Source: Leidyana gryllorum EB-2025a (Eukaryota; Protista; Apicomplexa). From it: a stretch of DNA of 64,000 nt. Below the pieces are notes generated by a model that did no database searches, was not told the origin of the DNA, and saw only the letters and a program-made list of their open reading frames with translations. Numbering within the stretch: position 1 is the stretch's first letter; every line of letters starts with the position of its first letter. Shown here in pieces: positions 1 through 64,000 of the stretch. Where the stretch lies: the NCBI GenBank assembly GCA_048772705.1, contig JBLWGC010000202.1:1-64000 (forward strand). The letters are read 5' to 3'. Both the position numbers and the translations under genes were made by a program.

Positions 1-1653
1 TTCGGGATATGAATGAATATTTCATTTGAGCAGTTGAAGGCTGCGATCCATTGCATAACCGCTTTCTACATTTATATGAGTCCCAAGTTGATGACTCCGT
101 ATCTGGAGAAGTCTATTCGCGTTTTCGAAAGTTTGGAGTTCCATTTCCACGAGGAAATCCGGTGTGCTGTGGTCCGGTTGGCAGCCAACATTACCATTGC
201 TGTCCACAGATTCAATAGCCCAGCGTTGCCGTGGTACAATCCCTCATTGAATGAGCCTTACTATGACAGCGATGACGAAGTCTGGCGGACATCGATCGAT
301 CGCGGCTGGAAGGGGGGTTTCCCAACTCAGAATACGTTGGGATCCACCACTCAATTGGTGTGGTTTGAGACTGTTCTCCCCAGTATCGCGTGCATCCTGA
401 GCAATGATAGCGACTCGGAAGTTATTACAGAGGCCACACACGTTTTGGCCATGTTGTTCGAAGTCCTCGGCCCGGGCTGCTTGGCTATGGACACCGGAGT
501 GCCCAACCAACCGGCACCTATCCACGAAGAGTTGTCGGGTGTGATCGTCAACGTCCTCAAAGCCCTCTTCGACAACACACATCCGTGTCAAGCTGCCTAT
601 GATGTCTCGTTGTTTGACGACGAGGAGGAGGCTCGTCTGCGGGAAGAGGAGCTGTTCGAGGGCTCTGGACAATTGTTGGGAGCCTTTGCTGAGATTCTGG
701 GCCCCCAACTCGCTCCCGCGATGTTCCGTGAATTCCAACCCGCTCTGCTCAAACTCGTTAACCACAAGACGAGCTTCTCGTTGCGGTGCAATGGGTTGGG
801 TTGCTACGCGGGTATCCTGCAGACACTCAACATTATCACCAAACCCGGAGCGACGACTGATGTGGTCGCGGCCAACGAGGCGCGTCAATTACTGAGACAC
901 TACAGTAGCGATGTGGTTGGGACTCTTTCGGAGAGCATTCGTCAGAATGTGTCGTCTATTCTGCGTCAGAACGCCGGTTTCTGCGCCGGAGTGATCGCTG
1001 AAGTTATGCCCGAAGAGCCTTCCTTCAAAGCCCAACTGGGTAACATTTGGACGTGCATCAAATCGGCTCTCATTGAGTACAGCCAACACACACCTATCCA
1101 ACAAGAGTTGGATGCATTGGACAACTTGGTGTCGGCTGTGGCCAGATTCATTGTGTACCTCCCCCCCTCGTCCTTGGGACCGGAGGCTCAGCGACCAGCC
1201 GAGTCGACGTCTTACGTCCCAATGGAAGAGGCCGTCGACATTGTGTGCAGAATGATGCCTCTCAGAACAGACTGGATGGAATCGGTCTCGTGCGCGAAAG
1301 CGTTCATCAAAATCATTCAGGAGTATCCCATTCAATTTGTGCGGAGCAAACTGGTTGAGATTGCCGAGGCGGCGATCCAGTTGGCGACAGTGCCCGAATG
1401 CGCCAAGTTGTTGGCCAAGAGCCCTGGAATGGTCCCAGAGCTCAAAAGCAATATGCATCACGACTTGACCATCGCCATTGTTCATCTACTGAACTATTTG
1501 GGAGAGGATATCGGTGTGCCCCCGCAGCCGGGCAGTCTGAAAGTGTGCTCAGTCGCTCTGAAGGACCATCCAGTTGTCAAGGAACTCGTTAGCCGGCCGG
1601 CTATTCTGCAGTCAACAGCCGCTAGAGACTTCATAATGTCCATTTTTCCGTGA
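1..1653 (+). CDS. Importin-4-like karyopherin-beta, C-terminal HEAT region (5' end outside the window)
   Basis: Motifs resemble the IPO4/Kap123 C-terminus: HEEIRCAV, LLGAFAEILGP, LRQNAGFCAGVIAE, LDNLVSAVARFI, MPLRTDWMES. Confidence 0.7.
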
Positions 1654-1823
1654 TGAATGAATGATCAGTCAGTCATTCAATCAGCAATAGTGAACCAAAA
1701 AAGCCCTTTTTGTGCACCACCAACATGGATAACATATGTAACGAACTCAAACACTATGACATGGTAATGTCGTTACCATCACGCTCAGTAGTCAATGGCA
1801 GAGTATCGTAGGACCACCGTATT

Positions 1824-4800
1824 ATGGCAGCGGAGGATCTCCGCAATCGACTGAGCCAACGAGATTTGAGTATCAATACAAACAATGACTTTGACCGTGT
1901 TATCCAGGCCCTCACACGCGCTATCACTCAGGATCATTCCAGCGAAGTCCGACGGGCAGCAGGACAGGCGATGAGCGAAGTCATTATCGATTGTGCTCAA
2001 TTGCGAAATAAAGAGGTGAATATCTCTGACTGACTGACTGACTGGCTGACTGACTGACACCACCCTCTCCCCCTCTCCCCCCTCACTGACTGACTGACTG
2101 ACTGACTGAATTACCACCGACACCACCACCACCACCAACACCACCTGTTCAGCGATTGTCAACTTGTGTCAAACTCGTCGACACTTGGCTTTGGGATGAT
2201 AAAGAAGAGAGCGGATACAACCAGCAGACCAAACGCAGCGAACTCAATGACTGCGCGGCTTATGTGATGAGTTGTGTCCTTCTCCAACTTGAAAGCGAAA
2301 AGGAGCGCAAAATACCCCAAGACCTCCTGGGCCCGACTATCATTGAACACTTTCTCCGAACGTAAGCTCGAGGAGAGGACCGAGCAGCCTGCATATGTCC
2401 CTTCCCCGTCTCCCATCGCAGACATGACGAGATGCAGCAAAAGGGGAGACTTCCAGTCGAGGGGGCGCTCAATGTACTCACAGAAGTCACAAGAAGGGCG
2501 ACACCATCCAGCAGAGCGCTGCCCTCGATCCCCAGCTTCCTCTTCACCACCATCATGACAGCGTGTTCGGAGACGGGCTCCCCCAAGAGCGGAGACGTCC
2601 ACTGGCACCTCTTGAAAAAACAGGTCCGACTGCTGGTAGAACTCGGACGGTGGGTCTCCTGGACCACCGTGGGGTCGTGGATCCAATCTCTGGCCGAGAC
2701 CTGGCGGAGACACCGGATAGCCGGCGATAAGGAGATGGAGACGCCGGCAGCAAGTCCGGAATCGGACGCCGTGAAACTGATCGTCGAAGCTCTGGCATTG
2801 TTGACAGCAAAGTATCATCGATCTCTCCTGGAGGCCTCGAACGCCGACGCATTTGAGATTCTCAGAGACGTCGTTGTCGACCTCGCACAGCTCATCACTC
2901 TGGGAGACATGGAAGCGATGGACATCGACTTGTTTGAAACCGTGATGGCGTCGCTGGCGACAACACTCCCAGGGTGTCAGGGAATCGACTTTAGCCGCAA
3001 CTGTGCCGCGTCTCTCCTCGACGCCGCCACAATGGCTCTGAGCAAAACAGCTTCTGAGGCCGCACGCGAGGTCGAAACAACCACCTCGGAGATGGTCGTC
3101 GACGATGAAGACGACGATTGGGACATAGAGTTGGCAGACGAAGACGGCGGACTCGAAGCCAATGATGAGGGCGGATCAGATTGGAGACGAACCGTCGCCC
3201 TCACAACTACCCTTCACGGACTACTCACTCCCACTATTCTCTACGATGATCGGGGAGACACCTTGACCGAAAAGGCACTCTCTGCCCTCATCAAATTAGG
3301 TCTAGTTAGCCACGAACGGGTCATCACATCCAGCGTTGCCAAAGCGGTCGTAGACATCCTCGGCACCTACCTGAACGCTCGAGACCGAATCTCACCATCC
3401 CTATTAACCAATCCAATTCTGGTGAGCCAAACCAATACACACACACCCAATCCCCCCTTAACACACACACACCCAATCCCCCCTTAACACACACACACAC
3501 ACGATCCTCCCCCCCCCACACACACACACACATACACACACACTTCACCTCGCAGATCGGAGACGCGTGTGAATTGGTGGTGTCAGCGAATGATGAGGCG
3601 GTTTTGGGGATCATCACAAAGCTTCTCACGGCCTACTCTGAGTTTCAAAGTACCGATCTCTGTTCGTCGAAGAAAGACACACAGGCCGCCTGCACTCGGA
3701 TGGAATCATCGCTCGTCTCATTCTTCCCACAAGCGTCGGGAGCTTCCCGTCTACGCATTCTGGACGCTCTTTGTGGTGTTTTGGAACCCACTGCAGATCT
3801 TGAAGGACTCGTGTGCGATCTCTTCAGTAGTCCCAGTGTCGTAGATTCGCAGGCGACCAAGGACTTCTGGAGCCGTCTCGCCACCACCTATGTCTCCCGC
3901 AGCACCTCAAAGACACTCCGTCTTCCTGAAACCACCAATCCGACACTTCAGGAACTGGAATTCCGCAGTGAGCTCTATCATCACTTCACTTGTTATCATA
4001 CGTGTGTGTGTGTGTTTTCGCTTGCAGGCGCGGTGGCTGAACACGGCGGGCAATGGACTTTGGCGGCATCGGCTCCGGCTTGTGCTTGGCTGGAAGCTGT
4101 GGAGACGCGGAGGGGTCCGATGTGAGTTGTTTCGTTTGTATTGGTGTCTCTCTCGCACATCTTTCTTTCTTTCCTTCACCCACCAGAGACGCCATGTTAT
4201 CGGGTCTGATGGTTCTGGGTTTCCTGACCTTTGTTCAGAGCCGCGAAAGTGTCCCTCGGGAGCAGCTGAGAGGGCGGGTGCCGAGCAAATGTGCAGTGTA
4301 TCCGCTGACGTTGGAGAGTGTGTGTCCGCACAAGTGCGAATTGCTGCAAGAGGCACTGAGTCAGGGCAAAGGATTGTGTTTGCGGTGGGAGTCTGGGTAC
4401 ATTTTTGGTCTCTGTTTGACGGTACAATCGGACGCTGAGCTTCTGAACGCGGCGACGAGTATCGTGACGTCTCCCGAGAGTGACGTCTTTGACACCTTCG
4501 AGAGCGCTTTCAGAGTCCTCCAGCGATCTGATCCCGCAGCTCTGGCGGGATTGGCCTCCGCATCGCAGACCCGGCGGCAGCTGCATGTGGGGTCACTGGG
4601 AGCGTTGATCGCTGTGGAGGGTTGCAACGCCCAGCTGTTCCACACCCGCGTGAAGGAGGCGTCGCAGGACCCGGTGGTCGCAACGGTGTGTGCAGTGATA
4701 TGGGCGGCCCGATTTCAGTCTAAGGGTCTGTTGAGCCCGTCAGGAGGGACTCCTTCGACACGGGAGAAAGAGACGTGTCAACAGCAGAGTATGGGCGAGA

Positions 4801-5930
4801 CTGGGTTCAAGAGTTTTGTGGAGAATCTGTTGGGACCACTGGGAATGGATTACGATAAGATTCTGCGCAGTGGACTGTACAATAGTCTGCTGAGTAATCT
4901 ATTTGCACTGCCTCTGATCCAAGAGCTGTTCTCGAGCCACTATAGTCCTCATCCACTAAGTTTGGTTCCGAGCACTGTCACAGAAGACACTTTGGCCGAA
5001 TGGCGGAAACGGTGTCCGAACCCCCCAATTTGGGACTATCGGGCGCTCGAATTGCCTCTGCGGACCCGTTTATTAGCCGTAATGCGTCGCGTATGGGGTG
5101 ATAGAGTTCGGGAATTGGTGTTGACCAAACACGAGCAGTTGCTGTGTGAGTTGGTCGAGATGGAATGGAAATTGGAGAGGGACACTTTGAGGGCGTTCGG
5201 TGATAAATGGCCCCTCACTCTGACGTGTCAGGAGGACATCCCGTGCATCGCGGCTGTCTCTGCCTTTTATCTCCAATTACTGCAAAGCGGGTCTCCCTTA
5301 ATGATTGCTGAGTTGAAAGATCGCGAAGATTTGGTCAGTCAGATGCTCAAACTTGTAGAGTCGGATGAGGCGTATGTGTTGAAGGTCGACTTTGGCGGTG
5401 GCCGCAGCCGAAGCAGTGACGCGGCGATCGAATTGCGTCGATTCGGAATTCAACTTTTATCAGCGACGCTGACTTTGGCCAGTCCAAGCGGTATCCGGGA
5501 GCTACTGAGATCTGCCGATAACGAATTGGCAAAGTATCTCCTCTCTCAGTATCAAACAATCGCCGAAGCCAATCTCAGTGGCACTCTGACTGGTCTGGCT
5601 GAAGAAGACGACACTCTCGCTACCTTAGCCACCAATACTCTCACACAGATCGTCATGAACCATCCGGATTTGGGAGAGGTCGTCAAGTGTAATACCGACA
5701 AACTCAAGCAGACACTGCAAGTTTGCCATAGATACTTCTCAGCCCTTCTGACCAAAACCCGTAAGTCAACACTGACGACAGTGACAGTTCCCCAATTGCT
5801 GTCTACAGAGATGAAAGAAGCCACCAATGAGCGACTGAAGTCCATAGACGGTTTGATAAATCTAATCGACCGGGTCAGTCTCCCCTCAGACAAATGGATT
5901 CCGTGGCCGCTGACCGCGAGAGAAGACTGA
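1824..5930 (+). CDS. Large multi-exon helical (HEAT/ARM-like) hypothetical protein
   Basis: Consecutive Leu-rich ORFs joined by GT-AG introns at about 2015-2151, 2362-2420, 3422-3555, 3969-4028 and 4122-4186. Confidence 0.6.
2026..2145. repeat. Intronic (TGAC)n and (CAC)n microsatellites
   Basis: Two tgactgactgac runs and a caccaccacc run are directly visible. Confidence 0.9.
3434..3543. repeat. Intronic (CA)n array with a duplicated unit acacacacacccaatcccccttaa
   Basis: Directly visible inside intron 3422-3555. Confidence 0.85.
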
Positions 5931-6195
5931 AGATTGAAGATTGAAGATTAGAGGTTTAGTCGACAATAATTGTATCTCTTTATATCCCTCCTCTCCGCTC
6001 CTCACCCTCAAGAAACAACAACAACTTGGGTGATAGCGCTGTGAGTATATATTTATTAAAGGCAAGAATTTCGGAGGAGTGTTCGTTTCTGAAAGGGGAG
6101 AGACGACGCATTCATTCAGTCAGCACGGAGAACGAACGAACGAACGGACGGACGCGAAAGAACGAACAGAGAATCCCAATAAATCGTTGTCAATC

Positions 6196-7207
6196 TCAGG
6201 AGAACATTTTGGAGTACGCGGCTTTGTCTGCTTCGTTTTGTTTCTTCTCCAATTCCTTGGCTTGTTCGTATGCCTTGCGGATCTCAGCGTTCTTTGGCTC
6301 CTTGACAGCGGCAGCCCGGAGATCTGCCTTGGCTTCAATGGGCATCCCATTGTTCATTCGTGCCACACCCCGACGATAGAGTGCCTTGACATTATCCGGC
6401 TCGTCGGTCAGAACGGCAGTCGCCGCAACAGTCGCCTCAATCCAAGCTCCCAACTTGATGTATGCGCTGTGACAGAAACAAAACAATTATCTTCGATCTC
6501 ACTCGACTCTGTGAGAACTCACTTTGCCAAATTCAAATTGAGGCTCAGACGCAGTGCCTTTCCAGCAGCCTTATCATTTTCGGGCCAGTCGTCCAGTTGA
6601 CCCAACAGACCAACACCCTCCTTGTACTGCAGGACGGCTTCTTTGTTGTCGCCCTTCTTGAAAGCATCGTTTCCAGCAACTTTCAGAGCTCCAGCCTCGT
6701 TCAACCGCTCGTCAGTCGTCATTTCCCACGCCTCCTTCTTCTTAGGCGCAAAGTGCAACAGCTCCACCTCGAACTGCGCAACATTTCTACACACACAAAC
6801 GCACACACGACACTCACCACCAAAGTAGCGTTGGGAGGGATGGTAGGGGGGGAGCCGGACACGCCATAAGCAAAGTCAGGTGCCAGAGTCAGAATGGCTT
6901 TCTCGCCTTTGCACATCGACAAGACACCGACATCCCATCCCTTGATAACTTGTCCTTTGCCCAGGACAAATTTGAACGGGTCGCCGCGATCCACAGAGGA
7001 ATCGAACTTGGTACCGTCAGTCAGCTTCCCGGTGTAATGTACTGTGACCTCATGGCCGTTCTCGGGGCGGCTGAAAATCAAAAGTGTCTATGTTACCCAC
7101 CATCCTATCGACCAGACTCACTTGTCAGCCTGACCCTCAACCAAAATCTCCTTGACAACCTTTCCGTTGCCCAGCAGATCAATCTTCTCACCAATTGGGG
7201 CGCTCAT
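6196..7207 (-). CDS. FKBP-type peptidyl-prolyl isomerase with TPR domain (FKBP35-like), 4 exons
   Basis: FKBP domain [48 protein letters not shown] motifs KVAGNDAFK and NVKALYRRG. Start [11 protein letters not shown] at 7207. Confidence 0.93.
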
Positions 7208-8306
7208 GTCTCTGTCGAAAGGTACACTGAAATTGATTGGTGTAGAATTTTTTTGATACGAGTCGTCTGTGCATCACCAACGGCGCGTTTCTCCCCTGCG
7301 GCCAAGGGGCTCTTGGCCACAGTGGAAACGAACGCACAATGACTCTGGACATTGGATAATAGGCGATGGCTGCGCTCAACCGTCCATTCACAAAATGGAT
7401 AGTTGACTTATCGCGGCTGTGGTAAAGGCTCCAATGTACATTTCACAAACCCTACGCATCATCGACAGACGGCTACCCACAGATTGTAAAAGGAGTCGGT
7501 TCACGATGCTGAAACTGACTCCTCTCGTCTTTGTCCACTGTTCGCGCAATCCTTCGCCAATGTATCGGCCCTCTATTGTAATAGGCGGTGCTCGAAGACG
7601 AGGAGTCGCTTGCAACAACAACGCCCAACGGCTGCGACTCTATCTCAGAACTTCAATACTCCGTCCGTCACCGCGACTCCGTTCGCTATGTGAACGACAG
7701 ATCGGTTCGATGATCTGTACTCTATGTATTAGCCGCCTTTCGGGTGGGTCTGGTCAGCCACGCGAGCAGACCGCCGGATCAGCAACACCGTCTCAGTCCG
7801 CGACCCCGCCCTCCCGGGCTTACTATTGTAACCCTTCGTTAGGTTGATTCGCGTACGTCAACCCCCCAATAGCGCAGCCCGTGGGTGAGGAACATCGGAA
7901 GTTCGATTCAGGACCTCCTTTGTACCTCTCCCATATGGTGACCGACCGGCGCTACAGCCAATATAGTCTTTCAATCGCATGTTGTCCTCACCCAGGCTCA
8001 CAGAGCAGTTCCCCGGACACCTCGCTAACTCAGAGTCTCACCAAAGGCCGCACCAGTCACATGACGCTCACGAAAGTGTGTGTGTGTTCGTATCTCTGTG
8101 TGTGGTCGATCGTGAATGTTTGTGAAGCGGTTTTGGCTCGGAAATTACGATTGAATTGCGCACGGCTCTGTACTATACATCAATAGTGTGGTACCAACGG
8201 AAGAGAGAAACGGTCAGCAGGTGGATGTACTTTTCACGGAAAGGCACCGTGCCGGAAGCAACGCGTCCTCTCTCGTACCCCGCCAGTTAATCAGCAAAAC
8301 TCTTGC

Positions 8307-10300
8307 TTAAACTGTGCCAACGACATCCTCCCCGGCTTGAGTAAAAACTTCTTTGTGCAAACTGGGCGGACACACAGTCGGCAGCGTCACAGGAACATCC
8401 AGATACTCCAGGTCTTCAAACCTTTGATCCAAAATCATGCGACTGAGCCACCATGCATCTGAAGTAATGACGCCGACAGTGCCTAAAACCCCCCCCAGAG
8501 AACTCTGAGCCTCCTTCAGTGTCCCTTCCAGCATGTCAGAATACCACTGACTGATGATCGTCCTGGGCAAGTTCGTTGAATACATAAATGGGAGGTGGAC
8601 AGCCGGAGGAGAAGGACATTTCCATTGCAAGTATGCCCACTTGTCGCCATCCTCAAGTGAGTGAGCCGTCAGATACGTATCGATCTCAACAGCCGACCAC
8701 CCGATGGATTCCAGCACAGCCCGGAGAGTGGCATCGGTATAGAGTCCGGAGACAAGCTCCAATTGCACCTTAGGCCACGGATATTGCAGAAGGGCTGCCG
8801 CTTGGAGGCCGAAACGGATTCGAAGGCCTTTCCGTCGCCAAACAGAGTGCCCGACCAAAATCCAATAAGCCAATACCGCGAGATCCGAAGCTATCCCGGT
8901 AACACCGACATATTGAATTTGACAGCTCTCAATCACACGCTGGAGCGCGTCCGGTGACTCACTTATTCCAGCATACAGGCACAGCACTTTGACACAATCG
9001 GGATGCCAACGTGGGGAGCTCGTCCCTTTAGACAGAGCTTCGACGAGCGTCCATCCCTGCAGAGGTAATTCGATCCGCTGCAGATTCTCAAACGGCAGAG
9101 CTTTGATGCACTCTTCCGTTACATATGGGAAGGCGCTGTCGTTCACACACATAACCTGTGTGACCTCTGACCAATCCACCGGGTGCTCCAGGCCGCTCCC
9201 ACTCAAAAACGCTGTCTCACCACTCACCAACCCAATATTCGTGGGAGGGAGCACAGCGGGAGGCTCGATTAGTGGGAGTGCCTGCCATTGAACAGGCGGG
9301 GACTCCAGATTCCGAGTTCGGGCTAAGCGGAACCATCCGAGGCTCGCACGCACAGTCAGAGGCGATCGCACGATCACTCGGGTTTCGTAGACACACCGTT
9401 GAGCCTGGAGAAGTGCCACAGACGGACTCGATTGTAGAAAAGCGCGACACAGCGGATGCATATCGCGCTCTCGATCGGTCCATTCTTTCTTAAGATAGTC
9501 CACCAGCCTCTTTGACCCCCTATACTCTGTGATCACTGAAGCCTTCACATTACCCACCTCGCGCAAGTTGGCCACACGCCTGATGTTGCTTCAGCGTGCC
9601 ATTGCAAAACATCGGTCGCCCAATTGTATGCTTTCGGTAGGAATGCCGCCAGGGAGGCGGATTTCTTCCAACCCCCGTCAACCACTGAAGAGGGAGAGTC
9701 AGAGATTTTGAAGATCCAATACTTGAATTCGGGTTTCGTCACCGCCACAATAATGTCATTGGGGCCTTCACCCACTGCCCGATGGAGTGCCTCCGCCATA
9801 GAGTGGCGAATAAAGGGAAGCTGCTTCCTACTGACAGCCAAAAACTCCAACATCGGTGCGTCGATATGCAGTGACACTTCAGACAGGCTGGAAGCGTGCA
9901 AGTCCAGATACTTCAGTGCGGGGAAAGTGAGAGTTTGGGACCGCAACGGCCCTTCACTGCTAAAAGTCACCATCAGGGTCGCCTTCGTCAGTGTTGGCAA
10001 ACCCCATTTGCACATCTTGTGCAATAGATCGAGAATGCGGACATCGTGCTTATGCTCGGGCTCTTCGATCCACTTGATTGATTCCAAGCGTGGGCACGAT
10101 CTGTGCACCCACCCTTCGAACCACGAGACGTCGCGCAGCCAAGACCACAGGTTTCCTGTAAAATCAAGTGTTTGTGACACCAACAAAAAATGTCCCGAGT
10201 GAAGAAGGTCGTAAGTCCGTTTACATATCCCCGCCGTTCTGGTCAACTCCCATAGGGGTAAGAATCTCAGAATTTGAGGCCAGCATTGGTCAATCAGCAT
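8307..10300 (-). CDS. F-box protein with LRR-like region (two ORFs, probably joined near 9530-9575)
   Basis: N-terminal LIDQCWPQILRFLPLWELTRTAGICKRTYDLL fits the F-box consensus. CPRLESI, LPTLTKA and FPALKYLDL are LRR-like. The junction between the ORFs is unresolved. Confidence 0.55.
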
Positions 10301-11769
10301 CCCTCGGCACCACAATCGCAAAAAGTCGTCGCGCACACTAGTGTGCTGACTGTCAGTTGTAGGGCGATGTCCTATGGTAATGCCGCACAGGATTCTGCTG
10401 CATTCCCTCGACGTGCAGCTTGATCGAAACGTTGTGTCTCTTACACACGAGATCCAAACGGAGACCCACTTCGCCTGCTTGATCTACTGCACGATCCTGG
10501 CTCGCTGTCTATCCAAACTTGACGGGCGAGTATTAGATGCTTCGACTGCTTCCCCACCCATCCATGAGAGATCAATGGCACTGTAGTTCTGAAACGTCGT
10601 CTCACAACAGCATCACGGCCATCAGGTTAGACACTCGGCGTCGGACGTCACGCATTTCTGCGCTCGTGGCCGCAGGAACCAACAGCTCGACGAGTCACAC
10701 ACTAAAATCGCTGTAGCACAACATATCGTGGGGGTTTCTATGGGCAATCCCCCAACTTTTGTGGCTACATCAAATCGGCTGGTCGATATGGCCAATTCGA
10801 GACCTAAAGGCACGTTGTGGTGATTGACGCCCCTCTTGACCGGCTGGGAGCACAATTCTGTCGTGATCTCTCCTCTGGTGGCTGGGAACCACTTCCAACT
10901 ATCGGCTCTCCATCTGGCTGCCGATCTAGAGTAGCACGGGATTTGTCAGGAGCTCGTTCTCCGCCGATTGCATATGTAGTTAAGGGACGAACTTAGGCTC
11001 TGGTGGCGGTAATGGGCCGCTGGGCCTACTATACTAATGAGATTCGGTCTTATCAACCCAACCCTGGCAGCAACCTGGACACCAAGGAAAAAAGAACAAG
11101 AACACACACACAAACACACACACTGATGCGAGAGCAGATCATGTGACGTCACCCTCAATGGTGTGAGACACAGCTTTGATGTTTTGATGTTTTTCACCAA
11201 TGATGTGTTCAATGCGGCCCCGCAGAGATTTGGGTCGGTAGGACAAAAACGGGGTTAGGGTTTTGAGAGTGTGAAATCTTTTTTTAATCATATGGATTTG
11301 GGTGCTTCTTAGTTGTGAGCTGAAGAGGAGTGCTGTTGTTGTTTCGTTTCAATTGCTGTTGTTCTTCTGGTTTGAGTGACTTTGCCCGACGACGGATTGG
11401 ATCATGATGGACAATTATCAACGCTCTGAGTATAAATACTGCGGAGAACTTGTAGGAATCTCTCTGATAATCAATGTGTGCAATCATCTCCATCAGCTGA
11501 GGGTCTGATGCTTGTGGCCCTACCAGCATGACAGAGATGAGACATCGATTCATTGTCTCCACAATTAGCCCATTTTCTTCGAGTTGTCGGAATATGGGTC
11601 TAGTCAGGGAGCCTACAACCCCCAGCAGTTGAATTGTGAGTCAGAGTGAGAGTATTTTATCAAAAAGGGAGGTTAGAGTAGTATGTGACAGCACAGAGCT
11701 CATGAGAGTGGCCGTGGTGCGGACGGCGGATATGATTGGTGGTTAGAAAGGGGACCCATATATATAGCC

Positions 11770-13825
11770 ATGGCCGCCAGTTTTAATACTGCAGTGGCGC
11801 GGAGAATTAGGTTTATAGCCAATCGGGTCCAACGGTCGACCCCAGTGGAGCGGAAACGATGTTTACTGTTACTGGGGCTGTTGTGCTTCCTGTCCATATT
11901 CGTGGTTTTTGCCAACTTTGCTACTGCCACTTTGGATGGAGCTGTGGCTGATCAGAGCGACACTCACCGACAATTATCCAAGATCCTCCAGCAGCAGGGT
12001 TTCACGGCGGCCACTTCAGACATTCCTTTGACCGAGAACGTCCACGGCAATGAGTCAGTGGCCTATGGAGTGACTCTGGTAGGCGATATCAACTTTTACT
12101 CCATCCCCGAAGACCGGCCCGATGTTATGCCCGGAGTGGATGAAAACCACATGCACGGCCGGATCGGTTATCCGCCGGGTTCGGATCAGCCGCTTTGGGT
12201 CCCCAAAGGCATCAGTTTCAGGATGACACCCGAACAGAAACGTCAGGCACACGAAGGCTATTGCTTCAACACTCGAGTAAGTAGTGATGTGGTGGTGGTG
12301 GTCCGGCGCAGACTGATGTTTCCCCTGAATCCCGCTCAGTCCCCCCCAATCGCGAGCACCCACTCTGTTTCTCCCCCTTTAGGTGTCGGCGTCGATAGAG
12401 TTGGATCGGAAGGTGCCAGACTACAATTCACAAAAGTGTTTGAATGCAAAGTACAATAATGAGGAGTTGGATGCAGCGGATGTGGTGATTGTCTTTCACA
12501 ATGAGGATCTGAGTGTACTGTTGAGATCTGTTCACTCTATTCTGAACAGAACGCCTCCTGAACTTCTGAACTCCATCATTTTGGTGAATGACGATAGCAA
12601 TAGGACCAGCCATCCGTGGCTTTTTGAAGATCTTCCGCAACATGTGGCTATTCTCCCCAAAACGCGTTTAATTCATCTCACTAATCGTCGTGGGCTCATG
12701 ATGGCCCGGATGGAGGGCACCAAGATAGCTACAGCCGAGATCACTGTCTACTTGGACTCTCACATAGAATGCGCTCCGAGATGGCTAGAACCGATGCTTG
12801 CTGAGATTACACGCGACCCCAAGCGAATGGTCACCCCATTGATCCATAGTATAGATCCTGACAATCTGGACTTTGAGGTCAACGCCGTCTCAGTCGTTGG
12901 ATTCACCTGGGGATTGGGCCAAACCCACCCCGATCGCCCCACCGATCACTTCTCTCCCATGGAGTCCCCTGTCATGGCCGGCGGCCTCTTTGCCGCCAAC
13001 AGACACTGGTTCCAAGACGAGCTCGGAGGCTACGATCCCGAAATGAAACTATACGGTGGAGAGGAAATGGAAATTGGTCTCAAGGTGTGGCAGTGTGGCG
13101 GCAGTCTGGTGGCTCTGCCTTGCAGCCGCGTCGGCCATATATTCCGAACCGACAAATTCTGGAAAGGACAGGTCTACAAGGTACCCTTCGAGGAGATTAT
13201 ACGCAACAAATTGAGGACCGCTGAAGTCTGGCTCGATGACTACCGCGACATTGCCAAGCTCGCCATGTCCAAACTCCCCGAAAACTACACGCTCGGCCCA
13301 CTCGACCAAGTCATCGCCGTACGCGAACGTCTTCACTGCAAACCCTTCAAGTGGTATCTGGAAAATGTCTTTCCGGAACTCTGGGTACCCGACCTCTCCA
13401 ACTCCTACAAAGGCGCACTGAAAAACAAGAGGACTCGAGCATGTATGGACACTCTCGGTGCCAAGACCAACACCAACGGAGTCATCGGAGTCTACCCCTG
13501 CCATGGACACCACGGCAGCCAGGCCTTCCTCATGAGCATCACAGACGGCTCTCTCAGATCGAGCTCCACCAGCTTCACCGAGTGTGTCCACAAAGGCAAG
13601 GATCTGGGCAATGGTCGCTGGCTGCTCAAGCAAGCCTCAAGTTCGTGCCCCAAGAACAAGTGGGTTTACGAACCCCTGCAGGATGATCAAGGACTAATGA
13701 AACTCAACGACAAGGAATGCCTTCGGGTCGAGCACGACAAGTACGAGGACAAGTCACCCTTCACCTTAGTCTTGACACGCTGTGATCAGACCGACCCCAA
13801 GCAACTCTGGACATGGGTCGAGTGA
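11770..13825 (+). CDS. Polypeptide N-acetylgalactosaminyltransferase (GT27) with C-terminal ricin-B lectin
   Basis: Type II TM anchor, VVIVFHNE, YLDSHIE (DxH), SPVMAGGLFA, YGGEEME, PCSRVGHIFR, lectin CMDT..YPCHG. Intron at about 12277-12382. Confidence 0.95.
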
Positions 13826-13847
13826 GTGAGTGAGTGAGTGAGTGAGT
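13820..13847. repeat. (GAGT)n microsatellite spanning the GalNAc-T stop codon
   Basis: gagtgagtgagtgagtgagtgagtgagt is directly visible. Confidence 0.9.
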
Positions 13848-13864
13848 ACCTTTTTTGTCCAACA

Positions 13865-14894
13865 ATGCTCAAAACTCTCTGGTTCACCACATATTTCGTC
13901 ACATCCGCCCTCTTCGTCCTCCTCAATCGAGCAATCCTCCGCCAGTTTGAGCACCCCATCTTTGTAACGGCCTTCCAGCAATCCGTCGTGGCCATATGTG
14001 CCACTATATACACATCCTCAAGATCTCATGACCCTTCCCCAAAGGGTGCCGGTGGCTACACAATACCCTACGGCCTCAGTTACAGGGGATTCAAAGTCGC
14101 CTTCCCCTGTATCGGACTTTTTCTCCTCATGGTGGTACTCAACAACTACTGCCTGAGGTACACCTCTGTCGCCGGATATGTGGTCGCTCGGGCATCCACT
14201 CTCGTCTTCAATATAATGCTCAGCTCACTGTGGCTGGGACTACACTGCTCCCCACACGAGCTGCTCAGCTGTGCTCTGGTCTGCGGAGCTCTATTGGTCG
14301 GGGCCGAAAGCATTTCAATCAAGTCGAGTGACTTCGCAGGACTCCTCACCGGAGTCTGCTCGTCGCTCTCTCAGGCGGGCTTCTCTTGTGTTGTCGCCGG
14401 AATAATGCGCAAACATCGCGGACTCTCCTCCATCACGCTACTCTGCCATTACACCGTGGGATCCGCGGCTGCTCTACTGTTATTGCTTATGTTCTACCCT
14501 CCACCGCTCACCTCACCACCCTATCTCCTTCTCCTCACATCCGGTAGGTCCTTCAATATCCGATCACTCGAAAAGAGTCCTCCGCCTCCCACTCGCCACC
14601 CCCCTTGAGTCGAACTTCCCAGATTGCTGTTGTGCTGCCGTAGGCCTATTGAACACTATCGTAGCCCTGTCTGCGGTATCCAGTCTGCAGGTGTCGTCCC
14701 CAGTAACCGTTAATCTGGTAGGATACGCAAAGTCCTGCCTCCAATCGCTATTGAGCATCTTGATACTCAAAGAGCCCTTCGAGATGAACAAGATGATCGC
14801 ATTGATCATGACCGTCATGGGGGCGGCATGGTACAGCAGCGAGCGCACTCGAGATGTTCGCTCCGCAGTCGACGTTTCTAGCGATGAGTATTGA
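13865..14894 (+). CDS. Nucleotide-sugar transporter (SLC35C/GDP-fucose transporter-like, DMT superfamily)
   Basis: Multi-TM protein with LNNYCLRYTSVAGYVVARASTLVFN and SSPVTVNLVGYAKSCLQ. Intron at about 14544-14643. Confidence 0.8.
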
Positions 14895-14931
14895 ATCAAT
14901 GAATGACCGGTCAACTGATGAAGAGAGCGTT

Positions 14932-17900
14932 TCAAGCCTTAGCTCGCGCAGCTTTGGCACGCGCTTTGATATCCTCAATCTCCTTAATAACATCGTCCAT
15001 TGACCTGATGGGCTCCATTAGAACCTGACGTTCGGCAGATCGACTTACGCGAAACCCTGAGCCTCAAGGCAGTCTTCAGGATCCTCCTGAAGTTCCCCTC
15101 CAAGGTTTTCCATCAGCTGAGGGATTATTATCTCGAGTCGAACAGGGACCCATTTTACCTTTTCTTCGTTCGCTGTGAGATGTGTTAATAACGCTCGGGT
15201 GCGGCTCTTCTTGCAATCCTGCAGACTGAACAAATCCTGCAGTTCTTTGACAGTGAACCATCTGAAAGTTCATTAAGCATGTGATCTAACGATAAACACC
15301 AAACCACTCACGCTTTGTGTCCACTGCCAAGCAGTACTGAAGACGATAGGTTCATTTTGTACAACTGCAGACGAAGCATGTTATCTTCGATCGCTCCTCC
15401 CAAGATGAATCGGAACACTTTGACAGACCGCGTCTGCCCCATACGGTGAGCTCGATCTATAGCTTGAGCGTCTTTGGCAGGATTCCATGAGGGATCAAGG
15501 ATCACCACTCTGTCAGCTCGCACCAAGTTCAAGCCCAAACACCCAGCTGTCGCGGGTGGTCGATAGGAGAAGAAATTACCACAGACTCACCTCCAGTACT
15601 TAGCAACATAACCTTCACCTCTTCCATCTCGTTAAAGTCACTGATCGCTTGAGTTCGTTTATTCATACTCAAACTGCCGTCAACTCGTCGCCACTCAATA
15701 CCGATATCCTTCATGACGCAAACTTCCACCAGATCAAGCCTGAGCCAATCAGATATCTGCCAGTCCCAAATAAGAAGCCTCACGTAGCGGTCGATTCTGA
15801 AAAGACCAAGGTCACGTGGCCGCCCAGCGCCAGACGCGGCAGGAGCTTGTACAGCGCCAACAACTTTGGACAAGCTTCCCTCAGTGCTTCCGTGGAGCTC
15901 TGGTCAATACGAGAGTCAATGCGAGCAATGTCGCTCTCGAGATTCGTCTCGTCCTGTCCGGCGGCATCATCGGTGGCGGTATCCCATTGTGATTGAGACT
16001 TGGTCGAAGAAATTTCGATAGTGTCCAAATCTGCATCGGGGTCATCCTTTGGGATCCCAGTCGTCCCGTGTCTCCACGTTTGCAAGTGTGTGCTACGACC
16101 AAATGTGTGTCTCACCCAGCGACAAGGGCTTACGGAAGGCACAAGACAGGATGCCGGCACAGCTTCTTGAGATAGTTGACATTGAAGAGGAGCTGTGATC
16201 GATTCCGGTAGTTGATTCGATGTCGGACCGACTCGTAGATTTCCCTTTGCAAGGGTGTGAGGTCCTGCCAAACTACAATGTCCATTTTCCGGGGCAGGTA
16301 CAGCTGTCTCGATGCCGGGGACGTGCAGGAGGTCAACTGTGAGAGGGCCGGGGTGGTGTCTCCGCGGGTGGCCTCACAACTTCGATCATCGTCAAGATCA
16401 ACAGAACTTTGTGGGTTGGAAGACGGCATTTCCGGGAAGATTTCTTCTTTCGTCCGCCTCAAGATATACGGCTGAATGATGTCACGCATTTGTTTGGTCA
16501 ATTTGTCTCGCCGATCATCGGTGCCGTACGCTTTTCGGTTCAACAAGCAGGCGTATGTTCGCTGTGTGTATACGCAGTGTCAAATGATAAGTCGTCGGTC
16601 AAAATACTCACGCTGAATTCCGCATAGCTTCCGAATATACCCGGCTGAGCGAGATCCGCCAGAGCCCATAGCTCGTCATACCGATTCATGATGGGAGTTC
16701 CTGTCAATAGGATTCGGCAGCGCGCTCGGATTTGTTGTGTCGCTTTCCATAAGGTGGTGGAGTGATTCTGAGTGTTGCGATTCCATGGTAGATTGCACAC
16801 TTCACCTCACCTTCATGGCGGTGGCTTCATCAGCGACCCAAATGTCCCAAGGCCGAAGCACGCCAGGTACTTCTCGGAGATCTTTGAGGGAAGATCTGAA
16901 GGTCTCATAGGTTGTCAAAATCCCAAACTTGTCATTATCAGCTTGGAGCTTCCTCAAGCGGTTCTCTCGTCCCGCCCCGATATATATCTGTACGGGAAAG
17001 TCTGGGACCAATTTGAAAAGATGGTCAGCCCATTGTTCCAAGACTGATTTGGGCGCTAGGATCAGAGCATGAGACATCTTGTTGGCGGCCACCAGATTAC
17101 GTAGCAGCACGGCAGCTTGAACGGTTTTACCCAAACCCATATCATCAGCCAGGATACAGCCTTGGCGGCGTCTGGCAAAGTTAGACAGCCATTTCACGCC
17201 GATGACTTGATGCGGATGACTGTAACAACAATGTGATCTGCTCTTTGTGGACCGTCGGGAACTCACAGAATATAATCGGTACCGTCCTGCAGGACGAAGC
17301 GATCCTCTCCGGGCTCAATTTTCATCCTTTGAGCTTCAACCGGTATCATTTTGCCAACCGGAGGGTCGGAATTACTGTTATCGGTTGTGAGAAGGAGCAC
17401 CGGGTCGGTGGGCTGCTCAACCTGAGTGACTTCGTGCTTCACTTGAGGCAAAGGCTGATCGACGACTTTGACCTGAGGCCGCTCTGGGAGTGACGGTGGC
17501 GCGGGAACTGGGGGGGTCGGACGTAAGGTGCTCGGATGAGTGCGGGTGGGTTTCAGGAATCCGCTGCGAGCAAAGTCTCTGGGCAATTCGCCTCTCCGCG
17601 AGGGCGAGTTGCGTTTCTTCGCGCTGGAGATAGGACGGGAGGTCGAAGCCGAGTGGTCCTCAGACTGTGCAACGGCTGGTTGGGTAGGCTGCACCTCGGG
17701 TTCAACTTGGGGTTCAACAGCAGTCGATGGCACTTCCTCCTGAGGTGGCAGCGCCGACTCGGTTTGCTCCTCATCGCTGAGAGATGTGTTGGGTTGGGCT
17801 TCGTTCTCAGCCTCAATATTGTCTCCCTCTGCGGCTCCGAACGCCGCTTGCTCGACGTCGTCCTGCTGCTGATCTGTAAACTTGGACGGGAAGTCGAGGG

Positions 17901-18438
17901 CTGTGGAGTCGCCAGCAGCGCTGAAGAGGGCCGCGAAAGCGCCTCCTTCTCGGTCTCTGGTATCTGGAAGGGCGGCAGCAAGAGAGATGACTTGGGGAGG
18001 AGGCGGCATCGGCGGCAGAGTGAGAGTGGCCGTGCTATTGTCACTGCTCGACACTGGAGTTTCCCATGTGTACGTATTGGCATTGAACTTCTTTCCTTCA
18101 GCGTTTCTGACCCCAGGGGCCGGAATTGTCTCGTCCATCAATATGCTCCCTCGAAACACTCTGTTTGCGGTGGCCGGTCGATTGACAATGGGAGGAGGGG
18201 CATTCACTGGCATTGTTGTGGGCTCCATAAGGATACTTCCACGCGCGGGAACTTTGGGCTGGCGCTCATCATCGTGTTGAGCGTCGGTCGGATGAACCTC
18301 TTGTGCCGGCAGGCGGCGGTCTTCGCTACTACTACTATCGCGGGATCGGAGATCAGACGAAGATGACTGTTCGCCATCATCGATGTCACTGTCGGAACCG
18401 AACAAGATCTGGGCTGGGGTCTTTGGTTGAGAGTCCAT
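14932..18438 (-). CDS. SNF2-family ATPase (ERCC6L/PICH- or CSB-like), multi-exon, with low-complexity N-terminus
   Basis: GCILADDMGLGKTVQ, ILLTGTPIMN, ILRRTKEE, KKLCRHP, GLNLVRADRVVILDPSWNPAKDAQAIDRAHRMGQ. Confidence 0.9.
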
Positions 18439-18515
18439 TAATCGTCTCGGTTTATGTGTCAGTTTTCAAAGCAGAGAATGAAGAATGAAACGCGAAGCGG
18501 CTAGTGTGGGATCAT

Positions 18516-19124
18516 TCATGCAATGCCAAAGCGGAAGACCTCGTTGTTAACTGGCGATGGAGTGTGTGTCCACAGAGTCAAAAGCTACTCAGATACTTAC
18601 TATACCAGGAACCCTGAGGGGTGGACATCAGGAGGAAAACGTGGGTGAATGGCAGCTCGCTCGCACCGTCAATCTTCATGTAACCTGAAGAAGTACAAAG
18701 TGTCAATGTTACGAGAACAATCAATGAACTCCGACTGCCGATGAGCGCAGTGAACCCGACTGTTGGCAGGTGCGCCAGAGACGGAGAATTACCACACGGA
18801 CCGAACGCACACACGTGTGTGGGCAATGTCTGAGCTGTGATTCTTACCAGTAACAACGATGAGGAGACCGCTACCCGGAGTAACCTGAATGTCGTGTTTC
18901 AGGTTGTGGTACTCAACGGAACTGAAGCGGATGCGCTCGAAACAAGTGGGGATGGGATCAACATCAGAGCCGGGAACAACAGTCAGCCCCTTGTAGGGTT
19001 TGAGGTCCCAGTGGAGTTGGGATGACTCGGTGTAGAAGTTGCGAAGCTCGGCTCTGTTAGTCCTCAACGCCTTGAAGTAGGCTTCCAGGAACTGAGTGCC
19101 AACGGTCTGGGGTGTGACGGCCAT
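18516..19124 (-). CDS. Nuclear transport factor 2-like protein, 3 exons
   Basis: VGTQFLEAYF..LRNFY..SQL, LLIVVTG, FTHVFLL. Last exon gives WYINNEVFRF. Confidence 0.8.
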
Positions 19125-19263
19125 CTCGCTACTGCTCAGCTCAAGGAAAAATTTATTAGAGGTCTTAAGGCACAAACACACACGTCTCTCTCTCGCTCTC
19201 TCTAGTCTAGAGGTCGCCAAGCATTCAATCAGAGTTAGTGGTCAATCAATACATTACAATACA

Positions 19264-22200
19264 TTAGTCCCCATCACTGGTTGTGGGATCAACGAAGCCA
19301 AACTTGGTGGCAAAGGCACGCATCGTGACTTCATTTGGGGGAGCTGAGGGCAGGCCCGCTTTACTGCTGCTTCTGAGACTTTGGGAGCGTAACTGTGCCC
19401 TGACGCTACCACCAGTGACGGTTGAGGAGGTACCTGAGGAGTGTTCCATTGAGTTAACAGCGGTGGTAGTTCGCCCTCGACCGCGCTCGTTTGACGTCGA
19501 AATGTCGAGGGGTGGCACAGTCGCCGAGGCAGCTTTCACTGGGCAGCGAGGCGGGCGGTCACCGAAGGACTGTTTCGAGTAGCCGACCCGTGCCCGGTCC
19601 ACCGAAATTCGTCTTCGAGCGCCGCCATCCCCTGAGACTCTTCGTCCAGAAGAGTCCATTGACATTCTTCGTCGTGGTGGAGGCTGCTGGTGCGGCCGCG
19701 CCTCTGTTAGGTCAGCCCCGTCGTCCAGTGACGTTGCAGTACTGCCAGGAAGCTTTACTGGCGCCTTTGGAATGACCCCTTTGATTCCTCCCAGTGTTGT
19801 CCGCTCCTTGCCTCCTTGTGTACTCAACTTGTGGTCGTTCATGGGTAGTGATGGGACCCTCCGTAAATGATTAACCAGAAACGCAGAAGGCTTTTCCTCC
19901 CCACAGCCGCCACTCTCATTGTGAGCTGGTGGCAATGCATTTTCTACCTCCACCAACTGGGCACTCGATGGTGGAATGCGACTCCCGACCAACGAGCGCC
20001 GTATGCACTTCCCCGACGGGTCAGTGGCTGCCACGGGGGACTGATTACTCTGCCGTTCACGGCTCTGTAATCGCTGGAGCGGTTTAAGTTGGCCCAATGG
20101 AAACTGTGTCATTGTAGGCGCCCTGGGAAAAGAAGACGACTTCCCAGAAGACCCACCCAGAGATGCTTTACGGCGCAAAGATCCTTCACGACGCAAAGAT
20201 CCTTCAGCTGACAGTCCCCACTCCCCGCGCTGAGACTCAGGGGCCGATGGTACGAAGCCATCGGCAACGCTCGACCGACCTGAACGAGGGCGAGAGGGAA
20301 GAGGCAGATGCTGCTGCTGGGGTTGGCGACTCAAACTCGGTGCTCTTGCCGATCGGTTTGAAGAGGTAGAAATGCGAGCACTCGGCAACCGCACGTGCTG
20401 CGGCGGGTGCCCAGCTGCAGATTGAACTGGAACACTTGGGGGATGTGGAACGCGGGGAGGCGGCCGATGTGATGACGTCACCACTTCCACGTCTGGCCGC
20501 TGCTGTGGCTGGGAGTAGTTTTCGCCACCGCCAGACCAAATAGATTCCGACGTGGGACGTGACACGTGGGTCACTCCACCGTCTGCGGTATTGCCACCGG
20601 GCATTGAACCTAAACACTCCACAGACGGGGAGCGGTCTCGTGATTGACGTGGTGGAGGGGGCGGCTGCGCGGGGAGGGTCGACGACGGAGGCGGCAGAGG
20701 AGGAATTGTGAGGCTCTCTTTGACCGCCGCTGGTGGAGTCTCTTGCGGTGTGGAGATTGGAACCTGGAGAGGCGGCTGCTCAGAGCCAGCCCGATCCCGT
20801 CGCCAACGCTCATCTGCGTCGTGAGCCATTGTTGGCGGAACATGTGACGTGCTTTTCGATATTGCTGGGAAATTGGTCGTCGAACCGAAAGAAGATTGAT
20901 CAAGGTCAGTCATCTTCCTGGACATCTCTAATGGTGCCGACCCGAAATCGGACACTATACGAGAACGCCCTGATGCCTGAAGTCGCATAGATGGAGATAC
21001 GCGCAAATTCCGCTGTGCTATAGCAGTAGATGAACAACTGTGATTGTCACAGTGGGCAAGTGACTTCTGAAAGTTTGCGCGTGCGGCCGATTCCATTGAG
21101 CTCGCTAATGTCTCAAACACTCTCTTCACCGTCTCTACCACACTTGCCGCCGAGGCTGGGATTCTCTGCGAGCCACCGTACTGCTTCGCATCAAATGCGT
21201 CGGCAAATTGTTGCAACTTCTTCACCAGCTCCCTCCCCCTGCCTCGCGTATCTGCCAACTTGTCTCCGATCGCCATCGCCCCGATCTGGGCAGAAACCAT
21301 CAACATTGCCTCCAGCTCCGCGCATAGATCGGAGGGCAGCAAGCTTTCCGCTGGGTTCACTGCCGCCAACCTCCGGGTCGCTTCCGCTCCCCAAGCCGCA
21401 GTCACTAGGCCCGCCACTCTGTATATGTAGCGCGAGTTCCGGAAGTTGTCCTTCGCCAGCCTCAAGACAGTTGGTAGCAGTGGATCCTGCGAAGACGTAT
21501 AGGTATGGCCAACACACGGTGAAGTGAGTGTGACACGACCAGCCCAGCGGCACCGGGAGACGTTTAAGGCGCAATAAACACCATTTGCACAACATATCAA
21601 ACAGATATCGCATTTATGCACACGCGTGTCTGCGGCCGGTTATGCCGGTCCAAGCCTGACAATCCCGTTCCAGACACCATCCGCAAATGCAACTGGTGGC
21701 GTTTACATGAAGTTTCCAGACGTAAGCTTACGAGCACTTTGGGTATTTCGGCGATTTGAATCGCCACTTCCTCAGCTTTCTGTTGGATGAATTTGCTTTT
21801 GGCGGGGGATGAGGCCTTGCTTATCAGCGTGCCAAAGATGGTCATCATTCTCGATGTGATCTTAGCAGGTTGTTTCGCCGCCGCAGATTTGGCCGGCGGC
21901 GAATCGGACGAGCCTGCGGGCGAGGACATCGGACTGGGCCGTGTGGCTCGAGTCAAGAGTGTAGCCATGAGCGCTCGACACTCTTCAGAGAAGGTTAAGA
22001 CAGATAAAGTCCCTAACGCATGCATGGAGAGGGAAGATCGCAGTGAATTTGCGCAGGTCAGAATAGGTCCAAACCATATATCCAACGGCACGGTATGGCT
22101 TCGCAGCGAGATACCAAGATAGTTTGGTTGATACTTGGCAATCCTCTGAATTTCGGTCAAGGCCTCGAATTGCTCCTGCAAACGAATAGTGAGTGCCCGT

Positions 22201-22392
22201 CGCCCCTCGACGACCTTTGTGCAAACCAAGTCGCCACCCGCTGCTCACCTTCCAGTCCGCTTGGTTCTCGAGCCTCTCTTTGAGGCTATCCACATGGCTT
22301 TCGCAAGCAATGGTCGGGAGGTCGATGGGTGTCAGATCCTCATAGCGAACATAGTCACATCCACCGTAGTCAATGGGTGTCTTCGTACTCAT
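19264..22392 (-). CDS. TOG/CLASP-N-like HEAT protein with long Ser/Pro/Arg-rich tail
   Basis: DWKEQFEALTEIQRI, ANSLRSSLSMHAL, KFIQQKAEE. Confidence 0.6.
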
Positions 22393-22490
22393 TTGGGCCC
22401 AGTGTGCTTTCTGGGTCGGTATATATATCTAGCTAGCAGCGCTCCACAACGGTCAAAACCAAATATCTATATACACGAGACGTCTTCATT

Positions 22491-25073
22491 CTATCCACTA
22501 TTGTGCAGTTTGCTGATCTGAGGCAGCAGCCACGCCGCCTGCTTGACCGTCTGATGCCCGTCGCCCCCCTCGCCCACAGGCAGAACCACAGCACAACGAC
22601 ATGCTCGCAGAGGAGGCGTCGCCTCTGCCCCACTTGGACGACCTGAGGTCGACGACGCGCCTGCCGATGACAGAATGCCGCGTGGGCTTCCGAGCAAAAC
22701 ATTCTTAGTACTGGCGAAACCACCCCTGCTCAGTGCTATCTCCACTACCACAATAGCCACTGCTCCGCGACTCTCCTCGCCACTGCAACTCTTCTTGGGA
22801 CCCCTGAACGAGGGGAGGGCTTTGAGACAGTACACTAATTCACTAATCTCCCCATTCCGCTGTCGTAATCTGTGCCGATACGGCGACGAGCTCTCGGCCA
22901 ACCCACACTCCTTGATCGATGTTGGGAGATCCAGGATCACCCCCTCGAGGTCGTTCTCCCCCACACTTTGGATATAATCTTCGTAAACGGTATCGGGAGC
23001 AAAGAAGCGCGGATTAGTGGTCGCCAGACGCATCGCTGCAGCCAAACTATGACATATTCCCGACACTGTGGGCTCCGAGCGGTTCATTTTCATCACTCGC
23101 CCGTTCAGCAGGTTGAGTGCCAGAACGTGACGCAAAGCTCTCCAGTACACCAATCGGACGTCCACCTTCTCACTCAAAGACGCCGGACGCACCTGACAGC
23201 CCAAAGCTAACTTTTCCAGGAATGAGTGGCCCCCAAGTCGCTCATCCACTATGGACTGTCTGAAAAGAGTGGTCGCTGGACCTGTCTGAACTCGCAGAAA
23301 TTCCACTGGCGACCCCTGGCACCCTAAGGCCGTCAGGACTGCGTCACGGATTCCTGCGCATTTGATGCCAAATAACAACAAACGATGTAACGATCCGTCC
23401 TTTCCTGCTGGCATCGGACTTCTGTGTTCGCATTTGAACACTCTGTCAGCCGATAGATCGTCACTCCCAACTCCCTCAATGATCTTCCGGTAGGTTCCCG
23501 GGTCAGCAACGGCAAAGATTTCCAGCAAATATTCATTCATGCCCTGGACATTGGTAGAACGGAGTCGGCAAACGTACTCCTTCTCCGCGTCAGCCGCTAC
23601 AAACACCTTCCACCTCTTCGGAGTCGCACCGACTTCGTCCACACTCGCTTGCTGATCAATGTAACTCTGTATACACGGGTCCGAGAGCGACAAGATTTCT
23701 TGATTCTTCTGCTGGCTCGGAGCGGTACTGGCCACAGTTCCCGGCATTTCAATAGGAGATGACAAAGACCTCAAGCATCGCGACTGCCGAGCGTCACTCG
23801 TCATTGTGCCTATACGGGTCCGCCGTCCTCCGTCAGGGATTCCAGGAGCCTCCTCGCCCACCACTGGCCACTCCCCTCCCCTCTCGTTGCCACAGTTCCG
23901 GGCGGCTGCCGCTGTCGGCGGACGGGGAGGCCGTCTGTTGTACATCTGGGGGAGAGGAGGCCGGCCAACCGGCAGTCCCGTCGTCTCTGACAGCGATGGT
24001 GCCGTAGGTTTCGCGTCCGATGGCGTAGGCAGGGCCGGCGACACACGGCCGACTCCGAGCGGAGAGGTCACGCTCGGAGAGCAGCTGACGATGTCAACTT
24101 CTCCAGTGGCGCCCGCAGTAGGCATTAAAGTCTTCCGGCTGTAAATCGTATGAGCGGCGGCCAGCGTCCGCAAAAACCGTTGGGCCTGACGGAAGAGCAC
24201 CGCACTTCTCCGCAGAGACCTGGACAACCGGGCAAAAGGGTAGGACACCATCACCTCGCCGTCGTCACCACTTGTGAGCGAAACGCATAAGAGGACGCCC
24301 TCAGACGGGTCAGGAAAGGGACAAACGTCGATACAGTATTGATATGACACTTCGTCACAACCAGTGACACACACAGTTGAGCAATCTCTGCTCATCTGTT
24401 CATCGATCGCCCACCCACGCACCTTGGCAGGTATATCGGCCAAATCGATCTCACAATCTTCAACCTCAAGAGGTTCTATGTCGGCCAGTAGAGGGCTCAC
24501 AGAGATAGCAGGACGTAAGAAACCGGTTTGGGAGTCTAACACAAAGGCGCGGCGACTAACATGAGGGTCCAGCAACCCGTTCCAAGCTTGACGAAGAACT
24601 CTACTCATGGCACGAAGCGATAACTCTTTCAATCTGTAGACCGATAGATTGTAAGTGGCATTATCGTAAAGCACAAATGCCTTTAAAGGTCGGAAAAAGA
24701 GTAATCGCTTCTCCTGAAACTCCTCGAACGGACAGAAGTTCTCGATAGCAAAGTCAGCCATTGCCACAACCGCGTCCTCGGCGAGATCACAGGAAGTCCA
24801 AAAGTTCCAGACGTCCTCCTTGACGGCTCCTGTATTCTCTGTGCGGACTCCAGCCAGCTCGGTGGATAGTAAATAAACTATCTGCGTCTCCAGTGGACAG
24901 CCAGACAGCTCCCCATCAACGGCTGGCAAACCACTGGCCGACCAAACAATCCTCGGAACAGGTTCGCACGCATCTTTGATAAGAGCACTAAAGTCCTGCC
25001 GCACCGTGACCGTCAAGCCATCGGCAATAGCCGATTCATTCTCAGAGGTGTCGATATAGGCAGCAACTGGCAT
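22491..25073 (-). CDS. Hypothetical protein, about 860 aa
   Basis: Long uninterrupted ORF with first ATG at 25073. No family recognised. Confidence 0.6.
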   Translation of the reverse strand: MPVAAYIDTSENESAIADGLTVTVRQDFSALIKDACEPVPRIVWSASGLPAVDGELSGCPLETQIVYLLSTELAGVRTENTGAVKEDVWNFWTSCDLAEDAVVAMADFAIENFCPFEEFQEKRLLFFRPLKAFVLYDNATYNLSVYRLKELSLRAMSRVLRQAWNGLLDPHVSRRAFVLDSQTGFLRPAISVSPLLADIEPLEVEDCEIDLADIPAKVRGWAIDEQMSRDCSTVCVTGCDEVSYQYCIDVCPFPDPSEGVLLCVSLTSGDDGEVMVSYPFARLSRSLRRSAVLFRQAQRFLRTLAAAHTIYSRKTLMPTAGATGEVDIVSCSPSVTSPLGVGRVSPALPTPSDAKPTAPSLSETTGLPVGRPPLPQMYNRRPPRPPTAAAARNCGNERGGEWPVVGEEAPGIPDGGRRTRIGTMTSDARQSRCLRSLSSPIEMPGTVASTAPSQQKNQEILSLSDPCIQSYIDQQASVDEVGATPKRWKVFVAADAEKEYVCRLRSTNVQGMNEYLLEIFAVADPGTYRKIIEGVGSDDLSADRVFKCEHRSPMPAGKDGSLHRLLLFGIKCAGIRDAVLTALGCQGSPVEFLRVQTGPATTLFRQSIVDERLGGHSFLEKLALGCQVRPASLSEKVDVRLVYWRALRHVLALNLLNGRVMKMNRSEPTVSGICHSLAAAMRLATTNPRFFAPDTVYEDYIQSVGENDLEGVILDLPTSIKECGLAESSSPYRHRLRQRNGEISELVYCLKALPSFRGPKKSCSGEESRGAVAIVVVEIALSRGGFASTKNVLLGSPRGILSSAGASSTSGRPSGAEATPPLRACRCAVVLPVGEGGDGHQTVKQAAWLLPQISKLHNSG

Positions 25074-25111
25074 TTTGGCTAGGCTGCACGTCACATGCGT
25101 TGAAGGCGCAC

Positions 25112-25967
25112 TCAATCGTCTTCACCGGACGAGCTGTCACTCTCGGGTGGTGCCTCGACTGTACCATCTCTTTGAAGGGCACTTGTGAGGTTCTCGATAT
25201 TCAGGACACGTTCGCACGCGTTCAGCACACGATTTACATTGGTCTGCGGAAATGAGGAATCGTGTTCGGATGTGCCTTTTGGGAGACTCACTGCCGGAAC
25301 CACTGCGAAATCGGTGACTCGAAAGACGTTTTGAGTACACAGGATATCTTGAACGGCTTGCGAGAACACAATTTCGATGAGAAGGCTCTGACCATCGAGT
25401 GTAGCCAGTGGCACGGCCAAATGGTTATCCAAAGCCTCTCCAACTAGTCGTTGTTTCGCAGCGTAGTGCACCGTGAGCTTGTGGAGATAATCGGTTTGCA
25501 GTTTTTGCATGGCATCTTTGGCCAGAATCTGTATCGAGTGGTCTGTGTGTTGGTTGTATTGAGGTTACGGCTCACCTTGATGAGGGTATCGCCCTCTGGG
25601 GTCTCAACGCGGCCGGCCGATGAGGTATAGAGGTTGCGCATGACTTTACGGAACACTCTAATTGTTCTGGGCAGCCGATAATCCGGGCTGAACTCGATGA
25701 GTTGATTCTGGGTGGTATGCAGGAGGATGTGGAGGCGTTTGGCCTTGCGGATGGGGGAGTCGAAGGCCATAAGGAGCGCTTGATGTAATTTATTCATATT
25801 GATGTCCCCATCGTCTTCGAATTCTTCGGCGATTTCGGCCGCGGTTTGACGAAAGCGTCGTTTGCCACGTTTGAGGTCGACAGTGCTGTGGGGAAGATGT
25901 GAGTTTCGGGGTGAGCCGGAGGTGCTTACGCATGTGAGAGAAGGAGGGTGATGTTGGACGCTGGCAT
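25112..25967 (-). CDS. Divergent Nep1/EMG1-like SPOUT rRNA methyltransferase, 3 exons
   Basis: LHQALLMAFDSPIRKAKRLHILLHTTQNQLIEFSPDYRLPRT parallels EMG1 HQ.LL.LLDSPLNKAG.LQVYI.T..N.LIEV.P..RIPRT. Exon 1 is MPASNITLLLSH. Confidence 0.75.
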
Positions 25968-26007
25968 TGTTGGAGTTGGGCTAAAAAAAGTGGGAGTGAA
26001 TTTGGAG

Positions 26008-26895
26008 ATGGGATCTGTGGAAATTGATCCCTTCCCGGTTGGTCAGACGAGTAACCGTCACCAATACTATGAGAGTGGTGAAGGCGAATATGAGAGCGTC
26101 GATCAGCGGGAAGACACGCGAAGAGATTTGGTAGCGAGCGTTCGTCAGATGGAAGATCTGATTGTGAATATGAGGGAGGTCACTGTAAGGTTGGCTGCCC
26201 GAGTGGATGACTTGGAGCAGCGTTTACGGACGGACTACAATGGGTTAAAGACTGAGATTAACGGTCGGGTGGCATTGCATTCCTGGCTGAAACGAGGATA
26301 CGGTATATCGATTGTGAATGATTTGGTGACCGAATTGACTTTGGAGTGGGGAACAGCTGGGAATGGAAGAGAGTATAATAAGAGATTAAATCGTGTGTGG
26401 CCTTCGGCTGTTTGCGGGGCGTTGGCGTATAATGGTACGAACAATCGCGCATTATTTTTCCCGCATAAGGGAGTGACTTGTGTTCAAATTGATTTATTTG
26501 CTCGGATTACTTACAAACCCGGATGGCCACCAGTGGCGGCTCTGACACCCATATCGGATCGTGAGCCTCCCGAGGTTCATGGATTGGCCGTTTTTGAAGT
26601 GACCAAAGTCGATCTAAGTGTCGACCTTCGGACATTCTTCCCCAAATTAATGCAATTGGAGAAACAGCTGTACGCTGTGTGCCACTATTATGACTGCGAT
26701 GATCTGACTTTACTCTTTTACGCTGTCGGCCTTATCAGCCCATACTTCACCACCTCCGATACAATGGCGGATACCCTACATTTTTATATGACCTCCAGTC
26801 AGATCGCCCTCGCTGCTCCACGCTGCAGAACGTTATACGACTCCGGCAGATTCCACTTTCTCAACCTCTCCGCCGAATCCGCAGCCGTTGGATGA
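26008..26895 (+). CDS. Intronless coiled-coil protein with possible PD-(D/E)xK-like domain
   Basis: Heptad segment followed by QIDLFAR..AVFEVTK..KLMQLEKQL. Confidence 0.55.
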   Translation: MGSVEIDPFPVGQTSNRHQYYESGEGEYESVDQREDTRRDLVASVRQMEDLIVNMREVTVRLAARVDDLEQRLRTDYNGLKTEINGRVALHSWLKRGYGISIVNDLVTELTLEWGTAGNGREYNKRLNRVWPSAVCGALAYNGTNNRALFFPHKGVTCVQIDLFARITYKPGWPPVAALTPISDREPPEVHGLAVFEVTKVDLSVDLRTFFPKLMQLEKQLYAVCHYYDCDDLTLLFYAVGLISPYFTTSDTMADTLHFYMTSSQIALAAPRCRTLYDSGRFHFLNLSAESAAVG

Positions 26896-26950
26896 ACTAC
26901 AAATCGCATGCACGTTATTTTGTGGGGCGAACAAGTCTGAATACGCTAAA

Positions 26951-27596
26951 ATGTCCGATCAAGATCAACCTCAACAGGAGGCTGCTGCTTTCGAGCCCAA
27001 CCCATATCAAGCCTATCTACCAGGCTATCCCAAGAGAGCCGTCGAAGGACTCTTCCCCAAACCCGAAATCTCTGAACGCATTTTTGCTCAGGCTGGCACT
27101 GCTGCGTACAACTGTAAGTCGCCACACAAAACGTCATCAAATAATCATCAACAGGGCACCAGGTTGAAGATATCACCAGCGACAAACCGAATCCGGTAAG
27201 CAACCGTCTTCACTTGGGGGGGGGGGGAGGGTGTCCTCCTACCGCTCTCCAATCCCACGCAAAATCACACTCACTCACTCACCCATTCACTCACTCTCGC
27301 AGAACACTCAATGGAAGGCGATTGATCCCGCAGTTTTGTATGTAAACTGTATGCCCTGGACCGCTTACCCCTTCGGCATTCCGGTGTCCGACCAGCCCTG
27401 CCCTTACTACAAGCCCCCCAAGCGCGAGGTCACCGCTCCTAGCTGGACCGAGTCCAGCAGCGAGTCCTCCCCCAGCCAATCTTTCTCTGACTCCACATCC
27501 TCCGAAAACATTCTCAAACCCTCCACAAAACACTCTATGGAGCGAAGAATGCGCGAGATGGAGCAATCTATCGCCTACGGATGGACTGGAAAGTGA
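26951..27596 (+). CDS. Small spliced hypothetical protein
   Basis: MSDQDQPQ start in an A-rich context, GT-AG introns, last exon ends AYGWTGK. Confidence 0.5.
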
Positions 27597-27703
27597 TCAA
27601 CAAACCTTTCTCCCATCACATTGTATCTTAGTATCTCTGCCGAGTTGTGTTGCTGACTGTGTTGTGTGCTCTATGTTCGGTATTTCGCGTCATATGGACG
27701 GCA

Positions 27704-28327
27704 TTATTGATAGTAAGGGAATGATATGTAAACTTCACGCGGATTATGGAACCAAGTCAGAGGTTGATATATAATGTCCGCTGGCTCCAACCACAATCCA
27801 CTGTGCTTCTCAAGCGGGGTGTACAAATCAGTTATCAATTCCGGCTCGGTGGCCATCACCAGGTGCTGCCAGTCCTTTCGAATGTACTGGATCACCCGAC
27901 TCAGAAACTCAGACTCAGCAGTCAGCGCAATCCAGTGCTTTGCACATCCCGCAAAGCACCCAAACTCGCCAGTGCCTTTTTTGCAGGTCTCCTTGATCTT
28001 ATTCTCATTTTCAGCCTTAATTCGCTTCCAAGTCTCTATAAAAAGGTTCCACACACCGTGTGTGCTCCTTCACTCACCCCCTATTTCGGGTGCCAGAAAG
28101 TCTATATCCAAGAATGTTGCAGCGTGAGCTGCCCACGGATTGAAATGCGATATCCAATTGGTATTGCCATCTTCCTGCGAATCATTTCGCCCAGGTGGCG
28201 GTGGCTTGGAAGCCGCTGGTGGGGGCGCTGCTTTGGCCTTTAAAGGTGTCTGAGTGGCTGTCTTAGATGGGGGGGGAGGTGCTTTAGCTGGCTTGCTTTT
28301 AGTAGGGGGAGGTTTGGCCGCTTTCAT
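27704..28327 (-). CDS. Hypothetical protein with Lys/Pro-rich N-terminus, 2 exons
   Basis: A gtgagt..tttatag intron joins the two ORFs in frame. Confidence 0.55.
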
Positions 28328-28449
28328 GCTCTTAGACAGAACAAAAAAATGATTTCGAACTCTGGTGCACACAATGGGTATTTAGTTTTTTCATTGCAGT
28401 CGCAAGTTTTTTGGCGTCTCGGTCTTAGCAATAAGACACTTCCTGGAAA

Positions 28450-29329
28450 ATGGTAACCTCATTGTGACTTAGAACGATTGCGGACACTATGATTAAACTC
28501 AGGTTTGTGGATTCAAGAAACATCTGAAGCGGATTGCCACTCCCCGGCACTGGTGTTTGGACAAGCTCACTGGAGTTTACGCCCCCAGACCCAGCTCCGG
28601 TCCCCACAAGCTTCGCGACTGCTTGCCGCTCGCTCTGTTGCTCCGCAACCGTCTGAAGTACGCTCTTACTTATGACGAGGTCAAGCTGATTGTTATGCAA
28701 CGTCACATCAAGATTGATGGGAAAGTTCGCACTGACAAGACCTTCCCCTGCGGTTTCATGGGTGAGTAGTCTTTGGAGAGGAATTGATGTCACAATGCGT
28801 ATTGTTTGCAGATGTCATCAGCATTGAAAAGACCGGCAAGCACTTCCGGATGTTGTACGACGTTAAGGGCCGCTTCCAGCCTCACAAGATCAACGCTGAT
28901 GAGGCTTCTTATAAGCTCTGCCGTGTTCGCAAGGTCATGATTGGCAAGAAGGGTATCCCCTATGCTTACCTTCATGATGGCCGCACTGTCCGCTATGCCC
29001 ACCCTGACGTCAAGGTCAACGACTCTCTCAAGATCGACCTCAAGACTGGCAAGCCTCTTGATCACTTGAAGTTCGTTGAGGGTGCCCTCGCCATGATCAC
29101 CTCCGGTCGTTCGATCGGTCGTGTGGGTCAGGTCATCACTCACGACCGCCACCCCGGTTCCGTTGACATGGTCACTCTCAAGGACGCTCGTGGAGAGATC
29201 TTCTCCACTCGTTCCGAGAACGTGTTCATCATCGGTTCTGAGAACAAGGCTCTGGTCACTCTGCCCCGTGAGAAGGGTGTGAGAAAGAGCATTCTCGAGC
29301 AGCAGAAGGAACGTGTTAGCCGTCATTAA
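28450..29329 (+). CDS. RPS4: 40S ribosomal protein S4 (eS4), 3 exons; the first coding exon is the ATG only
   Basis: [62 protein letters not shown]. Introns 28453-28502 and about 28762-28810. Confidence 0.97.
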
Positions 29330-29417
29330 ACAAACCAGATCCAAACTGAGTCGCCATTAAACGAACCGCAATCCACAAATCTAGTCACCATCTGGTGCTG
29401 ATTCCCTAAACGTTCAC

Positions 29418-30101
29418 TCAGAGTTCTGTCTTGAGTAGCAGTTGTTCGTAGGATCTGTGTCCATCAATGTTCTGGAAGGCTTCGAGCATGAAAGCCGAAA
29501 GATCACCGGTGTTCAGGCAGGTTCTTCGTTCCACAGGTTTGACAATGGCAAAATAACGTTCGAAAAAGGTCTGCCTCCGGCAGAGCACTTTCTCATAATC
29601 GAAGTATCCTTTGGAACCATAGATTGCCCGACACAGGAGCGGCCCGTGACACTGAAAGACTGGTGAGGAACATATCTCTGGTTGAGAGCACACGCGTGTG
29701 TGCTATGAGCTTACAGAGTCTGCGTAGCCTTTTAGACGAACTCAGTAGGGTACGAAACTGGTCGGATACAAGTTTGACCGTTTCTGAGAGTTGTGGGTTT
29801 TCAGGGGGAACTATCTGGTCTCACCGTCCACCAATAGCATGTATTCCTGGAAGTTGAAGGGAAGCTCGGGTGGCAGACGAGCTCTAAGCTTGTCAAACCG
29901 TTCATGCCTTTCTGCAGTTCTGATTCTATCGATGGCATCGTCTATCTGCTGATCGAATGGGAGCGCTTGAAAGTCGGGAACATCAGGCTTTGCAACCTGC
30001 CACCAGCGGATTTTGGGAGGATGGGTTGTCGAAGTGGTGGTGGTAGCTGTATTTTCCGCATAAGCGACGAGGATGGAGAGGAAAGTGGACGTCAAGTGCA
30101 T
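29418..30101 (-). CDS. Hypothetical, possibly secreted protein (spliced)
   Basis: MHLTSTFLSILVAYA signal-like start and a Thr run. Exon structure is approximate. Confidence 0.4.
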
Positions 30102-30278
30102 TTTAGTACAGAACAGACAAACGCACACATGGATGTCATTAGGGTTTCCTGTGTGCGTCGTCTAGGTGACCTAATGCTTGAAGGTAAAATAGATCAAATA
30201 AACATCAGCGAGCGGATCTTGATCGATTCTCACTCTTTCACTGATAGTTAGTAGAATTCATCAATCTCAAGGTGGAAG

Positions 30279-33200
30279 ATGAAGGTTCCGTGTCTTCACA
30301 TTGTTGGTCACGTCATCCCGTGCCCCCACGCTCATCTAATTGACGATTCAATCCTGAGTGGCATCAGTCCGAAGCTGCTATACGCGCTGCGGAATTCCGA
30401 GTACTATACTCCGCGCAGTGGTCCTGAGTCTCGTGCGCTGAGTGAAATCCCCGATCCCTTTACTGTTGAGCTGCCTAATGACGCTTCTGGTGACGACGAG
30501 CGTGCGAATGACGCTTCTGGTGACGAGCGGGCGAATGACGCTTCTGATGACGAGCGGGCGAATGACGCTTCTGGTGATGAGGAGGCGAATGACGCTTCGG
30601 GAGAGGGTTCTGAAGGCGATGGTTCGGGCGAGGACGAGTTGGACGACATTTCGGGCGAGGAGGAGGGTGACGGCGGTTGGGGTGCGAACCTGGAAGATGA
30701 GCCTTGGGATCCGTCATTGGACGAAACCGACCATCTGTCGGATATCGTTCTGCACGCCGAGGCCATGGCTTCTCCGCGAGGCTTTACTGAAGAAAGAGAT
30801 CACAATAAAAAGTCTGAAACCACGGGCACCGTATTCGATCATTTCATAGTCGAGGGTGATATGGTTCGTATCGTGACCGAGCCTTTTATACCTGTTCGAC
30901 TTGACCCCTTTGACTATCCTGCCCCCTTCGACGTCAAGGCCGCGGCGGCGGCGAGTGCTGCGGCTATGAACTCATTGTCTGACGAAGCTTCCTCGAGTGC
31001 GTTTGACCATCCTGCCCCTTCGAGGCAAGACGGGGCGGCAGCAGGGGTTACGATAGAAGACAAGTCTGTAATGTCTGAGGAGAGCGATATTGGTTCATCT
31101 GTTGCTTCGGAAGAGTTCCATGAAGAGCTTTTCTTCGGGGATGATCGAGATTTCGATGTTTTCGATCTAAGACAGTTGACGGAGTTCAATCGGAAGGACT
31201 TCCACAGCTTGGACGAGATGGTGTCGATACAGTGTCTGTTGGACTTGGACCTGTGGTATCGCCTGGAACTGCAACGAACCAACGATCGGTACCCTGAGAA
31301 CGAGTATGCTGAGCACAGGGTGCGGGCGAACCACGCGAGGCGAGCCGACCGAAGACTCCGAATAATCGACGCTGAGCCCATGAAGATCGGCCAACTTCCA
31401 GATGGCTCTTCCATGGCAGATGTTGACGGGTGGAGGAGTTGGATGGCTGTTTACGGCGAGATGTTCGACCAGTCGTCCAACGACCCCTCGAAACCGTTGA
31501 AGAGGAGACATGTGCCTCGTTTGAGCTCCAAGCAACCGCCTCCAGAGTATTCCGATGAGCAAATCCTCGATAAACTAACTCTGAGTGCGCCCGACGGTGA
31601 AGATGAACAGTACTTCTTGGAACTGTTCCGGTTACCCATCGCCGCATTCCGACCTAAAGCTCTTAACGTCTTGATGTCTCTCGTCTCAAGACGGTACGAC
31701 CCATCTGGGCCTGAGACAGCACTCGTCTCTGCATCAAAGGCTCAGACTGGCGACGATGACGGGGCGAGGGTATCCGCCCTGCCGTCTTTGAGCCACCCTG
31801 TAACTGGCTCCCCTGTAAACGCCGTGGAAGAGGATCTGATGGTTGGCGGAGGACAAATCGTGCGCGCCCCGAGCGGTCTGTCTGATTCGTCGGACGTGTT
31901 CCTCTGCGCGAAAGACTCCGCGCCAAAGGACCAATTCAACCCTAAGATTACCAGCGAAACTGCCACGGGCACTGCAACACAGACTTTGCACAGCTCTGAC
32001 CCCGTCAAGACTCAGATCGAAAGCGTAACACCCGAGATCTGGTTGGCAACCGAGGCCGAGAGAAATCTGCTGATTCGGAATGCTCGATTTGAGAACTTTT
32101 GCCGCTGGCGTGATGCGTGGCTCACGCACAGAAGCGAAGTTCAGCAGCGGCCGCTTCCGGTGGTAAATGATCGCGAGACCTATATGACAGAGAATGACGT
32201 CGAGTGGAAGGAACCAAGCGACTATATCCAAAACGCTCTGCCGGTCTCGAGATACTTGAAGACTGGAAACCCCTTCGATGAGTCCGATGATGAGTACGAC
32301 GAACAAAAGGCTTTGGCAGAAGTTGAAGCTGAGGCTGAGAGGAGTAAATTGGCAGCTGAAATGATCATTGGTATTGGCGGCCGGAACTTTGTCAACGACA
32401 TTGCCGACTATTTGGACGGCAGAATCCACCATGTGGACATCCGCCGCAACAGTCACAACCGCATGTTGGGCGGCGACCTCCCGCCGACCTCCAATTATTA
32501 TGTCTTCGCGGGCGCGGGCGAAATCGATAAGAACAAGAAGACAGTCGCTCGCTACGATGGCTGTCTGAAAATCAAAACCGCCCGCATTGAAGCCCGGATG
32601 CAACATAGAAACTGTAATAAGCGGCTCGTCTATCAGCCGATCGTTAGTCATATCCGCCGCCTCGAGTATCAGTGCCCGGAATGCGGCCGCCAGGCATGTC
32701 TTGGACCCACTCTGCAAGAAAGGGCTTACGCCAAACCGACCGTCCGAGTCGCTCCCTTAGGGTTCAAGACCACCTCCCTTCCTCCAACCACTCCGGCGCT
32801 GCGGGGCTCGGCTTCTAGCGATTATGGCAGTGGATCCTCCACACCTAAACTCACTGAAGACCTCTCCCCGAGCGAAGTTCACATCAAAGACCTCTTCGGA
32901 ATCTCTCACCACGGACTCTCGAAGAGTACTAAGAAACTGCTCGGATTCCCCACCAAGCCCGGCGAACACACCACCGAACCCCGTGTCCAACAGGACATCA
33001 GTGATCTCCTCAACTCCTCGGGAGCCAGTGAAGATGCAGAAATTACCCGACCCCGTGGATGGCGAAGCCGCCGCTTGGATGCCATTCTGGAACACCCTTC
33101 CGACTCAGAGGTAAGCGATGGTGCAGAAAATATAACATCTCTTTCCTCACAGACGCGTCACCGAAATCGCGCTCCAACCACCAAACACACCGTCGAAGAG

Positions 33201-34430
33201 CTCAAGAATCTATACATTCTGGATCCTGTACAGAGAGCTTTGTCAATGGAACTCGAAGCCCGACTACGCTCCAAATGTGCCAAGCGAGTTGCCTTCAGAG
33301 CAAAGCGGGTGAGGGACAACGGCGGCGACATCAATGACCACGTCGGAGCAATGTACGGGGGCACTCATAGGTCGGACGAGTCCTCCTCCTCCGACGATCT
33401 CGACCACACAGCGCCACCAGGTGAGGACGAGACTGACACTCGCTCAATACCAAATCCACTCAGCTAACGTTCCTGCTCCAGTGAACACTCGTCCGGCTCC
33501 TCGAAAGCACAGGCTAGGATTCTTCAGACGCCACCGCAAGAACTCTCAGAACGATACGAGCAATCTTGTCAGCAACAGCCCCGCAACGTTGGAGGACGGT
33601 TGGAAAGAATTCGAATTATCAGTACTACGATCACGGGCTTTGTGCACTTCCGACGATTGGAGCATTGGACCCGAGTTCACTACCTTCCCAGGTATTTGCC
33701 ACTTACATCTCACTTGCCATACTTTGCCGCCGCCACCTCAGACTCCTTGGACATTACTCCCACCGAGGGACGCAGAGCGACAAGCAGATCACAACGATTC
33801 ATTGAGAAAATGAAAAAAGGAGGTACGTTGCCTGCGACCTCCGACCCGCCCTCGGCCTTGACTACTGCACCCGACACACATGAGCGGACAACCACTGCTT
33901 CTTCGACTGTTGAGAACAAAGTTGGAAAACGGTCGTCAGATGATCCTGGAAAGGCGGATTTGACACCTTGCCAACCTTCATCGTCCTCCCACAAATCAAA
34001 GGCCGACGCACACGTGTGTGCTACACCGTCGGATCCTGTGTATGTCCTCCATGATTCCACGGATATAACACCCAGTGATGAACGAATTGATCTGTTATTG
34101 CAGGTCGTCGATTCTTTAAATGATTCCAAGGTCCGCTCCGCAATGCAACGAAGAATTCGCGAGCTGAAAGCTCGTCTTAACCGAATTGAAGAACCTGAAC
34201 CTTGTCCGCCTTTACGGACAAACAATTCTTTTATTTTACGTCGACGATCCGCCGAAGATCGAATTCGGAGACTTGAGAGGGAGTCCGACGAGAAAAACGG
34301 ACGGCTTCCCCCCCAGGATCCTGCCGAGTATATGGTCTTCAGAAGTCAGGCTGGCGCTCGAGACGCTTTAGATCCGAAGCGCTGGCCAGAATTGAAACAT
34401 CTCACCGAGACGGCAAGCCTTGATAAGTAG
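30279..34430 (+). CDS. Large acidic low-complexity hypothetical protein (about 1350 aa), 3 exons
   Basis: Introns 33421-33463 and 33692-33741 join three ORFs in frame. Possible zinc ribbon HRNC..CPEC. Confidence 0.6.
30477..30606 (+). repeat. Coding minisatellite, about 5 units of 27-30 nt (NDASGDERA)
   Basis: aatgacgcttc recurs five times. Confidence 0.9.
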
Positions 34431-34463
34431 ATAGATATTGGCGTTAATGTCTCGGACCAGGTA

Positions 34464-35523
34464 TTACAATGATTTGATGACTTGTCTCAACAAGGTTCTC
34501 ATGGCGAGGCCCAATCTAAGTAAAATGGCGTCAGTCGGGCGCTCGCTGACCAGGTCAAGTGCGGCCAGTGATGCCGTTTGATGAGCTATGAGGTTCAAAC
34601 GATTCCTCAATAGCGCAATTACTCGTTTCCGCAAAGGTTTCTGAAGCTTCTCAAATTGGCCGCCATGTGAGAGTAAGCCAGCGATTGTAGGCCTGGCAAA
34701 GTATGCGTAGTACATCAATGATTCTATCAATATAGCTGTGGTCTAACCTTAATACACTTTGATTAGATTCTAATTCCATTTGAGTGCTGTCGAACAAGTC
34801 GTTGATTGTCTGTGCAAGACTGTACACCATTTGATCTGCGGGGGTGGACAGCCCTTTAGTTGCATATCGGCTGACTCTGCTGCAAATGTACTTCAGTTGA
34901 CGCAGCGCATCCGCAATATGAGCCTCCGGGTCTGCGAACGAAGAAATATCTTCAATGACCATCACCGCCACTCAACACTCACATCTCACATTTGTAAGCT
35001 CTGTCATATAGTCCCGCGGAGCTCCGGCAGAGCCCGCTTTGATGACTTTGCGGACTCTCGAATCTCCGGAAAAGTTGGCACCTAATGCCAAAGGATTGAT
35101 ATTGGTTTGGAGGATGCGCTCATTTAAGGTCTGCCATAGGGCAGCATCGTTGCTCCCGCTGTTGTCAACGATCTTCCGATCCGCTCCGACCACATTGTCT
35201 ATCATATTGTGGGAGACTAGCTGTCTGTTGCTGGAAGGGCCAATGCCGTTATACCCCCCTGTTGCTCCTCCCAATGGAACCCAAGAGCCATCAGCCTCCT
35301 CGTAGTAAAGATTGCCGTCATCAGCTTTCAGGTACAAATTGCCGTCTTCTCTCTCCACGAACACATTGCCTTCCTGATCTTTGACACCCCACTCCTCCCC
35401 GTCAAAAACCCATACCATCCCCTCAGCATCAACTTGAACCCAATCTAATCCATCAAACTGCCAATCTGGACTCTGATCGCCCTCGGGAGGGTAAAAACGA
35501 GCCTGAGGTTCCAGTTCCGCCAT
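34464..35523 (-). CDS. Hypothetical protein with N-terminal aromatic DG-turn beta-hairpin repeats, spliced
   Basis: WQFDGLDW, WVFDGEEW, EDGNLY, DDGNLYY, ADGSW; three ORFs in series. Confidence 0.55.
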
Positions 35524-35548
35524 AAAATTAATTCACCCCTCACAGCAA

Positions 35549-36401
35549 ATGGCATGCTCAAAGTATGAGTATGTCAAAGATTTCGAGGCTGACCCCGTAT
35601 TACTACCAAATACCTACATTGTATGCCGCCTTGATGGCCGGGGGTTCACCAGGTATGGATATTATGGGTTGAGCTGACGCTGCATATTCTTGTTCTCCGT
35701 CTCTGCCAACCAACAGGCTCACCCATGCGTGCAACTTCGTCAAGCCTAATGATGTCCGAGCGTTGGACGTAATGAATCGAGCTGCCTTGGCGGTAATGGA
35801 GGCACACACTGACGTCGTACTGGCGTACGGGCAGTCCGATGAATATTCATTCGTATTACGGCCTGAAAGTGCGCTGTTCAAACGCCGGCATCAGTAAGGG
35901 TATCTCGTCTCATCACCACACACACGTGCGTGCTGTCCTTTCAGAAAGATCTTGACCACCATAGTTTCTCATTTCACTGCCGCTTATGTGCGTGAATTCT
36001 ACCAAACCTTCCAAGACGTCGATCCAGCGGTAGTGCTACCAACATTCGATGGGCGGATTGTTTTGTACCCGACCGTACAAAACCTACGGGACTATCTAAG
36101 CTGGAGGCAGGTGGATTGTCATATAAACAATCTGCACAATACCTGCTTCTGGGGACTGGTACAGAAGGCCAACATGACCAAAGCTGACGCCTATCAGAAG
36201 ATGTTAGGCACCAATTCGGGTGAAAAGAATGAGTTGCTCTTTACAGTATGCGGGATCAACTACAACGACGAGCCGGAACAGTTCAGAAAAGGCACAACGC
36301 TCTATCGCTCAGCCACTTCGAAGAAAGACATCAGCATCGGTCACATGGATATAATTGGCGACCATTTCTGGACCCATAATGCAGCGCACATTCTTGGATA
36401 A
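35549..36401 (+). CDS. THG1: tRNA(His) guanylyltransferase, 3 exons
   Basis: MACSKYEYVKDFE, CRLDGRGF, KPND, AYGQSDEYSF, FDGRIVLYP, YLSWRQVDCHINNL, EKNELLF, GINYN. Confidence 0.96.
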
Positions 36402-36462
36402 CATCAAACAGACACGCAACACACACATCCACGAAGATATAGTAATTCTTCATCGCACAAAT

Positions 36463-37585
36463 ATGATGGTGCCCTATATGGTCTATATCCTCGACACAGA
36501 TGTGGCTCGAGGTGTTGTGCAGGTGCTATGCGATGATTTACGGCGGTTTGGCGTGCGCTATGTCACGGTAGGTCTCCAAGTCGGCACCAATCTTTCCATT
36601 GGTCGTACTGCAGCCCATTTCATCGTTTGAAGAACTCTGCTGTGGCGTTGATAAGGACCCCTGCCCATCCTATCTGATTTGTTCCGCAGAAGCGGCATAC
36701 GATGTGAGTTACCACTGGCACACTTGATCACCATATCGATCAATCTTTTTGCTGCAGTCCATTGTGGAGCGTCTTGAGAGGAACCCACACATGTATCTGG
36801 ACGGTGTCCTACTCTTCTGCGGGCCCCACGAGGCGTATTACACCCGTTGGGCTCTCGGACATCCGAGTGTGGTCTTTCTGTCTCACAATTTGAAGGAAGT
36901 ACGTCGTGCGATGTGCTGGCTGCTCTGTGGTGGTAGTTTTTCGGCCTCGGGTGATGCAGTGGCTCCCGTGCACATGCGCGAAGCCCAGATGGCAATGCGT
37001 CGTGACTGTCCGCCACCTCCGGGTATGGCAGGCTTTCCCCATGCCGTTGCACCTATGCATCATCAAACCCGTCGCGTTGTCAGTCCGACAACCAGGCCAT
37101 TGAACAAGCCTAAGGGGGTCAAGCCTCCTTCACCTGTGCATAAGAACCCGGGCAGCGGCCATCTGACCGCTACAGCTAATCCCCTCCAAAGCGTGTTGGA
37201 GGCCGAGTTGGGTCAGATTGCCTCCGCTGAGGCAGCTGCTGCCCGTAGCTCCTGTGGTGGTTCTCACAAGAACAGCACATTAGAGGAAGAAGGTATGCCT
37301 GCTCGCTGCAGATCGGAGCCCGATGACGTAGGAGGGAGTCACCAACAACGTGGTGTTGGAGTTAAAGAAGTTTGTTCTGTGGTTGCGGCTGCTGTTGGGA
37401 ACCAACTGCCGCAAGGACCTGCTACCACAACTAACGAGATCGAATCTTCGGGAAAGACGCATATCCATAGGGCGTCGACAGAAACAACGGCTTCCTTGAA
37501 TTCAAATGACGCTGTTTGCCCTGATGATAGGCTGGCTGACATTGCCCAACTGCTAACTCTATTGGAGGCGTTGGGTGTGCACTGA
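36463..37585 (+). CDS. Hypothetical protein (spliced)
   Basis: Globular-looking N-terminal exons and a low-complexity tail. No family recognised. Confidence 0.45.
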
Positions 37586-37850
37586 ACGATACACAGCGAA
37601 AGTCAGTCGACTTGATTGTCTATAGATCTCTCGACCGATAGTGAAGAATTAAGCCCAGAAATCTTTGGGAAGTCACAGGGGCAGCTATGATATGATATTT
37701 TCCCTTTGTTATTGTCCTTTGTATCGAGTCTCATCTCCTTTTCGTTCAGTTTGGAGCGCAGTTAGACTTTTCCGGTGACTCGCTCGCCCGCTCGCAATTC
37801 GCTTTTGTCAAGCAGACCAGTTTGTTCAGTCCAAGGTATTTGTCGATATG

Positions 37851-39125
37851 TCAGTCGTCAGATTGAGTATCCATCTCAATTGGCACTTCAACCAGTTCGC
37901 CCGCATCAATTCGGGCCTTTCTGTCAAAGTAATGGTCGAGTGTGTCCCGATAGACGGCGAGAGTGGCGCAATTGAGGAGTCTGATCTCTTCCAGTGTTCC
38001 TACCCAGTCGAAGGGCCCCTCGAGGCAGCTGCTGGGGTCTGCGATGGTCAGAGTTTGCCAGAGGTCTGGAACATCCGCCACGAAGCTGAGATGAGCGAGA
38101 TACCTCGTAGTGACAGCTGAGGGTGGGACAAAGCCTCCGGGGAGAGAGGTTATGAAAGTGACAAGAAGTTCAGCTATGCTGACGAGGAACCAACACAGCT
38201 CGTGTCCATTCAATCTGAGGCGAATGACGAAGGCCAGTAGACATCTCACGTCGGCAGGAGACACGGGGTTCCATTTCTTGCCATCGGGGGCTCTCGGATA
38301 CATTTCCAGCAGCAACTTTAGGAGCACAACATAAAGGTAAGGAACGGAGAGGTCAGCAAGCCATAGTCTGGGAGGTCTGGTGCTGCCCTTCTTACCATGT
38401 TGGGCTTCCCATAACAAAAGTCTCCGTTGTTGGACAGTGCGTAAGAGATTGTCACAAGTTGCCAATTCCTGATAAAGGGCAAGTAGCGCATCTAATCTCG
38501 CGAGGGTGCTCTTAAGCCGTTTTTGGATCTTGTAGGACATGGGCTTATTGAGCGCGTCTTCTACGGTGACTAACATTGACTGTTGGTATTTGAGCTCCAT
38601 TTGAGCCGCCTGCGATAGAGTCTTGGGCGGGAGAGGGTCGTAAGCGTGGCGAGGTAATCCATTGTGGCATCGGGGATGTTGCGGTATCTGCGTATACTGT
38701 TTGATGGGTCTCCCGGTGTGGTGATCTCGAGGTCGGCCAGGATCACCGTCATGTCGCTGTGCGCGGTAGGCAAGCTGCGCCGGCTCTTCGTAGAGCCCAG
38801 CCGCTCTGTCACGGTGGTCATAGATGGCAAACTTGGCCGGATACTGAGCTTCCCGTTTGAGAGTGTTCAGAAGATCATCGACAGGCAGAGAGGTGCAGAG
38901 AGAGGTTGTGAAAATGTCCTCTATCTGCTGAATTAACAATTCTAAAGGAGTTTGACCCCAGCAGTCTTCCACCAGCGGATTTGCCCCAGTCCTCAATGCT
39001 CGCCGAAACGCAATAATATCCCCCCGACGTAGGTGATAGTGCAGAGGCGTCTCCTGACGCTCAGCTTTTGAGGCGAAAGCTTCACACGAGTGATAGTAAA
39101 ACTCTCTAGGTTTGAAAGTAGACAT
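37851..39125 (-). CDS. Ankyrin-repeat-containing hypothetical protein
   Basis: ETPLHY..RRG..ALRTGANPLVEDCWGQTPLELL. Confidence 0.7.
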   Translation of the reverse strand: MSTFKPREFYYHSCEAFASKAERQETPLHYHLRRGDIIAFRRALRTGANPLVEDCWGQTPLELLIQQIEDIFTTSLCTSLPVDDLLNTLKREAQYPAKFAIYDHRDRAAGLYEEPAQLAYRAQRHDGDPGRPRDHHTGRPIKQYTQIPQHPRCHNGLPRHAYDPLPPKTLSQAAQMELKYQQSMLVTVEDALNKPMSYKIQKRLKSTLARLDALLALYQELATCDNLLRTVQQRRLLLWEAQHGKKGSTRPPRLWLADLSVPYLYVVLLKLLLEMYPRAPDGKKWNPVSPADVRCLLAFVIRLRLNGHELCWFLVSIAELLVTFITSLPGGFVPPSAVTTRYLAHLSFVADVPDLWQTLTIADPSSCLEGPFDWVGTLEEIRLLNCATLAVYRDTLDHYFDRKARIDAGELVEVPIEMDTQSDD

Positions 39126-39146
39126 TGCAGGGCCCCTGCACCATCA

Positions 39147-40938
39147 ATGACTGAACAGTGAGATGCACTGCTCCCTGTAACTATTGACCAACATCAGACG
39201 ATCCCGAACAACGCGGACGTCTATAGGTGTCTTAGATTACCTTCCCATCAAGTCTTTGACCAGCCATCAAACTCGATGGAAGGTGCAAGCCCGACTGGTT
39301 GAAAAGACCGCCATCAGCGCATTTAATCGGCGCGGAAATGTGGGGTCCGGGAAGATCTTCTCCTGTGTCCTGATGGACAAGGAGGGGACACAGATTAATG
39401 CCAAGTTTTGGAATGCCGCCGCTGAGGAATGGCACCCCAAGTTAGAGAAGGGTCAGGTATGTGTTGGAAACGTGTGTGCACACACCCTTTGCTGGCAGAT
39501 CTATAGCTTTGCTAAGGGCAGAATAGGAGTCAGTAACAAGCGTTTCGCTGGGAATGTGCCTCACGACTATGAGATCATATTCGACAGTGGTGCTGATATA
39601 GTGCCGGTGGAAAGTAGCAGTGGTGCCGTGGATGATATCCCGATGGAACGCAAAGTGCAATATCAAAGTTTGAGGGGTGTGAATCTGTGCACTAGAAGAC
39701 TCCCATTTGTCACGGACGTCTTGGCGGTAGTGCACAGTCATCAACAGCCTCGTGAAGTAGCACCCAGACCTGGTCAGTCCGAAGGAAGAAAGCGGCGTCA
39801 GATTACAGTCGTCGATGCTACCAAGCACGCCATGGATGTCACCTTATGGGGCGATGACGCAGAAGTGGATGACGCTATTCTGGCCGAACACTGTGTTGTT
39901 GGATTACATGGGATCCAGGTACGTGCTTTCGATTTGTAACGGGCTGACTTGCAGTGTATGTGGCCGCTCAGATCCGAGAATGGCGAGGGAGAGTGGCATC
40001 AACAGTGAACACAACCGAGCTCAAGTGGCGGGTGGATACAGATGAAGCGAAGAAATTGAAAGATTGGTACGATCAGAATGCTGCGGTGACCGCCTTTGAT
40101 GCCTTGAGCAACATTGCGGGAGAAGGGCAACAAGGGACGGCTGTGAAGCCACCACGGGATTCGGTGAGGGAGTGAACGCTAAGTGGTTGTAGTCTAAACA
40201 CCCACCCTTCCAACAGACTATCAAAGCCATGACGGAAGCGATGAGCGAGGCGATGGTGGACGATCCGATTGTGTTCCGTATCCCTGGATACTGCACTAAC
40301 GTGCTGTACCGTAACCCGCGGCAGGACAACGCCTTGAATTGTTACTACATGGCCTGTTCCAAGTGTAATCGCAAACTTGCGTCTGTAGAGACGCCCTTCT
40401 GCACCTCGTGTTCTGAGACGGTTGCTGCAGTCCCCCGGTAAGACTATAGGAGACAACGGCACGGCAATTTGGTGATAGATTGGCTCTGACGGCTATCATT
40501 TCGGACGTCAGTGGCAGTGGTCAAGCCGTTCGAGTGTTTCACGATGTCGCTCAACCGTTGGTGGGATTGCCCGCTAACAAGGTGGTCGAGCTGACTAAGG
40601 ACCTGAGCTCGGAAGACCCGTTGCCCGCGGAGTTCTTGGAAGCCTTTGAGAACAATTGTGTCTGGAGACGATATCTGTTCACCATCCGAGGCCGGCGGGA
40701 CAACTATCAAGGAGAAGTGCGAGCGCAGTACTCCATGATATCTGCCGTGCCCCTCACCAAGGGCCAAGCAGCCGGCTCTGCAATGAGTACACTGCTCAAA
40801 CATGTGCCCAACGCCTTCGCCGGAGTCAGGAATAGCAAGAAGCGGTGTCACATGGAAGACGAAGCTGACGAAAATACCGATCCAGCTGCTCACTCCAAGC
40901 GTCTGAAAGCTGCTGATACGTCTCTAGTCGCTAGTTAG
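39147..40938 (+). CDS. RPA1: Replication protein A large subunit, short form, multi-exon
   Basis: PIKSLT..TRWKVQARL, GKIFSCVLMD, YEIIFD, VTLWG, YYMACSKCNRK..CTSC zinc finger, FTIRGRRDNYQGEVR. Confidence 0.9.
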
Positions 40939-40958
40939 AATTATATTATACTTCCAGA

Positions 40959-42293
40959 ATGGGGGGTAGTATCTGCACTGCTTGCATTCCACCAGAAGAA
41001 CTACTCACCGTCCCTTTAGAACCCCCACCCGAAGCCGGTCTCCTTATTCCCCCGCCTCCCCCACGAACTCTCTCGGACTTTGAATTGCCTCGAAGTCTCA
41101 AAGGAACAATGTGCTTGAAACAAGTACCACAGCGTGTCAACGCTGGCGACTACCACCCACACGATGAACTCATGCTCTCATCAGATGCTCAGTTCATCAG
41201 CATACCTACCTTCTTCGCACTCTTACAACGCAAGTGCTCTCACCCACAACTATATTACCTATACGACCTTCAGGGCAGGTCAGTCACTTCACCATCCACC
41301 CCCAAATCATCGATCACTCAGACGCCGCTACAACAAAGGGCATCTCAAGTATGCCACTTCCCTCTTCGACATCGACGACGTCGAGCCTCCAGCCGTTCTC
41401 GATGAGAACCTTCGTCAAAGTACGATAGACAAACTCAATCTGCAAATCGGAGGACGTATCGTCCTGCTATACTCGATACACTCAAACCCCACCACATCCC
41501 CAGTAGTCTCATGGGTACTTGACCTTTTCAAAGACTGTATAGATCCCCCCCGATCGGTCTTCGTACTCAACGGTAATCCTATTAAACACCATTCTCACAC
41601 CCACAGACTCTTTCCACGACCTCTGTCTGAGATATCCGCACGCACATACACGCTCTAACTACGTTCTTCCGGGAGCCACCGAAATTCTGCATGGGAAAGA
41701 TGTAAGCCCAATCATTAACCAACACTCATCACTCCACCCCAGCTCTTCTCACTCTACTTGTCCGATGAAAGAGCCGTCAGAGCGAATGTCAAGACACTGG
41801 TCGCTTGCTACGATATCCGCCACGTCATGTTTATGGGACCGTCGCGGCCAAAGGATATCGAGGAAACTGAGCTCAAGATCACCTATCTACCACCCACAGT
41901 TATGCAATCACCATTCGTCGCCTATTTGACAGAGCTTTCCCGACTGTCTGAGCTTGAACATAGTGTTCTCATCACCGCTCCCGCGGGAAGTCCCTCTGCA
42001 ATATACCTCTGCCTCTTCTTCCTGGTCCAAACTGGATTCACCCCACCCGAAGCTATCGCACATGTCGCGTCGCGACTCTGTTTCCCTGACACACTAACAT
42101 TAGTGAGCATCATTTCAACGTCCCACTAAACGTCTTTGCTCAGCCGGAACATATCTCCCAAACACTATATGCTTACCACGAGACAGTGCAATTGAGTCCT
42201 GATCTACTGACCGCTCATCGAACACTGATCTCGCTGTATGAGAACGACCGTGAGAATCAAGCCATACTGGCGGGAAACGAGGAAGCAAGATAG
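40959..42293 (+). CDS. Rhodanese plus inactive dual-specificity phosphatase (MK-STYX/STYXL1-like architecture)
   Basis: YLYDLQ..RYNKGHLKYA (rhodanese). TEIL..LYLSD, IRHVM, VLITAPAGSPSAIYLCLFFL..TPPEAIAHV (DSP fold). N-terminal MGGSICTAC. Confidence 0.55.
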
Positions 42294-42415
42294 AATATAT
42301 AATGTAAATGTCAATTCTTTGCTTATGTAGCACTAAAAAAGGACTAAGTCTCTTGGACTCAGCAGTCATTGATGAAACAAATGAGCTTCAGCTTAAAAAC
42401 TTCATTCGAATTCCT

Positions 42416-45400
42416 TTAATTGGCGGAGAGTTTTTGAGAGATGACTTCGCTAATGTGCTCCAAAATGGATGGGAAGGGAGGGAAAGGTCCTTCCAGGGAG
42501 CTTGCAACATGCTCACCAATAGATTCGATGTGGATGGTCGGAATGTCTTGCCAGCCACCAAGTTTGTGACCCAGGTGACGAATGAACTTCAGAGGAGTGA
42601 GATGTTTCCACTCAGTAGTCTCCTGGAGGGAGATGATAGTCTGGTTGACTGTCATCAAGAACTTCTCAGGGGCCATGTAAGCGGGTCTGAACACATCCAA
42701 CTTCTGGAGGAAGTAGACGGCTGCATCAGAAAGGCTCCAAATCCACTTGTTAAGGTGGTGGCCATCGAAGATGGGGGAGTGATGATGATGATCCTTTTCG
42801 ACGGGGAAGGCACCAGGGTATCCGGGCCAGACATCACCAGGGAAGCCGGGGTAGGGCCACTCACCAGGGTAGCCGGGCCACCAGCCGTTGGTCCAGGCTT
42901 CACGAGGCAAGATAGTGGTCGGCTCAACTTGAACAGCTGGCTCAATCACCTCAACAGGCTCAATAACCGCAGGCTCCTTGATGGTCACAGCAGGCTCACG
43001 GACAATGGTTGTTCTCGCGTCGTAAGGGCCCCAGGGCAATCCACCCCACGGGTAACCACCGTAGTATCCACCGTGATGGTGGCCATGTTTCTCAACAGGC
43101 ACAGGATACACAGGGGGGCGGTAGATGGCAGGAGCCACCGGGGTGGTGGTCACTACCTCAGCAGGAGCGGCAACTGTAACAGCTGGCTCAACTACACTAA
43201 CACCGCCAGCGTAGGGATAGACATTACCATAGGGAACACCTCCGTACGGGACACCAATGGGCCAGTAGGGGGTGCTATGGTGATGGCCATGCTTGCTGGG
43301 GTACACCGGGGCGGGAAGGATACGAGGAACAAGCGGTTCAATCACAGTGGTCACAGGGGTCGTGGTGACGGTTGGGGTGGCGACACGGGGAGTCGGGGGG
43401 GCGACAGGAGTGGTCTGCTCGACAGGGGTGCGGTTGTCAAAGGGGACGACAACATCGGTGTGCTCATGGGAAGTCTCGAAGGCTCGGGCTTCTTCCTCGC
43501 CAACTGACTCGCCTTCGCGGGCATCCTCGCGAGCATCCTCGCGGAGGACAACACTGACGATGGGGAAGGTACCATGGCGGGGGATCACCACCTGGTAGCT
43601 ACCGGAGGCGCTTGTCATGACGGGGAAAGTGCCGAGGCCATGAACGGTGACAATTGGGGTACCGTTGAAGGATCTAGTGACCGGGAAGTAGCCGAACTCC
43701 GGAAGGTAAAGGTAGTCAACGGGAACGGGCCCGTCGAGCAACGCAACACCTTGGATACGGACAGTACCGAAACGAGGAAGGAACACAGTCAAGGTTCCAT
43801 CGACGTTGGCAACGACCGGGATCGATCCAAGACCTTGAATGGTGACACTGATGGTTCCAGCTGTAGAAACAGTAAGTGCAGCGGTGCCATGACCGGGAAC
43901 GTGTACCAGGGCGCGGGCGGGTGCCAAAAGATCAACATCCAGCTCGCCAATACCCGGAACGTTGACAGCCAAGGCGCCAGTCAGGGTGGTGTACACAGGT
44001 TGACGTCCATACTGAGGCAAGTCCACAGTGAAGTAGCCTCGAGTGTCAATTCTCAAGCCAACATCACCGAAGCCCGGGACGTGAGCCACCGCCATGGTGG
44101 TGAAGGGGTTCACGGGGATAGTTCCCACACCAGGGATGGTGACGAAAGCCTGACCAGTAGACATAGTAGTCACCGGCAGAGTTCCGAACTCAGGGATGAA
44201 GAACGAGAGCTCTCCAACAGCAGATGCACTCAGATGGAAAGTGCCATATCCTGGGATGGTGACACAACCAACAGAGGTTGGGAGCTCGTACAGCGGAACA
44301 CCAGGGGGGAACGGATAGATTTCGGGGGTCTGGTCTCCAACGGCCTCGATTGTACCGACAGTGATGGGGGCAGTGATCACAGGGTTAGCATTTTGGTTGG
44401 CGTTCTGATCGTTGGCAAGGTTGTTGTCGATGGATGCAGTGACAGTGGTATCTCCAATAAGAGAGTTAGGTCCTGCCACCACAGTGGTGTCGAAAATGTT
44501 GTAGGCCTGTTGAGTCACTGGCTGACTATTCTTTTGGGCAGCTGCGGTATCGATTCCGGGGCGGGTCCTGTAGTTGTACGCCTCGGTGTCCCAGTCATCC
44601 CAGTGTCCATCAGTGTAGCCTTTGTGAATGTGCGACCAGGCAGCATCCCACAAGTGACTAAGAGGACCGTTCCACGCATCAGTAGACCAGCCTTCCTTGT
44701 CCAAGTAGGGTCCCCACGGCAACAGCGGCCACGGGTAGCTACGGAGGTGCTCACAGACTTCATGAAGGGCTTTGAGGAAGAGCGGAGTGCCCAACCACGG
44801 GAAGCGAGCGCTAGCAAGTGTGAGATCACGAGCAACAGCACCGAAACTTGGGACATCGAGGGTATATTCGTCAACCCAGGCATCACGAAGACGATCAACA
44901 AACTCCACGGGTGAAGCGGCGGCGAAGTTGCCCTCATCATCAATGTAGTATTTGTCAATCACTCCACGGACAGTGTCGAAGAAAACTTCCTGGGGCATAT
45001 GAGCTGGCTTCAAGCCGAACAGAGCAGTCATGAAGGGGCCACAGACGAAGGGGAAGTACGGAGAGATGGGTAGGTTGTGGTGGTGACCGAGAGCATAGCC
45101 AAGGGTGTTACCAGCGGTGAAGCCAGCGGCACCAGAGGTTATACCAGTCAGGCCAAGGGCAGCAAGGTTGTGAAGATGCTGGAAGGGTCTGGGGACCAAG
45201 GCACTGACAACGTCAGCACCGAGGGCGATTTGACCTCCGAGGACATCACCCATCAGGGTTGATGCAGCACTCATTCCGCTGGCAGCAGCGGCCAAAGCAC
45301 CAGCTTCGGCTGCAGTACGACCGGCTAGATGAGCTCCAAGGCCGGCGGTAACCGCCGCAGCATCTGCTGCAGCAGAAACCAATCCGGATCCGACATCAGC

Positions 45401-45502
45401 GGCGTTTTCCAGGGCCTGACCAGCCACATGAATGGGGCGGTCAAGGTGAAGGAACCCCTGAGTTCCAGTGGTGACAATTCCGACCAAAAATAGCTTTAAC
45501 AT
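42416..45502 (-). CDS. Secreted 1028-aa repeat protein (12 beta-hairpin repeats; His/Tyr/Pro-rich segments)
   Basis: Signal peptide MLKLFLVGIVTTGTQG, intronless, strong codon bias that produces long antisense ORFs. Confidence 0.85.
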   Translation of the reverse strand: MLKLFLVGIVTTGTQGFLHLDRPIHVAGQALENAADVGSGLVSAAADAAAVTAGLGAHLAGRTAAEAGALAAAASGMSAASTLMGDVLGGQIALGADVVSALVPRPFQHLHNLAALGLTGITSGAAGFTAGNTLGYALGHHHNLPISPYFPFVCGPFMTALFGLKPAHMPQEVFFDTVRGVIDKYYIDDEGNFAAASPVEFVDRLRDAWVDEYTLDVPSFGAVARDLTLASARFPWLGTPLFLKALHEVCEHLRSYPWPLLPWGPYLDKEGWSTDAWNGPLSHLWDAAWSHIHKGYTDGHWDDWDTEAYNYRTRPGIDTAAAQKNSQPVTQQAYNIFDTTVVAGPNSLIGDTTVTASIDNNLANDQNANQNANPVITAPITVGTIEAVGDQTPEIYPFPPGVPLYELPTSVGCVTIPGYGTFHLSASAVGELSFFIPEFGTLPVTTMSTGQAFVTIPGVGTIPVNPFTTMAVAHVPGFGDVGLRIDTRGYFTVDLPQYGRQPVYTTLTGALAVNVPGIGELDVDLLAPARALVHVPGHGTAALTVSTAGTISVTIQGLGSIPVVANVDGTLTVFLPRFGTVRIQGVALLDGPVPVDYLYLPEFGYFPVTRSFNGTPIVTVHGLGTFPVMTSASGSYQVVIPRHGTFPIVSVVLREDAREDAREGESVGEEEARAFETSHEHTDVVVPFDNRTPVEQTTPVAPPTPRVATPTVTTTPVTTVIEPLVPRILPAPVYPSKHGHHHSTPYWPIGVPYGGVPYGNVYPYAGGVSVVEPAVTVAAPAEVVTTTPVAPAIYRPPVYPVPVEKHGHHHGGYYGGYPWGGLPWGPYDARTTIVREPAVTIKEPAVIEPVEVIEPAVQVEPTTILPREAWTNGWWPGYPGEWPYPGFPGDVWPGYPGAFPVEKDHHHHSPIFDGHHLNKWIWSLSDAAVYFLQKLDVFRPAYMAPEKFLMTVNQTIISLQETTEWKHLTPLKFIRHLGHKLGGWQDIPTIHIESIGEHVASSLEGPFPPFPSILEHISEVISQKLSAN

Positions 45503-45600
45503 TGGTGAAGCAAAAATGAATTGTAAGGTTGTGTTGTGTGTTCGTAAGTGCGGGCTCGAACACGGAGACACCCGGTATACAAACACGCAACTGATCGAGA

Positions 45601-48408
45601 ATGATCAGGACAGATGTCCCAGATTTTCCGCAGGCTGTAGAGATCATCAAGAAGGCTAACCAAGGTCTCTTGGTCGACGTGGTAGGCATTACTGTTGACC
45701 GCCAACCACTCGCGTAGCTTGTAGGAATTCTACGATGTACTATACCCTTCATGCACAATGATCCAGCTTGTCCGGCAACATTTCGCGAGAGGTAATCCGG
45801 TTCGTCGTTCACTGGCTCCAATCATTCGGATCCAGCATAAATGAGGAACTCTCGAAGTTAAAGCGGGAGGAAGATCCCGCTCCCCGAGTGAATAAACCCG
45901 TTGTGAAAGCGAAGGCCCCACCGCGTCCGAAAAAGAAGCCACCGCCGCAGAAGAAGCCGCCACCAAGTGGGCCCAAGGAGTCTACTGCTTTGTCGAAGCG
46001 GTATGCGCTTTTCTGGACACCTACGACGGGTGAGCTGAGATAACTGGCTATCCGCACTTGTGCCTTAGGCGAACCTCCATCCATTCTCGACTTGAGCGAA
46101 AATGGGTTAGTAGAAACGGTAGCGCCTTTCTTGAATCGAGCCGCCGACATATTCGACGTGGAAGTACCCAGTCTCAAGGACATGCCTCTGCCAGCTACTA
46201 CTGTCTTCCACGACTCGCTGGTCGATGATGAGGGATACAGATTGATCGAGGCGGCGATCCGATCGAGTGATCTGGATGTGTGGTTTGAACGTCAAAAGCG
46301 AGTGCCTGCTACTATCAAGCAGGCGCCCAAACAAGAAGGTGCTCGTCGATCGGTTTTGGGCACGGCCTTGGCTCAACGAGTATGTATTTTGACGCATTGC
46401 CTAAAGAAGGGCATATCATCGAGAGCGACGTTGAGTGATGTTAAGGCTGCTATGCTCAATCTATCACTGAGCAAAGATGGAATTGATTTGCTAATGTGAG
46501 TTATTTGCGTTGATAGTGCGTGAGCTGCCGTCAGAGATATGATACCTCCGGACGACGAAACACGTCGTGGCGAATCTGAATGGGGGAAAGGAGCGAAAGC
46601 TGTAGCGGATTTAATCGATAACTCCCCTGACGAGGAATTGACTGAAGATGAAACTTTCATTCACTTCGTGAGTCCCTCCCTGTGCACCAACTTCGACATC
46701 ATTGCCGACCGACAGCTGGAAGCCATCCCGCAACTACGACAGCGTCTTCAATGTATGTTCATCATCGCAGCATTCGACAAGATTGTGAACGATCTCGAAT
46801 CGAAATTGGAACAGTTGGTTGACGGTCTGAGTGTGTTGGTGAACAACAAATCACTACATCTGACCTGGCATCTGCTCTTGGCCCTTGGTAACGCTCTTAA
46901 TGAGGGGACCACTAGAGGAGGATTGAAGTGGTTCAAGACTCAAGCTTTACGACGGGTATGTCATCAACTGTTCCACTTTCACATACAGACGGGATGCTCA
47001 GGCACTGGACGTCCGTGGGAACAAAGGGATGACACTGATGGATTATATAGCCATATTCACAGGACCAGTGGTAGACACGGCCGAGTGGCGGACGATATTG
47101 CGAGCGAAGGACTCGGGACCTCTGCAAGTATACGTTGTCGCCAAGAATGTCTTGGACACGTATCTGATGATGTTGGGTGGGCAGAGTGACGAAGGTACTC
47201 TGCTCCCGAAACCTCTGGACTCCCGGGATCCGAGGGCTGAAGGGCTGGTTGACGAGTTTTTGGAGAAAGTGCAATCCTTCGCTACCGAGAACCTGCCAAC
47301 TTGTCGGCGGTTTCTGGCTCGGTTACTCAGCTTCATCCAATCTTACAGTGCCACAGCATATTTCTTTGCTGATGCCGAGACTTTACTACCTCTGGAGAAA
47401 GGGGTTGATGGCGACGCTGACTCAGATGAGCATCCTGGAAAGGATATATTCATGCGGGTACACCCATTCCTTGCTCAGCTGCGAGCCCAAGCAGCGACGA
47501 TGAAGGTCAAGGAGCTGGCTGAGCTCGGAGGCTACTCGTGGGTGGGTGGGAGGATGATGGATAGTGAAGGTGGTGCGCTATCCGGTGGCCGTGGTTCCGC
47601 CATGCAGTCCTCTTCACCCGAGTTGCCTGCCAGCGTGACGACGAAAGCCCCGAGGGTGGTGCTACCCAGCGCCGGGGTTCCGTTGAATATGCGGTCTGGC
47701 CCTCCTGGAGGCGTGCCTTTACCCACGACTGGTGGGACCAAGCCATACGTTGTGGGGATGCGAGTCAACGGTGGTGGTGGTGCTGCCGAGCGCAGCATTC
47801 GGACCCCGACCAACAACAGTGGGACATTGTCTCAAGTCGGAAGCGGCCCGAAGAGCAGTGACGACGAGGGAGTGCGGCAGACACCGCCCGGACCGACTCT
47901 TGCGATAGGGTCATCTCAATTCGCTCAACGGACATTGGCGACGGCGATGTCAACCCCTTACGATCGTGGATATCCTAACGACAACTACGGAGGGTCTGCT
48001 ATGCCAGCCAAGACTCCTCTGATGAGTTTGGGCAGCCGGATGGCCGAGGGCAACATGATGGGCGCCACTCCACTTCCCGGCGGTCGGACACCGCCAGGAG
48101 GGGTGGCCTTGCCTGGTTTGTCCTTTTTGGGGAGTCAGAGCGTGGTGCCGGGTGGCAACTCGACGTCGGCTTCGGGTTACCCTCAACCTTTACGGCCGCG
48201 GGATGTGAGAATGACCGCGTTGCCGGGTCGCGGATTGGCAGGAAGTCGTGTGTTGGGAGGCGGCATACCACAAGGGCCTTCCAACATTCCATCAGCTCCC
48301 CAAAGGTATGTGGATAGATTATCGTCGGAAGCCCAGGAACAATGGGTTGCTGCATTATATATGGCTTTGGGAGGAATAAGTCCCCAGATTTGTGATGAGC
48401 ATGAATGA
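45601..48408 (+). CDS. Divergent formin (FH2 domain, short basic poly-Pro FH1-like segment); start uncertain
   Basis: ALFWT, LEAIPQLRQRLQCMF, LLLALGNALNEGTTRGGLKWFK, MTLMDYIA. Confidence 0.7.
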
Positions 48409-48526
48409 ATGGATATGATAGTTGAGCGGACCGCGACTAATTTACGTATGTATGAGGTGCTCTGTGTCATTTTGTGACCTTGTGATCATTACTGGCTTCT
48501 GTAATGCGTCTTGCAGTGTGGCGAGT

Positions 48527-48847
48527 ATGAACAGTCGGTTGCCCAATGGGATGCGATCGGAGATCCCGAGTGCTTTGCCTAAAATTCCCAAGCCACCAGG
48601 GACTGCGAATCGGTTTCGTTTCGGTTTTGGGTCGGGGGCGAAGGGTGGTGTGGATCCTGAGGCATTGAAGCGGCTGCAGGAGCGATTGAAGCAGAGCGAG
48701 CCTATTCGATTGGAGGCTGGAGGTCCGTCGATGAGTGTGGATGGAGTAACGATAGCCGCTCCAGCGATGCCAACGGGAGCGAAGCGGCGTAATCCACGGT
48801 CCAGTATCGATGCAACTTTCAATTTCGCTCGTGATATTGCCCGGTGA
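48527..48847 (+). CDS. Small hypothetical protein
   Basis: 106-aa ORF filling the gap between formin and Sas10. Confidence 0.4.
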   Translation: MNSRLPNGMRSEIPSALPKIPKPPGTANRFRFGFGSGAKGGVDPEALKRLQERLKQSEPIRLEAGGPSMSVDGVTIAAPAMPTGAKRRNPRSSIDATFNFARDIAR

Positions 48848-48859
48848 AGTTTTTTTTTG

Positions 48860-50535
48860 ATGGCGAAGAAGGGCACTCCTAGGCGGAGTCGAGACTATGA
48901 GTCAGATGATAGCCTAAGCGACGCTTTCCAGTTCGACAGCGATGAGGAAAAGGCGCTTGCTCAAAAGTATTTGAACAACAAAAGGCGTTCGTCGGCTGAT
49001 GATGGGAATTTGGAAGGATATGAGGGTTTGTATGATGGGGCTGATGCAGATGCAGTAGTTGCAGAGGAGGAGGAGGGCGAGGCTCGTGACGCCTGGGGTA
49101 AAAATGCGGAGGCTTTCTACGTTAGCGGTAAGGTGATAGGTTTGGCGATGGGTATAAATTGTTGTGGCGTTAGAGGAAGAAAGCTCGGAGGATGACGAGG
49201 AGGACTTTGAAGATCTGGAGAGAGAATTGAAAGAAGCGCAGGAGATTCAACTGCAGTATCTGTCCACTTTGACCCAACAGGATATTCAGGGTACTCGAGC
49301 TCAACTGACAAAAGCGGCAGCGTCCAAGTCAGAAGGGGGTGTCGCGGAAGTAAAGGATGAGGCTTTAGCCTTAGACATGTTGCTGTCTCACCTTGCTGGA
49401 GTTGATACCAGCAACAAGGCAACGAAGAAAGCTATAAAGTCACAAGAGCTGTCGGCAGTTAAGACTTTCGCCGAAGGGTTCTCTGGTCTTCTTGAGACTG
49501 CACGACGCGAGTCGCTGCGGTGTCTGCATCTCAAAGCCTCTCTGAAAGAGGACACCGAGTTTGGGTTGTCTGAAGCGGGTCTGTCATATCTGAGTCTGCA
49601 ACTACAGATAACACTGTGGTACGGTTTGGTGGTTTCGGCACTCGCTGCGAGTCCCACTACACTGCCGAGTGTACTGAGAGCGGCTGAGGAGGTCGCCAAA
49701 GCGTCTGGGAAGCTGAGAAAGATGCGTCGGAAGATTGGCGAAGAGCAGTTCGAAGCTCTCGCGGCTCATCTGGACAAGTTGGAGCAGCAGGCGGCGGAAG
49801 AAGCTGAACTCGAGTCCGAGTCCGAGGACGATAGTGACGCGCAACAGTCAACAGGAGCTTCAGATTCGGAGTTGGACGGGGAGACAGCTGATATGGGTGA
49901 TGTTAGTGACGACGAAGAGGACCAGCAGCCCAGCAGTCGTATCGAGGCGGCACAGAGGAAAGTGGAGGTCAAAGAGTCACAACGAGCTGCGCGGAAACGA
50001 GCGACCGCAGAGAACATTCGTAAGCTGCTGAAAGGGACGCAGCCAGAGCAGCGCGCGGAGCGGATTGAAATGAGTTCTGCTGCCGTTGACGAGGACGGGT
50101 TGGCGGAGGATCCTTTCGAGAGCGAGGAGGAAGACGCTGAGGCCAAAGCGGTTGCTCGAGAGCGGCGGAAGGCGGAGAAAGAAGCTAAGAGGGCAGCTCG
50201 GAGTGAGAAGAAGCGGATGGAAGCGCTGGCGAGAATGCCGAGCGGTCCCGCGGAAGTCGAGGGCGACAGCAGAGGTAAGAGCAGTGTTTAATTGAGAGAT
50301 TTGATTGTTTGTTTTGACAGAGATCAGCCGTGCGATCGAAAGCAATCGCGGTTTGACCCGAAAGCGTAAAAAGTACGAAGGCAATGCTCGAGTTCACAAT
50401 CGGATAAAATACGCAAAGAAGATGAAGAAATTGAGTGGAACGACAATGAAGGCAAAGCCACAGTCTGGATCGGGTACCTATGGTGGCGAGAGTGCGGGTA
50501 TCAACGCGGCAGTGACCAGATCCAGAAAGCTGTAA
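48860..50535 (+). CDS. Sas10/Utp3 SSU processome protein, 3 exons
   Basis: C-terminal ISRAIESNRGLTRKRKK..NARVHNRIKYAK..YGGESAGIN..VTRSRKL and N-terminal AWGK...FY. Confidence 0.9.
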
Positions 50536-50674
50536 TGATGTTATTGCACAATCAACGACTTCACCCACAGAGCGCGAGAGAGAGACGACGTTCCAGCCGC
50601 TCTTCCCCTTGACACCCACTTTTCTGACCATCAAATATTTGTGTGTGTGTGTTTGTGGCTCAACATTAAGATCA

Positions 50675-51850
50675 ATGACACTACCCGGGAGTAATGGATC
50701 AGCGTTTGGAGAGACAGTTGAGATCCAAAGTCCATTGACTTTTACATTGCCTTTGGATGACGGATCTTTGGGGTGTGCGTCGGCGTCCGCAGGTGCACCG
50801 GCGGTTCCGACACGCCATGGCGGGCCCGTAATTAGTGAAGGGTTGGATATCCGGCGTTTCGATCTGAGCGACTGTCAGGATTTGAAGAGAGTTCGGCGAG
50901 GAGGCGGAAGAAAGGCGGGTGGAGTGCCTCGAGCGGTGATGGTGAATTATCGAATCCCGCAGTCCAGCGTAGTTATTAAGGATTTACAGCGTCAATTGGA
51001 GGAGGAGAAGCTGAGGCACCAGGAGGATGTTGCCCGGATGGCAGCACTTCTGCAGATTAAGGATAGCACTTTGTTAGGTGGCATTGACAGCCCATTTCTG
51101 ACTGACACTTCGTGTCCAATTAAGGTTGATCGGTGGTTCCGCGATTTGCGGCGTAAGGTGGACTCTCCCCACAGTCCGAGAATGTCTACGGCTGAGCAGC
51201 TGACTTTTGCTTTGAGACGGTTGCCGCCGAATCGGACGTGTGCGACACTGCAGTGTTCATCGTTGGAGAGTCTCCACCACACTTATCTGCGGCATTTGTT
51301 CCCCAATGTGAAATTAACAGCGCGGTATATCACCGATTTATGTCGTGAAGAGTGGGACGAACGTTTCGAATCAATTCGGGATCTCGGGCAGTGGCTGGCC
51401 GAGAGGGAGAGTGAAGTGCTGGACGCAATAAGCTTCGACCAAAATCAGACCCACTCGCGGCCGACAGCTGAAGATTTGGTACTGGATATCCTCAAATCGT
51501 GCGCTTTGGAAAGAATCTCCAGCGGCCGGCCGAGAGCCCAGCTGGGAAGAGTGATGAGTGAATTGAGATCCCCCACGGAGGCCTGTTGCCAAATGATCGG
51601 TCTGGAAGAGCGAGACACGGCGGTGGCAGCAAGTTGCCCTCCTTCATCCTCGTGCGACGAGTTTTCGGTCACATTAAGGGGCGGTGATGATCGTTTAGAT
51701 CGAGTTTCTGGAACGACTGATCTCAGTGAGCTAAGGCAGCCACTGAGTGCGGCATTGGCAGCGAGCCGAAAGACATACTGCAATCCCTGTTCCTACAAGA
51801 CTCCCACTCTCGTGAGCCTACTGGCCAAGTTGTCGTGTTCCAAACTTTGA
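50675..51850 (+). CDS. Hypothetical protein
   Basis: Long ORF with a coiled-coil segment. Confidence 0.5.
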   Translation: MTLPGSNGSAFGETVEIQSPLTFTLPLDDGSLGCASASAGAPAVPTRHGGPVISEGLDIRRFDLSDCQDLKRVRRGGGRKAGGVPRAVMVNYRIPQSSVVIKDLQRQLEEEKLRHQEDVARMAALLQIKDSTLLGGIDSPFLTDTSCPIKVDRWFRDLRRKVDSPHSPRMSTAEQLTFALRRLPPNRTCATLQCSSLESLHHTYLRHLFPNVKLTARYITDLCREEWDERFESIRDLGQWLAERESEVLDAISFDQNQTHSRPTAEDLVLDILKSCALERISSGRPRAQLGRVMSELRSPTEACCQMIGLEERDTAVAASCPPSSSCDEFSVTLRGGDDRLDRVSGTTDLSELRQPLSAALAASRKTYCNPCSYKTPTLVSLLAKLSCSKL

Positions 51851-52079
51851 CTGACTGACTGTCTGTCTTATTACTTGTGATAGTATTAATTTCTGTATGG
51901 CTTGTGTAGAGTTGATAGCATAAAGCAGCGATAACTGTGGGAATAAAATATATATAAGTGTGTGATCCATAAATATATATGTACAACAACTGACGATGGT
52001 CAAGTGAGAGACATGGGAGGGTTCCTCTCTATCATCGATTATCTGTCTGTCTATTGATCCGTCTGTCCCCTCGATATTC

Positions 52080-52448
52080 CTAAGGGAAGTAAGGACCGAA
52101 TCCCTGGCCGATGTAGTTGGGTCCGCCGTATTGAACGTTCTCGTTGTCGCCGAGGACGTCGAGGTGAATGTTGCTCAGGATTCCACCATCGTCCCGCGGG
52201 TAGCGGCCAGAGCCGATATAGTTGTAACGTCCAAACTGGGTGTTCCTCTCGTCGCCCAGAACGTTGGCCGAGATTCCACTCAGCACCCCCTGGGTCGAAT
52301 AGGAGTTATCACCGAGACCCGGCCAGTTCCAGCCCAAACCCGCAGGCGTCCGACCGGCGGTGGCCAGACCGGCAGGTGTCATGACGGGTTTGTCACAGTG
52401 TGCCAAGGCCGGGGAGGCGAGCAACAAACCAGTGAGGAATCTCAACAT
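52080..52448 (-). CDS. Small secreted protein, family member 1 (paired QxGxxN repeats)
   Basis: Signal peptide ending SPALA/HC. Repeats NTQFGRYNYI and NVQYGGPNYI. Confidence 0.85.
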   Translation of the reverse strand: MLRFLTGLLLASPALAHCDKPVMTPAGLATAGRTPAGLGWNWPGLGDNSYSTQGVLSGISANVLGDERNTQFGRYNYIGSGRYPRDDGGILSNIHLDVLGDNENVQYGGPNYIGQGFGPYFP

Positions 52449-52795
52449 CTTTTAGATAAATAATGAATATATCAGCTCGAGTGCTCACGTCTCTCTGCCG
52501 GAGGAATGTCTGACGGTCAATTGCCGAGAAAAATCGGTGATTTTCTCTCCCCTTCCCACCCCACAGCGGAAAGAAACCCACTGACTCCGGTCGGTAGATT
52601 ACGAAGCCGCCCCTGGGACAGATTGACCGACGACCACTCTTAGAGCAATAATAAATCTTAGCCTCCAATACAGAGACAACAACTACCACTGTTCCGAGTC
52701 AGGAGAGCGAGAGGGAGACGACGTGTGCTCCTCCTCATCCTCAGACCACAAAGTCGAGCATTAATTGAGATGTGTAGAGTGGGTTTGATGAGACA

Positions 52796-53167
52796 TCAGA
52801 AATCCCACGGGTCCGCACCCGCGAACCAGGCCGCGGGACCCCCGTACTGTGTGTTGTGATAGTCAGACAGCAAAGTGACATCGATGTTATCGAGAAACCC
52901 ATTGTCGAATCCATTTCCACGCTGATCGATCAGATTGTGACTGCCAACCTGTGAGTTGTAGTTGTCTTCGAGAATGTGGAGACGTAAATTGTCCAGGACC
53001 TGGGGAGTGTAGGCGCTGCGGTCTCCTTCTTCTCCTTGGGTACTCATCGGTGGAGGACGAGGAAATCTCGCGACGGTGTAGGGAGCGTTCAGAACCGCCG
53101 GGGGACCGTAACAGTGAGCAAACACCGGCGTCGCCACAGAGAGACCAGCGATAATGAGGCCGAACAT
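52796..53167 (-). CDS. Small secreted protein, family member 2
   Basis: Signal peptide ending PVFA/HC. Repeats NSQVGSHNLI and NTQYGGPAAW. Confidence 0.85.
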   Translation of the reverse strand: MFGLIIAGLSVATPVFAHCYGPPAVLNAPYTVARFPRPPPMSTQGEEGDRSAYTPQVLDNLRLHILEDNYNSQVGSHNLIDQRGNGFDNGFLDNIDVTLLSDYHNTQYGGPAAWFAGADPWDF

Positions 53168-53537
53168 TTCCGAAACGCTCGCTGTCTCCTTCTCTTCTCT
53201 TCTCTGTCCTCTGTGTTAAGATGAATCTATTTTTCTTTCCCATCCCAAAGGGGGGGGAGCGGTGAGAGGTGGGTGAAACAGACATCCCTCCTGCCGGGAG
53301 AGCGTTACCGCCTCTCCCTCATTATTTGTGGCATTAATCGTTGATCGATAAACTGGACTTAAAATAACGTTCATTTGGGCTCATAAATAGACAGAGATCA
53401 AACTGTCAAAGTATTCGACAGCCAAAGAGCGATGAATATTGCGATATCAACACGCAGCGTTAACAACAGTCCCATAATCTTGTCGCCCCCGGAGTGAGTG
53501 ATACTTCGTTCCCTTGGCGACAAAGAGAGATCCGCGC

Positions 53538-53912
53538 TCAGAAGAGCCCGCCGTACCCGCCGCGACGGCTGTACCAGTTGGGTCCACCATACTGATAGTT
53601 GTAGTTGGCCTCCAGAGCTTCAATGTCGAGATTGCTCAGGATCCCGCCACCCCAGCCATTGCCCCGGCGTTGCTTGATGTAATTGTATCGACCGAACTGA
53701 CTGTTTCTGTTCTGTCCAAGAAGTCCGAAGTAGATGTTATCTCCAATGCCCTGAGTGGATCGCCCGTCGTCGGCTTCCTAAACGGCGGGCCGACCCACAC
53801 GCGGACCGAACAACTGAGGTGCGTAACCAGCAGTAGTGACTGGAGCACTAGGACCGGTGCAGTGCGCCAAGGCGGGCGATGCTACCAAGAGGCCGACAAG
53901 GACCTGAAGATT
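53538..53912 (-). pseudogene. Family member 3, with in-frame TAG and no intact ATG
   Basis: Manual translation: VLVGLLVASPALAHC..GRPAV*EADDGRSTQG..NSQFGRYNYI..GGILSNLDI..NYQYGGPNWY..GLF*. TAG at 53778-53780. Confidence 0.75.
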
Positions 53913-54591
53913 GTTGATGATATTTTTCTCGTTGTCACTGTGCGTGCTGCAACTCTGAATCCAACTTTTCTTTCCTGACCGGCGTCTCTGGATCCCGCTG
54001 TATTGGGAGGGAAGGGTTTCCCAGAAAGAATAATTGTGACGCGAACAGTCTTCCACCCGCCGAAGCGGTCTGAAAGCACAGCACAACACAACACAACATA
54101 TTCACCGTAATCGCAAATAACAAAGTCTAATATAAAACACGTTCGCTCCCATAATGTCAACTGCTAACAGATCAACTGGCACACTCACACACTCGCGCGC
54201 CTAAACCCACGACCCCCCCCACACACACACACACACAAAGTCCCATACACACACACACAAGTGAGACTTAAGTTTCGCAGTCTGGTTGTAAGCAGATCTC
54301 AGTTGAGGGATACTGTACGGCCTTTTAAGTGTTGGGGAGGGGAAAGTTTGGTGTCTCCCAAGTACAGGGAGGACCTTTTGGTCGTCCGACCCGTCGTTTC
54401 GGATGTGATCCTGCTCGAGGGTGGGTAGAGGAGACTCTCGGGATTTCCGGTCCTCGCTCAGCGGGGCAATGTGGACATATAGGAGTGATAATTGGTTATT
54501 TAATTGAGAGTTCTGTCGATACTTTAGCTCATGGACACACATCTCCACCACCCAAGGAGCAATAACAATAAAGCCAATATTCAGTATATGT

Positions 54592-54770
54592 TGAGCGGTC
54601 AGGCGCAGTGAGGCAAAACGCGAAGGCAATGTTATGTCGCCGACATCCTTTTAGTCTTTTGTAAATAGATCAGAGCTAGTTGATAACTAATGAGCGACAC
54701 GCCTATGTTGAGTAAGCCTATAGGAACCCCCGCAGCCTCGGAGGTTAACGTGAGCCATTCACACGGCTCA
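54592..54770 (+). repeat. 5' LTR
   Basis: TGAGCGG...GGCTCA, identical to 59343-59521. Confidence 0.95.
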
Positions 54771-57700
54771 GCTGGGGGCTGTTCTGGGAACCACGAGGCT
54801 GTGCTGTTGGAGTTCCTAGCTAACGACGAGAGGTTCCCCCGAGAACCACATGAGGACGACGTGGTGGAACAGCTCAATCGGAGAGCCAAGTTCCTCAACT
54901 TCCTCAACCTCGCTCCATTCGACCCGCCCAACGAGAGAGCGTTCGAAGACTGGGTCGACGCAGCGGCGGCGCAAATCAAGAGATTCGGACTCTGCTCCGA
55001 ACTCTTCAGAGATGCCTGGGCTCTGGTGGCAACGCCGAATGTAGCGGCAACCCTCCGTAGCCTACCGGCGGGACTCCAGTACGAGGAGATGGTCGAGAGA
55101 GTGGCGAAGAGACACTTCCGCCACTCCGACTACGTAGAGGAGCTCGAGTTAGAGATCGCTGCGGGAAAGAGAGCGGGGACAGTGCCGGATGCGGTGGCGT
55201 GGATGCGTTCGGTCTGCAGGAGATTCGTCCGAGTGAGAGACCGTCGCCAACACGACTCCCTGCTCACCGAGGGAAGGTTGCGGATGCTCTTCAAGAGAAG
55301 TTTACCCCTCGATGTGCTCGAGAGATTAAGCTATATGCCCAACCTCGACTCGCTCACGGCCTTAATGGACGGGGCTGAGTTCGCCGAAGCTGAGTGTGCT
55401 AAGAAGAGAGCGCGGACGGGTGTCCCGCTGTTTACGGCAGAGCCTCCGGCGACTGATGAGTCGATGGAAGAGAAAACGGCGGAGCCGCCCAAGGCGCCGG
55501 CCGATACCCCCAAGAAGGAGGTGGAGAAGCCTCCCTGCTTCAGGTGTGGGTTGAAGGGTCACCACTCGAAGGACTGCGAGTACAAGGAGAAAAAGTGCGA
55601 GCATTGCGACAAGAAAGGTCACGCCGCGACCACGTGTAGGGCGCTAGTAAAGCGCGATCCGAAGTCGCAGAGGATCAAGCTTCGTGTAATGGAGACCCGG
55701 GCAGGTCACGTGCTTCAGTCTAAGGAGCCGTATTCAGCCGAAGAGAAGATCGTAAGCGCGGAAGAGCTGTTGGAGATCTTGCGAAGTCGAGCAGCGAAAG
55801 TTAGAGAGCGTAAAGCGAAGCATTACCGAGAGCTCAAGGAGGCCGCCAAGAAGAAAGCAGCGGAAGAGGAGAAAGCGGACGCCAAGGTGTGCGAGGCCGA
55901 GGACTCGTCGAGCGAGACCGACGATGAAGGAGTCCTCGAGGAGACCTGCCGCCTGCTCAAAGATTACCTTGGCGAGAGAGAGGTGTATCGCTGCTCGCCG
56001 AACGGGTTCGGAAAGGCTTTCCGGATGCCCGTAAAGATCAACGGAGTAGAGTTCGAGGCGATAGTCGACACAGGAGCGGCTTTCAGTGTCTGCGGGCCTT
56101 CGTTGCGTAAGAAGTTCGGGTTAAGGGCTACCGGTGATACGGTAAACTTCGCCGGGCTGGGTACCGCGAGGGGCCGGAAGCTCGAACCTGTAAAGTTGGA
56201 GATTGGAGGGGTTGGCTTTGAGCAATCGTTTTGGGTAGTCGAGACGCATCATGACCAGTTACTAGTAGGTATGGACGCGTTGAAGACCAGCGGGCTGTTG
56301 CTGGACCCTCTCGAGGGCCAGTTACTGCCTAGGAGGGTCGAGGCGCTGATGGTTGAGCTTACGGAGGAAGAGAAGCGAGCCAATGCGGCTAAAGACGTCG
56401 TTACAGGCTACGAGATAGGGGCTACCGACGAAGAAAAGAAAGCCGAGGCTCGAGCTACGTTTCATGCGATCACGAGTCACTTGAGTCCGGAGAGGGTCTC
56501 TGAGCTGTGGGACATCTGGTGGGAGTATAAAGATGCCTGGCTGGACCCGGTGCCGGGGCGAATTAAGGTCAGCACCGCCAGCTTCGAGGTTTACGGGAAG
56601 CCGTATAGGGCAAGGTTGAGACCGCTGACCGCGGAGTTGAAGGAGGAGTTAGATAAGCAACTCCAGAGTATGCTCAAGGCTGGTGTAATCAGGCCGAGTA
56701 AGAGCCCGTGGGGTGCAAGCCCCTTATTTGTAAAGAAGAAGACTGGGGAGTGGCGGATTGTAGTAGATTACCGCCCTCTCAACGCGCAGATGGTACCGGA
56801 CGCGTACCCCCTGCCTCACGTGTGGGACCTGTGCCAATTGGCAGCCGGGCACGAGTGGTACTCGGCTCTAGATTGCGCCAACGGTTTCTGGAACGTAAGG
56901 CTAGAGGAGGGGAGTATGCCGTACACCGCGATGATCACCCACGCTGGCACTTACGAGTACACGGTGCTCCCGTTCGGAGTGCGTAATTCTCCGAGCGAGT
57001 GTCAACGCGCGTTAGATCTAGCCTTCGGTTCCGTCCGTTGCGCGACGAGGTACATTGACGATATCACCATTTGGGGTGACACGAAGGAGGAACACGACGC
57101 GACGCTGCGAGAGGTACTGGCGGCGGCGAGGGAAGCAGGGTTCTTCTTCAAGCTCAAGAAGACGGAGCTGTACAGGCGAGAGGTCAACATGCTAGGGTTT
57201 AGAGTAAGTCGGGAAGGCATCAGGCCGAGTCCGAAGAAGGTGCAGGGGATCGTAAACGCACCTGCACCCACGAATTTGAGAGAGCTACGGGAGTTCTTGG
57301 GGATGAGTAGCTACTTGAGAAAGTTCGTGCAGGATTACAGCACGATCGCGGAGCCACTGACGTCTCTCACCAAGCAGAGTCACCCCTTCGAGTGGGGTCC
57401 CGAGCAGCAACGAGCGTTCGCGCTAGTTAAGAAGGGAATCGCCGAAGCGGCCTTACTGGCCTATCCTAAGGGCCCTGGGCTGTTCGTGATTAACACGGAT
57501 GCCTGTAAGAAAGGGGTCGGGGCGGTGCTGATGCAAGCCCAGGAGGGGACGCTGGTGACCCTGGAATATGCTAGTAAGAAGTTGACTGACGCGGAGACCA
57601 GGTGGAGCACGTCGGAACAGGAAGCATTCGCAGTGGTGTGGGCTGTAAAGAAGTTCCACGACTACATCCGCACCCGCAAGACCTTCGTAATTACGGACCA

Positions 57701-59321
57701 TGCCGCGCTGAAGTATTTCAACGCGATGCAGGATGGCAAGTTCCTGCGCTGGTCGCTGTTCTTACAGCAGTACGACTTGGAGTTCATCTACCTAGAAGGG
57801 GAGGACAACGTCGTGGCCGATTACTTGTCGCGGCACCCAGCAGATGACGAAGGCGGGATAGATATGGAAGAGTATTGCGTGCCGCTCTTCGAGGCTGAGG
57901 CAGTCGCGCAGATCTGGCCACCCCCGTTGCTCCCGTCGATCCCTCAGTTACGAGAGGCGTCTAAATCGATCCCTCCGGGAGAGGAGAATCTGATAAGAAA
58001 AGGGCCGGAAGGCCTGTATTACAAAATAGGGAGTACGAAGCTGTGGATTCCACCAGACTGGCGAGAGACCCTCTTATACTGGTTCCACTGCGGGAAGGCC
58101 GGGATGCACGTGGCGGTAAACCGGATGCTGAGGCTTATGCGGCAGTGGGTCTACTGGCCAGGGATGTCCGAGCAGGCCGCAGAGTATGTCAGGGCGTGCA
58201 TCGTGTGTCAGCGACTCCGTAAGCCGACGAAGCGGGCCCTCGTGGGCATGTTGACTAAGCCGTGGCCGTGCGAGATAGTCAGTATCGACCTCGTCGGGCC
58301 GAGACGATGGAAAGGGGAAGCTTACTGGTGGGTGGTGATCGTGGATCATTACTCGCGATTCATGGTAGTGGAGGTACTGTGGGAGCCCCCAACGGCCAAG
58401 AGCGTGGCCAAGGCCCTCCGGGAGAAGTGGCTCTATACCTTCCAGGTCCCTACCGCGATACTTACCGACAGAGGATCGGTGTTCCAGGGGGCTGCCTTTC
58501 GCGAGCTTGTGGACATCGAAATGGGGTGTACCCACTACTTCACCACGGCTCATTACCCGCAAGGCAACGGGATCAACGAGGCCTCGCACGAGTTTCTCAA
58601 GCGGGGCGTTGACGCTCTGGTAGCCGAGGGCACCGCGGAGCCGCTGGAGACTCTGGTCGCGTCGCTAGTGATGGCCTATAACGCCACGCCCCATGTAGCT
58701 ACGGCGCGGTCGCCGTTCTACATGTTGATGGGGTTCGAGCCGGCGATCGCCGGGTGGCAGGCGCTGCGACAAGACAACAACGAGGCTAGAGTCGCGCAAC
58801 AGCGCGCCCACCGGTTGCAAGGGTACGTAGGATGGGTGTTAGCGCAGCGAACACGGGCGCTGGAGGCGCAACCCGCCAAGGCGATAGCAGTAGGAGACTG
58901 GGTCCTGACCGAGGCGTCCAAGGAAGCCCGAGACGCTATGCTGCAAGCAGATCTCCACGGCCCCACGTCGTCTAGCTTCCGCCACTCCCTGCCGTGTCGC
59001 GTGGTGCGAGTCCGGGACGGTAGTGCCACAGTGGCGCACCTGGGCCGGGCCGAGGAGCTGCGTACAGTAGCGCTCCGGAAGCTCACCCCACTGCCCGCTG
59101 CTATCCCCGGGTCACTCTTCCAACTTACCGTCGACCACGTGGAGAAGAACGAGGGGCAGTGGCTACGAGAGAGGCCTTTGAATCGGGGCTGGCCCAAGGA
59201 CGTTACGGTGGAGGATGTCGTCTTGCAGGGGCGAGCGCGCGTGGAAGATCCGCTACGACCCACGGCGGACGGCCCGCCCGCTAAGAAGCGCCGCGCGCCC
59301 TCTAGAGTGGTAATCGATTGA
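54690..59321 (+). CDS. Gag-Pol polyprotein (2 CCHC knuckles, aspartic protease, RT, RNase H, integrase)
   Basis: CFRCGLKGHHSKDC, CEHCDKKGHAATTC, VDTGA, RIVVDYR, LPFG, YIDD, TDAC..EQE..TDH..ADYLSR, H..H..CIVC, SIDL..TDRG..GINE. Confidence 0.97.
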   Translation: MSDTPMLSKPIGTPAASEVNVSHSHGSAGGCSGNHEAVLLEFLANDERFPREPHEDDVVEQLNRRAKFLNFLNLAPFDPPNERAFEDWVDAAAAQIKRFGLCSELFRDAWALVATPNVAATLRSLPAGLQYEEMVERVAKRHFRHSDYVEELELEIAAGKRAGTVPDAVAWMRSVCRRFVRVRDRRQHDSLLTEGRLRMLFKRSLPLDVLERLSYMPNLDSLTALMDGAEFAEAECAKKRARTGVPLFTAEPPATDESMEEKTAEPPKAPADTPKKEVEKPPCFRCGLKGHHSKDCEYKEKKCEHCDKKGHAATTCRALVKRDPKSQRIKLRVMETRAGHVLQSKEPYSAEEKIVSAEELLEILRSRAAKVRERKAKHYRELKEAAKKKAAEEEKADAKVCEAEDSSSETDDEGVLEETCRLLKDYLGEREVYRCSPNGFGKAFRMPVKINGVEFEAIVDTGAAFSVCGPSLRKKFGLRATGDTVNFAGLGTARGRKLEPVKLEIGGVGFEQSFWVVETHHDQLLVGMDALKTSGLLLDPLEGQLLPRRVEALMVELTEEEKRANAAKDVVTGYEIGATDEEKKAEARATFHAITSHLSPERVSELWDIWWEYKDAWLDPVPGRIKVSTASFEVYGKPYRARLRPLTAELKEELDKQLQSMLKAGVIRPSKSPWGASPLFVKKKTGEWRIVVDYRPLNAQMVPDAYPLPHVWDLCQLAAGHEWYSALDCANGFWNVRLEEGSMPYTAMITHAGTYEYTVLPFGVRNSPSECQRALDLAFGSVRCATRYIDDITIWGDTKEEHDATLREVLAAAREAGFFFKLKKTELYRREVNMLGFRVSREGIRPSPKKVQGIVNAPAPTNLRELREFLGMSSYLRKFVQDYSTIAEPLTSLTKQSHPFEWGPEQQRAFALVKKGIAEAALLAYPKGPGLFVINTDACKKGVGAVLMQAQEGTLVTLEYASKKLTDAETRWSTSEQEAFAVVWAVKKFHDYIRTRKTFVITDHAALKYFNAMQDGKFLRWSLFLQQYDLEFIYLEGEDNVVADYLSRHPADDEGGIDMEEYCVPLFEAEAVAQIWPPPLLPSIPQLREASKSIPPGEENLIRKGPEGLYYKIGSTKLWIPPDWRETLLYWFHCGKAGMHVAVNRMLRLMRQWVYWPGMSEQAAEYVRACIVCQRLRKPTKRALVGMLTKPWPCEIVSIDLVGPRRWKGEAYWWVVIVDHYSRFMVVEVLWEPPTAKSVAKALREKWLYTFQVPTAILTDRGSVFQGAAFRELVDIEMGCTHYFTTAHYPQGNGINEASHEFLKRGVDALVAEGTAEPLETLVASLVMAYNATPHVATARSPFYMLMGFEPAIAGWQALRQDNNEARVAQQRAHRLQGYVGWVLAQRTRALEAQPAKAIAVGDWVLTEASKEARDAMLQADLHGPTSSSFRHSLPCRVVRVRDGSATVAHLGRAEELRTVALRKLTPLPAAIPGSLFQLTVDHVEKNEGQWLRERPLNRGWPKDVTVEDVVLQGRARVEDPLRPTADGPPAKKRRAPSRVVID
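54773..54790 (+). promoter_or_regulatory. Primer-binding site, probably for tRNA-Pro
   Basis: TGGGGGCTGTTCTGGGAA lies 2 nt after the LTR and resembles the tRNA-Pro PBS TGGGGGCTCGTCCGGGAT. Confidence 0.75.
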
Positions 59322-59331
59322 GGGACTCGGC

Positions 59332-59340
59332 GGGAGGGGA
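59332..59340 (+). promoter_or_regulatory. Polypurine tract
   Basis: GGGAGGGGA lies 2 nt before the 3' LTR. Confidence 0.8.
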
Positions 59341-59342
59341 GC

Positions 59343-59521
59343 TGAGCGGTCAGGCGCAGTGAGGCAAAACGCGAAGGCAATGTTATGTCGCCGACATCCT
59401 TTTAGTCTTTTGTAAATAGATCAGAGCTAGTTGATAACTAATGAGCGACACGCCTATGTTGAGTAAGCCTATAGGAACCCCCGCAGCCTCGGAGGTTAAC
59501 GTGAGCCATTCACACGGCTCA
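59343..59521 (+). repeat. 3' LTR
   Basis: Identical to the 5' LTR. Confidence 0.95.
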
Positions 59522-59624
59522 TGTACACGTTAAATGCAGGGAAGTGTGCGGTGTTCATGACAGTAAGAGAGTTCCGACAGTAGCAGTGAGCGGCGATGAA
59601 TGGGGCTGCGATATCTGATGGAGT

Positions 59625-60101
59625 TTAGCCCCCGATGAGGGCGTCGTTGCCTCGGCCGAATTGACGTCTGCGTCTCTCTTTGCCGAGGGTGATGATATCC
59701 TCGTTGTTGAGGAGATTCGCACCGCTGGAGCGAGTACCGCCCCGAATCCAGGCCCGATTGCCGTCACCAAACTGAGAGTCGTCAACTTCGTCTCCCAAAC
59801 CGATAATCGAGCCGTCGTTCGCCACGTTCAAGCCTTGTGAACTTCGATCTCCGAACAAGTTGGCGACCGGTCCATCGTTGAGAGCAGAAATGGGTGCGTT
59901 GATCAGTCCAATGCTTTGGGGATTGTAGTAGCCATCATCCCACAACCAGCTGCGGCCGTAGGAGGTGTAAGGATAGCCACCCCAGAAACCCTGAGCAGAG
60001 CGAGCCCCGGCAAAAGTGGGGGCTGTGGGCTGGGAGCAGCCGTACCAGAAGGTGGCCAGCGCCGAAGGGGCGAAGAGTAGCAAACCTCCAATAGCTTTCA
60101 T
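59625..60101 (-). CDS. Small secreted protein, family member 4 (most curlin-like repeats)
   Basis: Signal peptide ending PSALA. Repeats DSQFGDGNRAWI and RRQFGRGNDALI; RSAQG and RSSQG motifs. Confidence 0.8.
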   Translation of the reverse strand: MKAIGGLLLFAPSALATFWYGCSQPTAPTFAGARSAQGFWGGYPYTSYGRSWLWDDGYYNPQSIGLINAPISALNDGPVANLFGDRSSQGLNVANDGSIIGLGDEVDDSQFGDGNRAWIRGGTRSSGANLLNNEDIITLGKERRRRQFGRGNDALIGG

Positions 60102-60618
60102 TATTGCAAGTCGTAACTGTTTGTTTGCGTGCCACCGGCCGATTTTTTCCCTCACCCGTTATCACGTGGGTATTCCTTCTGCCATACTCTGCCCCACAGA
60201 GGGCAAACCGCTGACACCCACCCTTTCAGTATATTCTCAGACAATCCGTGTCATCAGCAGAGTCGCCGCGATCTAATATCAGTCTAAGCGATCGCAACCG
60301 ATCTTCGGCACGCAACCTCACCGGACGGCCGAAATACCCTCGAACCGCTCGAACCGCTCTGTCCCAAAAGTCGTCGGCCCCCATCACAACCGTTGGGCTC
60401 AGAAACTCGTAGAGATTACCTCTTTACCTCGAACAATTTGCACTTTCCACACAGTCAATTAGATTCCCCACACACACCGGTTTCGGCACATTGGGACAGG
60501 GCTCATGGCGAAGACGAGTCCCTATCGACGAGAAAGCATCAAATTGCACACAGTCACTGAGCAGAGAGTGTCCATTGCGCTGAGAGATAATGTCGCGCGC
60601 CACGAATCCTGCTGCCGA

Positions 60619-60927
60619 CTAATACCACCGGGGCCGCCGGTAGTATGGGCGTCGGTAGTAATAAGGCGGTCTCCGATAGTAATAAGGTCTGCCATAGCCA
60701 TACCATCCATACGGATCATCGCCATAGTAATACGAATAGGGATAAGACCCATCGGGGTAGATTATAATATCTTGCGGCGATCGCCCTCCACCGACCCCTG
60801 CCGCTGTCTGGGGTTGGTACACACCCGCTGGGCCTATGGGCATCGGTACCAGCGGGGGAGAGTGCGCATGGGAACCAACCGCACAAGAGACAGTGAGCGA
60901 GGCCAATAGAGTGGATGAGAATCTCAT
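60619..60927 (-). CDS. Small secreted Tyr/Arg/Pro-rich protein
   Basis: Signal MRFSSTLLASLTVSCAVG. Tail YPYSYYYGDDPYGWYGYGRPYYYRRPPYYYRRPYYRRPRWY. Confidence 0.8.
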   Translation of the reverse strand: MRFSSTLLASLTVSCAVGSHAHSPPLVPMPIGPAGVYQPQTAAGVGGGRSPQDIIIYPDGSYPYSYYYGDDPYGWYGYGRPYYYRRPPYYYRRPYYRRPRWY

Positions 60928-61038
60928 CCTGTGGCAAGGGAACCACTGTCTAAGCAGTCGCAAGTTTTCCCCTCAGGCGTCGGCATTGGGTATTCCTCTC
61001 TCTGTGTCCAAAATGTGACGAGATTATTTTCTTCCTAA

Positions 61039-61518
61039 ATGGCGGTTCAATTTGTGGACTACAATGACTGTGAGGCTGCCAAAGCCTTGGCAGAGATCCT
61101 GACCGATATGAAAAACGCTTCCTTCATCACTAAGGATATCGCAAATCAGCTCTACCGAAATGGCTTGGAGGTAAGGGAGAGTCCAAGTGACACATTCGTT
61201 CAATATGATGCTGCTTAGGCTATCCGTCATGTACTCTGTACTGCCCCCGACCGAGTCAACTTTGAGGCAGGGGGTCGACTCTTAGCTTTCCGAAACCATC
61301 GCAACACCTGGACTCTTTGGGGACGGGTCGCAGCCATCAAAATGAGCAGACCGACTCGCAAACGCGCTTACGACACCCATACTGTGTCATATGTCACCTC
61401 CACTATTCCTACCCCCAAACCCATCAAGATATTCTGTGTCTCAGAAGCCAAAGACGGTCAAGCCGCCACAGCCCCTGGAGCCGCCGGAGCAGGTGGAGGA
61501 GGCGGAGCCCGCGTATAA
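61039..61518 (+). CDS. Transcription initiation factor IIA gamma (small) subunit, 2 exons (61039-61170, 61219-61518)
   Basis: Spliced translation YNDCEAAKALAEILTDM..ITKDIANQL..AIRHVL..DRVNFE.GRLLAFRNHRNTWTL..IKIFC parallels GTF2A2/Toa2. Confidence 0.75.
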
Positions 61519-61645
61519 TAATTATTTGGTCTCAAGATGTCTCTAACTGCGCCGACACGGAGCAGACAGCCCCTCAGTCTAAACACCGCACCTCCTTCAC
61601 CCGAGCATATATACACACACACAGACACACATCCCCTAAAAACAC

Positions 61646-62758
61646 TCACTTGGAGGCCAAGAGAGTGGCCCTGGCGGCCTCGAATTCTGCAATTTCTTCA
61701 CCACTCAATTGAAGCTCAAAAACTTTGCCACCCCGAGCGGCTTTCTCTGCACCTTCGAGGATGTGCATCAAGGCGACAATGTACGCTCTGTGAACAGGAG
61801 GTTCGGCTTTCGGGTCAAGGATAGCTTTGGCCAGTCGTCGGTAGAACTCTATGTGCTCTCCACGTGGAAGCGCGTAAGTTTCAGCTTGGAGTGATTTCGG
61901 CTCTTTCGGATTGTCCCCGCGGTACACCACCATTCTGTTCTCCGGATTGATACCAAAGTCAGGGTGGTCGGGTTTCATATCTTGCAGAATCTGTGTCTCC
62001 TGACAGTCCAAGTGCTGAACCTGGGCACTCGCCTCAGTTCCATGCAACGTCAAACGAGCCGCCAACGGCGTACGCACACAAACCGAAGCGTTCACGATGG
62101 CCTGGAGCTCACCATAGTCCAACACTGCATGAGCAAAGTCGTCTGCTTGATCCGCTCCCCGTTGACGTCCGAGCTTTAGAAGAACAGCCTTGGGCAGCCC
62201 AAACAACACTAGCGCTTGATCAATAACATGCGGGCCCAAATCCCACCAAATTCCCGAACATGGCTGGTCGTGTTCACGCCATCGGTCACGGATCTGTGGC
62301 CTCAAACGATCAAAACGACTCTCGTACAACCTTGGCTGACCCAATTTGCCCGTTTCCAACGCATCCTTCACACCCAGAAACTCAGCATCCCAACGTCTGT
62401 TCTGGTAAACACACAGATGCTTTCCTTTACTCTTCGCCAAAGCCACCAACTCTCGCGCCTCCTCAACTGTTTCGGTGAACGGCTTGTCGCACACCACGTG
62501 CTTATCGTTCTCAATTGCCAATTTGGTAAGTTTGTAGTGAGTCAAATTCGGGGTGGCCAACACCACCAAGTCAACCTCGGGATGCGTGCAAGCTTCCTCA
62601 TACGTCGCCACAACAATAGCCTCGGAAAAGTCTGCCAAGACCTTCTCCTTGTTGCTGCTAGCAATCACGTGCAGCTTGAGCTCGGGCACCCGAATGATGT
62701 ATGGGGCGTGCAATGTCTTGCCAGCGAATCCATACCCAACCAAGCCAACGCGTATCAT
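61646..62758 (-). CDS. Gfo/Idh/MocA NAD(P)-dependent oxidoreductase, YdgJ-like, intronless
   Basis: IRVGLVGYG..KTLHAP, TPN.TH, KHVVCDKPF, NRRWD, RPQIRDRWRE, GIWWDLGPHVIDQA. Confidence 0.92.
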   Translation of the reverse strand: MIRVGLVGYGFAGKTLHAPYIIRVPELKLHVIASSNKEKVLADFSEAIVVATYEEACTHPEVDLVVLATPNLTHYKLTKLAIENDKHVVCDKPFTETVEEARELVALAKSKGKHLCVYQNRRWDAEFLGVKDALETGKLGQPRLYESRFDRLRPQIRDRWREHDQPCSGIWWDLGPHVIDQALVLFGLPKAVLLKLGRQRGADQADDFAHAVLDYGELQAIVNASVCVRTPLAARLTLHGTEASAQVQHLDCQETQILQDMKPDHPDFGINPENRMVVYRGDNPKEPKSLQAETYALPRGEHIEFYRRLAKAILDPKAEPPVHRAYIVALMHILEGAEKAARGGKVFELQLSGEEIAEFEAARATLLASK

Positions 62759-62857
62759 TGTTGTGTACCACAAATTCTGAATTTGTAGTTTAATGCTCTC
62801 AACCCTTCGCACACGTGTGTGCTTTCGGCCAACTCTATCTAGCTAGCGATGTCCATA

Positions 62858-63941
62858 TTACTCAATGCGGCCAGCTGTGAATCCTGCTTTATGCTCAGCA
62901 GCCATATTCATCAGATTATCAAACTCCTTTTCTGTGGCCTGACGTGGCTGGAAGATCTTGTTGCGGTCGAATCGGTTCCATGGCTCTTCGTCTTCGGAAT
63001 CAACATCTTCACCTAGCCTAGCCCTTTTAGTGTCACGCATCTGCACAAAGTGGCGATTACACCGCGAACAATTCTGTATAAACTCACATTAAGCTCCAGT
63101 TGACGTTTCCTCTGCGCAGCGCCCGACTTGCCCCACAAGTCTTGTTTCTGGATTGCGCGGTTGAACTTATCAGCTGCACCGCGGGTGTCTCCGAAGGCAC
63201 CTTCTCGGGTCAGTTCCATTAGAGACTTTTGTGGCACATCGGACTCATCAAAGTCGCGAGTATATTGCATCGCCACGACTTGTCCACCAGATTTATCCTT
63301 GAGGTCCCGATACTCATCGAGACTCATAATTCCCTGTACGACGGCAGGTTTTGTTGGTACGTTGTCTTTGTCTTCGCCTTGGTCGTCATTCTTCACTAAT
63401 TCGGAGGTGGCAGCACCCTGAGCTGCAGATAGTGCCTCGCGTATCATCTCCATTCGATTGGCATGATCGGCGGCCTCCTTATCTGTGACTTCGCGCAGTT
63501 CAGCTCGCTTATCGTCGGCTTCGCCCTGAATATCTGCTTCCTCTCGAGCGTCTCGAGAAACTGCAGCAGTCAAATGCTGTTTCAAGTCGTGTGCCAGGTT
63601 GAGCGGGCAGTCTGACGGTTTACGAAAGGAGAGGACTACCGGTTTGGCTCCCGGCACTGCAACCATGTCAACGGCACTGAGAGTATAGGCTTCGCAGAGA
63701 TGGCGGACCTTTTTGCGGAGCTGCAAGAGCATAAGAGAAGGGGAAGAGGGGTATGTAGCCTCACCTGTCGGGGCTCGAGCTCGCCCACATTGATTACATT
63801 GCCCTTGTCCAATTGTTTGAAGAGTCTGTGGGTTGTGACAGCGGCCTCGCGGCCCACCTTGCGAACCAATGCAGCGCATAGTCGCTCAACTTCCGCGTGG
63901 TCCACCCGTCGCTTCCAAAGAGTTTGGTCTTGGTCGCTCAT
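62858..63941 (-). CDS. Possible GPALPP1/DUF3752-like nuclear protein, spliced
   Basis: KSLMEL and C-terminal PWNRFDRNK..GFTAG resemble DUF3752 from memory. Three ORFs are linked by introns. Confidence 0.45.
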
Positions 63942-64000
63942 GGCAGAAAAAAGAGTCTATCCACTATGAGAATTGATGGTGACCATGCGGAGAATCGAGA

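Follow-up and report, generated by a model that had tools for sequence, protein, structure and literature searches.

A tandem array of small secreted repeat proteins with a putative stacked beta-repeat in a gregarine-like apicomplexan

Cys-repeat proteins and dityrosine-linked proteins account for the apicomplexan walls known so far, and, to our knowledge, hardly any study has addressed the proteins in the cyst and spore walls of gregarines. Among amyloid motifs, the RHIM tetrad is I/V-Q-I/V/L/C-G. FapC repeats have lengths in the high 30s, consistent with the repeat numbering to 37 in PMC12392863. FapC (PMC12392863) and HET-s (PMC4518210) follow a design of stacked imperfect Asn/Gln/Gly repeats with one layer per repeat, the HET-s HRAM containing a 21-aa motif as two pseudo-repeats (PMC4518210), and the RHIM has an invariant Gly followed by Asn-x-apolar (PMC4262963). 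The strand kernel of curlin is N/S-x-h-x-h-x-Q, and its arc 1 matches the arc Q-x-G-x-x-N-x-hydrophobic of the repeats described here (PMC10192328). Coccidian walls are built by Tyr-rich, proteolytically processed secreted proteins (PMC4776368). A full-text literature search returned no paper on a secreted functional amyloid system of this kind in Apicomplexa.

Genes of the array and their repeats

The window (the whole 64-kb stretch of DNA that was analysed) contains four reading frames, g1 to g4, and a fifth gene, gY, at the head of the cluster (Table 1). The initial annotation described g1-g4 as four co-oriented, secreted paralogs, and the co-orientation was borne out, with all four on the minus strand. 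Signal peptides were called from hydropathy plus the -3/-1 rule; as proposed, each of g1-g4 has a hydrophobic N-terminus with a small-x-Ala site at its end, and there is no hydrophobic segment beyond it.

Table 1. Coordinates of the cluster genes, upstream elements and insert
Feature	Coordinates	Strand	Description
g1	52080..52448	minus	122 aa; open reading frame
g2	52796..53167	minus	123 aa; open reading frame
g3	53538..~53915	minus	broken frame; reading frame without in-frame ATG
g4	59625..60101	minus	158 aa; reading frame; divergent member or analogue
gY	60619..60927	minus	102 aa; secreted, Tyr/Arg/Pro-rich; co-oriented head of cluster
Upstream element R-G-A(4-6)-T	52540..52546	minus	98 nt before g1 ATG
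Upstream element R-G-A(4-6)-T	53229..53236	minus	69 nt before g2 ATG
Upstream element R-G-A(4-6)-T	53922..53929	minus	directly before g3 frame
Upstream element R-G-A(4-6)-T	60142..60150	minus	49 nt before g4 ATG
Upstream element R-G-A(4-6)-T	61026..61032	minus	105 nt before gY ATG
Ty3/gypsy LTR retrotransposon	54592..59521	plus	intact, young; inserted in cluster, not a family member

The g1 protein is ordered as signal peptide (residues 1-16), His-Cys, spacer, S-T-Q motif and two repeats anchored at Q71 and Q106 (period 35), and g2 has the same layout, with repeats at Q73 and Q107 and an acidic repeat domain (net charge -8). The repeat motifs quoted in the initial annotation are present in the g1-g4 frames; in g2, credited with two motif-bearing repeats, the first carries the motif, whereas the second lacks the final Asn. 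The spacer, reported as Pro/Gly-rich throughout, is rich in Pro, Gly and Ala in g1-g3, whereas that of g4 is rich in aromatic residues. In g4 the first repeat is acidic and the second basic, both being 37 aa long with Q-F-G-x-G-N-x-A-x-I. The paralog g3 is 50% identical to g1 and had been listed among the four intronless paralogs; it has no in-frame ATG and, in the assembly, carries an in-frame TAG at 53778-53780, so that g3 is probably a recent pseudogene, and this copy, being broken, is dispensable, which counts against the structural reading favoured below. A 21-nt intron ending at this TAG could also be present, in which case a start would still be absent.

Internal repetition exceeded chance in each of g1-g4, the observed score being reached by 0 of 500 shuffles, and the measured period was 34-37 aa instead of the roughly 30 aa first proposed. 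When Q-[FYVIL]-G-x-x-N was sought in six frames across the whole window, all seven matches fell within g1-g4. The repeat consists of an alternating hydrophobic strand followed by the arc N-x-Q-h-G-x-x-N-h-h; among 13 repeats, the most constant columns are the anchor Q (13/13), G at +2 (12/13), N at +5 (12/13), N at -2 (11/13) and L at -7 (11/13), with hydrophobic columns at -16, -12, -10 and -8 relative to the anchor. The hydrophobic moment over columns -13 to -7 has its maximum (0.53-0.56) at 160-180 degrees, compared with 0.11 at 100 degrees. In the g1-g3 repeat domains pN is 0.36-0.47 against a pS of 0.62-0.71.

Among 1.84 billion protein representatives the only match to the family was a tandem trio of genes in a second organism (locus L008), with 2, 3 and 1 repeats, as would be expected of modular rungs. 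Repeats of the two organisms are 33-42% identical, with 27 strictly spaced columns, and the proteins have in common a signal-type N-terminus, a variable spacer and a single conserved Cys close to where the mature chain begins; in both tandem arrays the motif (R/Y)-S/T-P/T-Q precedes the one to three imperfect repeats of 34-38 aa. By phmmer g4 matched none of the other members, on a leave-one-out family profile it scored 4.7 bits (5-13 of 2000 shuffles as high), and in repeat and protein trees its repeats stand apart, the remaining branches being without resolution. The description as paralogs therefore holds for g1-g3, whereas g4 is a probable distant relative and not a clear paralog.

Pfam and NCBIfam searches (E up to 10, HMMER filters on) gave no family match to these proteins, a PDB sequence search gave chance matches only (best E 0.016, 6gv5), the ESM Atlas gave no usable match and the JGI metagenomes none. 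A confident match to a known globular family, named beforehand as evidence against a fibre-forming protein, was thus found in none of Pfam, NCBIfam and the PDB. A search of 5.8 billion proteins (phmmer with g1, hmmsearch with profile A2) was also blank, which says little on longer, shorter or fused kin because only 0.55-1.75x the query length was covered and P0001 was missed. Exact look-ups likewise found no entry in the collection. The neighbouring Sas10 frame, used as query for syntenic loci, found none.

The gY protein has G-R-S-P-Q, common to it and the L008 members, ahead of a Tyr-rich tail (37% aromatic), and no repeat domain. The upstream element, a motif picked after inspection of these same genes, precedes 5/5 cluster genes, 2/3 genes of L008 and a further secreted gene, and is seen at 0/12 other starts or near-start positions; g3 has in addition a variant with a final G about 55 nt upstream. 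Together with the adjacent gY, the element points to a possible co-regulated wall or coat locus, and this neighbourhood slightly favours a putative wall or coat over a mucus trail or adhesive.

Comparison with amyloid and wall proteins

Like curlin CsgA/CsgB, these are small, secreted proteins with imperfect repeats encoded by several adjoining paralogs, and g4 twice contains the complete Q-F-G-x-G-N-x-A-x-I, that is, the curlin arc and the following strand. The family differs from curlin in its period (34-38 against 23 +/- 5), its repeat number (1-3 against 4-62), its eukaryotic secretory route and its single Cys; the N/S-x-h-x-h-x-Q strand before the Gln has 0 matches in all 8 proteins. Of the likeness to curlin and RHIM originally put forward, the small common arc Q-x-G-x-x-N-x-hydrophobic survives, but not the curlin strand, the 23-aa period, the four or more repeats or the RHIM tetrad, which likewise has 0 matches in the 8 proteins.

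With RHIM and HET-s/HRAM the family shares a Q-h-G-x-x-N-h core (the RHIM-type Gly then Asn-x-apolar lies at columns +2, +5 and +7), two pseudo-repeats per chain and, in g4, opposite charges in register. Unlike RHIM, however, it lacks the hydrophobic residue before the Gln, and its period of 34-38 aa contrasts with the 21 aa of HET-s, to which there was no Pfam or PDB match. In RHIM and HET-s/HRAM systems the motif is cytosolic and is joined to an NLR, kinase or HeLo domain, whereas the family proteins are stand-alone and secreted, with signal-type N-termini and no Pfam domain, and no NLR, kinase, HeLo or death domain. Judged by design, the best architectural analogue is FapC/FapB, also secreted, with few (typically three in FapC) imperfect Asn/Gln/Gly repeats and one layer for each. 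The FapC/FapB consensus (of the type G-h-h-N-x-a-a-G-x-x-N-Q-Q-x-N) appears to differ, the general Pfam, NCBIfam and PDB searches gave no match to it, and the family appears to have neither long inter-repeat linkers nor a fap operon.

Streptomyces rodlins and chaplins, which belong to the spore coat, resemble the family in being small, secreted and encoded by clustered paralogs; the rodlin likeness (h-x-h-L-x-D-x-x-N-x-Q) is superficial and the rodlin Cys pattern is absent. Rodlin membership (NF041022), tested with real rodlin sequences, was rejected (no score above 1.5 bits on a profile built from 153 rodlins), hhalign giving a probability of 0.36% and E 0.17 with 3 of 60 shuffles as high, and no chaplin, repellent or hydrophobin match was obtained in Pfam or NCBIfam under the settings given above. 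Among wall proteins, gY resembles coccidian GAM56, GAM82 and SWP1 in composition and plan, a likeness not derived from significant sequence similarity. The repeat family has possible proteolytic processing and a Cys near the cleavage site in common with these Tyr-rich proteins but is only moderately Tyr-rich, and it is unlike the apicomplexan Cys-repeat oocyst wall proteins (COWP/OWP type).

Candidate structures and roles

No N-x-S/T sequon occurs among 72 Asn, against 7.3 expected (shuffle P 0.0002, overstated because the sequences are related); the genome encodes STT3, and five control proteins had no deficit. Placed in register, the two g4 repeats form 5 opposite-charge pairs against 1 like-charge pair (P 0.003-0.016), whereas across the whole family the two kinds are even (9 against 8) and an Asp-on-Asp column is conserved. 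The conserved Asn/Gln/Gly, the sequon avoidance and the g4 charge register lend indirect support to stacked beta-rungs, and with the second organism and its variants of 1-3 repeats, a secreted stacked beta-repeat can reasonably be inferred.

We tentatively favour, at a little short of an even chance, a new, lineage-specific family of small secreted beta-solenoid or cross-beta structural subunits in a gregarine-like apicomplexan. The two AlphaFold2 runs described below reached no fold, which on such shallow alignments is uninformative and not a negative result, but lends this reading no support. The common upstream element would switch on the family genes and gY together at a wall- or coat-building stage. 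Each secreted repeat would form one rung, running from strand h-x-h-x-h-L through a polar arc with Asp to strand N-x-Q-h, a turn G-R-x and strand N-h-I, and Asn/Gln ladders would hold the stacked rungs in register, both inside one subunit and from one subunit to the next. The product would be a beta-solenoid or cross-beta fibre, in which differently charged paralogs may be combined. Cleavage of the spacer may take place close to the R-S-P-Q motif, and cross-links from fibre to fibre and to gY may form through the single Cys and the Tyr residues of the repeats. A fuller version, possible and in our view doubtful, is a gregarine-evolved heteropolymeric functional amyloid of co-expressed 1-3-repeat subunits, secreted into a gametocyst or oocyst wall, with g4 as curlin-like nucleator or cap, and hardened by the co-regulated Tyr-rich partner.

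It is somewhat unlikely that the proteins are instead disordered wall or coat precursors of the GAM56/SWP1 kind, cross-linked by dityrosine or disulphide into an amorphous layer, in which the repeat would act as a short module for binding or sorting instead of a fibre core. AlphaFold2 does predict disorder (two runs on alignments of only 6-7 rows; pLDDT 41 and 37, pTM 0.13, no strands), the g1-g3 repeat domains have an aromatic content of 14-18% and conserved Tyr columns, gY with its aromatic tail and shared G-R-S-P-Q adjoins, and Eimeria SWP1 likewise has a Cys near its signal cleavage site (PMC4776368). However, a repeat of 27 columns in which hydrophobic residues alternate and Asn, Gln and Gly are fixed is more constrained than is usual for such precursors, and g4 and the three-repeat L008 protein are aromatic-poor (4-7%). 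True homology to curlin or RHIM/HET-s, for example via horizontal transfer with g4 least diverged, is very improbable: although g4 reached 16.5 bits on a local CsgA/CsgB repeat profile (0/500 shuffles as high) and a bacterial-type oxidoreductase lies nearby, g1-g3 and L008 scored only 0.1-5.3 bits (g2 5.3 bits, 4/500 shuffles as high), the Pfam curlin (PF07012) and RHIM (PF12721) models matched none of these genes, the strand, period and repeat number that define curlin are lacking, as is the RHIM tetrad, the 1.84 billion representatives held no further relatives, and a 10-residue Gly/Asn/Gln arc can arise by convergence. For g1-g3 such homology appears largely refuted.

A non-structural role is unlikely, the products then being small secreted beta-rich monomers, oligomers or processed peptides acting in adhesion (lectin-like), on the host gut or microbes, or in gamont signalling. 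The proteins are small, diverge rapidly and have a pro-region-like spacer, the g3 copy is lost and the paralogs differ in surface charge, all of which is typical of host-facing secreted families, but there are no conserved dibasic sites between repeats, one Cys allows no disulphide-stabilised core, the one-repeat member does not have the length for a stable monomeric solenoid, and Pfam and NCBIfam gave no toxin, lectin or enzyme match. Kexin-type peptide release at dibasic sites was rejected because the linkers have no common dibasic site.

If the preferred structural reading is true, apicomplexan walls would have a third principle of construction, the cross-beta component, and a eukaryotic parasite would have converged on the curli/FapC design; if the fibre reading fails, what is left would be a genuine but unremarkable family of orphan secreted proteins. 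As the repeat domains comprise only 40-107 aa, the fibre claim is cheap to test.

A retrotransposon insert in the array

A bacterial-type oxidoreductase is encoded near the cluster in the window. The gap between g3 and g4 is mostly a 4.9-kb LTR retrotransposon, which splits the cluster. Its 179-nt LTRs are identical (54592-54770 and 59343-59521) with TG..CA ends, and a single 1543-aa Gag-PR-RT-RH-IN frame (54690-59321) has the domain order PR-RT-RH-IN, as in Ty3/gypsy elements; at least five near-identical full copies are present in the genome.

A tandem family of small secreted-type repeat genes

All four minus-strand frames of the initial annotation (g1-g4; table) are present at the positions it gave, and all seven six-frame matches of the window to Q-[FYVIL]-G-x-x-N sit within them. 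In each gene the internal repeats outscore all 500 shuffles, but their period is 34-37 aa and not about 30 aa as first described. Judged from sequence, the N-termini are of signal-peptide type, as had been proposed, being hydrophobic and ending in small-x-Ala; His-Cys follows directly in g1-g3, whereas the Cys of g4 lies five residues later. No second segment hydrophobic enough for a membrane helix was found in g1-g4.

The claim of four paralogs held only in part. g1-g3 are related and conserved (pN < pS in all pairs, with pS near saturation), but g3 is broken, having no in-frame ATG and an in-frame TAG at 53778-53780; these lesions are probably real rather than assembly errors, as the assembly keeps intact frames of 1543 and 10,887 codons. 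Any kinship of g4 is distant: it gave no pairwise match to other members, it scores 3.8 bits on the repeat profile (reached by 27 of 1000 shuffles), a full-length leave-one-out profile gives it 4.7 bits (reached by 5-13 of 2000), and its repeats form a separate branch in the tree (support 98/98). Even so, g4 is a likely distant relative of the other members, given that its signal peptide, repeat period, upstream element and position are similar to theirs. A Ty3/gypsy element is inserted between g4 and g3, which would otherwise lie about 0.8 kb apart; at least five near-identical full copies occur in the genome. Its flanking duplications vary by copy (3 nt in the window, 4 on contig C220, 5 on C2 and C35), and the first ATG of its long frame falls within the 5′ LTR.

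Features discussed (window coordinates unless a contig is named)
Feature	Position	Strand	Description
g1	52080-52448	-	Repeat gene
g2	52796-53167	-	Repeat gene
g3	53538-~53915	-	Repeat gene, broken
g4	59625-60101	-	Repeat gene
gY	60619-60927	-	102 aa, Tyr/Arg/Pro-rich, predicted secreted
Secreted orphan	42416-45502	-	1028 aa, 20-aa repeats h-x-h-P-G-h-G-x-h-P-h (h, hydrophobic)
Oxidoreductase	61646-62758	-	GFO/IDH/MocA, bacterial-type, intronless
Ty3/gypsy element	54592-59521		Young, 4.9 kb, identical LTRs of 179 nt
Small frames	C121:138300-140200 (L142-L143)		At least three, co-oriented, signal-type N-termini
Giant open frame	C121:140115-172775 (L143-L146)	+	10,887 codons, Thr/Ser/Glu-rich, GPI-signal-like hydrophobic tail
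Tandem frames	C121:176930-180930 (L146-L147)		Two, near-identical, about 436-439 codons

At the sensitivity of the searches run, no further copies were found in the genome, a compact eukaryotic assembly of 15.5 Mb in 237 contigs (GC about 53%) with 16 alveolin (IMCp) matches above the Pfam cut-off. These matches mark an alveolate; the compactness and GC of the genome, an encoded polypeptide GalNAc-transferase and active Ty3/gypsy elements would fit a gregarine apicomplexan. The window is the first 64 kb of contig C202. Among 1.84 billion representatives searched with a profile, P0001 was the only match (E 4.5e-15). It comes from run ERR10900105, on a Logan contig of 2.5 kb that also carries two further co-oriented family genes. 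The proteins of this second-organism trio have two, three and one repeats and align with g1 and g2 at E-values from 1e-4 to 1e-15 (Z = 1e6). In each of them R-S-P-Q immediately precedes the first repeat; the equivalent motifs of the window genes are Y-S-T-Q, Y-T-P-Q, R-S-T-Q and R-S-S-Q, with G-R-S-P-Q in gY. No other relatives were found among 5.8 billion proteins, in a length-limited search that missed P0001 itself, none usable in the ESM Atlas and none in JGI metagenomes. The family is real and, as far as the tools reach, undescribed.

In a public sequencing run, X1, perhaps of RNA, two contigs match the 3′ flanks of g1 and g3 exactly, and a third (470 nt, depth 17) matches window 53574-53883 and is diverged, indicating that a further family variant exists. 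This member is absent from the assembly; the two pieces that match are spaced 32 nt differently from g3, a shift not divisible by three, and its loose end translates as N-W-I-S-R-G-W-G-F-stop.

Upstream element and neighbouring genes

The motif R-G-A(4-6)-T, which occurs 19 times in the window on both strands (0.02 per 130 nt), lies within 105 nt upstream of g1-g4 and gY, and upstream of two genes of the second-organism trio. Only one of 13 further starts or near-start positions has it, that of the secreted orphan. The motif, picked after inspection, is suggestive of co-regulation of the cluster genes. The g1 copy lies within a near-perfect inverted repeat (52527-52548), with a second copy on the plus strand.

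gY, at the head of the cluster, is single-copy in the genome, with no paralog found. In coccidia, Tyr-rich wall precursors undergo processing and cross-linking (PMC4776368); gY is similar to these and is a candidate dityrosine cross-linking wall precursor. The secreted orphan, which has His clusters and Tyr/Trp/Gly/Pro blocks and is without a Pfam match, possibly belongs to the same wall programme, since it carries the cluster's upstream element. The oxidoreductase gene lies directly upstream of the cluster.

The repeat and its possible role

The consensus of 13 repeats is h-L-D-N/G-h-x-h-x-h-L-x-D-x-Y/R-N-x-Q-h-G-R-x-N-Y-I. The hydrophobic moment of positions -13 to -7 is of strand type (0.53-0.56 at 160-180 degrees versus 0.11 at 100). 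Asn+Gln make up 14-25% of the repeat domains, and Pro no more than 5%. Glycosylation sequons are found at 0 of 72 Asn (7.3 expected), a deficit whose significance is inflated by kinship of the sequences and which is absent in five control proteins; the genome encodes STT3. We tentatively favour a model in which subunits of the g1-g4 type would be secreted and expressed together, perhaps with processing, and their repeats would form stacked beta-rungs, giving fibres that belong to the wall of a cyst or spore, or to a coat. The amyloid proposal is drawn from sequence pattern. In register, the g4 repeats place five opposite-charge pairs against one like pair (P 0.003-0.016), as expected of stacked rungs; across the whole family the charges are even (nine opposite versus eight like). 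AlphaFold2 gave no fold for the three-repeat protein of the second organism, full-length or repeat domain (pLDDT 41 and 37); at 6-7 alignment rows, this counts neither for nor against the model. That the proteins are disordered, cross-linked wall precursors is rather unlikely, and non-structural secreted factors are a less probable reading still.

True curlin or RHIM homology is very improbable. In its favour, g4 carries the full arc Q-x-G-x-x-N-x-h, all that curlin and the family have in common, and scores 16.5 bits on a CsgA/CsgB repeat profile (0 of 500 shuffles). RHIM has a tetrad that the family lacks, as it does the cytosolic domain context of RHIM. Gly then Asn-x-apolar (PMC4262963) is common to both. 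Curlin is defined by N-x-h-x-h-x-Q strands and 4-62 repeats of 23 +/- 5 aa (PMC10192328); neither this kernel nor the repeat length or number is found in the family, and PF07012 (curlin) does not match these genes. HET-s repeats are of 21 aa (PMC4518210), and a comparison with 153 real rodlin sequences gave no match. In design the best analogue is FapC, each chain of which has three Asn/Gln/Gly layers (PMC12392863), but searches of Pfam, NCBIfam and PDB gave no sequence match. The family is probably a member of none of these groups, but may work like them. Full-text literature searches of incomplete coverage turned up no description of amyloid in the walls of gregarines or of apicomplexans.

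A giant curlin-pattern frame on contig C121

The curlin control search of the genome brought up a stronger curlin-pattern match than g1-g4, the giant open frame (E 3e-32 to PF07012 on a 333-aa piece; 116 matches in all). It contains 307 copies of S-T-V/A-E-V-T-Q-S-T-D-D/E with an 11-aa period (residues about 2300-6300), followed by a second related repeat block; the repeat fits the curlin strand kernel and is without the Gly arc. From its sequence, the frame could encode a giant O-glycosylated mucin, the curlin match then being compositional, or else a curlin-like solenoid stalk made of one chain. Directly upstream lie the small frames, two of which are Ser/Thr/Glu/Ala-rich and have GPI-like tails. 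The tandem frames at L146-L147 resemble a window frame at 8307-9575, which points to a dispersed orphan family.
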